From an uncultured Chloroflexia bacterium (GTDB lineage Bacteria; Chloroflexota; Anaerolineae; JAAYZQ01), in the NCBI GenBank assembly GCA_963700285.1, contig CAVOXA010000006.1, forward strand, positions 1 through 64,000: a stretch of 64,000 nt of DNA, read 5' to 3'. A model generated the notes under the pieces. That model did no database searches and was not told where the DNA came from. It worked only from the letters and a program-made list of their open reading frames with translations. The position numbers were made by a program, and so were the translations under genes. Shown here piece by piece: positions 1-64,000 of this stretch; position 1 is the stretch's first letter; every line of letters starts with the position of its first letter.

Positions 1-121
1 ATTGTTTTGGGGCTACTGAGGGGGTAGGGGGTCTAGAGCTCTGGCCTTATGGACCGCTTGCGGGCAGTTCTTGAACCCAGGTTCGTACGCAAATTCATTT
101 GCGCGCAAACTGACGTTTAGG

Positions 122-2852
122 CTACAGCAGGCCCAACTCGCGGGCGCGCGCGACGGCTTCGGTGCGCCGTTGGACCTGCAGTTTGTCGAAGATATACGCG
201 ATTGTGCCCTTTGACGGTGCTCAGGGCGAGGAAGAGTCGCTCGCTGATCTCGCGATTGGAGAGCCTGGGCGATGAGTCGGAGGACTTCCAGTTCACGGTG
301 GCTAAGGGCTCGATCAGGGGCTGGGCCGGTGGCAGGGGGCGATGAGTTCGCCTTCGCTGTTTCCTGGATCGGATGGTGGTTTGGCTATGCCAAGTTCTCT
401 CTGCTTCAAAGATGGCCAGCAACTTGGCGGTATAAGCCGGCATGATCCCCTGCGCGCCGCGGCGTCGGACAACGAGTTGCGCCATCGGGACCCCTCGTCG
501 ACAAAGATACGGATGAGGCCGCCGGCTCGGCCAGCGCCAGCGCGTCACCCAGCAGCTGTACAGCCTCGTCCTTCTCGCCATGTCGCCTGGAGGGCGACCG
601 CCTGGAGCACCATCACCTTGAGCCGTTCATCCGGCCATCCCTTGGCTTCCACCTCCTGGCGCAATGGCTCCAGCACCGCCAGCGCTGCGGTGGGGTCGCC
701 CTGGGCCAGAGAGTACGCGGGCCTGGCTGAGGGGGAGCTCGTGCGTCTGGGCCAGTTGCAGCGGCCGCCGCCAGGTCGCCCTGGTGAAGCAACGTCAAGC
801 ACCTGGGCGGCAGCGATCTCGGGCATCCGCAGCACGAAGTTATGCTGGCGTGCGGTCTGATCGGCCTGCGCCAAGATGGCGTCGCGCCGGCGCACATCTC
901 CCCGGGCAAGTTTCAGGCGGGCGAGAAACACCTCAGCAGACAATGAACCGGTCAATATCTCCATCATACTGCCGCGCCAGTTGGAGGCTCTGTTGCCCGT
1001 GCTGTTCGGCGGCATCCAGATCGTTCCATTCGTAGAATATTCGGGCCAGGCCAAGATACGCTTCGCAGGCGAACGGGCAGCGGCGGATCACCGCCAAGTT
1101 GCAGGACACGCCGGTAGGTCTCGGCCGCCAGATGGAGCTGGTTTGCCGATTCCTGTATCTGGCCCAGGCCGATGGTCGCCACTATGTGGAATGGTATTCC
1201 CGGACGCCTGGCTGATCGATAGGCTTCGGTATAGGCCTGCCCGGCGCGGCACGGTCACCCTGGAGAAGGCAGGCAAAGCCCAGTGTTCCAGGCAGCGGTA
1301 GTGCGGAAAGGCAGGTTGTCGGGGTGCAGATACTCCAGGGCGCGGCGCGACTGGGCAATGATGGTTTCTACCTGGTACTGAGTGACAGGCCAACATGGCC
1401 CGGACGGCGGCAATTTGTCCAATCAGGTCGCGGGTCTTGTCGTCCGGCTCGGCGCCTTGCAGGGCTGCTTCAGCAGCTTGTAGTTTCTCTTCGACGCCGG
1501 TCGTTTGGCCGGTAACCATCGACAACCTGGCATACATCACCCACAACGAAGGCCTGGCATCCAGTACTGTCGTCGGCAGCGACTCCAGCCAGTCCAGGAT
1601 AGAGGCCACCGCGCCACGAAAGTGCAGGGGAATCCCCTCTCCTTCAATCAGGCGCTCGGCGCGCTCAATATCATTGGCGGCAGCTGCATGGTGAAACGCT
1701 TCGATCTCCAGGCCATTCTCTTCATACCACTGGCTGGCACGGATGTGCAATTCATTCACGCGACTTTTCGCATCCTCTGTGGAGATGCGATGTTCTGGTG
1801 CAGTCGCTGCCGCAGCAAATCAGCAAAGAGATGGTGATAGCGGTACCAACGCCGCTCGTTGTCCAGGGGGACGATGAACAGGTTGGCGTGTTCCAGATAT
1901 TCCAGGGTTTCCTGCCCTGAAGTAGAGGATTCAGCCAAAACAGCATCACAAAGAGAACCGCACAGGCGCTCGAGGATGGAAGTGCGCAGCAGAAAAGTCT
2001 GAATGCTTTCGGACTGGCTGTTGCAGGACTTCTTCAACCAGATAGTCCAGCACGAAATGGTGGCTGCCGGTGAAAGATTGGATAAAGCTGGTGGCGTCTT
2101 TATGTCCCTGCATTGAGATGTCGCGCGCTAATTGCAGGCCGGCAATCCAGCCTTCGGTGCGGGTTTCCAGTGCGGCGATGTCTTCTGCCGAGAGGTTCAG
2201 GCCCATCACCTGGTTGAGAAATTCGGCGGCTTCGGAGGGGGTAAAACGCAAGTCGGCGACGCGCAGTTCGGTCAATTGGCCCCGGGCGCGCAACCGGGCC
2301 AGGGGTAGATTGGGATCCTCACGGGTGGCGATGACCAGGTGCATCTGTGGCGGCAGGTGCTCGAGCAGAAAGGTGAGGGCACGTCGTCGACGCGACGTTG
2401 ACACGTCGACCGGTTTGGCATCAATGACGTGGTAGTCGTCGAGGACGAGGACGAAATTGTCCGGGATGGTGGTGATTTCATTGAGCAGGGCCGTCAGAAT
2501 CGATTCGGTTGGCGGTGGCTGAGGGGATTGGAGCACACCCAACACCCCTTCCCCAATACTCGCCGCAATCGTCTGCAAAGCAGCGACGAGGTAAGCCAGA
2601 AAGCGGGTGGGGTCGTTATCCCCTTTGTCCAGCGACAGCCAGGCGGCGCGAACCTTTGGTTCGAGTCGCTCGCAACCGGCGACCCATTCGCTGACCAGCG
2701 TGGTTTTGCCAAAGCCGGCCGGGGCGGAGACAAGTGTCAACTTGCGGTCGCAGCCCTGCGTTCAGTCGCTCGATCAGCCGCGGGCGCGAGACCAGCTCGG
2801 GCCGGATGGGCGGAATATACAGTTTTGTCTGCAAGATCGGATACGGTTGCAT
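122..2852 (-). CDS. MalT-like (LAL/STAND) LuxR transcriptional regulator, copy 1, broken by several frameshifts
   Basis: Walker [43 protein letters not shown] region and C-terminal HTH (LSNREISERLFLALSTVKGH) spread over ORFs 2616-2858, 1946-2740, 1756-2037, 1088-1759, 545-1054, 117-581. Confidence 0.9.
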
Positions 2853-2892
2853 GAACATCCTTCGTGTTGCGTGACGATGGCCTCACGGTGCA

Positions 2893-2921
2893 AGTATATC
2901 ATGTCGCAGATGAGCTGTCAA
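2893..2921 (-). promoter_or_regulatory. sigma70-type promoter of MalT-like copy 1
   Basis: Minus strand TTGACA-17 bp-TATACT. Confidence 0.75.
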
Positions 2922-3055
2922 AGGGGATGCCACATCCACAGGAAACAAATCTCGCGCCAGTACCGCGAGCACGGTGCCTTGCTTATGACCAGATGCAGGA
3001 AAAGGGTAAGGAGGGCTGACACGGGACCTGGGACGAATCTGTAGGATTCACCGAA

Positions 3056-3559
3056 TTGCTCTCAGTGCAGGGACAGCAGTGCACGCAAACAATTGGCCCT
3101 GCCGGCCTATGTACGAAGGTTGATCCCTGTAATGTGCCCGTTTTTCTGGCTGGAGACAGTGAATTCGGCGCTGTACCCGTCATCCGCCAGCTGGGAAAGT
3201 GGCGCTGGGACTACGCGCTGCGGCAAAAGGCTAACCATCAAGTCAAACTCGCCACTAGCCGTACATGGCAGCGCTTTGGGGATTTGATCCAGAATCCTGG
3301 GCAGAGTATTTGGTTGGGCTCGGCTCTCTTGACGGCCAAGCATGCCTGCCCAGTCAACTTGTTGGCACACTGGAAAAAGGGCGAGGAATTGCCTTGGCTC
3401 TTGGCCACCAACCTGGCTACCGAGCAGGATACGCTGCGGGCGTATCGCCGCCGTATGTGGATTGAAGAGATGTTCGGAGACCTGAAAGGAAATGGATTCG
3501 ACCTGGAAAGTACGCATTTGCGTCATTTTGCTCGTCTGTCGCGCTTGACTCTGGCGTAG
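3056..3559 (+). mobile_element. IS4-like DDE transposase fragment
   Basis: AGDSEFG, WLLATNL and YRRRMWIEEMFGDLK (YREK-like) motifs; both ends missing. Confidence 0.8.
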
Positions 3560-3592
3560 AATTGCTCTCATACGTATTCCTCCAACACTTTG

Positions 3593-4579
3593 TTAGGTCT
3601 TGCTGGTCTGTTCCACAGTTATGATTACTTTTCCTTTGACGTGTCCTGCTTCAAGATACCGCAGAGCTTCAGGGACCTCACTTAACGGGTAACATCTATC
3701 GATAACAGGCACTACTTTGCCGGCTTCAAAAAGCTCGGTCAAGAGAGCCAAATCTTCACTGTTGTTTGGTTTCCACATCCCGATACCGATTTTCTTACTC
3801 CCGATCATTGAAATCAATGGTCCCAGAAACACGGCCTGGAAGATTGCAGCCGTGGAACCTCCCACAGGGACGAAAACTCCCTTGGGACTCAAAGCACGCA
3901 TGTAAGCAAACATCGAACGATAGTGCCACAACATCAAGAATCAGGTCATAACGCTGCCCACTCTTGGTAAAGTCTTCTTGCGTGTAATCAATGACCTGGT
4001 CTGCACCAATCGAGCGCAGCATGTCCAATTTCTCCGTGCTGTCCACACCAGTCACCTCAGCCCCAAAGTATTTGGCAAGCTGAACCGCAAACGTACCCAC
4101 ACCACCACCCGCACCATTGATCAAAACCTTATGTCCTGGCTGAATCGGTCCTTTATAGCGAAGCTTCTGCAAGGCGACAACCGCTGCTGTTGGTACGGCT
4201 GCTGCTTGCTCGAAGGTCATACTGGCCGGTTTCAGCCTGAGTGCTTCTTCAGGAATACATACATACTCGGCAAAAGTGCCACTACCAAGCGGAAAGGACA
4301 AGTCCCCCCATATCTCATCACCTGGCTGAAAGCGCTTGACGTTTCTGCCGACCGCTTCAACCCGCCCCGCTACGTCAGTTCCGAGTATCTTGTGCATCGG
4401 TCTTGTGGCGCCGCGATGCGGATCACGAACATACCTCTCAGGGTTTCCAAGTCGGCTGCATTCAGGGATGTCGCATGAACTTTGACGAGTGCTTCATCCT
4501 CCTTGGGAATGGGCCTTGCTACCTCTTTGAGCTGTAGAACGTCCGGTGATCCGTATCTTGTGCATACAATTGCTTTCAT
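3593..4579 (-). CDS. NAD(P)-dependent quinone oxidoreductase / MDR alcohol dehydrogenase family (frameshifted)
   Basis: MKAIVCTRYGSPDVL start, [33 protein letters not shown]; split over three ORFs. Confidence 0.9.
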
Positions 4580-4635
4580 CTGGGCCTCCATACTCACAAG
4601 AAAAGGCGATGTTTCGGCAGCACGCTTTGTCAGGT

Positions 4636-5602
4636 TCAGGTCTTGGTTTCCAGAGTGATCACCACTTTTCCTCGGGCGTGACCTTCTTCCAGGTACCGAA
4701 AGGCCTCAGGGGTCTCGCTCAGCGGGTACGTTCTGTCGATGACCGGTGTGACCTTTCCAGATTCAACGAGCTCCTTCAGAACAACCAGGTCCTGATGGTT
4801 CGGTATCGCAACAAACGGGCGCTCCTTGCTGGCGCACGAACGCTGACAATACGAACGCCTTGACCACGTAGCCCATGCCAGCATGGCCGGTGTTAGGTAA
4901 GAGAGTTCCCTGGGGGGTGAGCGCGCGTCTGCAGTCTGCAAACGAATGGTTCCCCACATTGTCGAGGATGAGATCGTAGCGCTGTCCACTTGACGTAAAG
5001 TCCTCTTGGGTGTAGTCCATGACATGGTCTGCGCCGATAGATCGAACCAGGTCCACGTTCCTCGTGCTGCAGACGCCGGTCACTTCCGCTCCGAAGGACT
5101 TGGCGATCTGCACGGCAAAGGTCCCCACGCCTCCCGACGCACCGTTGATCAAGACTTTCTGACCTGGCTGTAGCTTTCCCGCATCGCAAAGGCCGCGGAG
5201 GGCAGCGACCGCCGAGGTAGGTATGGCCGCGGCTTGCTCAAACGTGAGGTTGGCCGGCTTCAGCACGAACTTGTCTTCTCCGGCACATGCATACTCGGCG
5301 CAGGCGCCGTTGCACACACCGAATACCTCGTCACCTGGTTGTAACCCCGTCACGTTCTTGCCGACCGCCTCAACGTGCCCTGCCACATCACGTCCCGGAA
5401 CATAATTCTTCCTTGGCTTGAGCAGCCCGATAACCAAACGCACGGCGACCGGCATGCCCCTCATGGCGAAATAGTCCCCTGCGTGGACGGCAGCCGCGTG
5501 AACGCGTACCAGCACTCTGTCATCCGTGACCACCGGCTTGTCGATTTCCTTGAGTTCGAGGACATCCGGTGAGCCGTATTCGTTCTGAACGATCGCTTTC
5601 AT
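4636..5602 (-). CDS. NAD(P)-dependent quinone oxidoreductase / MDR family (one frameshift near 4850)
   Basis: [41 protein letters not shown]. Confidence 0.9.
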
Positions 5603-6585
5603 GAGTATTCCTCCTGATTTGTTTTGTTATTATGCTCCACAGTGATGACGACATTTCCCTTTTTGTGCCCTTCTTCGACATACCGGTGAGCCTCGGCCAT
5701 CTGTTCCAGCGGATAGCGCCTATCGATGACCGCTTTTATCTTTCCCGCCTCAATCAACTCTTTGAGGAAGAGCAGGTCTTTCGTCTTTTTTTCTGCCGAC
5801 CTCAGACCCGTGGCCGCGAACTTGGCCTTCTTGCCACCTGCTATAGATGTCCATAACACTTGAAGCATTGTCCTCGGCATGGGGACCGTGGTTAGATACA
5901 CTCCACTTTCCGTCAGTGAGCCTTTGCACCCTGAAAACGAACACTTGCCTACCGTGTCAAAAATGATGTTATACGTCTTGCCGTTTTCGGTAAAATCCTC
6001 TTGGGTGTAATCAATCACCTGATCGGCTCCCAAAGACTTGACCCATTCCAAATTCGTGGTGCTGCATACCCCAGTCACCTCTGCTCCATAGTACTTGGCC
6101 AGTTGTACCGCAGCAGCGCCAACCGATCCAGAAGCGCCATAAATCAGCACGGTTTGTTCACTCTGGATATTGCCCTTATCTCGAAGGAAAGGCAGTGCGG
6201 TTAATGCCCCATTCGGAACGCTGGCCGCTTCCTCATAGCTCATATTGGCCGGCTTCAGGGCCAGCGCCCCGTCTTCAGGCATACATTTGTATTCTGCATA
6301 CGCGCCAAACGCGCCGATGCCAAATACTTGGTCGCCTGGCTTGAATCGGGTCACATCTCTGCCTATGGCTTCAACCTCCCCGGCCAGCTCTTGCCCCAGT
6401 ATCGGGTTTCTGGGTTTCCGAAAACCGTTGAAACCCGGGGAAGCTCTCATGTCTGGGTCTTCTTTTACGACGGTTGTCGCATATATTTTTATCAGCACTT
6501 CATTGTCTTTGGGCGTGGGCTTTGCCACCTCTTGGAGCTGAAGAACATCTGGCGGGCCAAATCTTGTGTATACGATTGCTTTCAT
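5599..6585 (-). CDS. NAD(P)-dependent quinone oxidoreductase / MDR family
   Basis: Intact 328 aa ORF with [16 protein letters not shown] and [10 protein letters not shown]. Confidence 0.92.
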
Positions 6586-6612
6586 GCGTTTCCTCCGAGA
6601 TTATTCTTGAAA

Positions 6613-6653
6613 TCGGAGTATTGGAGGGGTGAGTACCCTCTCCAATACTCCGA
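6613..6653. repeat. Intergenic stem-loop (14-bp perfect arms)
   Basis: TCGGAGTATTGGAG ... CTCCAATACTCCGA. Confidence 0.7.
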
Positions 6654-6703
6654 CTCGCTTTAGGCATGAGTTCGCACAGGTTTCTGTGGACAGATTCGGC
6701 TCT

Positions 6704-7357
6704 TTAGGCCGCCGCGCTGGGGCTACGGCGCAACATACGATCCCCAGCCATACGAACCACACGATCTGAACCAGCCCAAAAATCATCCCTACCTCGCCGA
6801 GCCCCGGCAAAGCCGAGAGGATGCCCGCCACACCGATCACCAGGCCAAGGTAGTTCAGTGCCTTGGGAAGCCCTCCTGCCCGCAAAGCTGCCCAACTTAT
6901 CAGTAGAATCCATAGGCCGCCCAGAATCTCATTCCCGCCGCCTATTCCATTACACACAGATTCAATCGCCAACCAGACCGTCGTAGCTTGAGCCGGGTCT
7001 TGGCCATAGAGATCGACGACAGTGTCCATGCCGATATTCCAGATCATGCCGCTGGCAATGACCACGGTGGCCCAGATCATCCCGATGACGGTCGCTGTCT
7101 GCATCATTGCCGGCGAGCCGGCCTTCAACCGCTCGTAGAGCGCCAGCGCCAGGACAACCAGAAACGATGGCCCATACCTGATAGACGATTAGGTACAGTA
7201 TGTGCAGGCTGACCTGGTTGTCCATGAGTACAGCCATCTGCTGGACAGGGTCGTCCGGCCAGCCCACTATGAGGCCAAAACCCAACATACCCACCACGTA
7301 TGCTGCTCCCGCGTACAGTGCGGCAATGCCGCCCATCTTTTGTAAATTCTTCATCAT
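6704..7357 (-). CDS. DUF4386-like multi-TM membrane protein (frameshifted)
   Basis: MKNLQKMGGIAAL start, GGGNEILGGLW, LPKALNYLGLVIG; spans ORFs 7125-7370, 6962-7357, 6601-7128, 6704-6913. Confidence 0.7.
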
Positions 7358-7403
7358 TTATCTCCTTCATTCATTTTATTGATAGTTTGTATTGAAATCA
7401 ATG

Positions 7404-7613
7404 TCATTCCCAAGTCACGCACTTTTTTAGCAAGCCATGCAACGCGGCCTGGTCGACCACCGGGCCGGTTAAAAGCGTATCGCCGTTGTCTTCCAGCGTG
7501 ATGGTCAGGCCCTCAAACCAGTCTGTCCACTGAGAACCCAGATGGCCCTTGATCCTGATCTGATAGACCATGGGTTGACTTGGATCAGTTTTTGGATCGC
7601 GTTTGTTTGACAT
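7404..7613 (-). CDS. Small conserved ACT-like protein typically adjacent to MalT-like LuxR genes (3' end probably frameshifted)
   Basis: YQIRIKGHLGSQWTDWFEGL...GPVVDQAALHGLL. Confidence 0.8.
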   Translation of the reverse strand: MSNKRDPKTDPSQPMVYQIRIKGHLGSQWTDWFEGLTITLEDNGDTLLTGPVVDQAALHGLLKKCVTWE

Positions 7614-7673
7614 TACCCTGTACCTTCTGTGGTCGCGTCATAACCGTCTGTACCACTTGCTCAATGTACAAGC

Positions 7674-7731
7674 AGTATATCGCCAACACGGTGTTGCCGT
7701 ATAGACACTTTGGTGTTGATTGGTGGTGTTG
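7674..7731 (-). promoter_or_regulatory. Putative activator-dependent promoter with three CAACACC boxes
   Basis: GGTGTTG at 7690, 7712 and 7725 (plus strand); -10 TATACT at 7674-7679; no consensus -35. Confidence 0.55.
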
Positions 7732-7776
7732 TTTTTAGCTGCTGAGGGGATGAATGCTGAGGAATCTCGGTATTGG

Positions 7777-10491
7777 CTACAACAGACCCAACTCGCGGGC
7801 ACGCGCGACAGCTTCGGTGCGGCTTTGAACTTGCAGTTTGTCAAAGATTCTGCGGTTGTGCCCTTTGACCGTGTCCAGGGCGAGGAAAAGCCGCTCGCCA
7901 ATCTCACGATTCGAGAGTCCCTGGGCAATGAGTTGTAGTACTTCTAACTCGCGTTGGCTCAATGGCTCGATCAAGGGGCTGGGCAGGTGAGGCAGGGGGC
8001 AGGATTTGTCTTCGCTCTTCCCTGGGCTGGCCGCAGGCCAGCCAGGCCAGGCTGCTCCTCCGCTTCAAAGACAGCCAGCAACTTGCCGGTATAGTCCGGC
8101 ATCATCCCGCGAGCGGCTGCTTCGGACAACAGCTGAGCCATCGGCAGCCCTTCGTCCACAAAGAGACGGATGAAGCCGCCCGGCTCGGCCAGCGCCAGCG
8201 CCTCACCCAGCAGTTGCACAGCCTTGTCCTTTTCGCCATGCGCACGGTAGAGCGACCGCCTGTAGAACCATCACCTTGAGCCGTTCATCCGCCCAACCCT
8301 TGGCTTCCATCTGCTGGCGCAATGGCTCCAGCACCGCCAGCGCTGCGGACGGGTCTCCCTGGGCCAGGTGTACCCGGGCCTGGCTGATGGGGAGTTCGTG
8401 CGTCTGAGCCAGATGAGCGGCTGCCGCCAGATCGCCCTGTCGAAGCAGGACAAGCACTTGTGCGGCAGCAACCTCAGGTATCCGATGCACAAAGTTATGC
8501 TGGCGCACGGACTGCTCGGTCTCCGCTAACATCGCGGCCGCGCCGGCCACATCTCCCCGGGCCAGTTTCAGGCGGGCGAGAAACACCTCACAGACAACGA
8601 ATCTGTCAGCGTTTTCTGACTGCCGCGCCAGTTGGACGCTCTGCTGCCCGTGTTGTTGGGCGGCATCCAGGTCGTTCCATTCGTAGCATATGCGGGCCAG
8701 ACCAAGATGCGCATCGCTGGCAATCGGCAGCGGCTGATCACCAAACAGTTGCAGGACGCGCCGGTAGGTCTGAGCTGCCAGATGGAGCTGGTTTTCTGAT
8801 TCCTGTAGGCTGCCCAGGCCGATTGTAGCCGCTATGGTGGTGATGATATTCCCAGACGCCTGACTGATGGAGATGGCTTCGGTATAGGCCCGGCTGGCTG
8901 CGGCACGGTCTCCCTGGAGATGGTAGGCATACCCCAGCTTCCAGATGGTGAAAGTGCGGAAAGACAGGTTGTCGGGGTGCAGATACTCCAGGGCGCGGTG
9001 CGACAGGGCAATGCTGGTTTCCACCTGGTACTGATTGAGAGCCAACGTGGCCCGTATGGCGGCAATACGCCCTATAGTATCCCGGGTCTTGTCGACAGGG
9101 CCCTCGACTTCGCTCGGGACATGCCCGGCGCCTTTCAGGGCTGCTTCGGCAGCTTGTAGTTTCTGTTCAGCAGCAGTCTGTTGGCCAGAAACCAGTAACA
9201 CTGAGGCATACGTCGTCCACAACGAGGGATTGGCATCCAGTACCGTCGTTGGCAGCGACTCCAGCCAGTTCAGCACAGGAGCCACCGCGCCGCGAAAGTG
9301 CAGGGGCATCCCCTTTCCTTCAATCAGGCGCTCGGCGCGCTCAACATCATTGGCGGCAGCCGCATGGTGAAAAGCTTCAAGCTCCAGGCCATTGTCTTCA
9401 TACCATGGCTGGCACGGATGTGGTATTCGGCCACGCCTCCCTCTTCATTCCCTGAAGATGCGCTTTGCTGCAGCCGCTGCCGCAGCAAATCGGCAAAGAG
9501 ATGGTGATAGCGGTACCAACGCCGCTCGTTGTCCAGAGGGACGATGAACAGGTTGGCATGTTCGAGATATTCCAGGGTTTCCTGCCCGGAAGCAGATGGG
9601 TCGAGCAGAACGGCATCACAAAGGGGGCCGCACAGGCGGTCGAGGATCGATGTGCGCAGCAAAAAAGTCTGGACGCTTTCGGACTGCTGTTGCAGGACTT
9701 CTTCAACCAGATAGTCCAGCACGAAATGGTGGCTGCCGGTGAAAGATTTGATAAAGCTGGTGGCGTCTTCATGTCCCTGCATCGAAATCGCGGCTAATTG
9801 CAGGCCGGCAATCCAGCCTTCGGTGCGGGTTTCCAGTGCGGCGATGTCTTCCGCCGAGAGGTTCAGGCCCATCACCTGGTTGAGAAATTCAGCGGCTTCG
9901 GCGGGGGTAAAACGCAAGTCGGCGACGCGCAGTTCGGTCAATTGGCCCCGGGCGCGCAACCGGGCCAGGGGTAGATGTGGATCCTCACGGGTGGCGATGA
10001 CCAGGTGCATCTGTGGCGGCAGGTGCTCGAGCAGAAAGGTGAGGGCATTGTCAACCGGTTTGGCATCAATCACGTGGTAGTCGTCAAGGACGAGGACGAA
10101 ATTGTCCGGGATGGTGGTGATTTCATTGAGCAGGGCCGTCAGAATCGATTCGGTTGGCGGTGGCTGAGGGGATTGGAGCACACCCAACACCCCTTCTCCA
10201 ATACTCCGCCGCAATCGTCTGCAAAGCAGCGACGAGGTAAGCCAGAAAGCGTGTGGGGTCGTTATCCCCTTCGTCCAGCGACAGCCAGGCGGCCGGTCGT
10301 TCGTCGCAACCGGCGACCCATTCGCTGACCAGCGTGGTTTTGCCAAAGCCAGCCGGGGCGGAGATGAGTGTCAACTTGCGGCCCGCAGGGAGCCCTGCGT
10401 TCAGTCGCTCGATCAGCCGCGGGCGCGAGACCAGCTCGGGCCGGATGGGCGGAATATACAGTTTTGTCTGCAAGATCGGATACGGTTGCAT
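7777..10491 (-). CDS. MalT-like (LAL/STAND) LuxR transcriptional regulator, copy 2 (frameshifted)
   Basis: Same motifs as copy 1; C-terminal LuxR HTH EPLSQRELEVLQLIAQGLSNREIGERL; ORFs 10123-10497, 9324-10346, 8203-9309, 7971-8219, 7777-7974. Confidence 0.92.
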
Positions 10492-10531
10492 GAACATCCT
10501 TCGTGTTGCGTGACGATGGCCTCACGGTGCA

Positions 10532-10560
10532 AGTATATCATGGCGCAGATGAGCTGTCAA
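10532..10560 (-). promoter_or_regulatory. sigma70-type promoter of MalT-like copy 2 (part of the conserved end module)
   Basis: TTGACA-17 bp-TATACT. Confidence 0.75.
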
Positions 10561-10608
10561 AGGGGATGCCACATCCACAGGAAACAAATCTCGCGTAGGT
10601 GTTAGCGT

Positions 10609-10670
10609 AAGCCGTGCAGTCAGCGGGAACCCAGACGTATTGGGCAGTGCCTCCCATTTTGAGAAGATGC
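10609..10670 (+). repeat. Conserved junction motif J1 preceding a yyaL 3' fragment (putative attachment site)
   Basis: AAGCCGTGCAGTCAGCGGGAACCCAGACGTATTGGGCAGTGC-ct-CCCATTTTGAGAAG; homologous to 13987, 16822 and 28126. Confidence 0.7.
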
Positions 10671-11897
10671 TTTATGACAATTCCCACTTGGCCCGCGTGT
10701 ACCTACACGCCTGGCAGGTCACCGGCGACGAGTTCTTCCGGACCATTACTGAGGAAATCCTCGATTATGTCATTCGGGAAATGACCGATCCTGCCGGAGG
10801 CTTCTATTCCACGCAAGATGCCGACAGCGAGGGCGAAGAGGGCAAGTTTTTCGTCTGGACGCCGGATGAGATCCGGGAGGTTCTGGGCAGATGAGGCAGA
10901 GGATTTCATGGCTGCCTACGGTGTGACACGCCACGGCAACTTTGAGGGCAAGAACATCCTCGAGTTTGTGGGTGACATGAACCAACGAGCTACCCTGACC
11001 GAGGCCCGCCGCGCGCTGTTCGAGGCGCGAGAAAAGCGCGTGCGCCCAGGACGCGACGAGAAGGTCCTGACGTCGTGGAACGGTCTTATGCTGGCCGCTT
11101 TTGCCGAGGCGGCGCGGGCTCTGGATCGCGATGACTACTGCCTGGTCGCTGAGCGCAACGCTGATTTCCTCCTCCGTGAGCTGAGACAGGGGAATGGTCG
11201 TCTGCTGCGGACGTGGAAACGTCGTCCTGAGCATGCCGAAGGAGCAGGCGAGGCCAAGCTCAACGGCTACCTGGAGGACTATAGCTACCTCATCGAGGGC
11301 CTGCTGGAGCTGTACCAGACCACCTTCGATCCCCGATGGTTTTTGGCAGCCCAAGAGCTGGCCGAGACCATGATCGCTCACTTCCAATCACCTGAAGGTG
11401 CGTTTTACGATACCAGCGATGACCACGAGACCCTGATCACCCGGCCTCGCGATCTGCAGGACAACGCCACGCCTTCAGGCAATGCGATGGCCGTCACCGT
11501 CCTGCTGAAAATGGCCGGCTTCACCAATGATCTACGTTATGTCGATGTAGCCCACCAGGCACTGGCTCAGATGCAGCCGATGATGAGCCAGTACCCGTTG
11601 GGCTTTGGCCAGTGGCTCCAGGCGCTCAGCTATGCCCTTTCCAAGCCGCGAGAGATCGCCATTGTCGGTGATCCTGGCTCTGCTGAGACACAGGCTCTTC
11701 TGAGCGTCGTGCGCGATGGCTACCTTCCCTTTCAGGTGATAGCCTTGGCAAAGCCCAATACCGACTCCCTGGCTGTCCCGCTCCTGCAAGATCGAGGACT
11801 GGTGAACGGGCAAGCCGCAGCCTACGTGTGCCGTGATTTTACGTGTCAGGCGCCGGTAACCGAGCCGCAGGCGCTGTTGGCACAGCTACAGGGTTAG
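10653..11897 (+). pseudogene. yyaL: yyaL/DUF255 thioredoxin-domain protein, 3' half (fragment 1)
   Basis: [73 protein letters not shown]; no N-terminal thioredoxin part. Confidence 0.9.
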
Positions 11898-12021
11898 CGG
11901 CAGACGTGGCGGGCCTACCTGCATCCAACAGGCATGCTCCGTTGCGGCAGCTTGACGACTGGCCCATCGTGCATCTGTTCGGATCCAAGACCCGCCAGGT
12001 CTCTTATCAGAGGAGGTTCCT

Positions 12022-12339
12022 ATGTCGGCAAGTGATGACACGGTTATCGTCGAGAACGTCAACGTTACGGGAAAGACGTCTCGCGTGAACGCCGCCAAGT
12101 ACCACGCTATGAGACAGGCCATGCTCCAGGTTCTGCCCTGGGCACAGCCCGGTCTAACGCAGGCCGAGATCCGTGAGGCGGTGGTTCCCCACCTCTCACA
12201 GGACCTCTATCCCGGTGGCGCAACAGCAGGCTGGTGGGCCAAGACGGTCCAGCTCGACCTGGAGGCCAAAGGCCTGGTGATCCGCGAGCCGACCAAGCCC
12301 TTGCGCTGGCACCAGGAGCAGGGGCTGGACAGCGCCTGA
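12022..12339 (+). CDS. Small conserved protein (DUF6958-like)
   Basis: RBS GAGGAGG; GWWAKTVQLDLEAKG motif. Confidence 0.7.
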   Translation: MSASDDTVIVENVNVTGKTSRVNAAKYHAMRQAMLQVLPWAQPGLTQAEIREAVVPHLSQDLYPGGATAGWWAKTVQLDLEAKGLVIREPTKPLRWHQEQGLDSA

Positions 12340-12341
12340 GC

Positions 12342-12728
12342 ATGTCCCTGCATCCGCTCAACCTGGCCGTTCGTTTCGTGCTCGAGATCGCCGCCCTGGT
12401 CGCCATCGGCTACTGGGGCTTTAAGGAACACACGGGCATCCTGCAGTTTGTCCTGGGCCTCGGCCTGCCCCTCCTCGCCGCTGCCGCCTGGGGCATCTTT
12501 GCCGTGCCCGGCGACCGCACTCGCTCCGGGGACGCGCCGGTGCCCGTGCCCGGCGCCCTGCGATTGCTCCTCGAGCTGTCCCTCTTTGCCCTGGCCAGCT
12601 GGGCTTTGTGCGACGCCGGCAGCCCCGTGCTGGCCCTGATCCTGGCCAGCGTTGTCGTCGTGCACTATGCCCTATCCTACGATCGCATCGGCCGGCTGCT
12701 CCGCTACCGTGGCCCCGGAACGGCCTGA
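12342..12728 (+). CDS. YrdB/DUF2568-like membrane protein
   Basis: NLAVRFVLEIAAL...WGIFAVPGD; 4 hydrophobic segments. Confidence 0.75.
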   Translation: MSLHPLNLAVRFVLEIAALVAIGYWGFKEHTGILQFVLGLGLPLLAAAAWGIFAVPGDRTRSGDAPVPVPGALRLLLELSLFALASWALCDAGSPVLALILASVVVVHYALSYDRIGRLLRYRGPGTA

Positions 12729-12801
12729 GACCACCATCGAAAGGAATCCTATGTCTGCCGAATTTCCCACCACCGGCATGAGATGACCCACATCCTGGTC
12801 G

Positions 12802-13338
12802 TTGGCGGAGGCGATGCTCGAGCGCTTTGCAGATCTGCAGGGGACACTCTACGATACCAGCGACGACCACGAGACGCTTATCACTCGCCCTCGTGACCTA
12901 CAGGACAACGCCACGCCATCGGGCAACGCCATGGCAGTCACCGCCCTGCTCAAGCTGGCCGGCTTCACCAACGATTTGCGCTATGTCGACATTGCGCACC
13001 AGGCACTTGCGCAAATTCAGCCGATGATGGCTCAGTACCCGCTGGGCTTTGGCCAATGGCTTCAGGCGCTGGCGTACGCCCTTTCGAAGCCGCGCGAGAT
13101 TGCCATTGTCGGTGATCCCGACTCTCCTGACACCCAAGCCTTGCTGAATGTCGTTCGCGATGGCTACCGGCCCTTCCAGGTTGTGGCGTTGGGGATACCT
13201 ACCACACTGCTGCCCACTGTCCCGCTCCTACAGGAACGGGGACTAGTGAACGGCAAGCCGGCAGCCTATGTCTGTCGCAATTTCGCCTGCCAGACGCCGG
13301 TGACGGAGACGGAGGGGCTTCGGGCGCAATTGGAGTAA
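12802..13338 (+). pseudogene. yyaL: yyaL C-terminal fragment 2
   Basis: [29 protein letters not shown]...AYVCRNFACQTP; fused to an unrelated truncated gene start at about 12751. Confidence 0.9.
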
Positions 13339-13360
13339 GACTCGCCCGCTTTCCATAAAT

Positions 13361-13399
13361 CAAGAACCCGAAGGCCTGCTGTGACCCTTCGGGTTCTTG
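13361..13399. terminator. Hairpin between convergent yyaL fragment and hicA (probable terminator)
   Basis: CAAGAACCCGAAGG ... CCTTCGGGTTCTTG. Confidence 0.65.
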
Positions 13400-13432
13400 C
13401 CCAATTCAGAACCTGCGCACCGTGAGTTCAAG

Positions 13433-13657
13433 TCATAGAAGCTCCAGGAACTTGTCGACATCCAACCGCGCCTGCTTCAGAATGTGGGACAGAGTCGACC
13501 GCTTCACCGGTCGGTGTGCTGGGACAGTGACCTTCAGCAGTTCATCGCCAACGCGCTTCTGAAGTCGAATGTGACTGCCTCGCTGTCGAACCACGGTCCA
13601 TCCGTCCCGTTGCAGAGCACGGATGATCTGGTGGTAAGGCAGGCTTGGCACTTTCAC
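13433..13657 (-). CDS. hicA: HicA-family toxin (mRNA interferase)
   Basis: DGWTVVRQRGSHIRL...VTVPAH...TLSHILKQA. Confidence 0.9.
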   Translation of the reverse strand: MKVPSLPYHQIIRALQRDGWTVVRQRGSHIRLQKRVGDELLKVTVPAHRPVKRSTLSHILKQARLDVDKFLELL

Positions 13658-13857
13658 AGAGCCAACTCCCTCACCAGTGAGTGCTCTCCCGCCACAAAGT
13701 CGTCCTCGACCGGTTCGAGATACAGCTCAATAGCCTCCCGGATGTTCCGCATGGCCTCATCAGCTGTATCGCCTTCGCTGATACAGCCCGGCAGTGCAGG
13801 TACATAGACCGTGTAACCACCCTCATCGCTCGGCTCAAGCACAACTTGAAACTTCAC
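13654..13857 (-). CDS. hicB: HicB-family antitoxin (short, no DNA-binding domain)
   Basis: [35 protein letters not shown]; 4-nt overlap with hicA. Confidence 0.9.
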
Positions 13858-13906
13858 TTCTCACCCCCACCTCACGGTAGCAACTGCTCAACTCCCTCGT
13901 ACAGCT

Positions 13907-13935
13907 ATTGTAGCGCTTCTTGCCCTGCCTGTCAA
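13907..13935 (-). promoter_or_regulatory. sigma70-type promoter of hicBA (part of the conserved end module)
   Basis: TTGACA-17 bp-TACAAT. Confidence 0.75.
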
Positions 13936-13986
13936 ACCGCGGCATACCTTGCCATTGGGCGCAATAAGGCCCGCGCTCAGAGCGCC

Positions 13987-14050
13987 AAGCGGGCTGCCAG
14001 CACCAAACCAGACGTATTGGACTGTGCTGCCACCCACTTTGAGAAGATGC
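13987..14050 (+). repeat. Conserved junction motif J3
   Basis: AAGCGGGCTGCCAGCACCAAACCAGACGTATTGGACTGTGC-tgcca-CCCACTTTGAGAAG. Confidence 0.7.
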
Positions 14051-14829
14051 TTTATGACAATTCACAGTTGGCCCGCGTTTACCTCCACGCCTGGCAGGTA
14101 ACTGGCAACGAGTTCTTTCGAACCATCGCCGAAGAGATCCTGGACTACGTGGTGCGCGAGATGCTCGATCTAGCCGGGGGGTTCTATTCCACTTAGGACG
14201 CCGACAGCGAAGGAATGGAGGGCAAGTTCTTTGTCTGGACGCGGGATGAAATCCGCGATGTGCTCGGCGATCAAGCAGATGCCTTCATGGACGCCTATGG
14301 TGTCACCCGCCGTGGGAATTTCGAGGGCAAGAACATCCTCTAATTCGTCGGTGACATGGACCAACGCCCCACCCTGGCGGAGGCCCCCCGCCGTAAGCTG
14401 TTCGAGGTCCGCGAGAAAGGCATCCACCCTGGCCGAGATGAAAAGGTCCTCACCTCGTGGAATGGGCTGATGCTGGCCGCATTTGCCGAGGCGGCGCGGG
14501 TGCTGGATCGCGACGACTACCGCCAGGTGGCCGAGCGTAATGCCGACTTCCTCCAGCGCGAACTGAGCAGGGAGAACGGACGATTGTTCCACTCATGGAA
14601 GGATGGCGACGCTCGCCTAAACGGTTACTTGGAGGACTATGCCTACCTCAGCGAAGGGCTCCTAGAGCTATACCAGACCACCTTCGATCCCCAATGGTTC
14701 GTGGCAGCCCAGGAACTGGCAGATACGATGATCGCCCACTTCCAGGCACCTGGCGGTGGGTTCTTTGATACCAGCGACGACCACGAGACCCTTATCACCC
14801 GGCTCCGCGACCTGCAGGACAATGCCACG
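14033..14829 (+). pseudogene. yyaL: yyaL fragment 3 ([10 protein letters not shown] to DLQDNAT), with nonsense codons
   Basis: In-frame TAG at 14194 and TAA at 14341; truncated by an attC remnant. Confidence 0.9.
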
Positions 14830-14831
14830 AC

Positions 14832-14896
14832 ACATAACCAATTTTGGCGCGGTTACCGGGCGCGGAGCGGCGTCGGACTGCACGCGCTTGTTAGGC
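14832..14896 (-). repeat. Integron attC site, probably truncated
   Basis: Minus strand GCCTAAC-AAGCGCGTGCAGTCCGACGCCGC...GTTATGT just after the GNAT stop; right inner arm missing. Confidence 0.65.
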
Positions 14897-14912
14897 GCAG
14901 TGCCATGTGGTG

Positions 14913-15737
14913 CTATTCCCAACGTCCGAGGTACCAGTCCGTCGATTCTGTCACAGCGAAGCCGAGCTTCTGCGCAATACGAATGGAGGCTTTGTTTTCG
15001 GAATCGCACTCCCAGCAAGGATTCCTGCCGCGTCTGAAGGCCTCGTCAATGAAGCGGGCGGCTGTGGCGGTCCCGATGCCCTTGTTCTGGTACGCGGCTG
15101 TCGTCTCGATTCCAATGCCGCACTGCAATGGCCCGACGAATTCTGAAGTGCACCAGCAGACCAACTCGCCACGGACTGCCGCAGCGACTCCCCATCCTTG
15201 CGCCGAGAAGCGATCGATTGAGGGCCACATCCATCGCACCTCTTCTGCGACTTGTTCACTATTCACCGTTCCGGCATCGAGCAGCCTTCGGTCAATATTC
15301 ACAAACTCCACGTCGGGCGCCAGCCCACCTGCAATAGTCCGCACGACAAGAGGATGTTCATGAAACAGCTTCCTGCAGCTCGCAGTGATACTATCTGCAA
15401 AAGCGTCGTTCACGGCAGCTGCCACATCAGGTGACACAGCGCGGACGCTGCAGAATTTCAGCCCAGCTGCATGGGCAACAGCCGCGAGTTCCTCACGTAC
15501 AAGGGAGCGCAGAGCATCTCGTGAGCAATTGGAGGAGCAATCCCCACCGACATAGAGACCTTTGTTGCCAAATTCCCACAAAACCGCCGTATCTGCTGTA
15601 CCGACCCCGCTGGTGACCCATAGCCGGGCAAAGGTGTTTCCCGCAGAGACTGACTGCCTCAGCAATGCCAACTGCCGACCCGGGAACAGGCTGGCGTAGT
15701 CTGTAAGACGGTCTATCGATATTTCGGAGAACACCAT
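14913..15737 (-). CDS. GNAT-family acetyltransferase (integron cassette)
   Basis: IGIETTAAYQNKGIGT...WECDSENKASIRIAQKLGF; bounded by attC sites. Confidence 0.85.
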   Translation of the reverse strand: MVFSEISIDRLTDYASLFPGRQLALLRQSVSAGNTFARLWVTSGVGTADTAVLWEFGNKGLYVGGDCSSNCSRDALRSLVREELAAVAHAAGLKFCSVRAVSPDVAAAVNDAFADSITASCRKLFHEHPLVVRTIAGGLAPDVEFVNIDRRLLDAGTVNSEQVAEEVRWMWPSIDRFSAQGWGVAAAVRGELVCWCTSEFVGPLQCGIGIETTAAYQNKGIGTATAARFIDEAFRRGRNPCWECDSENKASIRIAQKLGFAVTESTDWYLGRWE

Positions 15738-15754
15738 TGTGCACCCGCCACTGC

Positions 15755-15854
15755 GCCTAACGGAAAAGTTCAGCCGCCGGGAAAGCCCGCTGAGACTTTC
15801 ATCCCCGTCAGGATTTGGCCGGGCTTTCCCGGTCGGCTGCAACGGGGGTTAGCC
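15755..15854 (-). repeat. Integron attC site (100 bp)
   Basis: Minus strand GGCTAAC...TTGCAGCCGACCGGGAAAGCCC / GGGCTTTCCCGGCGGCTGAA...GTTAGGC; imperfect hairpin with extrahelical bases. Confidence 0.9.
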
Positions 15855-15906
15855 GGGGTGACTTTTCAGAGACTATCCAGTCTGCACGATCTTCATGTGC
15901 TCGACG

Positions 15907-16417
<511 letters not shown>

Positions 16418-16496
16418 TCATCCACGCCAACTCCTATCCAACCACCCACCGAGCCGCCACGCCCACTGACCGGGCAGAGACCTTCGACTTGGCTCC

Positions 16497-16530
16497 ATTA
16501 TACATCAAAGCGTGCTCGCCGACAAGCACG
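16497..16530 (-). promoter_or_regulatory. brnTA promoter with overlapping palindrome
   Basis: TTGTCG-17 bp-TATAAT; CGTGCT...AGCACG inverted repeat over the -35. Confidence 0.65.
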
Positions 16531-16717
16531 CTCTTTTCTCAACCGCCAGCCCGGCTGACAATTGAATAGACCGGACTATTTCGGCCTATCTTTCTTGGTT
16601 CCTAGACCGAATAGGTTCGGCATAACACACCCGAAAGGTTGACTTATGTCGAGTCCTGCGTATGATATGGTAGTCTTGGTGAGTGATCTGGTCACAGTGC
16701 AAGTCCGACGATGAGGT

Positions 16718-16746
16718 ATTATGCAACCAAAACCCCTTTCTGTCAA
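16718..16746 (-). promoter_or_regulatory. Strong leftward promoter facing the cassette array (Pc-like; part of the end module)
   Basis: TTGACA-17 bp-CATAAT. Confidence 0.7.
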
Positions 16747-16821
16747 GGATGATGTCGACGTCTTGGCCCAGAATCTGGCCACGAGCGCCTTTCTCTTACT
16801 CTCGCGGGCAGATGTCAACAC

Positions 16822-16865
16822 AAGCCGGGCCGTCAGCGGAAATCCAGGCGCATTGGATTGTGCAC

Positions 16866-16885
<20 letters not shown>
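16822..16885 (+). repeat. Conserved junction motif J4
   Basis: AAGCCGGGCCGTCAGCGGAAATCCAGGCGCATTGGATTGTGC-ac-CCCACTTTGAG. Confidence 0.7.
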
Positions 16886-17674
<789 letters not shown>

Positions 17675-18067
17675 TTAATGGTTTTGCTCTTGGTCAAGTA
17701 GCCTAGTGAACGAGAGCGACGCTAACTTCCAGCTACCATCTTGCTGCACATATACTTCTGTAACCTCAAAAGGATTGGTGACCTCATGGCCGCCAACCAC
17801 GGCCAACAGCTTGATTCTGTTCAAAAGGATGGCCGTCGTGCCAATGATAGCCACCGACACTTCATGGATATCCGCTTGTTTGTAGTAAATGCCTCCGCTT
17901 TTGATGATATCGAGTTCTCGTACTTTCCCCCAGGATCCTCCCATGTGGACGAACATTGCCTTGTCATGGAAGAGAGCGTCAAGGGTGTCTACCTTGCGCT
18001 CTGCCATCCAGCGCCATTTCTCTTTAGAGAGATTGATGACTTCTTGCTCCAGGTTCACGTTTTGCAT
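17675..18067 (-). CDS. DUF4440 / NTF2-like protein
   Basis: LSKEKWRWMAE...FVHMGG...NPFEVTEVY. Confidence 0.8.
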   Translation of the reverse strand: MQNVNLEQEVINLSKEKWRWMAERKVDTLDALFHDKAMFVHMGGSWGKVRELDIIKSGGIYYKQADIHEVSVAIIGTTAILLNRIKLLAVVGGHEVTNPFEVTEVYVQQDGSWKLASLSFTRLLDQEQNH

Positions 18068-20043
18068 AATTCACTCCTTTTTGACGATGCACACTGATGA
18101 TTAAGGATCTCGCTCAGCCACTTGTCAAAATCAAGTATCCACTGACCATCTCCGGCGCCAAAACCATGAGGCCAACCTTCCAGCACATGGGATTCAACCG
18201 GCACACCGGCCTGTTGCAGGGCGCTGACACACGCCTCAAACTGACGTACAAACGGATCTCTTGTGCCATATAAGAAATATGTGGGTGGCAAATCCGCGGC
18301 CTTGAACTTTTCAACATCTGTAGATGCAACGCTCAGTCTTCCATAAAAGGAATAGATCATTCCGACCGCACTGACATCGGCAGAAATCCTATCCAATGCG
18401 TCCGGCATATAGTCGGGGTCAATGGCGGTTCCATTGATAGTCCCGTCAAAATTCAGTACCAACTCACCCGCCAGGATACCGCCGGCTGAGAAGCCTACAA
18501 CCGCTATATCATTCTCTTCAATGCCTAAATCCGCTGCATGACTGCGGACATACCTCACCGCCCGGGCCAGGTCCAAAGCGCCTTCCTGCATGGTATACGG
18601 CCTCAGCCGATAGTTCACCACAAAACTCTGATACTCAAGCGCGTTCAGATGTTCCGCGACAGGTGTCCCTTCATTCTCATTGCCGCGAAATTGAAAAGCG
18701 CCCCCGGCGCATATCAGCACCGCCCCTTTGACTGCAACTCCTTGTTTGGCGGGAAAGTACACCATATTGGGACGAAAATCAGGCGGATCAAAATACCCGG
18801 CATTGTTTTCCGTATACTCGGTGGTAGTTGGAACATCATCTTCTTCCCAGAGATAAATGTGCCGGGGTATCTCATTTTGTGAAGCACCCGTTATATGTCT
18901 TTGCCAGAATTGAACAGCCAAGTCCACCCATCCTTCCGCATCGGTTCCTGTGCCAAGTCCAAATCCATGCCCTGCACTTTCGTACCGGCGATAGTCAACA
19001 TCCACTCCGGCGTTTTTTAGATTCTCAACACGCCTTTCCACTGTATTGACGTTGGCTATGCCATCGTTAGCGGCGACGGTAATGAAAGCCGGAGAGAAGT
19101 CACTTGAGTAGGTTGATTGTCCGGTATAGGCTATGACGGCTGTCGCCGGTTTCGGGAGATTGCCGCCGCCATAAGCGGATACGCCGTTTAAGGCAATATC
19201 ACCCACCATCCTGGCCCCGGCAGAGCCGCCCCATAACGAATAGTCTTGAGTGCTGACTTCAAGTGTTTCCGCATTACGGAAGATATAAGCTATCGCCGCC
19301 GCCAGGTCTTCGGTAGCCCGTTGCTCACTGCCAATGCGGTAGCGTATGACAAAAGCGTTATACCCATTTTGGCTTATTTCTAAAGCAAGTGGAAATCCTT
19401 CATGAAGGGAACCAACGTAGGAGAAACCTCCTCCAGGACATACGATGGCAAACGGAGCTCCGGCTTTCCCCGGAAGAAAAAGAGGCCGGTAGCCTCTTTG
19501 GTGGGATCCTTGTTGCTTTTGCTCGTCGGTATAGAAATCGTAGAATATTGTTTTGCCATCGCTCACTTGGTCTATCATGTGGTTGATTGCACCCACGACA
19601 ATTGCAGGCTCCACATGGCTGTGATACGGCAAGAGTGAAGCAACATTATTTAGCCGCGTGTCATAATAAGCGGTATTGTCATCCCGTGGTAGCACAGAGT
19701 TACCAAAATCCTCAAGCGCCGGATGATTGACAACATCGCGGATAAAGTGACTGGTTGTTAGATGGTGGTATAGTTCACCGGTTTCTTCTGGATATTCCGG
19801 TTCGGTCATAGGCCTACTTGCGTCAATCGTGTCCTCCTGTGTACGACTTGCGTCGTCTATTTCACCGGTCCCTTCCAAGTATTCCGATTCAGTTATAGTC
19901 CTACCTGCTCCAACCGTACCCTCCTGCGTGCAACTTGAAAGGAATACTATAAGAGCCAACAACATCAAGCTACCGCTAAAAGTTGAAACACTTCTTTGTA
20001 ACCAACCACGACCAGAATTGCATCTTTTACGCCTCAATTTCAT
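18055..20043 (-). CDS. Tandem alpha/beta hydrolase (esterase), probably a lipoprotein
   Basis: Two GxSAG motifs (GGSAGA, GFSAGG) and two HGFG motifs; lipobox-like LSSC. Confidence 0.8.
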   Translation of the reverse strand: MKLRRKRCNSGRGWLQRSVSTFSGSLMLLALIVFLSSCTQEGTVGAGRTITESEYLEGTGEIDDASRTQEDTIDASRPMTEPEYPEETGELYHHLTTSHFIRDVVNHPALEDFGNSVLPRDDNTAYYDTRLNNVASLLPYHSHVEPAIVVGAINHMIDQVSDGKTIFYDFYTDEQKQQGSHQRGYRPLFLPGKAGAPFAIVCPGGGFSYVGSLHEGFPLALEISQNGYNAFVIRYRIGSEQRATEDLAAAIAYIFRNAETLEVSTQDYSLWGGSAGARMVGDIALNGVSAYGGGNLPKPATAVIAYTGQSTYSSDFSPAFITVAANDGIANVNTVERRVENLKNAGVDVDYRRYESAGHGFGLGTGTDAEGWVDLAVQFWQRHITGASQNEIPRHIYLWEEDDVPTTTEYTENNAGYFDPPDFRPNMVYFPAKQGVAVKGAVLICAGGAFQFRGNENEGTPVAEHLNALEYQSFVVNYRLRPYTMQEGALDLARAVRYVRSHAADLGIEENDIAVVGFSAGGILAGELVLNFDGTINGTAIDPDYMPDALDRISADVSAVGMIYSFYGRLSVASTDVEKFKAADLPPTYFLYGTRDPFVRQFEACVSALQQAGVPVESHVLEGWPHGFGAGDGQWILDFDKWLSEILNHQCASSKRSELCKT

Positions 20044-20061
20044 GGCTTCCTTATTTTACCA

Positions 20062-20475
20062 CTACGTTTCAGTGTCTCCCCCTATCAAATATTGCTCGTC
20101 ACTGACTTTTTCCAGCCACTCGACACCCTGGCCTTCGGCTCTTTCGATAATGGCAATATGGGTCAGCGCGGTGGTGGGAGCGGCCCCATGCCAGTGCTTC
20201 TCCCCCGGCTCAAACCAAACCACGTCGCCTGGTCCGATTTCTTCAATGGGGCCGCCCCAGCGTTGTACGCGACCACAACCGGCGGTCACAATCAGGGTCT
20301 GGCCCAGAGCATGGGTGTGCCAGGCGGTGCGGGCACCGGGTTCAAAAGTGACACTGGCCCCATACACGCGGGCCGGAGCGGGCGTATCGAACAACGGATC
20401 AACACGCACGTTGCCGGTAAAATACTCGATCGGCCCCTTTCCGGAAGGCTGGGAGCCATTTCTCTTGATTTCCAT
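20062..20475 (-). CDS. Cupin-domain protein
   Basis: [14 protein letters not shown]...GEKHWHGA. Confidence 0.9.
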
Positions 20476-20600
20476 GTTCGTTCCTTTCTTTCCGGACGGT
20501 ATTCGAAACCGGACAGCCGCAAGGGATTGGCCGTCTTTCAACCTGATATTTCAGGTCTCTTGTGGCCAATCCCTCATATGAGACAACGCTGCATTTTTCT

Positions 20601-21808
<1,208 letters not shown>

Positions 21809-21937
21809 TAACCGGGTGTTAACAGGCAGCATACTGGACTCTGTGCCTCATGCTTTCGACTCGGACCACACTTGCGTCGTCGGCGGGTACCATGCTATAA
21901 TGGTTGTGCTGCGACAATTGGTTTAGAGGTGGGAACT

Positions 21938-22180
21938 ATGAGAGAGTACCTTTTCACCGTCATCATCGAGCGCCAGCCTGAGGGCGAATACCTGGTCTCT
22001 GTGCCTGCCCTGCCGGGTTGTTATACCGAAGGAGGCACTATGGACGAAGCCCGCAGTATGGCCGCCGATGCGATCCGCGCCTACTGCGCCAGTCTGCTCA
22101 AGCACGGAGACCCGATTCCTGAAGAGCCTGCAGTGGAGCAGTACGTTGGGCGCTTGAGTGTGGTTTTGGAGCTTGCCTGA
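21938..22180 (+). CDS. hicB: HicB-family antitoxin
   Basis: YLVSVPALPGCYTEGGTMDEARSMAADAI; TGnTATAAT promoter at about 21893-21901. Confidence 0.88.
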   Translation: MREYLFTVIIERQPEGEYLVSVPALPGCYTEGGTMDEARSMAADAIRAYCASLLKHGDPIPEEPAVEQYVGRLSVVLELA

Positions 22181-22407
22181 TGCCCCGTTTGCCTACGGTG
22201 AGTCCTCGCCAGCTTGTCCGGGCTCTCGAGCACGTCGGCTTTGAGATTGACCACCAGACGGGCAGCCATGTTGTTCTGTGGCGCGCTAGCGATGGCTCCC
22301 GTGTGGTCGTGCCCTGGCATAGCCGAGATCTCGGTCGAGGGTTAACACTACGGATTATCAAGAGTGCTGGCTTGACCCGCGATGAGTTCATTGAGTTGCT
22401 GAAGTGA
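22180..22407 (+). CDS. hicA: HicA-family toxin
   Basis: GFEIDHQTGSHVVL...VVVPWH...GLTLRIIKSAGL; TGATG coupling with hicB. Confidence 0.88.
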   Translation: MPRLPTVSPRQLVRALEHVGFEIDHQTGSHVVLWRASDGSRVVVPWHSRDLGRGLTLRIIKSAGLTRDEFIELLK

Positions 22408-22602
22408 CCCAGTGAAGGACAGGCCTGCCCGTTAACCTTTCCCCTCGAAGGACTCCCCCATCCGTTCCCATGTGTCATCTGGAGAACAGCAGGTTCTGAC
22501 ACATCGCCATTCGCCCGACGCGCTGCTTGAGGTAGCCCGACAGGCAAGTCGCTATCGAAACCTGCAATCTGGCTCTAGCTCAAGGCTCTCAAGTCGGTAT
22601 GA

Positions 22603-22942
22603 GAGTGATGAGCGCGAAACCTTGATGAGCCAGTATCCACTGGGTTTCGGCCAGTGGCTCCAGGCGTTGGCATATGCCCTGTCAGAGCCGCGAGAGATAG
22701 CCATCGTCGGCGATCCGGACTCCGCCGACACCCAGGCCTTGCTAAGCGTCGTTCGCAATGGCTATCGACGCTTCCAGGGCGACGACCTGGAAGCACCGGA
22801 CGCGCAGTCGCCTGCTGTCCCGCTCCTGCACGACCGAGGCCTGATGGATGGGCATGCTGCAGCCTACGTGTGCCGTGGCTTTGCTTGCCAGGCACCGGTC
22901 ACTGATCGAGGGGCCCTACAGTCGCTACTGGAAACAGGGTGA
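22603..22942 (+). pseudogene. yyaL: yyaL C-terminal fragment 6 with internal deletion
   Basis: SDERETL joined to MSQYPLGFGQWL...AYVCRGFACQAP. Confidence 0.85.
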
Positions 22943-23092
22943 CGGAACAACTGCACTTGCCAACCACCCGGAAGCAAGTGACGAAGAATCGGGACGCCTT
23001 GCCTAAAGGATCAGCCAATCAGGCCGCAGAACATCTGGAATGGATCGAATAATCAGGCCGGGGACACACCGGCTCATGCTCGCTCTTGGTGT

Positions 23093-23223
23093 GCCTAGCG
23101 GTTGGCGTTACCCGCAAGTGGGCGGGTGTGGATACGGATTGGGAGCGGGAAAAAAACCTGAAGCCACGAAAAAGGCTAAAAAACGCGCAGACTCCCACTT
23201 GTCGGGTGCACGCTGTGTTAGCC
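23093..23223 (-). repeat. Integron attC site (131 bp, degenerate R' GCTAGGC)
   Basis: Minus strand GGCTAAC-ACAGCGTGCACCCGACAAGTGGG...CCCACTTGCGGGTAACGC-CAACC-GCTAGGC. Confidence 0.85.
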
Positions 23224-23271
23224 CGCTTTTTGCCCATTAGGTTTTCGGTTTTGTTGTGGCACAGGATGCGC

Positions 23272-23718
23272 TTACGTACCGGCTTCCAGCAATTGCTTCA
23301 TATTGCGGATACTGCTCGCATCCTGCGCTTTGATTCGCTTGCCAAGAAAACCCTCAGCCCACCGAAATATGCCTATGGCTACATACTCACCATGAAAAGT
23401 CAACTGCGTACCATTGTCTTTTGGGACAAGCGTCGTTACTCCATTAGCCTTTTTGAATGGAAAAGGGATTTTCATGGACTGTACACCGTGCTGGTTGGAC
23501 GGCTCCCATCGCGTGACCTTCATCATGACTTCAGTTGTGCCACCAGGAGTTCTAGAAAGCACTTCAAAAGTGGAACCAACGCCAGGTGTACCAGGAGATG
23601 TCCATTCTGCAGATATGGTATTCGCTTGGTATTTTGCATAGTTGGCTGGATCTGCTAGAAATGCAAAGACATCCTGAGGTGGGCGACTGATGAATTCGGT
23701 TGTTTCAAAAGTTATCAT
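23272..23718 (-). CDS. SRPBCC/polyketide cyclase-like protein (AT-rich integron cassette)
   Basis: ISRPPQDVFAFLADPAN...GVGSTF; RBS GAGGAG; bounded by attC sites. Confidence 0.8.
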   Translation of the reverse strand: MITFETTEFISRPPQDVFAFLADPANYAKYQANTISAEWTSPGTPGVGSTFEVLSRTPGGTTEVMMKVTRWEPSNQHGVQSMKIPFPFKKANGVTTLVPKDNGTQLTFHGEYVAIGIFRWAEGFLGKRIKAQDASSIRNMKQLLEAGT

Positions 23719-23835
23719 TGAAAACTCTCCTCTCTATAAATAAACGGTTGATTTCCACAGGGGCAAGTTGAAGGTTCTGCACATAATGAGATGAGCTTAT
23801 ATAATAGCCGATCTCGTATCAACATGTAAGAAGCG

Positions 23836-23925
23836 GGCTAACGGCCTTGAGCTGAACGGCCCGGCCAAGACACCTGCTCATTCTCGCGCCGCCCTGGCCG
23901 GGTCCGCTCCAGCGAGTGGTTGGCC
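23836..23925 (-). repeat. Integron attC site (90 bp)
   Basis: Minus strand GGCCAAC-CACTCGCTGGAGCGGACCCGGCCA...TGGCCGGGCCGTTCAGC-TCAAGGCC-GTTAGCC. Confidence 0.9.
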
Positions 23926-24124
23926 CGCTCTAGCCAATCAACGGGAGCCTGGCCCGACAATTCTCCTATGGTTCCCAGCATCTAGCCTGCAGAGGCCCAA
24001 AGACAAAGACCTAGGCTGATCATGGGCCCTGTTTACCAGCCGCTTCTGAGCGCGGTCGATTTCTCCTTGAGCGGTCACCAAGCTCGAGCCGACTAGGATT
24101 GGGGTGACTAGAACTCCTGGCTCA

Positions 24125-24799
24125 TTAGGAAGAAGTTGAAGCGGATCGACGGAGTGAGACCCCAGCCGTGATTTGTGCCAGCCCTCCCAGAGCTGGCGAC
24201 ACGAGTTGAAACGCTTTTGCATCTAAGAATGCCGGGATGCCGACCACACCATAGACCATGAAGAGGAATCCACTCCACTTCCACAAGATCTTGGAGCGCC
24301 ATATCGCAAGACCAATGACTATGTTGCCGATATTCCACAAGATTCCGGAAAGGAATTGGATGGGCAGAAATGGCTCCAGGAAGGTCTGATCCATCACAGC
24401 GATCATCTCGGGCTTTCCCTGTTCGACAAGGCGGCCAATCGCGGGGACGACGAACGCTGCGAAGCCAGTTATCGGCAGGAACAACACAAGGAACCCAACC
24501 GTGATTGCCATCCCTGCAAAGGCGAGCTTTTCGTGGCTGGACCTGGAGAGATAAGCGTACAGGGCAAAGACGCCCAGAACGAAGAGCGCGAGCGAGATTC
24601 CCGCCAACATTATTCCAAGCCGATACTCGAACGAGTTTGCCCCGATGGCAAACTCCAAGTTCCTTTCCGGCGCAGTTGGCACGTTGCGGCTTAGGATGCC
24701 CTGTGGGATCAAAGCCAACCCAGCCAAGATAAGTGCGATTCCTCCTAGAGCCACGCGCTTGAGAAAGACCGGTTCGTTGTTTGTTTTGGATGTGTCCAA
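24125..24799 (-). CDS. Multi-TM membrane protein (cassette)
   Basis: About 6 hydrophobic segments; RBS AAGGAG; lies between attC-like sites. Confidence 0.7.
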   Translation of the reverse strand: MDTSKTNNEPVFLKRVALGGIALILAGLALIPQGILSRNVPTAPERNLEFAIGANSFEYRLGIMLAGISLALFVLGVFALYAYLSRSSHEKLAFAGMAITVGFLVLFLPITGFAAFVVPAIGRLVEQGKPEMIAVMDQTFLEPFLPIQFLSGILWNIGNIVIGLAIWRSKILWKWSGFLFMVYGVVGIPAFLDAKAFQLVSPALGGLAQITAGVSLRRSASTSS

Positions 24800-24856
24800 A
24801 TTTGACTCCTTTGGTATCCATGCTGCTGGAGATATCCGGCGACAACCTTATGAGCC

Positions 24857-24912
24857 GCCTAACGATAAGGACTATGCGGCGGCGGAACGCCGCATAATCC
24901 TTATCGTTAGGC
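24857..24912. repeat. Near-perfect palindromic attC-like site
   Basis: GCCTAACGATAAGGACTATGCGGCG-gcggaa-CGCCGCATAATCCTTATCGTTAGGC. Confidence 0.65.
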
Positions 24913-24923
24913 GGTAAGCGAGC

Positions 24924-25307
24924 CTAGCCAATGCCCGGAAATCGGCTAAAGCCGACGAATCGAGGTGTTACGGTAAGGACCGCTCCCTTGGAGGAGAGCC
25001 GCCGCATACCCTCAATGACGGCCTCGTTTGGCTCACCGTAGATATCGACACGCGTGGTGGTGATGTACTGCATCACATCACGCATGTACGGGTCGGAGAG
25101 TTGCCAATGAGACAGGATTGATTCCGAGTCTCGATGAACCTGGACGCCATGTGCACGCATCTCGTTGTCATCGATGAAAACCTCCGCCATGAGCTGAGGA
25201 CCGTTGGCCTCAAGGAAATCCGTTGACTTTCGAGACGCATCTTTGAACTTTTCGAGGGCACCATTCTCGATCCGAAAGGTCGTGACAAAGACTATGAGGT
25301 CAGACAC
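24924..25307 (-). CDS. Hypothetical protein (ABM/dimeric alpha-beta barrel-like)
   Basis: GTG start with GGGAGG RBS; QVHRDSES...H pattern. Confidence 0.6.
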   Translation of the reverse strand: MSDLIVFVTTFRIENGALEKFKDASRKSTDFLEANGPQLMAEVFIDDNEMRAHGVQVHRDSESILSHWQLSDPYMRDVMQYITTTRVDIYGEPNEAVIEGMRRLSSKGAVLTVTPRFVGFSRFPGIG

Positions 25308-25355
25308 TTCTTCCTCCCTACCTTGCTGTTCTTGGGCTCCTAGCATGATAGATGC

Positions 25356-26582
25356 CTACCTTTTTCCCGCGATGTCTGCCACAATATGGGCCGCGTCGTC
25401 TCCAACACCGGAAAAGACGCCGGACTGGGCAGTGTACAGCCAGGGCAAGCCAACGAAGTACAGCCCCGGAAAGCCGGTGACGCCGCGCTTTTGAATCGGA
25501 TACCCGTCAGCGCCAAGGACCGGCAACTGGACCAGGCCAAAGTCGAACGTGTAGCCCGTAGCCCAGATCACGCTGGTAATGCCGGCGGACTGGACATCAA
25601 GTTCTGTAATCGCCTCGGCATCGTACCCGTCTCGTAGTTCAGGCAGCGTTTCTTGGGGCGCGTCAAGCCCCGTCTTCTCAATGTAGTCATCAATCTTCTT
25701 GAGCAAGTCGGCCTGAAACTTGTCCGACTTGGCCAGGCTTTCCTTCAGGTCGGGGGCCAACATGATCTTGCCCTCCTGGGCGCCCTGAATGCGGCCCAAC
25801 AGCACCACGCCATCCCGTGCGAATTGGTGCGGGTTGAGGGTGCGGCCGCCGTCCTTGCCTGACACAAGGGGGTTCGAGGCGAATCTATCTCTCGGGGAGG
25901 GAAGCTTATCCACCGTTACACTAGTGAGCCCGGCCCTGTCCATCCACCAGACGATGTCGTGGCCCCGGTAGCGACGTGGTCCCCGTCCGGCGCCGCTCAT
26001 GCAGAGGTATACCTGGCGCCCACTCTGATAGAGCTCTTCGGCAATCTGGCCTCCCGATTGGGCTGAGCCGACGACGAGCACTGCGCCGGCCAGCAGCGCC
26101 TCAGGATTGCGATACTCGCTGGAGTGGAGTTGCTGGATCTCCACTGGCAGGTTGGCGCTGAGGGCTGGAATCCTGGGTTTCTGGAAAAGGCCTGTGGCGA
26201 TCACCACGTTGGATGTCTTGATTACCGCCTCATTGGTGTGCACCAGGTAGCCAGCCCCGTTCTTTTCTACCGAGCTCACCCGGACACCGTATCGGATTGG
26301 CAAGCTGAAGCGTTCTATATAGTCTTCCAAGTAGGCGACGACATCTTCCCGGGGCATGAATCCATCTGGATCGTCCCCTTGGTACTCGGCGCCCGGCATC
26401 CGAACCGTCCAGTTCGGGGTAACCAGGGTGAACGAGTCCCAGCGGTGATTACGCCATGCCTCTGCAGGCTGCGACGCCTGTTCAAGGATCGTGTGTGCTC
26501 GACCCTGCTGACTCAAATGGTAGCTGACAGCCAACCCCGCTTGCCCGCCACCGACGATAACAGTTTCCACATGTTCAGACAT
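25356..26582 (-). CDS. Flavin-containing monooxygenase / TrkA-CzcO-like oxidoreductase
   Basis: GGGQAG, RWDSFTLVTP, QLHSSEYRNP, VVGSAQSGGQIAEEL, IWATGY. Confidence 0.9.
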   Translation of the reverse strand: MSEHVETVIVGGGQAGLAVSYHLSQQGRAHTILEQASQPAEAWRNHRWDSFTLVTPNWTVRMPGAEYQGDDPDGFMPREDVVAYLEDYIERFSLPIRYGVRVSSVEKNGAGYLVHTNEAVIKTSNVVIATGLFQKPRIPALSANLPVEIQQLHSSEYRNPEALLAGAVLVVGSAQSGGQIAEELYQSGRQVYLCMSGAGRGPRRYRGHDIVWWMDRAGLTSVTVDKLPSPRDRFASNPLVSGKDGGRTLNPHQFARDGVVLLGRIQGAQEGKIMLAPDLKESLAKSDKFQADLLKKIDDYIEKTGLDAPQETLPELRDGYDAEAITELDVQSAGITSVIWATGYTFDFGLVQLPVLGADGYPIQKRGVTGFPGLYFVGLPWLYTAQSGVFSGVGDDAAHIVADIAGKR

Positions 26583-26632
26583 TGGTTATTCCTCCAAATA
26601 CACAGTTGGGCTTTCTAAAACTACCCGTGCTG

Positions 26633-26853
26633 CTAGCTGCTGACCTTGAGATACAGGATGAACATCAGTACCGAGCCGAAAACGACAAGGTAGATGAAGA
26701 CGGCCCATGGCGTACCTGCTCCCGGCGCCCCAGAAGGCAGGGAGTTCAAGGTTGCTGAACCGTATGGTGACGGCATTGGTGCCCCCAACCAACACCAGTG
26801 CGGCGAACGCAAGTAGAGTGGCGCGCTCGGACAGGGCGAACACCATGGCATTC
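26633..26853 (-). pseudogene. EamA/DMT transporter remnant
   Basis: N-terminal GGTNAVTIRFSNLELPAFWGAG joined out of frame to C-terminal YLVVFGSVLMF. Confidence 0.6.
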
Positions 26854-27059
26854 CAAGAAGAGCCAATGCAACTCATCACAGCCTGGACGCCAGGTTCGCC
26901 TGGCGCGAGGCAGTCCGACGCTCTCGGCCCACATATTCTGAGGCCTGTACAGAACGGGAAGAGCATAGCCTTGACGGAGCTGTCTTGTGAGGAAACCTGG
27001 CCTTAGTGCCTTGTATCTTGGTGACAGAACTGGATCGATGCGGTTGAGCTCACCAATAC

Positions 27060-27088
27060 ATCATACACCGGAAAGGATGATTTGTCAA
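27060..27088 (-). promoter_or_regulatory. Pc-like promoter divergent from the intI remnant
   Basis: TTGACA-17 bp-TATGAT; downstream leader homologous to that of the 16718-16746 promoter. Confidence 0.7.
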
Positions 27089-27173
27089 GTTAAGATTACG
27101 TCAATAATATAAATTGTGTCGTGGAGGAACCACGCCCACCATGCCTATCTCGAGCAGAGCCCAGGAGGGCCTG

Positions 27174-27379
27174 GTGAAGTGAAGCCATCCACCTCCCGAA
27201 CTGTCGCTGGACAGTGCAAACACCGCTCTATCGGCGCCGAGGAAGCCGACAACAACTGCTTCAAACGCTACATCTACTTCCACGATAGCCGCCACCCGGC
27301 CGAGATGGGCACCCCGGAACTCCAGGCCTTTCTCAACCACCTGGCCATGGAGGGCAACGTTGCCGCCTCCACCCAGAAC
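27174..27379 (+). pseudogene. intI: Integron integrase N-terminal (SAM-like) domain remnant
   Basis: KHRSIGAEEA...KRYIYFHDSRHPAEMGTPELQAFLNHLAMEGNVAASTQN; catalytic domain absent. Confidence 0.85.
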
Positions 27380-27600
27380 CCCTGTGCATAATCCGGGCCA
27401 TGCCGACCATCGATTCCGACGGATGCCGTCCACCTGTTCTGGACCATACCATCCATTCGTACCGATGGCATGACGTCCAGTTTTTCCGGGGCACCGCAAC
27501 TGGTGGTCGCCTCGGTTCGGAATCCGTGGACGACATACTCCGGAATCTGAATGGATGAACTGATCCCATAGGAAGCGGCGCTGACTAACCTTACTCAGTT

Positions 27601-28080
27601 GTGGCATTCTCTGCCTCGGAAATACAAAGGGAGATCGGTCAGGCAATGGGAGACACGGACCAGAAGGTGCTGGCTCGTTCCTACCTTGCCATGGTGCATA
27701 TGGGCCAGCACCAGCTCGGACAGGCCCGCGACCTGCTGTCTGAGGCGCAGGCTGTCGCAAGGGATTGGCCTTTCCCGCCCACCGAGGCAGCAGTGCTCTG
27801 GGCGGAAGCAAGGCTAGCGGCAGTCGAAGAGCGTTGGACAGAAGCCTTGGGTGCGTTCGAGCCGCTGGTTGATACCTATGCCCAGTTTGGCATGCAATGG
27901 GATCGGGCCCGCACTCTGGTCGATCGGACCGGGGCATACGCAACTCGTGGGGAAGCAGCCGATTTCGGCCAGGCACGATCCTTGCTGCAGGAGTCACATG
28001 CCATGTTTCAAGAAATGGGCATCCCGCGTTATGCCGAGTTGGTACAGAAGAGATTGGGCACCTTGCCCGGCCAGACTTGA
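27601..28080 (+). pseudogene. TPR-repeat C-terminal fragment of a large STAND/cyclase-type protein
   Basis: Helical repeats ending ARSLLQESHAMFQEMGIPRYAELVQKRL; no clear start. Confidence 0.55.
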
Positions 28081-28125
28081 TTTCCTGCTGGGGCTGCAGG
28101 TCACGAAAGCAGAACCAGGCACCGG

Positions 28126-28425
28126 ACGGGCCGTCAGCAGCAAGCCCATCTGCAGCGGTTTGTCCATGGCGTACACCACTTGGAGAAGATGCTCTACGAC
28201 AAAGCCCAACTGGCCCGCGTTTACCTCCATGCCTGGCAGGTCGCCGGCAACGATTTCCTTCGAACCGTCACTGAAGTGATCCTCGATTACATTCTGCGGG
28301 AAATGCTCGATCCGGCGGGAGGATTCTATTCTACGCATCACGCCGACAGCGAGGGCGAGGAGGTCAAGTCTTTCGTCTGGACGCCCGACGAGATCCGCGC
28401 GGTCCTAGGCAATGAGGCAGACGCA
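28126..28425 (+). pseudogene. yyaL: Degenerate junction J7 plus yyaL fragment 7
   Basis: ACGGGCCGTCAGCAGCAA motif followed by [20 protein letters not shown]...GGFYSTHHADSEGEE...[10 protein letters not shown]. Confidence 0.85.
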
Positions 28426-28455
28426 TTGTCACGCCGTGATACACTGACTCACAGA

Positions 28456-29685
28456 TCAACTTGCCAGCACATCTGCGAGCGCCGGGAAAGCGGCCATCAT
28501 AGCGTAGAACTCGTTTCCTGCCGGTGTTGGCGTGGGATACGAGCTAGATTTGGCGATGACGAGCTCGGCTGCAGGGGCGATGTAGAGCATTTGCCCGCCA
28601 TAACCCAGACTGTGGTAAGCACCGTGTTTGTTGTGCGTCATCCACCACTGGTGATGGTAGGAATACCCCTGATTCATTGGACTGGCTGCCGGCCCGCGCG
28701 CAAAGGCCTCCCGATCCCCGCCCCGTTCAATATCAACGACGACTGCGGCTGGGACAATCTGTTGCCCATTGAAGGAACCTTGCTGCAACAGCATCTGTCC
28801 AAACCGGGCCTTGTCGCGCAAGGTACTGAGCAGACCGGAGCCGGACGTTTCGGCGGACGCCGGATCCACGATCCAAAAGGCATCCCGCTCAGCACCCAAT
28901 TTCGACCAGATGCGCTGGTGCATGATCTCGGCCAGCGACTGGTTCAGCAGGCGCTTCATGATCCATGCAAGCACGTCTGTATTCGGCGTGAGGTAGGCAA
29001 AACGCACGCCGTGCTCCCCCACTTTTTTCATGGTCGGCAGGAATTCGTACACGGATGCCGGACCCGAATAGCCTGCAGGCCTTTCTCTCCAGCCTAGCGC
29101 CATGGCATAGGTCAGATTCTCTGATACCGGGTCCACATCGTCATCGCCAAACCAGACCGCGGTAGTCATATCCATCACCTGGCGGATGGTCGCATCGGCA
29201 AAACCGCTGTCCTTCAGCTCGGGCAGATAGCGAACCACAAGGGCATCGAGCTCCAATACCTCTTCGTGTGCCAACATCGCGGCAAGCACGCCGGTCACCG
29301 ACTTGCTACCTGAGGCCCACGCATGTAGAGAGTGTGCCTGCATGCCATTGAGGTAGGCTTCGTAGATGACCTTGCCCCGATGCAGTACGACGATGCCGTC
29401 GCCATAGCTCATCTCGACCATGTCACGGAAGGTGAACTGCGTGCCTGTCCGGTTATGATAGGTGATCTGCTCGATGTCGAAAGGGGCGTAGTCGAGCTCC
29501 ACGACCGGCCCACTTCCGCGCCATACATCGGCGGTCCGGTTCAACTGGAGTTCGTGTTGAAAGCTCCAGCGATTATACGGGCCATAGAGCTGTCTCTCGT
29601 GGGTGACAAGCCGATCCGGCATTAGCGGGAAACCGCTCATCAATCCCAGATCGCGAGCAGTCTCCGGTGTATGTTGATCAATCAT
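28456..29685 (-). CDS. Serine hydrolase, beta-lactamase class C / NylB-like
   Basis: SGSK (SxxK), FAYLTPNTDVL, RIWSKLGAE, GYGGQMLYI. Confidence 0.88.
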   Translation of the reverse strand: MIDQHTPETARDLGLMSGFPLMPDRLVTHERQLYGPYNRWSFQHELQLNRTADVWRGSGPVVELDYAPFDIEQITYHNRTGTQFTFRDMVEMSYGDGIVVLHRGKVIYEAYLNGMQAHSLHAWASGSKSVTGVLAAMLAHEEVLELDALVVRYLPELKDSGFADATIRQVMDMTTAVWFGDDDVDPVSENLTYAMALGWRERPAGYSGPASVYEFLPTMKKVGEHGVRFAYLTPNTDVLAWIMKRLLNQSLAEIMHQRIWSKLGAERDAFWIVDPASAETSGSGLLSTLRDKARFGQMLLQQGSFNGQQIVPAAVVVDIERGGDREAFARGPAASPMNQGYSYHHQWWMTHNKHGAYHSLGYGGQMLYIAPAAELVIAKSSSYPTPTPAGNEFYAMMAAFPALADVLAS

Positions 29686-29754
29686 TGCCTATTCCTCTCT
29701 CCCCTTGATTGGAATCGTGCTGGACCTCTGACCAATCTGTTCCCGGCCAGTGCC

Positions 29755-29940
29755 TCAGTCGCGCCAAATACCATCGGTCCTGGCGTACCGGACCACCTGG
29801 TACACCGCAATATTGCTCGTGACCAGCAGCCCGACCAGGTCCGGCACAGCCTGGATGGGCAGCTCCACTTCGTATCCGTGCGCGAGCGTAAGGAGGCTCT
29901 GGGCATTGGCCTCGCCTACGAAGCCAGATTGGTTGTGCAC
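29755..29940 (-). CDS. Small hypothetical protein
   Basis: 61 aa ORF between co-oriented genes. Confidence 0.4.
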   Translation of the reverse strand: MHNQSGFVGEANAQSLLTLAHGYEVELPIQAVPDLVGLLVTSNIAVYQVVRYARTDGIWRD

Positions 29941-29968
29941 TGCAATCCCTGCCCGGGGTTCGCTGCGA

Positions 29969-30988
29969 CTATCCCGAGGCAGGGCGGAGGACTTGTCCGG
30001 TCCGCTCGTAGTGCTGCAAGAGCGGGATATGGCGTTCTACCATTCCCGCCAACCGCTGCGGCTGGCGCCGCGCCACCCAGTTGATTTTCCAGAGCAGCCG
30101 GCCGATCTGGAAAGGTTCGATAGGGTCGGCGGGCCAGGCCATGTGAGCCTGGTAGCCCCGCCGGAACGCTTCCAGCAGTACGGCGTACCGCGCTTCGCCC
30201 GTATCCTCGAGCAGGTCGAGCATGGCCATGGCGATATCGTGGGCGCGAAAGCCCCATACTGTGTCCTCAAAATCGAGCGGGTGCAGCAGGCCGCGGTAGA
30301 GCTTGATGTTGTCGTGCCACAGGTCGCAGTGGATGACACGCAAGTCAGAGCGGTTGATGGCCGTGTAGGCTGACTCCACATGCAGGTGCATCCGTTTCAA
30401 CAGGTCGCGCGCGTGGGCGGACAGCGCAGCTACAGCCTCGGGTTCCGCTGGCCCTGCGCCTTCAATGATCAGATTCTCCTCTCCTCTCGACAACCAGTGC
30501 TCGAAGCGCCTGGTCGTGAATCCTGCCGGAGGATGCCAGGAACCTCCGTGGTGGTGAAGCGTGGCGAAGAGGGCTCCCATCTTTTCCAGGTTGCGCTCCG
30601 AAAGGTAGTGTCGCAACAGCCGGCCCGGAACCCAGCTCATTAGGAACGCGTTCCAAGTGTCGGGCACTCCGGGCACGCAGATAAGCAGCACGGACTCGCC
30701 CGACTGGGCCGGCACGATGCGGGGTACGGAGAGGGACGTCTCGCGCCCAAGTGCCTCGAGCCATGACGCCTCTGCCTGGAGGTCCTCCAAGGTACGCCAG
30801 CCAGGAATTGCCAAACGCAGCATGAATCTTTCGCCTGAAGCCGTGGTTACGCGGTACAGGAGATTGGTCTCAAAGCCATGAATCGCAAGCTTTGGGCTGT
30901 CGAGATCGTATTGGGCCAGGGCAGCAATGGCCAGATTGCGCAGCCGGCGCAGTTTTCCCGCATTGGTTAGGTCGCTGTACGGCTTCAT
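29969..30988 (-). CDS. APH-family phosphotransferase (homoserine kinase type II-like)
   Basis: VIHCDLWHDN, LDFED, HDIAMAM. Confidence 0.85.
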   Translation of the reverse strand: MKPYSDLTNAGKLRRLRNLAIAALAQYDLDSPKLAIHGFETNLLYRVTTASGERFMLRLAIPGWRTLEDLQAEASWLEALGRETSLSVPRIVPAQSGESVLLICVPGVPDTWNAFLMSWVPGRLLRHYLSERNLEKMGALFATLHHHGGSWHPPAGFTTRRFEHWLSRGEENLIIEGAGPAEPEAVAALSAHARDLLKRMHLHVESAYTAINRSDLRVIHCDLWHDNIKLYRGLLHPLDFEDTVWGFRAHDIAMAMLDLLEDTGEARYAVLLEAFRRGYQAHMAWPADPIEPFQIGRLLWKINWVARRQPQRLAGMVERHIPLLQHYERTGQVLRPASG

Positions 30989-31184
30989 TTCATGGGCCCT
31001 GCATGTCTTTCGCGGCAAGCTTTCGACGCAACAGCCATCATGCAACGAAAAACTCTATCTGTCAAACGGGAAGAGGTGCCCATCAGCCACCGGTCCTGCT
31101 GTTGTTATGGTCTAGGACAGTCGAGCTCATGTCCGCCTGCACGCCGGCGACTCGCTGGCGGTCACCGCCCTTGCCGCGCACCAA

Positions 31185-31883
31185 CTACCGAAACCCGAGG
31201 CTTGCCCTGTTTTCCCCCTTTCGCACATAGTACAACCAAGGTACCAGTAGGAGGATGCCAACAGCAGCCAGCCCCACGATCATGGCCGGCGTGATGCTGA
31301 GGCCGTAGGCGCCGGCCAGGGTCAGCAGGACGATCATCGGCATCCGGCCGAAAAAGTTGGCCACGAAGAAGCGGCGGCCTTCAATCTCACTCAACCCTGC
31401 CACGTAGATCAGGATGTCGCTGGGAACCGGCGGAATCACAAAGGCCAGCAGGAAGAAGATGGTACCTTTTTCCCCAGCGGTCCCCGTCCACTTGTCCAGC
31501 AGATGGGCAGGGACCAAACGCTCGACCAGCGGGCGCCCAGCATAGCGCGCCAGGTAGAAGACGGCCTGGCTCACAGCCACAGAAATCGCCCAACTCATCA
31601 GGAAGCCGGCGGTGAAGCCGTAGGCGTACGCGCTGGCTATCATCGGCGGCTCCGCCGGCAGCGAAGGAATCAAGACTTGCAGACCGATCAGTCCCATCAG
31701 TACCAGCGGTCCAATGGCGCCAAGTGTATCAAGATAGGCGGTGACGGCCTCACGGTGGCGGACAAGATCGATGACCTCCCCTACGGCTTCCTGATTGAGC
31801 CATAGTAGGATGGCCAGGGGCAGGACGATGGCCGTTGCGGTCACGACCCACTTGACGGATTTGCCGGGAGTCTCTTCGTTCAT
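31185..31883 (-). CDS. TVP38/TMEM64 (VTT/DedA) membrane protein
   Basis: LQVLIPSLPAEP, FYLARYAGRPLV, IPPVPSDILIYVAGLS. Confidence 0.85.
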   Translation of the reverse strand: MNEETPGKSVKWVVTATAIVLPLAILLWLNQEAVGEVIDLVRHREAVTAYLDTLGAIGPLVLMGLIGLQVLIPSLPAEPPMIASAYAYGFTAGFLMSWAISVAVSQAVFYLARYAGRPLVERLVPAHLLDKWTGTAGEKGTIFFLLAFVIPPVPSDILIYVAGLSEIEGRRFFVANFFGRMPMIVLLTLAGAYGLSITPAMIVGLAAVGILLLVPWLYYVRKGENRASLGFR

Positions 31884-32765
31884 GGCAGAGTCTTGCCGGA
31901 CGGTGGTGCGCCAGCGACGCTACGGGCCCAGGTCGGGCCGGACAGGGCGCTTGCCGCAGCCATCTGCGTCGACCCAATGCGGCGACCGCTCTCCTGAGCC
32001 AGGGCCTGGACATGATGCATGATCCGGCCTGCAACAGCGCGCACCTGTTCGTGATCCTCGACATCGCCGGCAAAGTGCAGGGGCAGGCCCACGGTGATGG
32101 CATAGGGGCCAGTGGTGTAAAAGTAGGCAATCGCCTTGTCGCCGCCCAATTCCACTCCGGTTAAGCGGATGCGATCGCGCCGCAGGCCAATGCCGATGGG
32201 GATCACGGGCGCGCCGGTACGCAGGGCTACCCGGCCCACGCCGCTGTGGGGCGGGTGCAAGCCGCCGGCCAGCGGGCTGAGGGCACCCTCGGGAAAGATG
32301 GCCACGCTGCGCCCGGCCTCCACCCGGCGGACCAGGGTATCGACCGTCGCGCCACTGCTGCCCCGGACAGCGGGCAGGTGCCCTGCCGCACGCAGGTAGC
32401 TGCCTACCACGGGAACGTCAAAGAGGTCAGCCGTAATCAAAAAGCTCACCGGCTCTGACAGCAGGGTGAGGAGGTAGAGCGGGTCGGTGGTCGTGGGGTG
32501 GTTGGCTGCCAGGATCTTGGGACCCTCTGGCATGGGCGCGTGCCACCGCATGTCCAGGTCGAGCATGAGGCGGGTGCAAGCGGACATGAGCGAGCGCCCC
32601 ATTGTATATAGAGCTTTTCCTGAGCGGACCCTTTTCCCGACGGAGGCTTTCTCCCATGGCGCCAGGCTTGTGGCCTGTGGGATGGAGGGCCGTGAGTTAG
32701 GTTGGCCATTTTTCGTTGGTTCGTTTGCTGGCAGTTCACCAGCGATGAGCTCCGCAGAGAACATG
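31880..32765 (-). CDS. PlsC-like lysophospholipid acyltransferase
   Basis: ANHPTTTD (HxxxxD), IFPEG, PVIPIG; start uncertain. Confidence 0.85.
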
Positions 32766-32826
32766 GTGGCATCCTTTCTTTCAGGTAGGGTTGGCGGAAG
32801 GATACCGGACAACGGGGTGTAGTGTC

Positions 32827-32859
32827 ATGTACCCAGAGGTACATTGGGGGGTACATTGG
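32827..32859 (-). promoter_or_regulatory. Putative LuxR/MalT-like operator upstream of the acyltransferase operon
   Basis: GGTACATTGG direct repeat at 32838 and 32850 plus inverted ATGTACC at 32827. Confidence 0.55.
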
Positions 32860-32951
32860 TAGCCGGGAGTCTGCACGCTTGACACCCCGGTAGCTCTGCG
32901 CTAAGATCGGGTATCGATATGGGGGCCAGGTGCAAAGGTTGAGATGATCCG

Positions 32952-33656
32952 ATGAGGATTGCCTTCTTTGGTGACAGCCTGACGTCAGGGGTGCCGGGTA
33001 GCTCCTACGTTGCCATCTTGCGCAAGCGATTTCCCGAGGATACGCTGCTCAACTATGGCAAGGGCAATGACACAGTCGTCAGCCTGCATCGCAGAGTCTC
33101 GGCCATGCGGTTTGACAAACCCCTGGACATGATCTTCCTGTGGATCGGGGTGAACGATGTGCCCCAGACAGACCGTTGGCTGTATCGTGCCTTCCACACG
33201 CTGCTGATGCAGCCCCGGGCCAGGGACAGAGACGAGTTCGAGGCCAGTTTCCGGGCCACTCTGACTGTTTTGTGCGCCAAAGCCGGGCGCGTGATCGTAG
33301 CACCGCCTGCCCTCAAAGGAGAGGATCTGGACAACCCCTGTAATCAGCGGCTGCGGGACCTGGCGGGCTTGATCAAAGAGATCACAGCCGAATGCGCAAA
33401 GGCCGAATTCCTGGATCTTCAGGCGGTCTTTGCCCGGGAGCTGCCGACGAGGCCTGGTTGGGAGCGCGTTTCCAGGAATCCCATACGTGTCCCGCTGGAT
33501 GTCTTGACCCTCCGGACTGACAGGCTGGTCGACGCCGCAGCAGCCGGGCGAGGGCTACGCCTGACCCTGGACGGCGTTCATCTGAACAGCGCCGGCGCCA
33601 GTCTCGTGGCCGAAGAGCTTGCGACGGTGATTGACAGGTGGCGCGCTGGCTGCTGA
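32952..33656 (+). CDS. SGNH/GDSL hydrolase
   Basis: FFGDSLT, GKGNDT, IGVND, DGVHLN. Confidence 0.9.
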   Translation: MRIAFFGDSLTSGVPGSSYVAILRKRFPEDTLLNYGKGNDTVVSLHRRVSAMRFDKPLDMIFLWIGVNDVPQTDRWLYRAFHTLLMQPRARDRDEFEASFRATLTVLCAKAGRVIVAPPALKGEDLDNPCNQRLRDLAGLIKEITAECAKAEFLDLQAVFARELPTRPGWERVSRNPIRVPLDVLTLRTDRLVDAAAAGRGLRLTLDGVHLNSAGASLVAEELATVIDRWRAGC

Positions 33657-33870
33657 CCAGCGTGACACCGGCGCGTTTGGCTGCGCTGTGCTTTCCCCTG
33701 TGCGCCAGGGTCTCTGGAGCGCAACCCCAGGTCGAGTATCGACAAATGTATCTTTTGGCACATGACAGTTTCCAGAACTTGTGCGATAATGGGCCGGCGT
33801 GCAGTTGACCGGTGTGCAACCCAGATTGGATGTCGCGCCCTGGGTACAAACTCTGTCCGGAGACAGGTCG

Positions 33871-34587
33871 ATGGCGAACAACCATGAAACAGAAAGCGGC
33901 CCCGGATTCGACAAGCCGCCTTTTCTCTACGAGATCCGGGTCAAGGGGCGCCTGTATGGCGAGCAGTGGGCGGCATGGTTCGACGATCTGGCACTCTCTG
34001 CTTCCGAAGGCGAGTCCACACTTCGAGGGAGGGCAGTCGACCATGCCGCGCTGTACGGCTTGCTCGCCAGGCTTCAGGATCTGGCCATACCGCTGATCGC
34101 TGTCCAGGTCCTCGATGCTGACACCCAGCTCGAACTGGCCCGCCAGAGCAGGCGGTACGACCTGGCCATCAACATCCTTTTGGGGCTGATCTATCTGACC
34201 CTGCTGGGCGGCTTGATCGCGGCCACCGTCTTTGTGGCGCCGATCATCAACCCGTCCCTTGCCCTGGCCCTGCTCATGGCCCTGATCGGCGGCCTGGCCC
34301 ATGCTTTCTGGCTCTGGAGCGATCAGCCAGCCTGGCGCTGGATCAGCTTTGTAGCCTGGCCTGCTGCAGCCATCAGCTTCTTGGTCTTTATCCCCGTGTC
34401 GGGCTTGTTGCCAACCGCGCTGGCTCTGGCCGTCACCTGCTTCTTTGCCGCAGGCGGCCTGGTATACGCCCTGTATCTGCTGCGGCGCCGTGCGCAGGGC
34501 ACCAAAGACCGTCTCGCCGGAGGCGAACTCCTCTTCGCGGCTGGGGAAGAGGAGACAACAGAGCGCGACGGTCCTTCCGCGGATTGA
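33871..34587 (+). CDS. ACT-like MalT-partner domain fused to a multi-TM domain
   Basis: YEIRVKGRL...WAAWFDDL...DHAALYGLLARLQDLAIPLIAV (homologous to 7404-7613) followed by 4-5 TM helices. Confidence 0.75.
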   Translation: MANNHETESGPGFDKPPFLYEIRVKGRLYGEQWAAWFDDLALSASEGESTLRGRAVDHAALYGLLARLQDLAIPLIAVQVLDADTQLELARQSRRYDLAINILLGLIYLTLLGGLIAATVFVAPIINPSLALALLMALIGGLAHAFWLWSDQPAWRWISFVAWPAAAISFLVFIPVSGLLPTALALAVTCFFAAGGLVYALYLLRRRAQGTKDRLAGGELLFAAGEEETTERDGPSAD

Positions 34588-34614
34588 GACTGGGGTTTCC
34601 GGTTTGCTAGCGCA

Positions 34615-35967
34615 ATGACCATCGATCGCTTGTTATCCACCAGACTGCAGGTCCCCCCGCTCAGGCCCGACGCGGTCGAGCGGCCGCTTCTGGCTGCCCG
34701 GCTTGAGGACGGCCTGCGCCTCGGGCACCGCCTGACGCTGCTTTCCGCGCCAGCAGGCTTTGGCAAGACGACGCTGATCAGGGAGTGGATCGATGCGACA
34801 GATAGGCGGGTTGCCTGGCTATCGGTAGATGAAGGGGATAACGACGTCGCGCACTTTTTGCGCTACCTGGTGGCGAGTCTCGGCCAGGTGGATGATCAGC
34901 TCGTGGGGGCGCCTCTACCATCTACGTTCTCTCCATCTCCCCGGGAGCTGCTGGTGTCCCTCATCAATGGCCTGGCCGCAACCGAAAGAAACCTGCTGCT
35001 CGTCATCGACGACTATCACCTGATCCGCAGTTTCTCTGTGCATGACCTGATCGCCTTTGTCCTGGAAAACCAGCCACGCAATCTTCACGTCGTGGTCGCC
35101 ACACGCGAGGATCCGCCCCTGCCACTCGCCCGTATGCGGGCACGCGAGCAGGTTACAGAGATCCGCGAGCGCGCCCTGCGCTTCACCGTAGAGGAAGCGG
35201 AGGTGTTCCTCAACCAGACGATGAATCTGGGCCTATCCCAAGCCCTGGTCGCCACGCTGACGTCGCGCGCCGAAGGGTGGATCACGGGCCTGCAACTTGC
35301 TGGGCTTGCGCTGCGCCAGACGGGCAGCATCGAAGAGTTCGTGGCCGATTTTTCCGGGGATGACCGCTATATCGTCGATTACCTTCTGGCTGAGGTACTG
35401 GAGCGCCAGCCAGCAGCGGTGCGCCATTTCTTGCGGCAGACCTCTATCCTGACCCGGCTCTGTGCCCCTCTGTGCGACGCCCTCACCGGCCGGGATGACT
35501 CGCAAGCCATGCTGGAGCAACTCGAGGCGGCCAACCTCTTTCTTGTCGCCCTCGACCACCGGCGTGAGTGGTACCGGTACCACGTCCTTTTTTCGGAGGC
35601 ATTGCGGCTGGGGCTGACTGTGCAGGAGCAGGTTGCGTTGCATGAGAAGGCGGGGAGTTGGTTCCAGGTCCACGAGATGGAGCCATTCGCCAGACATCAC
35701 GCCCGCCTGGCAGCCGAGATGGCCAGGACGCCGGACCCATCCCGGCGACAGGCCATGGAGAACCAATCGCTGATCGAGCCGCTGAGCGAACGAGAGATGG
35801 AGGTACTCCACCTGATCGCCGCCGGACTTTCGAACCGGGAGATTGCCGGCCGGCTGTTCATCGCTCCCGGCACGGTCAAGCGCCACAGCAACAACATCTA
35901 TGGCAAACTGGGTGTGCGCAGTCGCACACAAGCGGTGGCGCGATCCAGAGACCTGGGGCTGCTGTAG
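34615..35967 (+). CDS. Short MalT-like LuxR regulator (ATPase + HTH, sensor/TPR region absent)
   Basis: [40 protein letters not shown]; intact 450 aa. Confidence 0.9.
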
Positions 35968-35984
35968 AAGAGTGCCGCCGATCT

Positions 35985-36881
35985 TTATGTAGATTCGACG
36001 CGCTTATCTTCGTGCTGCCCAACTAGGCTCAGGTATGTATTCAGGCGCCGGCGAGCGGCTGCGCTCTCGGAGGTCAAGCCAAGCCGCCCGGAAATGACGA
36101 AAGTAGCCAGACATTCCATCGCGAGCGCGAAATCCAGTCTTTTCTCATCGATGTCGCTTCTGGAGAGCGACCGGTACGCATCGACCAGCGGAGATCGAAG
36201 AGCCGGAAGCTCCGTGATGATAGACGCAAGGTCTTCCTCGTAGAAGCCACGTCTTGTTTCCGCAAAGTCCACGATGGAAATCACAGAGTATCCTTCGAAT
36301 AGCAGATTGGAGATGTTCAAGTCACCATGAATCAGCGATGGTGAGTTCAACCCAAGGGAGCGATGAACCTGCCGCAGATGCGATAGGTAGTCCTCTGCCT
36401 CGAAGTCGCCGTGAAGCTCTTGGGCTAGATCGTCGAAGCGCTCCACTGTGTCGGGTACAACGCACTCCAATGCGACCGACGACAAAAGCCGGTGGATGCT
36501 TACCGCAGCCCGACCTAGTGCGGCAGCAACGGCTCGAGATTCCTGCGCCGGCAACCGCTCGATCTCAGCGACTCTCCTAACCTGTCCGCCCACCTTCGTT
36601 ACTTGTAGCCACAGCGGGGTGTCGGGATGGTCACGCTCTCCGGCGGTAACAGGGATCGGAGTAGACAGACCTGCGTCAATTGGACAGGTCTGAAGGGCCT
36701 GGAGTACTGCTATTTCCCGCTGGATCTTTTTTCGACCATCGCCGATACCAGCGCATCTGCGCCTAGTGAGTTTGCCGACGGTGCCATCTCCCAGGTCGTG
36801 AACCGAACCCCAGAGTCCCACACCTATGGTAGGGAGGGCGGCGAAATCAGCAGTCTGTACATCCATCTGGTTGAGAGCCAA
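35985..36881 (-). CDS. APH-family phosphotransferase
   Basis: LIHGDLNISNLL, IVDFAE. Confidence 0.75.
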   Translation of the reverse strand: MALNQMDVQTADFAALPTIGVGLWGSVHDLGDGTVGKLTRRRCAGIGDGRKKIQREIAVLQALQTCPIDAGLSTPIPVTAGERDHPDTPLWLQVTKVGGQVRRVAEIERLPAQESRAVAAALGRAAVSIHRLLSSVALECVVPDTVERFDDLAQELHGDFEAEDYLSHLRQVHRSLGLNSPSLIHGDLNISNLLFEGYSVISIVDFAETRRGFYEEDLASIITELPALRSPLVDAYRSLSRSDIDEKRLDFALAMECLATFVISGRLGLTSESAAARRRLNTYLSLVGQHEDKRVEST

Positions 36882-37198
36882 CTAGCAGCGCAAGTAGGGC
36901 CTTTGTGAACTCTTCGGACTGAATTGGTTGCATGGCAAGTGCCTCCTGGTGTCCATAGATCTCTGATCCGCGCAAAGTTGCCAGGCCACGCGAGACCGAG
37001 CGATTCGCCTGCCTGGCGCGGACCCGCTAATTACCCAGACTATATCCCATCTTTGGCTTGGTGGCAAACGCAGGTTGCCGGCCGAGTGTAATGCACTTCA
37101 CAGCGAGTGTGCCTGCGCTACCGGTATACTGTTTGGAGAGCCAAGTTGTGGAATTGGCGGACAAACCGGCGCAATGGCCAGGCGAGGAGACCGCAAGT

Positions 37199-38475
37199 AT
37201 GCTCAGATGGGTGCTCATGAACCTTTTGCTGCTCAGCTTGGCTGCCTGCAGTGGTGGGCAGGCGGTTGGGGTGTCTACTTCTGGTTTCGCCACCCGCGAG
37301 GGTGAGCCGGCACCGGCATCTACCCCGGTCAGCCGAGAGCCGGACCCAACCGTCTCAGCAGCAGACGCGCCAGCCGGCCGGCCGTCGCCCACATCCTCCC
37401 CACCAGTCGTTCCCTCATCAACACCAACCGCAACCCGCGTCCCGACCAGCTCCCCCTCTCCCGCGCCTACTCCGACGTCGACGTATACCGCTACTCCTAC
37501 TCCGACGCCTACGCGCACGCTCACAGCCAGTCCTACCCCTACGCCGCTGCACCCGCTGTCTATCGAGTACATGCGCCAGCAGACCTACCCGGGCAGCGCG
37601 ATCAGCATCGAAGAGACCCTGGCGCCGGGAGCGAACTATGACCGCTATATCGCTTCGTATCTATCGGAGGGCAACCGCATTTATGCCCTTCTGACCGTGC
37701 CACGGGGGGCAAGGCCGCAAAGCGGCTGGCCGGTAATCCTGTTCAATCACGGCTACATCCCGCCTCAACAGTACAGCACGACCGAGCGTTATGTGGCTTA
37801 TGTCGACGTCGATTGCGCGCAGCGGCTACATCGTCTTTCGCTCGGACTATCGGGGGCATGGCAATTCCGAGGGAGAGGCCTGCAAACGGTTATGCGACCG
37901 CGGACTATACGGTCGACGTGCTGAACGCGGTCGAGGCTCTCAAGGACTACCCTGATGCCGATCCGCTCCGGGTCGGCATGTGGGGCCACTCCATGGGCGG
38001 CGGGATCACCTTGCGGACGATGGTCACCACTTCCGACATCAAGGCCGGTGTAGTCTGGGCCGGGACGGTGGCCTCGTATGCAGAGCTATTCGAGCGCAGG
38101 TGGGGCTCAGGCGCCGGGGACGGCAACCCTCTGCCGACGCTCGATGCCGACAGTCAGCGGTGGCGCTGGCTGCCGGAGATGCTGGAAACGTACGGCCCTC
38201 CCGAGGAGAATCCAGCGTTCTACGCCGCAATCTCGCCCAACAGCTACCTGGGCGATTTGTCGGGCCCAATCCAACTCCACCATGGCACCGCCGATACCTC
38301 GGTCCCCGTGGAGTATTCCGTGATGTTGGACGCCCAGATTCAGGCAGTGGGGAAACCCGTAGAGCTGTTTACCTACGAGGGCGACAACCACAACATCTCT
38401 GCGAATTTCAGCAGGGCCATGGCGCGCTCCATCCGCTTCCTTGACACCTATGTCAAGGGAGCGGACCGCGACTGA
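37199..38475 (+). CDS. Lipoprotein alpha/beta hydrolase (S9-like) with Pro/Thr linker; frameshift near 37812
   Basis: LAAC lipobox, PT repeats, NHGYIPP, WGHSMGG, HHGTAD, GDNHN. Confidence 0.85.
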
Positions 38476-38546
38476 TGTTGCTGCCCGGGAGCGCATGCCG
38501 GAGAAGAACCTGAGCGATGCTGGCAGGTTCTCCTATCCCTTGCGGT

Positions 38547-38882
38547 TTACGGTCTGCTCACAGTCTGCCAGTCGTCGGTCGCAGGATCAAAGACCCAGAT
38601 CTCATCACTGATTTCATCGGCTGTTTTGCTGGTCAATTCGCCGCCGAACAAGATAGCCTTGTCCACCGAGGGTGCATAGGCCATTGGGAAGTGGGCGCGC
38701 TTGCCAGGGCTCTGTGACGGCGCTAGTGCTTGCCACGAATTGGCGTGATAGTCGTAGGCCCACACGCGCAAGTCCAACTCACCGGGAGTGTAGCCGCCCC
38801 ATAGAAGTACGTGGTCATTTTGGGGGTCGTAGGCCATGCCGTGGTAACCGCGCGCTGGAGGGCTGACTTCCGGCTGCATCAA
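38547..38882 (-). pseudogene. Kelch-repeat fragment
   Basis: PPARGYHGMAYD...LLWGG; PGKRAHFPMAY...ILFGG. Confidence 0.65.
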
Positions 38883-38905
38883 TGAATTGATAGGTGGGTC
38901 TAGCC

Positions 38906-39277
38906 TCAGACGTGTTGGTCGAAGAGGATGGGATTGCCGTCAGGATCCTCTACGATGAGACTGGCGGGACCGGTTGTGCCTTCATCGGCCTCGCTCACAA
39001 AGGTGATCCCCTGTTCTTTCAGGCGGCGCTGAAGCTCGCGCACGTCGGTGAAGGTATCAAGCTCCTTGGCGTTGCTGTCCCAGCCGGGATTAAAAGTCAT
39101 GATGTTCTTGTCGAACATACCTTGGAACAGCCCGATGACGGTATCGCCGTTCTTCATGATCAGCCAGTTCTGGTCGATGTCTCCGCCAAAGACCTGGAAG
39201 CCAAGCTTCTCATAGAAGGCTTTGGAGGCATGGATGTCCTCCACGGCTAGACTGATGGAAAACGTGCCCAGTTGCAT
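38906..39277 (-). CDS. VOC/glyoxalase family protein
   Basis: MQLGTFSISLAV...IGLFQGMF...DPDGNPILFDQHV. Confidence 0.9.
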   Translation of the reverse strand: MQLGTFSISLAVEDIHASKAFYEKLGFQVFGGDIDQNWLIMKNGDTVIGLFQGMFDKNIMTFNPGWDSNAKELDTFTDVRELQRRLKEQGITFVSEADEGTTGPASLIVEDPDGNPILFDQHV

Positions 39278-39443
39278 GTTTGGCTCCTTGTATCAAGAGG
39301 GTATCAAGATGTTCAATCGTCACCCTTGTCGCGGATCTGCCCAATAGCGGATGATTCATTCAGTAAATTATATCATATCAATAACTTGAAGTCAAATTGG
39401 GAGGGAGATCGAGCCTGTGCCCAGCCGAGATCCTTCGCGGACG

Positions 39444-39592
39444 CTACCAATGACACCGATCCTGTCACTGCGAGGCCCGCTGTTTGGGCCGAAGCACCGC
39501 CACGAGGCCTCGCGGTGGCAGTCTCCACTTGAGCAGCAGGGGGTTGCTTCGTCGGCCTACGGCCTCCTCGCAACGACGAGGTCGGGCGTCAT
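39444..39592. repeat. Palindromic REP/MITE-like element (GTCAYTGCGAG family)
   Basis: CTGTCACTGCGAGG...GAAGCA...GGCAGTCT...TTGCTTCG...CTCGCAACGAC; relatives at 43260, 45535, 47194. Confidence 0.75.
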
Positions 39593-39599
39593 TCCACAC

Positions 39600-39800
39600 T
39601 GAGTGGCACCCAGGATGGCGTGCCACAGGCCAATGCGACCCGCCTGCAAGGCCGCGGCAAATGGCCGGTCGCCCAAGACCTGCTTCCGCACGACGGCGTG
39701 GACTAAACCCTCGTGCGCTGCCATGAGTCGCACCAGACTGTCTCGGCATCCCGCTTGTGTCTGGCGGAAAAGGGCGGCCCCGGTGGGCTGACCAGGGGAC
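39600..39800 (-). pseudogene. sigma70 region-2-like ORF remnant
   Basis: LFRQTQAGCRDSLVRLMAAHEGLVHAVVRK...ALQAGRIGLWHAI. Confidence 0.5.
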
Positions 39801-39969
39801 TCGGGCGAAAACCTTGGGGTTGAATAGCGGGCTTCAGTTCTGCTTCGAAAGGCCCTCACCCCCGCCCGTTTGGCCTGCCAGGCGCCATGTGGTAGAATCC
39901 AATTACAATCCTCGCGTTGAACCTCACCGGCGAGGCTCGCAAGGGTTCCGTTATCAGGCGTCATGATTA

Positions 39970-39981
39970 GAACAAATTTTC
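39970..39981. promoter_or_regulatory. Putative LexA (SOS) box upstream of uvrA
   Basis: GAAC-AAAT-TTTC, one mismatch from GAAC-N4-GTTC. Confidence 0.5.
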
Positions 39982-40156
39982 GAGTTCTTTATGACAGGAT
40001 CTGACAACAACCTGCGCTAGAATGATAGGGGGTCATGCAGGTCAGCCGCCAGTGCCAGCACAAATCGTCTAATTCGTGAAATTCGTGGCAGAGTCCTGTA
40101 TCCAGCAACCCAGCCACCAGTCCCCGCCAGTACATACAACCGATCGAAAGGACCCT

Positions 40157-43228
<3,072 letters not shown>

Positions 43229-43259
43229 GGCAGCCAGAAGGAAACGGCTTCTGCAACTT

Positions 43260-43366
43260 TGTCACTGCGAGCGCCAGCGAAGCACCGCCGCGAGTCCTCG
43301 CGGTGGCAGTCCCCGATCACGTAGAGGGAGATTGCTTTGGCTCATACAACGGGCCTACTAATGACA
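43260..43366. repeat. Palindromic REP/MITE-like element
   Basis: TGTCACTGCGAGCG...GAAGCA...GGCAGTC...GAGATTGCTT...AATGACA. Confidence 0.75.
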
Positions 43367-43758
43367 CAGGGACAGTTGCTCTGGGCTCCGTGCGGACCAC
43401 AGTCCGCGCCTGGCTGCCAGGTGTGCTGGACTGTGGTCCAGCACGAGCAGAGAGGGGCAGAGGCGCCGAGCCCGGTTAGCCAACCCGTGTAGCAGTACGG
43501 CGAAGGGAGCATCCCATCGTGAAGCTCAAAGATCTGTTCAACGAGGAATCCGTGGCTACTAATGACACAGGGACAGTTGCTCTGGGCTCCGTGCGGACCA
43601 CAGTCCGCGCCTGGCTGCCAGGTGTGCTGGACTGTGGTCCAGCACGAGCAGAGAGGGGCAGAGGCGCCGAGCCCGGTTAGCCAACCCGTGTAGCAGTACG
43701 GCGAAGGGAGCATCCCATCGTGAAGCTCAAAGATCTGTTCAACGAGGAATCCGTGGCT
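43355..43758 (+). repeat. Exact 201-bp tandem duplication covering the alkC leader and first codons
   Basis: 43355-43555 equals 43556-43756, with CT microhomology. Confidence 0.9.
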
Positions 43759-44823
43759 GGTTTGGCCGCCGCGGTTGGAACCCAGGTACCGTCATTTGAG
43801 TCTGAAACCTTCCTGGCGCGGGTCTTTGACGAACCCTGGAAGGACCTGGAGCTGAAACAGCGCACGCGCCACATCACCACCGTGCTCCACGACCTCCTGG
43901 CCCTGGACTATCGTCCGGCCCTGGACGTCTTGCGTGGGGCGCTGCCCCACGTCACCGAAGATTGGTTCATCCTGATGGTCTTTCCAGATTATGTCGAGGT
44001 CTACGGCCTGGACGATTGGGAGGCGTCCATGCCCGCCCTGGAGGCCTTTACCCAGCGCATGTCCGCCGAGTTTGCCGTTCGCCCCTTTATCGCCCGCTAC
44101 CCCGAACGGACCATGGCCCAGATGCTGGCCTGGGCACGGCACGAGAACGCCGACGTGCGCCGCCTGGCCAGCGAGGGCAGCCGCCCGCGCCTGCCATGGG
44201 GCATCGGCCTGCCCGCCCTGCAGGCCGATCCATCGCCCATCCTGCCCATCCTGGAGCTGCTCAAGGACGACGAGTCCGAGTCGGTACGCCGCAGCGTGGC
44301 CAACAATCTCAACGACATCGCCAAGGACAACCCCGGTGTCGTCCTCGATACGCTGCGCCGCTGGCAGGATTGCTCCGGCGACCAACCCGAGATCGACTGG
44401 CTCACCAGCTACGCCCTGCGCACCCTGGTCAAGCAAGGGGATCCCCAGGCGCTGGAGCTGTTGGGCTACTCCAGCGAACCGGCCATCGCCGTGCGCAACC
44501 TCGCCGCCCAGCCAGAGGCGGTCTCTATCGGCGGCAAGCTCACCTTCTCCTTCGACATCGAGTCGTTGAGCGACCGGCCGCAGAACCTTGTGATCGATTA
44601 CGTCGTTTATCATATGCGCGCCAACGGGAGCCTGACGCCAAAGGTCTTTAAGCTGAGCAAGAGAACGCTGCGGCCTGGTGAAGTTGTGCGCATCGAAAAG
44701 CGGCACAGCTTTGCCCCGGTGACGACGCGCCGGTACTACCCTGGCCGGCACGCCATCGAGCCCAAGATCAACGGCCGGGTATTTGAGCGCGTCGACTTTT
44801 TTCTGGAGGTTCAAGCAACTTGA
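43720..44823 (+). CDS. alkC: DNA alkylation repair glycosylase, AlkC-like (HEAT repeats + C-terminal Ig-like domain)
   Basis: LELKQR, SAEFAVRPF, RRLASEGSRPRLPW, RRSVANNLNDIAKD, TPKVFK, TTRRYYPG. Confidence 0.8.
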   Translation: MKLKDLFNEESVAGLAAAVGTQVPSFESETFLARVFDEPWKDLELKQRTRHITTVLHDLLALDYRPALDVLRGALPHVTEDWFILMVFPDYVEVYGLDDWEASMPALEAFTQRMSAEFAVRPFIARYPERTMAQMLAWARHENADVRRLASEGSRPRLPWGIGLPALQADPSPILPILELLKDDESESVRRSVANNLNDIAKDNPGVVLDTLRRWQDCSGDQPEIDWLTSYALRTLVKQGDPQALELLGYSSEPAIAVRNLAAQPEAVSIGGKLTFSFDIESLSDRPQNLVIDYVVYHMRANGSLTPKVFKLSKRTLRPGEVVRIEKRHSFAPVTTRRYYPGRHAIEPKINGRVFERVDFFLEVQAT

Positions 44824-44947
44824 GAGGCATCTGTACCATCACGGGGGCTGCTGCCAAGATAGGGAGCCAACGTCGCCCCAGTCATTTGCCGCGGCCCTGA
44901 TTTGTGCTTTCGAACGAATCCAAGCCTGAATCAAAGGAGGGGTCAAC

Positions 44948-45463
44948 ATGAATACCGTAGAACTGTTGCAGCACGCGCTCAAGAACGCCCTTGACATCCT
45001 GGATGGGGTCACGGCCGACCTGACCCAGGAACAGGCCGACTGGCAGCCCCCAGGCACAGCGCTGTCCATCGGCACGCTCTACTGGCACACGATGTCCGGC
45101 GCCGACCACGTCGTGCATGGTTGGGGGCTGGGCCAGCCGCCCATCGTCCAGACCGGGGGCTGGGAGGAGAAGGTAGTCGTCTGGCAAGAGCCTGCTCAGG
45201 AAGGCGACCACGCGGCCTCGGTACACCCTGTCCGCGTTGACCTGGCGGCCATGCACGACTATGCCCGGGCTGTATCGGATGCGGCCCAGGCCTGGCTGGG
45301 CACCCTGGCGCCAGAGGACCTGGAACGCGTTGTCGAGACGCCCTTGGGAGAGCTCCAGCTTGGGCCCATGCTAGAGATCTTTGTCGTGTGGCACATCAGC
45401 GCCCATACGGGTGAGATCTCGGCCCTGAAGGGCTGCCAGGGGGCCCGGGGCTACCCCTTCTAG
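44948..45463 (+). CDS. DinB/YfiT family protein
   Basis: SIGTLYWH...HISAHTGEISALKG. Confidence 0.8.
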   Translation: MNTVELLQHALKNALDILDGVTADLTQEQADWQPPGTALSIGTLYWHTMSGADHVVHGWGLGQPPIVQTGGWEEKVVVWQEPAQEGDHAASVHPVRVDLAAMHDYARAVSDAAQAWLGTLAPEDLERVVETPLGELQLGPMLEIFVVWHISAHTGEISALKGCQGARGYPF

Positions 45464-45597
45464 GCAGATAGCTGCCCCTAGCAGTAGGCCCAGGACTGTT
45501 GCATCGCCCCTTGACATGCACTGCCGGCCAGATCTGTCATTGCGAGGCGCGCTGTTTGCGCCGTGGCAATCTCCAGGGTACAGGCAGGGAGGGAACT

Positions 45598-46698
45598 CGT
45601 GACAAGATCGCCAACTGAGATCAGGTCCAAACACCTGGATGATCTGCTCGTCGCCTCCATCCGGTTCCGTGGCACCTATGAGCAGGTTCCTGGCTACCTC
45701 GAAAGGCTGGTCCAGCAGACCGGTCCAGCCATAGACGGCCCGCCCATCCTGCTTCACCACTACTTTGATGAGGGGGTGGGAGAAGGACGACGATCTCGAG
45801 ATCTGCTGTCCGGTGCGCGAGGCCATGGAGGCTGGGGATGTCAGCAGCCGGACGCTACCGGGCGGCCGGGTGCTGAGCGTCGTTTGCGCCGGACCGCGTG
45901 GGCAGCGCGACACCGTAGGAGGTCGACGCCGCCTGGCAGGAGCTCTTTGTCTACCTCCGGCAGTATGGGGCCATCCTTGACCCGAGTCCGAGGCGAGAGG
46001 TATACCTCGAGGATCGGCAGCAGTCCGGTTCGGGCGCGGCGGACCAGGTCACCGAGCTGCAATTTCCCCTGGCCTTCTTTCGCCTGGAGATGCTCGGCGA
46101 AGGTCTGAAACACCACGGTGGCAAAGCGGTTCGGCGGCAGGTCATGCAAGGTGGCCAAGAATACGCTGCCCGCAGCGTCCAAGAGAATGCAGAGTGGTTC
46201 CGCGCGGCGATGGAGCGGCTGGACGCGGCCATCGACGACGAAGGGGCGCGCCGGGAGATCATGAACAACTGCGCTGACCGTTTCCCACCGCACCGCATCC
46301 AGACCCTGCGGGCCGAATACCAGAAGTCGGGCGATATCGACGAGCTTCTCCAGATCATGCGCGCCGACCGCACCCTGGGGGATCTGTCCTGGTACGAACA
46401 GCCAGTTCGCCGCGGGAACGTCGTATATGTCACCAAAGACCCGGTCCACCCCAAAGCCTACGCAAAGGCCACGGATAAACTCGAAAAGCGTTCGTGGTAC
46501 TGCCACTGCAGCCTGATGAGGGACCTGATACGGAGTGGTGAGACCGTGTCAGGCACCTATTGCCACTGCGGCGCAGGCTGGTACCACCAGCTTTGGGAGG
46601 GCATCCTGGGTGAACCGGTCAGGATCGACATAGTGGAATCGGTGCTCCAGGGAGATGACCTCTGCGCTTTCGCCATCCATCTCCCAGGACCAGCATGA
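45598..46698 (+). CDS. GyrI-like effector-binding domain fused to a Cys-rich (DUF6144-like) domain; frameshifted
   Basis: LVASIRFRG...LEICCPV; C-terminal CHC...YCHCGAGW...ESVLQGDDLCAFAIHLP. Confidence 0.65.
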
Positions 46699-46715
46699 AC
46701 AGAATGGAGAACAGA

Positions 46716-47174
46716 ATGGAACCCAAGATTGTCAGCAAAGAAGCGTTTACCGTCGTCGGCATCAGCATTCGCGCCCACATCGAAAAGCACGACATCCCCC
46801 AGCTCTGGGCCACCCTGGGCTCGCGGGTGTGCGAGATCCGGCACCTGGCCGAACCAGGCGCGGCCTATGGCCTGACCACCAGCTTTGCTCCGGAGACGGG
46901 CGAGTTCGACTATGTGGCCGGCTTTGGAGTCGAGCGCGCGGAGGACGTTCCCGAAGGCATGGTTGGCTGGGAGGTACCCGCGGCTACCTATGCCGCCTTT
47001 ACCTGCACGCTGCCAACCATGCCCCAGGCCTACGACTATGCCTACAACACCTGGCTGCCCGCCTCCGGCTACCAGCGCGCGCCCGGCTTCGAGTTCGAGT
47101 GCTATGACGAGGAGTTTGACAACCAGGACCCGAGTGCGGAGTTTGAGTTCTTTATCCCTATCGAGCGTCCATAG
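46716..47174 (+). CDS. GyrI-like small-molecule-binding protein
   Basis: MEPKIVSKEAFTVVG...IPQLW...EVPAATYAAF...WLPASGY...FECY. Confidence 0.85.
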   Translation: MEPKIVSKEAFTVVGISIRAHIEKHDIPQLWATLGSRVCEIRHLAEPGAAYGLTTSFAPETGEFDYVAGFGVERAEDVPEGMVGWEVPAATYAAFTCTLPTMPQAYDYAYNTWLPASGYQRAPGFEFECYDEEFDNQDPSAEFEFFIPIERP

Positions 47175-47193
47175 GCAGACACAGAAGGTCCAC

Positions 47194-47350
47194 CTGTCAC
47201 TGCGAGCGTCAGCGAAGCACCGCCATGCCCGCCACGAGTCCTCGCGGTGGCAGTCTTCCTCTGAGCCGGCAGAGATCGCTTTCCCTCGAAAGACTCGGGA
47301 CAGGCTGTCGCTGACACCCCTCGCAGAGACAGGATCGGTGTCATCAGTAG
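47194..47350. repeat. Palindromic REP/MITE-like element with a nested short element
   Basis: CTGTCACTGCGAG...CTCGCAGAGACAGGATCGGTGTCATCAGTAG; nested CCCTCGAAAGACTCGGGAC at 47283. Confidence 0.7.
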
Positions 47351-47429
47351 GGGCGTCACTCACAGCCTGCCCTGTGTGGTACACTGTATTTGCTGGAACA
47401 CCTTGTACCGAATCTGCGAGTCAGTCCAA

Positions 47430-47762
47430 ATGAAGCATGCCACGAAGCGGTCGTTTGCACAACTTCAATCTTTGCACATCCTGGTGGTCCTCAGCCTACT
47501 GGTCCTTGCCTTGTTTGGTCGGATGCCCGACAGTCAGGCGGGTTGGCTGACCAGCCCCCCGCAGCAGCCAAGCGTGTCCACCGTGGCAGTCTGCCGGAAA
47601 AGACATCGGCCTGCCCTTTCCCTCCAGAGCCGGTTGCGCAGCTTGTGGCAATACCTGACCCACAGTTGGGTACAGCCCGTCCCCCGCAGCCGGCTCTTGG
47701 CCATGCTGTGGTGCCTGAGCGGATGCCGGGGACCGGTGGTGATCATCAGCCCAATCAACTAG
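47430..47762 (+). other. Hypothetical ORF, possibly a truncated foreign gene start
   Basis: 110 aa ORF with N-terminal hydrophobic stretch; function not recognisable. Confidence 0.3.
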
Positions 47763-47774
47763 GAGGGATAGCCC

Positions 47775-49401
47775 ATGACCGCCCTTCAAGAAGCTTTCAC
47801 GCGGCTCGATCTCTTTGTCCAGCGGCGAATGCAGGCCGACCGCTCCCCCGGCCTGGCACTGGCTGCCACGGACCGCGAGGGTCTGCTCCACCTCGCTACC
47901 TATGGCTTTGCCGACGTCGCTGCCCAGACGCCGGTCACGCCGGACACTCTGTTTGAGATCGGCTCCATCAGCAAGTCGTTCACGGCCATCGCCATGCTGC
48001 AAATGGTCGAGGCTGGGCAACTCGATCTGCACGCGGCGGTGGCGCAGTACCTGCCCTGGTTCTACGTTCCGTCCGATTACCGAACCGATCACGCTCCACC
48101 ACCTGTTGTGCCACTCAGCCGGCATCATCAGGGGGACTGACTTTAGCACCGACGCGCGTTACGAAGTCTGGTCGCTGCGCGAGAGCAGAGCTTCAAGCCC
48201 GCCCGGGACCCACTACCACTACTCCAACGTGGGGTACAAGGCACTGGGATTGGTACTGGAGGAGGTCTCTGGCCGCGACTGTCAGGCTATGATCCAGGAG
48301 CGGATCCTTGACCCACTGGGAATGGCGGCGACGGAACCCGTCATCACGCACGATACGCGCAAGCGCTTGGCCGTGGGCTACGCGCGTCTCTACGACGACC
48401 GGCCCGCACACTCTAGCCATCCTCTGGTTCCCGCTACCTGGTTGGAGACCGCCACCGCGGACGGCAGCATCGCCGCCACGGCTGCCGACCTGGCAGCCTA
48501 CCTTCGCATGCTGATCAATCGAGGCCAGGGACCGCGAGGGCGCATCCTCTCCCCAGAGAGCTTTGAGCTGATGACCCGGCCTGCCATCGAGATGCCAGAG
48601 GAGGAGGTGGCTTTTGGCGCCTACTATGGCTATGGCCTCGACGTTGGGGAACGGGAAGGCCATACACTCATCGGCCACGGGGGCGGGATGGTGGGCTACT
48701 GTGCCTACATCTTGGCTGACCTGGATGACGGGCTGGGCGTCGTGGTACTGATTAACGGGCCGGGGGAGCCCGGCGAGATCGCAGGTTTTGCCCTGAAGCA
48801 GATGCGCGCGGCGTACCGCGACGGGCCCCTACCTCCGCTGCCGGATGCCCCGGAGCCAACAGGAATCGAGCTTGCCGCCGAGTATGCAGGCACCTACAGG
48901 TCGCAGAGCGCGACATTCACCCTGGCGGCCCAGGACGGGCAGTTGGTGATGCAAGCCGGCGACGCGCAGCTCGTCCTGGAGCGGCGGCGCGTCGACTGCT
49001 TTTACGTACCCCATGCCGACTGGTCACTTTTTCTGCTGCACTTTGGACGGGAAGAGGGCCAGGTGGTGGAAGCCTTTCACGGACCTGACTGGTACGCAGG
49101 TGAAGGGTATGCCGGCCCGAGGACCTTCGATTCGCCTCCGGCGTGGAGCGCCTACCCAGGCCACTACCGCAGCCACAATCCCTGGTACGGCAACTTTCGT
49201 GTCGTGGTGCGCAAGGGCAAGCTGTGGTTCATCCACCCCTCCGGGGAGGAAGAGCTGCTGGTGCCGCTGGGCGACGGCCTGTTTCGCGTCGGCGCCGACG
49301 AGCGCTCGCCCGAACGGCTGCGCTTCGACACGGTGCTGGATGGCCGTGCACTCCGAGCCAACCTATCGGGCTGCGACTACTACCGGACCTTTACGCCATA
49401 G
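47775..49401 (+). CDS. Serine hydrolase, beta-lactamase family (frameshift near 48070)
   Basis: FEIGSISKSF (SxxK), YHYSNVGY, GHGGG. Confidence 0.88.
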
Positions 49402-51270
49402 CTCTGGCTGCAGTGCGCCGGCCCCATGTTCCGGCGGCAAAGGCAGCCTCAAAGAACTCGGCCAGGCGCGGGTACAGGATCCGGTGGTTCTTGGGCTTGT
49501 GAATGCCGTGGCCTTCGTCCTCAAAGGCCAGTAGCTCGTACTCGATGCCTGCCTGCATCCAGCGCTTCCCGCACCACGCGGACGTTTTCCGGCGTGACGT
49601 TGGGATCCTGCATGCCCTGGACGATCAGCAGCCGCCCCTTGATCTCCTCCACAGAGTAGAGTGGCGAGCGCTCCTCGGTAACGTTCCGGCACTTCTTCCG
49701 GCGAGCCGCCCATCATCTCTTCGCTGTAGGGTCGCAGGTCGGGGCGCGTCGTCTCCCAATCCACCACCAGGTCGGTCATGCCGCAGATGGGCGCCGAGGC
49801 AGCGACGATCTCGGGCGGAAAGTGGGTGATGGCCCACCACGAGGAGTAGCCGCCGTAGGAGGTGCCTGTGATGCCGACCTTGCCCGGCTCGGCGATCCCG
49901 GCGGCGATCAGCGCTTCGATCCCGGTGCGAATGTCCTCCTGCTCGCGACCGCCCCAGCCTTCCTCCTTGATGGCCTCGCGGTAGCTCAGGCCAAAGCCGG
50001 TGCTGCCCCGATAGTTGGGCTCCAGCACGTGAAAACCGCGAGAGGCCAGGTACTGGATCTGGGCGATCGATCCAGTCCTCGCTGTGCCAGGTGGGCCCGC
50101 CATGGACGTGGACGATGGTCCCCTTGACCTCTCCCCGCGCCCGGTAGAGCCAGCCCTGGATCTCCAGGCCGTCCACCGAACGCCAGTAGAAATCCTCCGC
50201 GGGGATCAGATCTTCTGTGCCAGAGCGCGTGCGCTCCCAGACGCGGGTCAGGCTGGCAAAGGCTTCGGGATGGGGATCTGCCAGGGAGAAGCGGACCAGG
50301 TCGGCGGGCTGCTGCGAGCTGTAGTACCTGCCGATCCACTCGCCATCTCCAGCGGGCGCAAGGGGGATGAGGCTGCCCGGGATGAGAGGCAGGGGCATCT
50401 CCTGACGCCGGTAGCCACATCCAGAAGGGAGGCGCGCGTCTGTGCTTCTTTGTATTCGATGATAACCGCATCGTTGCTGCCGTGCGGAACAAAGGCAGCC
50501 CCGATGTTGCGGTCCGGATCATCTATCAACCAGCGCAGGGTGTCGCTATTCATCTCCCAGACGCCCACTCGGCGGTGCGTCTCGGTTTCGGCCAGGACCA
50601 GCGCCCGTTGGCCATCGGGGAACCAGGAGGCGTGGACCTTTCTTGTCGGTCCCGGCGTGCACGATCTCGCGATCCTCCCGGCCCTCGATATCGACCAGCC
50701 AGACCTGGCGCCCGGCCGGATGCAGGTCGTTGCGCTCGTAGAGGATGTGAGTACCCAGCTCGTTCAGCCAGGGCTCGTAGTAGCAGCCTCGCTGCGGCCG
50801 GGCCAGAGGGACCCGCTCGCCGGTCTCCAGGTCGTGGCGGTAGAGCCAGGTCGGCTCGATCTCCCGGCCAGCTGCATCGTCCCAAGTTGGCGCCATAGAT
50901 CAGCCAGCGACCGTTGGGGTGCAGTTGCCCTCCCCGCAGGAAATAGCCGGGCGATGGCTCGGTCAGGGGATGCAGGACACCCGGCTGGTCCAGGTCCACG
51001 CGGAAGAGCTGGGCGCGTTCGTCGCCGTCCCGGTCCTGGGAGACCAGCACGACTGCGGCTGTCCGGCGTCCAGGAGACGAGGATGGTATCGTGGGCCGTC
51101 TCTGTCAGGCGAACCGGCGGCCCGGAGCCGTCGGTGGGTGCGGCGTAGACGTCGGCCGCGGGGCCTGTCCGGTACCAGGTCCAGGCCGCCCACGTGCCAT
51201 CTCGCGAGACCAAGGCGAATTCGAGCTCGGGCAGCTCGAGCAATGCTTCCAGCGATCGTTCTGAATTCAT
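49391..51270 (-). CDS. S9 family peptidase (acylaminoacyl/dipeptidyl), heavily frameshifted
   Basis: HVHGGPT, PNYRGSTGFG, GTSYGGY, beta-propeller N-terminus. Confidence 0.85.
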
Positions 51271-51337
51271 GGTTTCTCCTCTCTGGCCATTGAGAGTTTG
51301 CTCGGATAATTCGCCCTTCCAATCGCGCGGGGGGCGC

Positions 51338-52448
51338 TCAAACCAGGATACAGGCTACCTCGTGGCCAGCAACGACCGGACGCAGTTGCGGGTCGGTCTC
51401 CTGGCACTCGGGAACGGCGTCGGGGCAGCGAGGGTGGAAGCGGCAGCCAGGAGGTATGTCGATGGGGTTGGGGATCTCGCCCTGCAGGATCGTCCGCTTG
51501 CGCCGGCGGCGGGGGTTGGGCACCGGCACCACCGAGATGAGCGCCCGGGTGTAGGGGTGGCGCGGCTCGCGCGAGCACCTGCCGTCGTGGGGCCCAACTC
51601 GACGATGCGGCCCAGGTACATGACGGCCATGCGGTCGGTAAAGTAACCGGCGGTGGCCAGGTCGTGGGTGGTGTACAGGATGGTGATGTCGCGCTCGTCG
51701 CGCAGGGCGTGCAGCAGGCTGAGGATCTCGGCCCGGATGGAGACGTCCAGCATCGAGACCGGCTCGTCGGCCACCAGCAGATCGGGTTCCAGGACCAGCG
51801 CCCCGGCGATCACGACTCGCTGGCGCTGCCCGCCGGAGAGTTCGGCAGGGTAGCGGCCCCAGAAGTGGTCGGCGGGAGCCAGACCGCAGGTCTCCAGGGC
51901 GGCCCGAACCCGCGTGCTCTCTGTTCTTCGCCGCGGAGGAGCCAGGCGTGGATCTTGCAGCGGCTCGGCCACGATGTCGAAGATCGTCTGGCGGGGATTG
52001 AGGGATTCGTAGGGGTCCTGGAAGATCATCTGCGCCCGCTCGCGCAAGAGCATGATGCGCCGGCGTCGGCTCATGCCGGCCAGACCCTGGCCTCGATCAG
52101 CGCTCTGCCCCTCGGTCGCCCCCTCTGGCTGGCTGGTCAGCGAGTGGCCCTGCCGGCTCCAGCGGCCCACTCGGCGGCCACGTCGTAGCCCCTCAAACAG
52201 AATCGTGCCCCTGCGTGGGTGTCTGCAGGCCCAGGACGTTCATGCCCACGGTCGTCTTGCCCGAACCGGACTCGCCCACCAGGGCCAGGATCTCGCCCCT
52301 GGCCACGGCAAAGCTGACGCCATCCACGGCGCGGACGTAAGCGGCGCGGCTTGCGGGTCAGCACCGCCCAGCAGCTCCGGGATAGCGGGAAAGTACTTGT
52401 GCAGATCCTGGACCTGGAGGATGGGTTGCGCGTCTGCGGCTGATCCAC
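51338..52448 (-). CDS. Oligo/dipeptide ABC ATPase (OppF/DppF-like), frameshifted
   Basis: [37 protein letters not shown]; start approximate. Confidence 0.85.
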
Positions 52449-53468
52449 TGCATCGGGCACGGCTCGCAGCCTGACAACCTGTGCACAGCGCTTGCCGGCG
52501 ATGTGACCGGGCGGCGCATGCCTGCGCATCGACCAGGTAGCGGCGGCCTGTGGCGGCATCGCAGAGTCGCCTGCGCAATCTCTCGCAGTGGCAGCGCGGC
52601 TCAAAGCGGCACCCAGGCGGCAGGTCATCCAGGCGCGGTGGGTTGCCCGGGATGGAGGCCAGCGTCGAGCCAGGCTCCTCCACGTCGGGAAATGCCTCCA
52701 GCAGGCGCTGTGTGTAGGGGTGCTGCGGATTGTTAAAGATCACGTCGCTGCTGGCGTACTCGGCCACCATGCCCGCCGTACATCACCAGCACGTCGTCGC
52801 AGATCTCGGCCACCATGCCCCAGGTCGTGGGTGACGACGACGAGCGACAGGTTCAGCTCGCGCTGCAAGGCGCTCCAGCAGTTCCAGGATCTGGGCCTGG
52901 ATCATCACGTCCAGGGCGGTGGTCGGCTCGTCGGCGATGAGGACGCTGGGGGCGCAGGCCAGGGCCATGGCGATCACGGCCCGCTGGCGCATGCCGCCGC
53001 TGTACTGGTGGGGGTACTGCTTGCCTCGCGTCGGCCGGAATGCCCACCAGCTCCAGCAGTTCGCCGGCCCGCTGGCGCGCGCGGCGGCCGTATCGCAGCT
53101 GATGCGTGGATCTGCAGCGCCTCGACGATCTGGCTCTCGATGGTGCGCACCGGGTTGAGGGCGTTCATCGCCCCCTGGAAGACCATGGACATACTCGGCC
53201 AGCGCACCTGGCGCATCTCGGCCTCGCTGAGCTGCAGCAGGTCCTGCCCGTCGAAGAAGCACCTGCGCCACCGACGATGCGGCCTTCCTCCGGCAGGAGA
53301 CGCAGGAGGCTCATCATGACCGTGGTCTTGCCGCAGCCGCTTTCGCCCACGATGCCCAGGGAGCGCCCCTGCTCCAGGGCGAAAGCTCACCCCCTCGACG
53401 GCATGCAGCGCGGTGCCATCCTCCGTCAGGTAGTCGACGGACAGGTCTCCGACATCCAGAAGGTTCAT
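52440..53468 (-). CDS. Oligo/dipeptide ABC ATPase (OppD/DppD-like), frameshifted
   Basis: [43 protein letters not shown]; end approximate. Confidence 0.85.
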
Positions 53469-54414
53469 GCTCGGATCACCGGACCCCTGTTCCCCGGCCG
53501 CTGTCTGGGCCTTGGGCAGGACAGCTCCCCCGGCCACCAGCGCCACCATGCGCCGCGGATCAAAGAGGTGATGGCGTGCGCAGGCGGGGATTGACGATCT
53601 GGTCCAGCGTGTTGCCGATGAGGATCAGGGACAGGCTGACCCAGACGATGGCAAAGCCCGGCGGCAGGATAAACCACCAGGCCTGGCGGCTGATCGCCCG
53701 CTCGAAGGCAAAGTTGAGCATCGAGCCCCAACTGATCAGCGTCGGGTCGCCCAGGCCCAGAAAGGCCAGCGACGACTCGGCCAGGATGGCGACCGAGATA
53801 TCCAGCACCGCCTGGGCAATGATGAGGGGCAGCACCATGGGCAGGATGTGGCGCAGGATGATGCCGCGGAGTCACTGGCGCCCAAAGAGCGGGCCGCGCA
53901 GCACAAACTGGCGCTCCTTGACCGAAAGCACCTGCGAGCGCACCAGGCGGGCCGTGTAGGTCCAGCCCAGCAGGCCGATGACCAGGATGATGTTGAGCAG
54001 GCCACGTCCCATCACGGCGATGATGACCAGCATCAGCGGCAGGTCGGGGATGACCATCAAGAAATCGACAAAGCGCATCAAGGTGTTGCCGATGCGCCCG
54101 CCGTGGTAGCCGGCCATCAGGCCGACCGTGGTGCCGATGATCATCGACATGAATGAGGCCGTGAAGCCGACGACCAGCGACACCCGCGCGCCATAGATGA
54201 GCAGGCTCAGCACGTCCTTGCCGGCGTCGTCGCGGCCCAGCCAGTGCTGGGCATCAGGCGGGGCCAGGATGTCCTCCGGTGTCGACCTGCACCCGCTCCC
54301 GGGGTTGTAGGGAGCCAGCCATGGGGCAAAGACGGCCACCAGCACCACGAGCAGGAGCATGGCGGCGCCAATGACTCCCATCGGATTGCTGATGTACTGT
54401 CTGACGAATTTCAT
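53465..54414 (-). CDS. Oligo/dipeptide ABC permease (OppC/DppC-like), frameshifted
   Basis: HWLGRDDAGKDV, ARLVRSQVLSVKE, AESSLAFLGLG, SWGSML. Confidence 0.85.
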
Positions 54415-54452
54415 AGGATCTCGCTTCCAACTAGCGATTCTGGGCGTGGGCG

Positions 54453-55473
54453 CTAATCCGGCTTCACGCGCGGGTCCAGCACCGAGTACAGGATGTCGGC
54501 CAGCAGGTTGGCCACGATGACGCTGACGGCCAGCAGCAGAAAGCTGCCCTGAAGTACGGGATAGTCGCGCTTTTCTGTACCGCCTCGTACATCAAGCGGC
54601 CGATGCCCGGCCAGGAAAAGACCGTCTCCACCTGGATCGCCCCGCCCACGGTGTAGCCAAAGGTGAGGGCGATCATGGTCACCATGGGCAGCATGGCGTT
54701 CTTGAGGGCGTGGTCGCGCAAGGTGCGGTAGCGTGCTCAACCCCTTGGCCTTGGCCGTCAGGATATAGTCCTCGGACAAGCACCTCCATCACGCCGCTGC
54801 GCATGATCAGGATGTACTCGCCGGTAAAGACGATGGCCATGGTGATGGTCGGCAGGATCAGGTGTTTGCCCACGTCCAGCCAGTATGTCAGCCCGTCCTC
54901 CGGCTTCAGGCCCGGTGTGACCATGCCGCCCACCGGCAGGTAGCCCCGGGCCAGGATCAAGCAGGATGATGCCCAGGAAAAAGGTGGGCAAGGCCCAACT
55001 GAACAGCGCCCACAGCAGGATGCTCGCGTCCAGGCGCGTGCCCCGGCGCCAGGCAGCGATCAGGCCCAGGGCCATCCCCAGCGACAATGGCGATCATGTC
55101 GCCGCCCATCACCAGCACCACTGTGCGCCACACCCGCTCTTTCAGTATCTCGGCCACGTCCCGACGGCTGGCGAAGGAGATGCCCAGGTCGCCGCGCAGC
55201 AGGTTGCGCAGGTAGGCGGTGAACTGGGTATCAAATGCGCCCAGGAGATCCCCCTCCCGCAGGCGCTCCGCATCGAACCAGACCGGCTTGTCGAGGCCAA
55301 AACTGGCCCGGATCCGGTCCTGAGCCTCGCGTGTCATGCGCGGGCTGTGGATGATCAGCTTGACCGGGTCGCCGGGCAGGATGCGGAACAGGAGAAAGTT
55401 GAAGACCACGACGCCGGCGAGGGTGAACAGCGCAAAGCCACAGCTTGCGGAGGATGAAATTACTTCGTTCCAT
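54453..55473 (-). CDS. Oligo/dipeptide ABC permease (OppB/DppB-like), frameshifted
   Basis: LPGDP, GDLGISF, HLILP, EDYILTAKAKG, ETVFSWPGIG, RDYPVLQG. Confidence 0.85.
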
Positions 55474-55692
55474 GATACCTCAGTCCTTGCCGGGCAGACT
55501 GCCCGCCAACGAGCGGACCTGTCCTGCCCGCAGGCCGTTGTGGGTCCAGGTGATCCGGCAAGTATTGAGAGTAAGGCCAGCCAGGCCCTGCCACACCGGG
55601 TAGACCCCGCGGTGTCAAGTTCCCTGGGAGGGGGATTGAAGCCGGATGGCCCTTCCCCCTCCCCGAGTCCTGTCCCACAGGCGGGGCAGATG

Positions 55693-57430
55693 CTATTCGA
55701 CCGGTCTGGCTTGCAGGAGGGCTGCCTTCCACAGGATGTCCCCAGCTCTCCAGGCCAAAGCCGGTGAACCGGTCACTGGCGATAGGCCTGGACAGTCTTG
55801 TAGTAGGTCAGGACGATGTAGGGGCGCTCGTCAAAGAGCTTTTTCTGCATTTCCCAGATCAGCTCGCGGCGCGCCTCCTGATCGACGGTGACGCCCTGCT
55901 GGAGGTACATCTCTTCGAACTCCTCGTTGCAGTAGCCGCTGTCGTTCCAGCCACCCTCCTCCCGCTGGTCGCAGGTAAAGATCAGCATGGCAAAGTCGGG
56001 GTCGGGGTCCAGCCCCCAGCCCCAGTAGATCAGGTCAAAGTCAAAGGCGGGATAGAGGGCGATCAGGCTGTCCTCGTCCATGGGGGTGGCGGGGCCGAGA
56101 TGCCGATCTGGGCCAGGCCATCGGAGATGATCTCCAGGATGCGGACCTTGGTGGCGTCGTCCGTGGCGTACAGGCGGTATTCCAGCGGGTTGCCGTCCGC
56201 GTCCTCGCGGATACCATCGCCGTCGCTGTCCACGATAGCCGGCCTCCTCCAGGATGCGGTTGCCCTCGGCCGGGTCGAAGGGGATGTCCTGCACATCGCT
56301 GTTGTGCCAGTCGCCCATGCGAGGTGGGGATGATCGACGCTGGCCGGCTCGGCGTAGCCCAGGTAGGCGACGTTGACGATCTGCTGCTTGTCGATGGCGT
56401 AGGCAATGGCCAGGCGTACCGCTGGATCGTTCAGGCTGGCCGGCTGGCTGCCATCCTCGTGGGAGTTGATGATCAGCTCGTCGATGTCCGTGGACTCCAT
56501 GATCGCAACTTCGATGTTCTCTGTCCCTTCAAGTGTCTGGATCGCCGTGCGCGGGGATCGTGTCGGCGGCGATGACGTCTACCTCACCGGCCAGCAGCGC
56601 CTGGACTGCCGCATCCTCGGTGGCATACTCCTGCCAGACGATGCGGTCGATGGCCGGCGCCCCGCGCCAGTAGTCCTCGTTGGCCTCCAGGATCAGGTAC
56701 TCACCCTCGACCCAGTCCACGAGCTTGTAGGGGCCGGTGCCGATGGCAGCCGACAGGTCCTCGAACTCCAGGATCTCGTCGTAGGTCATGCCCTCCCAGA
56801 CGCTCCGGGGCAGGATCCAGACGTAGATCAGCAGATATTCCATGTTGCCCACCGGATCGGACAGGGTGACCTGCAGCGTGGTGTCGTCCAGGGCGACGAT
56901 CTCCTCAAAGTTGACCAGGTAGAAGCTAAAGGTCTCGATCTCGTTCTCGATGGTCCAGTTGCAGGCTCCAGGCGACATCCTCGGCGGTCAGGGGCGTGCC
57001 GTCGTGGAAGGTGACGCCCTCGCGGATCTTGAAGGTCCAGACCAGGCCGTCGTCCGATACCTCCCAGCTCTCGGCCAGACCGGGCACAAAGTCGCTGATG
57101 CCTGCGTTCCTCCACCAGCGTGTCGTACAGCAGGTAGCGGAGGTCATAGCCGTACCAGCCGATGGCCGGATTGGCCGTGTCCCAGATGTAGGTGTCGGCC
57201 ACGCGCAGCGTAACCGGTTCCTCTGTCCCGGCTGCTGGGGCCTCCGTGGGCTCCGGGGCCATCGTAGCCTCGGCGGCCGGGGCTTCCGTGGACTCTGGTG
57301 CCATCGTGGCCTCGGTGGCCATGGTAGGTTCAGCGGGTTTGGCGGGCTCGGGCGTGGCTCCGCAGCCGGCCAGCCCTAGCATGGCCAAGACTACCAACAG
57401 TGTTGAGAGCTGCCACAGTTTTCTTTTCAT
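55693..57430 (-). CDS. Peptide ABC substrate-binding lipoprotein (OppA/DppA-like), frameshifted
   Basis: LAGC lipobox, PGLAESWEVS, GVTFHDG, IGTGPYK, VRLAIAYAID. Confidence 0.88.
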
Positions 57431-57625
57431 GATTCTCCCCCTATCGTCCGTCTTTCCAGGAGGCCGGCCTATCGCGCGTTCGATTGTGCCGGCTGCCCTG
57501 ATCCTATGCGGCCCTGAATGCCAGGGACCTGCCTGCCCGTCGCTGCGGGCCTCTGTCTGGCGGCCTTCTCCAGCGGAGAAGCGTCCGCCACTGTTATCCA
57601 ACAGTGCTTTGCCCAGCAGAGTCCA

Positions 57626-58492
57626 TCAAAAAGGTAGATAGATCGTCGCCTCCTTTCGCCTGCTATTCACTGCTTCTGTGCCGGCAGGTGGGCATCGCGG
57701 CGTGGGCGGATCGGAATCTCCCGGAAGCCACGCAGAAACCGGACAAAAGTTTTGTACAGTTGTCTCATAAAGGGCACGGCCAAATTCGGCCGTGGCGACC
57801 GTTGGGTCACCGCAGATGCCGCTCTCGCTCATGCGCGACCACCAATCCTGCCACGATAGGATGCTGGGCTCGGGGCGGTCCCAGTTGAAGAATTCGAACT
57901 GCAACTGGCCCATTTCCTGTACCGCCTTGTCCATCTGGACCAGGTCAGGGCGCAGGTAGAGCATCATGGCCGTCTCGTACTCGCCTGCGTGGGCAATGCC
58001 GCCCGGCGCCGATCGCCGCATTTCAGACAGCGTGGGCTCAGCCAGGGAAGGATCGATGGCAGCGTTTGGACTCATGGCGCCGCAGACGATGCCTCTTTCC
58101 AATACCACACGTCGGGCAGCCAGGTCGGCGATGGGAGCATTGGAGCCATGGCCATTGACGATCAGGATATGGGTAAAGCCGTGTCGGGCGACGCTCAGGG
58201 CTACGTCGGCCAGGTAGGAGATGAGGTTCTGGGCGCCGATGGACACAGTGCCGGGAAAATCCATGTGATGCTCGTCCAGCCCGTAGGTGACTGGGGGCAT
58301 CATCAAGCTCTCGCCAGGGGTCCGCCGGGCGACCTCGAGGCAGATGGCTTCGACAATGATGTTGTCCGTATTGAGGGGCAGGTGGGGTCCGTGATCTTCG
58401 ACCGCGCCAAAGGGCAGCAGCACGACAGGCTGGTGGTTCAGCGCTTCCCGTATCTCGGGCCAGGTCAGCTCGTCATAGCGGACTTTGGTCAT
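57626..58492 (-). CDS. Creatininase family amidohydrolase (3' end probably frameshifted)
   Basis: GAVEDHGPHLP..D, HHMDFPGT, NGHGSN, HAGEYET. Confidence 0.9.
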   Translation of the reverse strand: MTKVRYDELTWPEIREALNHQPVVLLPFGAVEDHGPHLPLNTDNIIVEAICLEVARRTPGESLMMPPVTYGLDEHHMDFPGTVSIGAQNLISYLADVALSVARHGFTHILIVNGHGSNAPIADLAARRVVLERGIVCGAMSPNAAIDPSLAEPTLSEMRRSAPGGIAHAGEYETAMMLYLRPDLVQMDKAVQEMGQLQFEFFNWDRPEPSILSWQDWWSRMSESGICGDPTVATAEFGRALYETTVQNFCPVSAWLPGDSDPPTPRCPPAGTEAVNSRRKEATIYLPF

Positions 58493-58947
58493 CTCATCCC
58501 TTCTTCAAATGGGGACCAATCACAGGGAGTCTTGTAGCTTTCTGCGATCATCAAAGTCTCTGTGGTCCGGACTCCCGGAATCCGGCGTATCTCGTCGGTG
58601 ACAACCTCTGTCAGATGCGACATATCCCGGCAAAAGACTTCGAGGACAAGGTCATAGGTGCCCAGCGTCCGGACCAGGCGGCTCACTTCGGGCAGGCCGC
58701 CAATGGTTCTGGCGATGCTATCGGCCATGCCCGGCGCCACCAGGATGGCGACGAGCGCCGTGGCCTCAAACTCCAGGGCATAGGGGTCGATGATGCCGGC
58801 GACGCGAAGGATTCCCTGCTGGACCAGCCTTTGGTACCGGGCGCGTATTGTCGTTTCTGAAACGCCGGCCTGCCTGGCGACCTGGGTGAAGGGAACCCGG
58901 CCGTCCGCTTGTAGGGCTTGCAGGATCTGTTTGTCCAGGTCGTCCAT
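58489..58947 (-). CDS. Lrp/AsnC family regulator
   Basis: MDDLDKQILQALQADGRVPF...GVSETTIRAR...GTYDL. Confidence 0.92.
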   Translation of the reverse strand: MDDLDKQILQALQADGRVPFTQVARQAGVSETTIRARYQRLVQQGILRVAGIIDPYALEFEATALVAILVAPGMADSIARTIGGLPEVSRLVRTLGTYDLVLEVFCRDMSHLTEVVTDEIRRIPGVRTTETLMIAESYKTPCDWSPFEEGMR

Positions 58948-59018
58948 GCCGCCTCCACGAAGGATCAGAATGTACCACCGCGATGGCCCAACCTACGCGG
59001 ACCAGTCCAAACAGGTGC

Positions 59019-59093
59019 TTTGAATATCGAACTTCAGAAAGTATTATACCATGAATTCCAAGGTGATGCAAATCAAGAGAGTTGATATTCAAA
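59019..59093 (-). promoter_or_regulatory. Promoter of the Lrp-creatininase-Opp operon flanked by a 10-bp inverted repeat
   Basis: TTGCAT-17 bp-TATAAT (59043-59071); TTTGAATATC at 59019 and GATATTCAAA at 59084. Confidence 0.6.
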
Positions 59094-59220
59094 GACAGTC
59101 CCCCTGGGATCTGTGCTGGTCTTGACCAAGCGGTGCCCCATAGGCCAGGGAGTGCCAAGACAGGCTTCCTGGAGGCGCGATTGCTGGTTGCCAATCGAGT
59201 TGTGGAGTCGGCCTGCAGCG

Positions 59221-59249
59221 TTGCCAGGAACGTCACGATGTGGTAAGAT
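59221..59249 (+). promoter_or_regulatory. sigma70-type promoter for the SCP2-esterase-WS/DGAT genes
   Basis: TTGCCA-17 bp-TAAGAT with extended TG. Confidence 0.55.
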
Positions 59250-59338
59250 AGAGTTGGCAGAAGCATGGTTGAGAGGCGCTCTGAAGCTCCTGCCCTGCGG
59301 TGGGGGGCCAAATCGCATTGTGACAAGGAGATTGCACG

Positions 59339-59671
59339 GTGGCAGACCAGACAGCCAGGCAGATGATTGAGCAGATGCCGGAGGATTTCCGCCCGGAACG
59401 CGCCGGCCGGGCCAACGCTGTTGTCCAGTTTCACATTACCGGCGAGGGCGGTGGCGATTGGTTCGTGACCATCAAGGACCGGACCTGCACGGTGACCGAG
59501 GGCGTCGCGCCCAAGGCCAACGCGACGATGACCATGGACGCCGGCGAGTACGTCCAACTGGCGACGGGCCAAATGAGCAGCATGAAGGCCTTTACCTCGC
59601 GCAAGATAAAGCCGGCTGGCGACATCTCTCTGCTCAAGAGGATGGACCGCTGGTTCGTCCGGGGCAGGTAG
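59339..59671 (+). CDS. SCP2 sterol-binding domain protein
   Basis: VVQFHITGEGGGDW...MKAFTSRKIKPAGD. Confidence 0.88.
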   Translation: MADQTARQMIEQMPEDFRPERAGRANAVVQFHITGEGGGDWFVTIKDRTCTVTEGVAPKANATMTMDAGEYVQLATGQMSSMKAFTSRKIKPAGDISLLKRMDRWFVRGR

Positions 59672-59718
59672 TGGGAGTCTGGGATGGCCCTCGCCGGGGG
59701 CAATGACGTGGAGGACAG

Positions 59719-60708
59719 GTGATGGTTTCGAGACCCGCCCAGATTCTTCTGATCATCGTTGTGGTCGTCGCGGTGCTGCTGTGCGCCGCCGTCGCCGGTT
59801 TCTACTGGGCGACCGGTCCTTCCCTGCGGTGCCAGCGACCCGTAGAAGGACCGGCCGAGCCGGGCTGGTCGGCCCGAGTCATCGCCTCAGGTGGACGGGA
59901 TCGCTGCTACTACCTCTATGCGCCCCCGCAATATGACCCTGGCCAGCCGCTACCCCTGGTGTTCAGCTTCCACGGTTTTATGTCGAATCCCAACAGCCAC
60001 GCGCTGATCACCAAATGGCACAAGCTTGCCGCCGAGGAGGGCTTTTTGGTGGTCTATCCGCAGGGTACCGGGTTCCCCCAGCGTTGGTACGCAGGAAAAA
60101 CCTGGGGTACTTTTGGCATCGATGATGTGCAGTTCTACTACGACATGCTGGCCGATGTGGCTTCCGTCGCCAACGTGGATGAATCCAGAATTTATGTCAA
60201 CGGTTTCTCCAATGGCGGTGGGATGACGGTGGACCTGGGGTGCACAGCCGCAGACACCTTTGCGGCCATGGGTGCGGTGGCAGCCGCGGTCGTCGCCACA
60301 GATGGCTGTGATCCGTCCCGTCCCATGCCGGCCATCGTTTTCCACGGAACGGCGGATCCCATCGTCCCCTATGAAGGCGGGGAGATGGGAGGCTGGCTGC
60401 TGCGCATGGCGGCAGAAGTAACCCATGCCCCCCCGGCCTTTGTTGGCGCTGAGGACTGGGTGGTCTACTGGGCCGAGAACAATGGCTGCGATCTGACGCC
60501 TGGTACCATTCCCCAACAGGGGGACGCGCGTGGCATTCGCTATACCGGCTGCGATGCCGGTGCGGACGTGACTTTCTATACCATCGAGGAGGGCGGGCAC
60601 GCCTGGCCCGGCGGTTTTCCGATCCCCGGCGTGGGCAAGACCAGCCGCGACATCGACGCTACCGAGGAGATGTGGAAGTTCTTTCAAGCGCATACCCTGG
60701 AGGACTAG
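59719..60708 (+). CDS. PHB depolymerase / LpqC-like esterase with N-terminal anchor
   Basis: PLVFSFHG, VVYPQG, GFSNGG, FHGTADPIVP, GGHAWPG. Confidence 0.88.
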   Translation: MMVSRPAQILLIIVVVVAVLLCAAVAGFYWATGPSLRCQRPVEGPAEPGWSARVIASGGRDRCYYLYAPPQYDPGQPLPLVFSFHGFMSNPNSHALITKWHKLAAEEGFLVVYPQGTGFPQRWYAGKTWGTFGIDDVQFYYDMLADVASVANVDESRIYVNGFSNGGGMTVDLGCTAADTFAAMGAVAAAVVATDGCDPSRPMPAIVFHGTADPIVPYEGGEMGGWLLRMAAEVTHAPPAFVGAEDWVVYWAENNGCDLTPGTIPQQGDARGIRYTGCDAGADVTFYTIEEGGHAWPGGFPIPGVGKTSRDIDATEEMWKFFQAHTLED

Positions 60709-60754
60709 ACTTACCTCCGTTCTCCGTGTCTCTGTGGTGAATCCTGAGGACACA

Positions 60755-62164
60755 ATGGCCAAAGAATACCTGTCCAAGATTGATACCGCGCTCCTGAAGG
60801 TTGAGGATCCGACCAACCCGATGATGATCACCTGCGTCTTTATGTTCAAGTCGCCCATCGCGTTTGAACGGCTGCAGGCGACCATCGTGACGCGGCTGCT
60901 GACCATGCATCGTTTCCGGCAGAGGGCGATCGTACCCACGGGGGGCCTGGGCCGTCCCTACTGGGCCGATGATCCCGATTTCGACCTTTGCTACCACCTC
61001 CAGCGAGCGGCGCTGCCGCCGCCGGGGGATCAGGCTGTGCTGCAGGAGGTGGTCAGTCTGCTGGCCAGTACGCCGCTGGACCTCTCCCGGCCGCCCTGGC
61101 AGTTGCACATGCTGGAGAATTACGAGGCGTGCTGTGCCCTTGTGGGCCGCTTCCATCACTGCCTCGTGGACGGTACGGCCCTGATGCACGTGGTCCTGTC
61201 GCTGACCGACTCGTCGCCAGATGTAGCCTGGCCTGTCATTGAGCCTGAGAATCCTTACGCCGCCACACGCGAAAGCCTTGCCTCTCGCCTGCGGGCGGCG
61301 CGCGAGCGGCGCAGGCTGAGCCAGGCCACGCGGGACACCCTGAAGCGGGGCCGCTTTTCCGGCCTTTTGGATCCTTCGCGCCTGGAGGACCTGCTCCGGC
61401 TGAGCGGTGAGGCCACGGTTGACCTGGGCAAGTTCCTGGTGTCGGGGCCCGATCCCGAGACTCCCCTGCGGGGCGAGCTGGGCGACCTCAAGCGGGCGGC
61501 CTGGTCGGACGGGATAGCCCTGGATGACATCAAGGCCATCCGCAGCAGGATTGGCGGGACTGTGAACGACGTGCTCCTGACGGTGACCGCGGGCGCGCTG
61601 AGCCGCTACCTGCAGGACCACGGCCTGGCGCCCGATTGCCTCGACCTGCGGGTGGCCGTGCCCATGGATCTCAGGCCCAAGGGGTCTGAGTCGGATCTGG
61701 GCAACCGCATGGGCGCGGTGTTCCTGGCGCTGCCTGTGGGCATCGCCGATCCGGTTGCCCGCCTGCGCGAGATCGAGGGGCGCATGAATGAGCGCAAGAA
61801 CTCGCTGGAAGGTGCGGTCCTCTTTGTGCTGCTCAACCTGCTGGGCCGTTTTCCGGCAGGCGTGGCTACTACGCTGGTCAAGACCCTGGGAACGCGGGCG
61901 ACCGCCGTGATGACGAATGTCAGGGGACCCCAGGAGCAGCGCTATCTGGCCGGATCCCCCCTGGAGGGTTTCCTGGCTTGGGTGCCGCAGACGGGCCCGA
62001 TTGGCCTGGGTGTCAGCATCCTCAGCTATGCCGGGCAGGTGCGGATTGGCGTCCTGGCCGACCAGGGCCTGGTGGCCGAGCCAGAGACGCTGCTGGCCGC
62101 GTTCCACAGCGAGTTTGACCTGCTGCTGGCGCGGGCGCTGGAGGCAGGAGAGCCGTCTGCCTGA
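60755..62164 (+). CDS. Wax ester synthase / diacylglycerol acyltransferase
   Basis: HHCLVDG (HHxxxDG), GGTVNDV, TNVRGP, ILSYAG. Confidence 0.92.
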   Translation: MAKEYLSKIDTALLKVEDPTNPMMITCVFMFKSPIAFERLQATIVTRLLTMHRFRQRAIVPTGGLGRPYWADDPDFDLCYHLQRAALPPPGDQAVLQEVVSLLASTPLDLSRPPWQLHMLENYEACCALVGRFHHCLVDGTALMHVVLSLTDSSPDVAWPVIEPENPYAATRESLASRLRAARERRRLSQATRDTLKRGRFSGLLDPSRLEDLLRLSGEATVDLGKFLVSGPDPETPLRGELGDLKRAAWSDGIALDDIKAIRSRIGGTVNDVLLTVTAGALSRYLQDHGLAPDCLDLRVAVPMDLRPKGSESDLGNRMGAVFLALPVGIADPVARLREIEGRMNERKNSLEGAVLFVLLNLLGRFPAGVATTLVKTLGTRATAVMTNVRGPQEQRYLAGSPLEGFLAWVPQTGPIGLGVSILSYAGQVRIGVLADQGLVAEPETLLAAFHSEFDLLLARALEAGEPSA

Positions 62165-62175
62165 GCAGGCACGAG

Positions 62176-63603
62176 ATGATACGAGGAGTGATCAAGCCGT
62201 TGACAAAGCACTACCTATCCAATCTTGACACCGCAGTTTTTCAACTTGAGGATGCTCGCAACCCCATGACCATCACGGGCGTCGTGACCCTGCGTGGCGC
62301 GGTCGATTTGGACCGGCTCAAGGCCACCATCGAGACCCGTCTCCTGAACCTAAGGCAGTTCCGGCAGCGGGTGGTCTGGCACCCCATGGGCGTGAGAAAC
62401 CCATATTGGGAGGACGACCCGGACCTGGATCTGGGCTACCATCTGCAGCGGGCCAGCTTGCCCCCTCCCGGGGACAAGCGTGCGCTGCAGGATACGGTCA
62501 GTCTTTTGGCCAGCACGCAGTTGGACCTGACAAGGTCTCCCTGGCAGATGCACCTCATAGAGATTTCGGCCGATTGCAGTGCCATCGTCTTTCGGCTGCA
62601 TCATTGCATCGGTGACGGTATGGCCGTCCTGCACATGATCCTGACCATGACGGACCTGGAGCCAGAGCCTGGCTGGCCATCGCTGCAGCCCGCGATGCTT
62701 CGTCCAGAGTCTGCAGGGAGGAGGATGTGGCTGAGCCGGCCACCGCGTGAACTGCGCGACGCCCAGCGGCAGTCTGCACAGGATGGCCTGGCAAAGCTCG
62801 GCCAGCCCCAGCAGCTTTTGGACATGGGCCGTTTGGGAGTCGACGGCGCACTGGACCTCGGCCGGTTCCTGTTGTTGGAACCGGATCCCGACACGGTCCT
62901 GCACGGAGAACTGGGCGAGACCAAGCGGACAGCGTGGTCGGACGGCGTCCCGCTGGAGGATATCCAGCTGATCCGCCGCAGGCTGGGCGGCACGGTCAAC
63001 GACGTCGTGATCACCGTTATTACCGGAGCGCTGCGACGCTACCTCCAGGCGCACAGCGAGCCTGTGGACGACATCACCCTGCGGGCTGTAGTCCCCGTCA
63101 ACCTGCGCCCGGCGGGCCAGGAAGGGGAGATGGGCAATCGCATGGGCGCGGTCTTTCTGACGCTGCCGGTGTGGAATGCCGAGCCAGCCTGTCGGCTGCG
63201 CGAAGTGGAGCTGCGCATGAAGGGCCGCAAGGCGTCTTCGGAGGCGCCGCTCTTCTACGTGCTGCTCAATGCCCTGGGTGTGGCCCCCGCCCGCCTGGCC
63301 AAGAGGCTGGTCGGTATCTATGGCACCAGGGCCAGCGCCGTGATCTCTAACGTAAAGGGGCCGCAGGAACCGTTGTACCTGTCCGGGGTGCCGCTAGACG
63401 GCTTGATGGCCTGGGTTCCTCCGACGGGCAGCATCGGCGTGGGCATCAGCATCCTCAGCTACGTGGGCCAACTTCGGGTGGGGGTTTTCACCGACGCGGG
63501 CTTGGTGCCTGACCCGGAGGCCATCGTTGATGCCTTCCACGATGAATTTCAGGAACTGCTGGCCCGCGCCCTGGAGGCGGGGGAACCGCTGCCTGCGAAT
63601 TAG
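62176..63603 (+). CDS. Wax ester synthase / diacylglycerol acyltransferase (paralog)
   Basis: HHCIGDG, GGTVNDV, SNVKGP, ILSYVG. Confidence 0.92.
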   Translation: MIRGVIKPLTKHYLSNLDTAVFQLEDARNPMTITGVVTLRGAVDLDRLKATIETRLLNLRQFRQRVVWHPMGVRNPYWEDDPDLDLGYHLQRASLPPPGDKRALQDTVSLLASTQLDLTRSPWQMHLIEISADCSAIVFRLHHCIGDGMAVLHMILTMTDLEPEPGWPSLQPAMLRPESAGRRMWLSRPPRELRDAQRQSAQDGLAKLGQPQQLLDMGRLGVDGALDLGRFLLLEPDPDTVLHGELGETKRTAWSDGVPLEDIQLIRRRLGGTVNDVVITVITGALRRYLQAHSEPVDDITLRAVVPVNLRPAGQEGEMGNRMGAVFLTLPVWNAEPACRLREVELRMKGRKASSEAPLFYVLLNALGVAPARLAKRLVGIYGTRASAVISNVKGPQEPLYLSGVPLDGLMAWVPPTGSIGVGISILSYVGQLRVGVFTDAGLVPDPEAIVDAFHDEFQELLARALEAGEPLPAN

Positions 63604-63634
63604 GACTGGCAGTCCTGCTCACCTGTGGATTGCC

Positions 63635-64000
63635 TCAAAGCTCATCAGATCCTCGCTTCCTGCTTGCGAGAGAATCATCGTCCGGCAACGCGTCCCAGGT
63701 ATAGATGACCGAGGTTCCGGCAAGCTTGTCGTGCAGCGCCTCGCGGTGGTTGTCGACGCCGGCCCACAGGAAGCCAGCGCCAAAGAGCAGCGAGGACAAC
63801 CAGTAGCCAAAGAGTCTGACCAGGGATCGCCAGAACGACAGGCGCCCTCCCGACCGGGTCACGATGCGCAGGCCCAGGAGGGCTTTGCCCGAGGTCTGCC
63901 CGCCCATGGTCCAGAAAAAGAGCAGGTAGGCAGCGCTGATGAGCAGACCCCCGATCGCCGTCAGTTCTATGGGAGATGCAGCCCCCACAGCATCCGTGAG
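63635..64000 (-). CDS. RDD family protein, 3' part (runs off the window)
   Basis: GQTSGKALLGLRIV...RSLVR...ALHDKLAGTSV. Confidence 0.85.
   Translation of the reverse strand, partial: LTDAVGAASPIELTAIGGLLISAAYLLFFWTMGGQTSGKALLGLRIVTRSGGRLSFWRSLVRLFGYWLSSLLFGAGFLWAGVDNHREALHDKLAGTSVIYTWDALPDDDSLASRKRGSDEL

What the first reader, a model, noticed from the sequence alone, without database searches (positions are those of the whole stretch)
10532..28425. Tandem accretion hotspot built on repeated 3' halves of yyaL: candidate undescribed integrative system
Seen in sequence: seven + strand yyaL/DUF255 fragments (10653, 12802, 14033, 16866, 21333, 22603, about 28176). They represent at least six copies, because five cover the DHETL segment and fragment 7 lies beyond them. 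None has the 5' half. Four start at the same P/H-H-F/L-E-K/R-M-L-Y-D codons, and the copies differ at many synonymous positions. Unrelated cargo (TA pairs, integron cassettes, reductases) sits between them. Established knowledge: elements that integrate inside a gene can carry a replacement 3' end and displace the old one, and repeated integration gives tandem arrays. Inference: an element family targets yyaL at W-x-V-P-H-F-E-K, each element bringing its own allele of about 1.25 kb, which would be an unusually long replacement. An alternative is that the fragments act as homologous-recombination landing pads or orphan C-termini, as in Rhs arrays. I do not know yyaL as a described integration target. 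No matching recombinase is in the window.
Basis: partly seen in the sequence, partly recalled or inferred. Interest (0 to 1): 0.9.

Follow-up and report, generated by a model that had tools for sequence, protein, structure and literature searches.

The report
Integrase scars stacked in yyaL gene
This bacterial chromosome holds six broken-off back halves of one gene (yyaL), four of them cut at the same two bases where, in related genomes, a ~130 kb mobile element splits the gene while carrying a whole spare copy, so the stack is likely the residue of repeated insert-and-repair cycles that each left cargo genes behind.

Summary
There are seven pieces of six diverged yyaL/DUF255 3' halves. Four start at the same GA of the F-E codons, behind a ~65 bp motif (J) found nowhere else in the genome. 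The same junction occurs in 8 of 23 genomes of the family, so it is not a misassembly. The recombinase was found in other families of the class. Large serine recombinases (LSRs) sit on yyaL 5' halves cut at that same GA (11 junctions read). In three genomes one contig holds the whole element: 5' half, LSR, ~130 kb with conjugation genes, an intact spare yyaL, J, then the 3' half. J+3' half is therefore an attR. The element carries a whole gene, not a 3' replacement. In the window's family, intact genes are host 5' halves joined to 3' halves from a shared mobile pool. This fits insertion, then loss of the LSR arm, which renews the target. No yyaL-linked LSR was found in this family, and some orphans are mosaics, so homologous recombination may now drive growth. 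DUF255 is already a listed LSR target, and spare copies are known in other elements. Stacks of orphan halves were not found in print. Verdict: new variant of a known kind.

The parts
1..10590 (-). Cargo left of the first attR: two MalT-like regulators (120-2956 and 7775-10595, 86% identical), three zinc-ADH genes, DUF4386. The window is the start of contig C6; the intact yyaL or 5' half probably lies in the gap between C7 and C6.
10601..10662 (+). J motif 1 (element-side arm of attR) with inferred crossover GA at 10661-10662
10661..11897 (+). Orphan yyaL 3' half 1, full length, one 1-nt insertion near 10889 (real or long-read error)
12022..12728 (+). Cargo: DUF6958 and DUF2568 genes
12850..13338 (+). 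Orphan half 2, J end deleted, DHETL to stop
13340..13975 (-). Hairpin plus HicA toxin (13433-13657) and upstream HicB-like gene; the same unit precedes J in G006 and (decayed) G011, and 99%-identical pieces occur in contigs of two other studies
13977..14042 (+). J motif 3 with GA at 14041-14042
14041..14829 (+). Orphan half 3, two internal stops, cut at 14829 by an attC-like cassette end
14830..16800 (-). Cargo: GNAT gene between attC-like ends, BrnT toxin (16112-16405) and neighbour
   Evidence: attC reading is by eye
16812..16875 (+). J motif 4 with GA at 16874-16875
16874..17300 (+). Orphan half 4, ~300 nt internal deletion near 17089-17097
17301..21330 (-). 4 kb, 52% GC insert (aldo-keto reductase pieces, DUF4440, esterase, cupin) that likely splits one copy into pieces 4 and 5
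21331..21808 (+). Orphan piece 5, likely continuation of half 4
21872..22407 (+). HicB-HicA toxin-antitoxin pair
22611..22942 (+). Orphan half 6, J end and middle deleted
22945..28100 (.). Cargo: Polyketide_cyc2, DUF4386, palindromic attC-like site 24857-24912, flavin monooxygenase, integron-integrase N-terminal fragment 27116-27391, TPR remnant
28115..28184 (+). J motif 7 (type B, similar to the left arm of the full elements of family f36) with GA at 28183-28184
28183..28427 (+). Orphan half 7, outermost and most diverged, truncated
28430..37531 (.). Further variable DNA; sequence shared with the congeneric genome G001 resumes at 37532

Best explanation
The array is likely a stack of attR scars left by large-serine-recombinase ICE-like elements, which in related genomes split yyaL at the GA of the F-E codons and carry a whole spare yyaL inside their attR end, and whose recombinase arm would later be lost so that the target is renewed. 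Shown (in relatives): attL is the host 5' half joined to a convergent LSR gene; attR is J joined to the host 3' half; the spare gene lies between the backbone and J. Inferred cycle: (1) an element inserts, giving 5'half-LSR-backbone-spare-cargo-J-3'half; (2) recombination between the host 5' half (or attL) and the spare deletes LSR and backbone, leaving host5'+spare3'-cargo-J-old 3'half with a usable attB; (3) the next element repeats this, adding one 3'half-cargo-J unit per round, oldest outermost. Nested insertion into the spare would add units in the same way. Orphans then decay, take integron cassettes and TA pairs, and are reshuffled by homologous recombination.
For: Whole element on one contig in G582 (single-contig genome, ~128 kb), G495 (~136 kb) and G488 (~131 kb), with the same parts on separate contigs in G650, G706 and G501. 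attL junction read 11 times, always ending at PHFE (4, 7). Among the LSR homologues fetched, yyaL lay downstream only in G382 and in 3 metagenome loci of 56-67% identity; the other 89 of 93 loci showed none, some with little downstream DNA. 23 of 32 database LSRs end in an antisense-yyaL tail (scores 58-179 against 29-45 for the rest; cut-off chosen after seeing). Arms mirror each other about the GA (16/30 in G582, 17/30 in G382). The window's type-B J resembles the f36 left arm outside the bases shared with attB (shuffle p 0.0035 for W7, 0 of 2000 for G001). Spare alleles of G582, G495, G488, G650 and G197 are 79-100% alike in the 5' half and 88-100% in the 3' half, against 66-72% (5') and 60-68% (3') to host halves. 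G382 has attL, a conjugation backbone followed by an intact yyaL, and 4 orphans. G426 shows the restored state: same upstream DUF456 gene as at G382's attL, host-type 5' half, cargo, J, 3' half. In the window's family, 7 intact genes (6 with J or orphan pieces downstream; G013's contig ends first) are rejected as a clade in the 5' half (p-AU 0.005, with G005 added) but form one clade with three orphans in the 3' half (SH-aLRT 96). G006's gene switches from G008/G012 type to pool type between -28 and +57 of the GA, and a G008/G012-type body survives as a G006 orphan (96 of 111 informative sites). dN/dS after J is like intact genes.
Against: No yyaL-linked LSR or lone 5' half in any of 23 genomes of the window's family, though 12 have other LSR matches; most are fragmented MAGs and G000's own junction falls in a gap. 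Two G006 orphans are pool-type for their first ~90-200 nt and host-type after, which is what homologous integration of a J-bearing circle, or later gene conversion, would give, not a clean LSR cut. No G006 orphan carries the reciprocal segment among the three J orphans scored. G630 lost its LSR arm but kept an element-type spare far from the host flank, so arm loss does not always restore the host locus. Type-A J (W1, W3) shows no significant likeness to the f36 or f59 arms (p 0.25-0.66; W4 0.03). In f36, where full elements are common, more than one orphan was seen only in G615. G426's intact 3' half is closest to its own orphan (89%), not to G382's spare (75%). G495 and G488 spares are identical, so the three complete elements are not independent.
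Confidence: 0.7

Rival explanations
1. J originated as an LSR arm, but in this family the array now grows without the LSR. Homologous recombination between tandem 3' halves pops out J-3'half-cargo circles, which enter other cells and integrate by a single crossover in the conserved ~200 nt after the site. This is close to the first reader's replacement or landing-pad idea and can run alongside the best explanation.
For: No cognate LSR in 23 genomes. Mosaic orphans with switches downstream of the GA. Same cargo units in several genera at 79-84% identity and a 99%-identical HicAB unit in other studies. G018's intact 3' half is 83-98% identical per window (mostly 95-98%) to a G006 orphan of another genus.
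Against: DNA right after J evolved under purifying selection and is interleaved with intact alleles; a J-linked pseudogene lineage would be neutral and clustered unless constantly converted. J keeps a similar ~65-75 bp left edge against unrelated cargo, as expected of ends of distinct elements. Alleles are only ~80% identical, poor substrates for RecA (general knowledge).
Confidence: 0.2
2. Non-autonomous mini-elements (J-GA-3'half-cargo) are integrated site-specifically at the GA by an LSR supplied in trans, each bringing its own 3' replacement.
For: G006's intact gene switches lineage within -28..+57 of the GA; G018's changes near it too; intact genes share a mobile pool of 3' halves.
Against: It needs an attR x attB reaction, which serine integrases normally do not perform (established knowledge, not tested here). 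Every attL seen has the LSR, never a 3' half, after the GA. No cognate LSR in the family.
Confidence: 0.06
3. The halves are a kept reservoir of variant C-termini, as in Rhs/CDI orphan arrays, selected to diversify YyaL.
For: Intact genes do exchange 3' halves with the pool.
Against: Orphans are decaying (stops, deletions, insertions), differ mostly at synonymous sites, and their shared start is explained by an LSR site.
Confidence: 0.02
4. Misassembly of strain variants in a metagenome bin.
For: G000 is 89% complete, 6.5% contaminated and rich in frameshifts. No public run spans the stretch.
Against: Copies are ~20% apart. The same junction is in 8 of 23 family genomes and two other families. 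The congeneric G001 has a different array at the same chromosomal locus.
Confidence: 0.02

Closest known systems
Streptococcal ICEs with a single serine integrase inserted in rumA (Ambroset et al. 2016, PMC4701971; passages read)
   Same: One LSR, site inside a dispensable gene which is disrupted, att site inside the 3' end of the integrase gene so that its C-terminus changes on integration (here the tail reads antisense yyaL).
   Different: Different target and host. The passages read mention no spare copy of the target and no stacks of orphan halves.
Site-specific LSRs and target gene clusters (Durrant et al., PMC10083194; passages and supplement search)
   Same: Resolvase+Recombinase+Zn-ribbon proteins, 2-bp core, distant LSR clades hitting one site. 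PF03190/DUF255 is listed as a target (7 of 1069 target clusters against 0 of 908 random, FDR 0.065).
   Different: Only an enrichment row: no site, element structure or spare gene was found there (six 12-mer probes found no yyaL attB row). Whether their DUF255 site is this GA is unknown.
GMT islands and other MGEs that carry a homologue of the gene they disrupt (Mahata et al., bioRxiv 10.1101/2023.03.28.534373; one passage, abstract and outline)
   Same: Intragenic insertion compensated by a homologue inside the island.
   Different: Different recombinase system; the passage says nothing of the spare renewing the target or of arrays of orphan halves. Its references 13 and 41 were not seen.
Tandem accretion of ICE/IME/CIME at att sites (PMC5704250, PMC7563491; passages), and SCC composite islands at rlmH (recalled)
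   Same: Repeated site-specific insertion, decay to cargo-only units, oldest and most decayed units farthest from the target.
   Different: There the target is a gene end kept intact and units are separated by short att repeats. Here the site is mid-gene and each unit is bounded by a 1.2 kb diverged gene half.
Integrons / CALIN arrays
   Same: Look of an array of small cargo and TA genes; some attC-like cassettes and an intI fragment sit inside it.
   Different: J has no consensus hairpin, no integron integrase lies beside yyaL, and the junction is a serine-integrase site.

Membership tests
attR of a site-specific large serine recombinase element | Cognate LSR with Resolvase, Recombinase and Zn-ribbon domains at the partner junction | tested here: met
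   In relatives (G382, G582). Not in the window's own genome or family.
attR of a site-specific large serine recombinase element | attL and attR share only a very short core and together rebuild the target gene | tested here: met
   5' halves end and 3' halves start at the F-E codons on one contig in G582, G495, G488; the window's four junctions are in register.
attR of a site-specific large serine recombinase element | Element arms form an imperfect inverted repeat about the central dinucleotide | tested here: met
   16/30 (G582) and 17/30 (G382) mirror matches; no shuffle control. For the window only the left arm exists; type B resembles the f36 arm, type A does not significantly.
attR of a site-specific large serine recombinase element | Recombination activity at the site | not testable with these tools
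   Needs an assay or circle-junction reads.
ICE (source element in G582/G382) | VirB4-like ATPase and coupling protein | tested here: met
   G382: VirB4-like and TraD/TrwB-like hits, below NCBIfam cut-offs. G582: TraG-D_C/TrwB above Pfam cut-off, AAA_10, Tad-type ATPase, M23.
ICE (source element in G582/G382) | Relaxase and oriT | tested here: inconclusive
   No relaxase family hit among the proteins scanned (25, of 52 ORFs over 230 aa plus 4 others).
ICE (the window's own units) | Own integrase and conjugation module | tested here: not met
   None in the window; none of the conjugation queries hit G000. The units are cargo-only remnants.
CIME (cis-mobilizable element) | Retains both attL and attR without integrase | tested here: inconclusive
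   attR kept in 4 units; no attL in the assembly, the left end is in a gap. In G001 the left end is an intact gene, not attL.
Integron | intI-attI platform and attC hairpins at unit boundaries | tested here: not met
   J does not fold; no intI by intact yyaL in relatives; only a 91-aa intI fragment inside cargo.
3'-end replacement elements (e14/icd type, recalled) | Element arm next to the att site supplies the replacement end of the target | tested here: not met
   All 11 attL junctions run into the LSR gene.

The most novel reading that the evidence does not exclude
In this family the system has become a self-renewing, integrase-free cassette array built on a housekeeping gene: J-3'half-cargo units pop out and re-enter yyaL across genera, each restoring the gene and its landing site, so yyaL works as an integron-like platform. 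The source ICEs also carry a spare whose att codons are altered (T for V before PHF, T for L after M), possibly to avoid self-insertion.
Probability: 0.25. Interest if true: 0.75.

Novelty: new variant of a known kind. Interest (0 to 1): 0.52.

Why it matters
It explains how an element that destroys its own target mid-gene can still build a long accretion hotspot: the spare gene both covers the loss and likely renews the site. Each orphan half is then a dated record of one visit, and a conserved gene's 3' half becomes a mobile pool shared across genera, which would mislead single-gene trees. It also delimits a family of ~130 kb Anaerolineae ICE-like elements and gives two distant LSR clades (32% identical) with inferred attachment sites, ready for testing as integration tools.

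Tried and rejected
Tyrosine recombinase or integron platform: 7 PF00589 matches in G000; the nearest, on C7 about 14 kb from the contig end and conserved in G001, reads as a generic Xer-like protein (by eye) and has no link to J. RNA or ssDNA hairpin for J: 0 consensus pairs. J as a free MITE: no copy away from yyaL in G000; one partial J without a yyaL piece in G012. J as coding sequence: frame not kept across copies. A shared integrase inside the family's arrays: shared cargo is SARP/STAND regulators, DinB and TA pairs. Class survey: 262 of 401 genomes matched; of 6 multi-match genomes outside the family, 5 were checked: 2 have the junction, 2 are paralogues, 1 is a contig break; G239 was not examined. 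Genome-collection scan gave 80 ordinary loci; L074 starts at its contig edge at residue 264 and cannot be judged. attL pattern in viral contigs: 0. Plasmid collection: 5 distant LSRs, about 30% identity. Public runs: none holds half the words; contigs are short and span no whole unit, so no habitat claim is made. Earlier findings: nothing in 3 look-ups. The G018 duplicate (100% identical, L030) was not used as evidence. The MLYD count (80 of 80) is biased by the search pattern and was not used. G615's attL GA and G424's inverted C220 piece were not placed by the script and are left out of the 11.


Full report
Observation. The window is the first 64 kb of contig C6 of a 7.05 Mb, 22-contig bin, 89% complete. 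Self-comparison shows seven + strand yyaL pieces at the stated places, 72-81% identical. None has 5'-half sequence; the genome's only PF03190 match is a distant paralogue on C10. Mapped on an intact relative, pieces 4 and 5 abut and flank a 4 kb low-GC insert, so there are six copies. Four begin at the same GA of the F-E codons (10661, 14041, 16874, 28183) behind a ~65 bp motif, J, which occurs nowhere else in the genome and has no consensus fold. Right after J the copies differ mostly at synonymous sites (dN/dS 0.07-0.09, intact genes 0.05), so they diverged as working genes and decayed later.

It is not an artefact. In the 23 genomes of the family, every close match that is not the start of an intact gene begins at or after residue 260 of 703. 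The J junction is seen in 8 of 23 (G000, G001, G006, G007, G011, G016, G019, G022), and orphan pieces without a visible J in G002 and G018. The congeneric G001 has an intact yyaL and a different array between the same flanks; its upstream flank matches the end of G000's contig C7, so G000's intact gene or 5' half likely lies in the gap. None of 80 yyaL loci from other lineages has a duplicated half. No public run spans the stretch.

The recombinase. A class survey (262 of 401 genomes matched) led to G382 and G197, in two other families of the class (Anaerolineae is inferred from gene content and nearest named matches), with halves cut at the same codon. In G382 a lone 5' half runs directly into a convergent large serine recombinase gene. 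Three metagenome loci with the closest homologues show the same junction. A second LSR clade, 32% identical, uses the same site in family f36. In all, 11 attL junctions were read, all ending at PHFE. 23 of 32 database homologues end in a tail that reads as antisense yyaL (threshold set after seeing the scores). Left and right element arms mirror each other about the GA, and the window's type-B J resembles the f36 left arm, while type A does not significantly. J plus 3' half is therefore an attR; this is shown in relatives and inferred by homology for the window.

The spare gene. In G582 (one contig), G495 and G488 one contig holds, in order, 5' half, LSR, 128-136 kb, an intact yyaL, about 170 bp ending in J, and the 3' half. 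The interior has a coupling protein, VirB4-like and Tad-type ATPases, M23 peptidase, primase, RadC and helicase genes; no relaxase was recognised. The intact copies form an element-borne group distinct from host halves. They have T for V before PHF (G582, G495, G488, G650, G197, G630 and, separately, G382), whereas 75 of 80 unrelated genes have V or I there. This hints at a protected site, but it rests on about two independent cases. G382 shows the backbone followed by an intact yyaL and cargo, plus four orphans. So the element does not carry a 3' replacement at its att site; it carries a whole gene.

How the stack grows (inferred). One insertion leaves one orphan. More need a fresh attB each round. 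Deleting LSR and backbone by recombination between the host 5' half and the spare leaves host5'+spare3'-cargo-J-old half, with a usable site. G426 has that layout at the host locus. In the window's family, intact genes are chimeras: their 5' halves do not group (p-AU 0.005) while their 3' halves form one clade with orphans (support 96; G013 was included although its contig ends before any array). G006's gene switches lineage between -28 and +57 of the GA, and its ancestral-type 3' body survives as an orphan. J-linked sequences are not one clade (p-AU 1.35e-5).

What counts against it. No yyaL-linked LSR or lone 5' half was found in the family. Two G006 orphans switch lineage ~90-200 nt after the GA, which points to homologous recombination or gene conversion. 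G630 lost its LSR arm without restoring the host locus. Long stacks are nearly absent from f36, where full elements are common. I therefore hold the attR identity at about 0.9, the full cycle at 0.7, and growth mainly by homologous recombination of cargo circles in this family at 0.2; the two can coexist.

Comparison with what is known. It works like the rumA ICEs of streptococci: one serine integrase, a disrupted dispensable gene, the att site inside the integrase gene (PMC4701971, passages). DUF255 is a listed LSR target in Durrant et al. (PMC10083194, passages and supplement rows). Islands that carry a homologue of the gene they disrupt are reported (bioRxiv 10.1101/2023.03.28.534373, one passage and outline). 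Tandem accretion with decay is well described for gene-end targets (PMC5704250, PMC7563491, passages). rulB elements disrupt their target with no spare noted in the passages read (PMC4542609). I found no paper on yyaL elements, on Anaerolineae serine-integrase ICEs, or on stacks of orphan gene halves in searches (0 hits each) or in the listings of 48, 54, 95 and 98; the library lacks most subscription journals. The window's units fail the ICE and integron tests and are best called cargo-only remnants of LSR elements.

Verdict. Real, explained at the level of site and source element, with the growth step inferred. New variant of a known kind; interest 0.52.

Noticed in passing
window:120-2956 and 7775-10595: Two MalT-like LuxR regulator genes 86% identical over 2.9 kb, around three zinc-ADH paralogues; related clusters lie on C4 and C10 and in G001's array.
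   Followed up: partly
window:43355-43758: Exact 203 bp tandem duplication (100% identical), possibly an assembly artefact.
   Followed up: no
window:60760-63595: Two tandem paralogues (~475 aa, 67% nucleotide identity) that look like wax-ester synthase/acyltransferases by eye.
   Followed up: no
L123:13303-15018, L253:15536-17254: The att site lies inside the 3' end of the LSR gene, so integrated and excised forms would have different C-termini, as in rumA ICEs; this tail is a handy marker of yyaL-targeting LSRs in protein databases.
   Followed up: partly
L266:909-2091: In G424 a J-3' half lies inverted and upstream of an intact, host-5'-type yyaL whose 3' half starts with the E-R-M allele.
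   Followed up: no
L272-L295 (G014, G020): The two family genomes with no yyaL match carry many LSRs related to the f36 clade (9 matches in G014), inserted at other sites.
   Followed up: partly
L232, L311-L315: The source elements pair a Tad/Flp-type pilus module with VirB4- and TraD-like genes and arrays of TPR/NB-ARC genes; no known relaxase was recognised. G582's element also has a family B DNA polymerase gene and DUF6079.
   Followed up: partly
L025:3278-3908, L030:5957-6181, L028:8499-8786, window:13433-13657: Toxin-antitoxin-type pairs (MNT-HEPN, HicAB, CopG/BrnA-like) very often sit directly after a yyaL stop codon in these arrays and may stabilise deposited cargo.
   Followed up: no
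L030:6517-8380: G018 has a 100% identical ~1.6 kb repeat of the yyaL 3' end plus TA pair: a recent tandem duplication or an assembly artefact.
   Followed up: no
window:10661 (site): The target codons are among the most conserved of the family; a human homologue (SPATA20, recalled, untested) might offer a pseudo-site for these LSRs.
   Followed up: no
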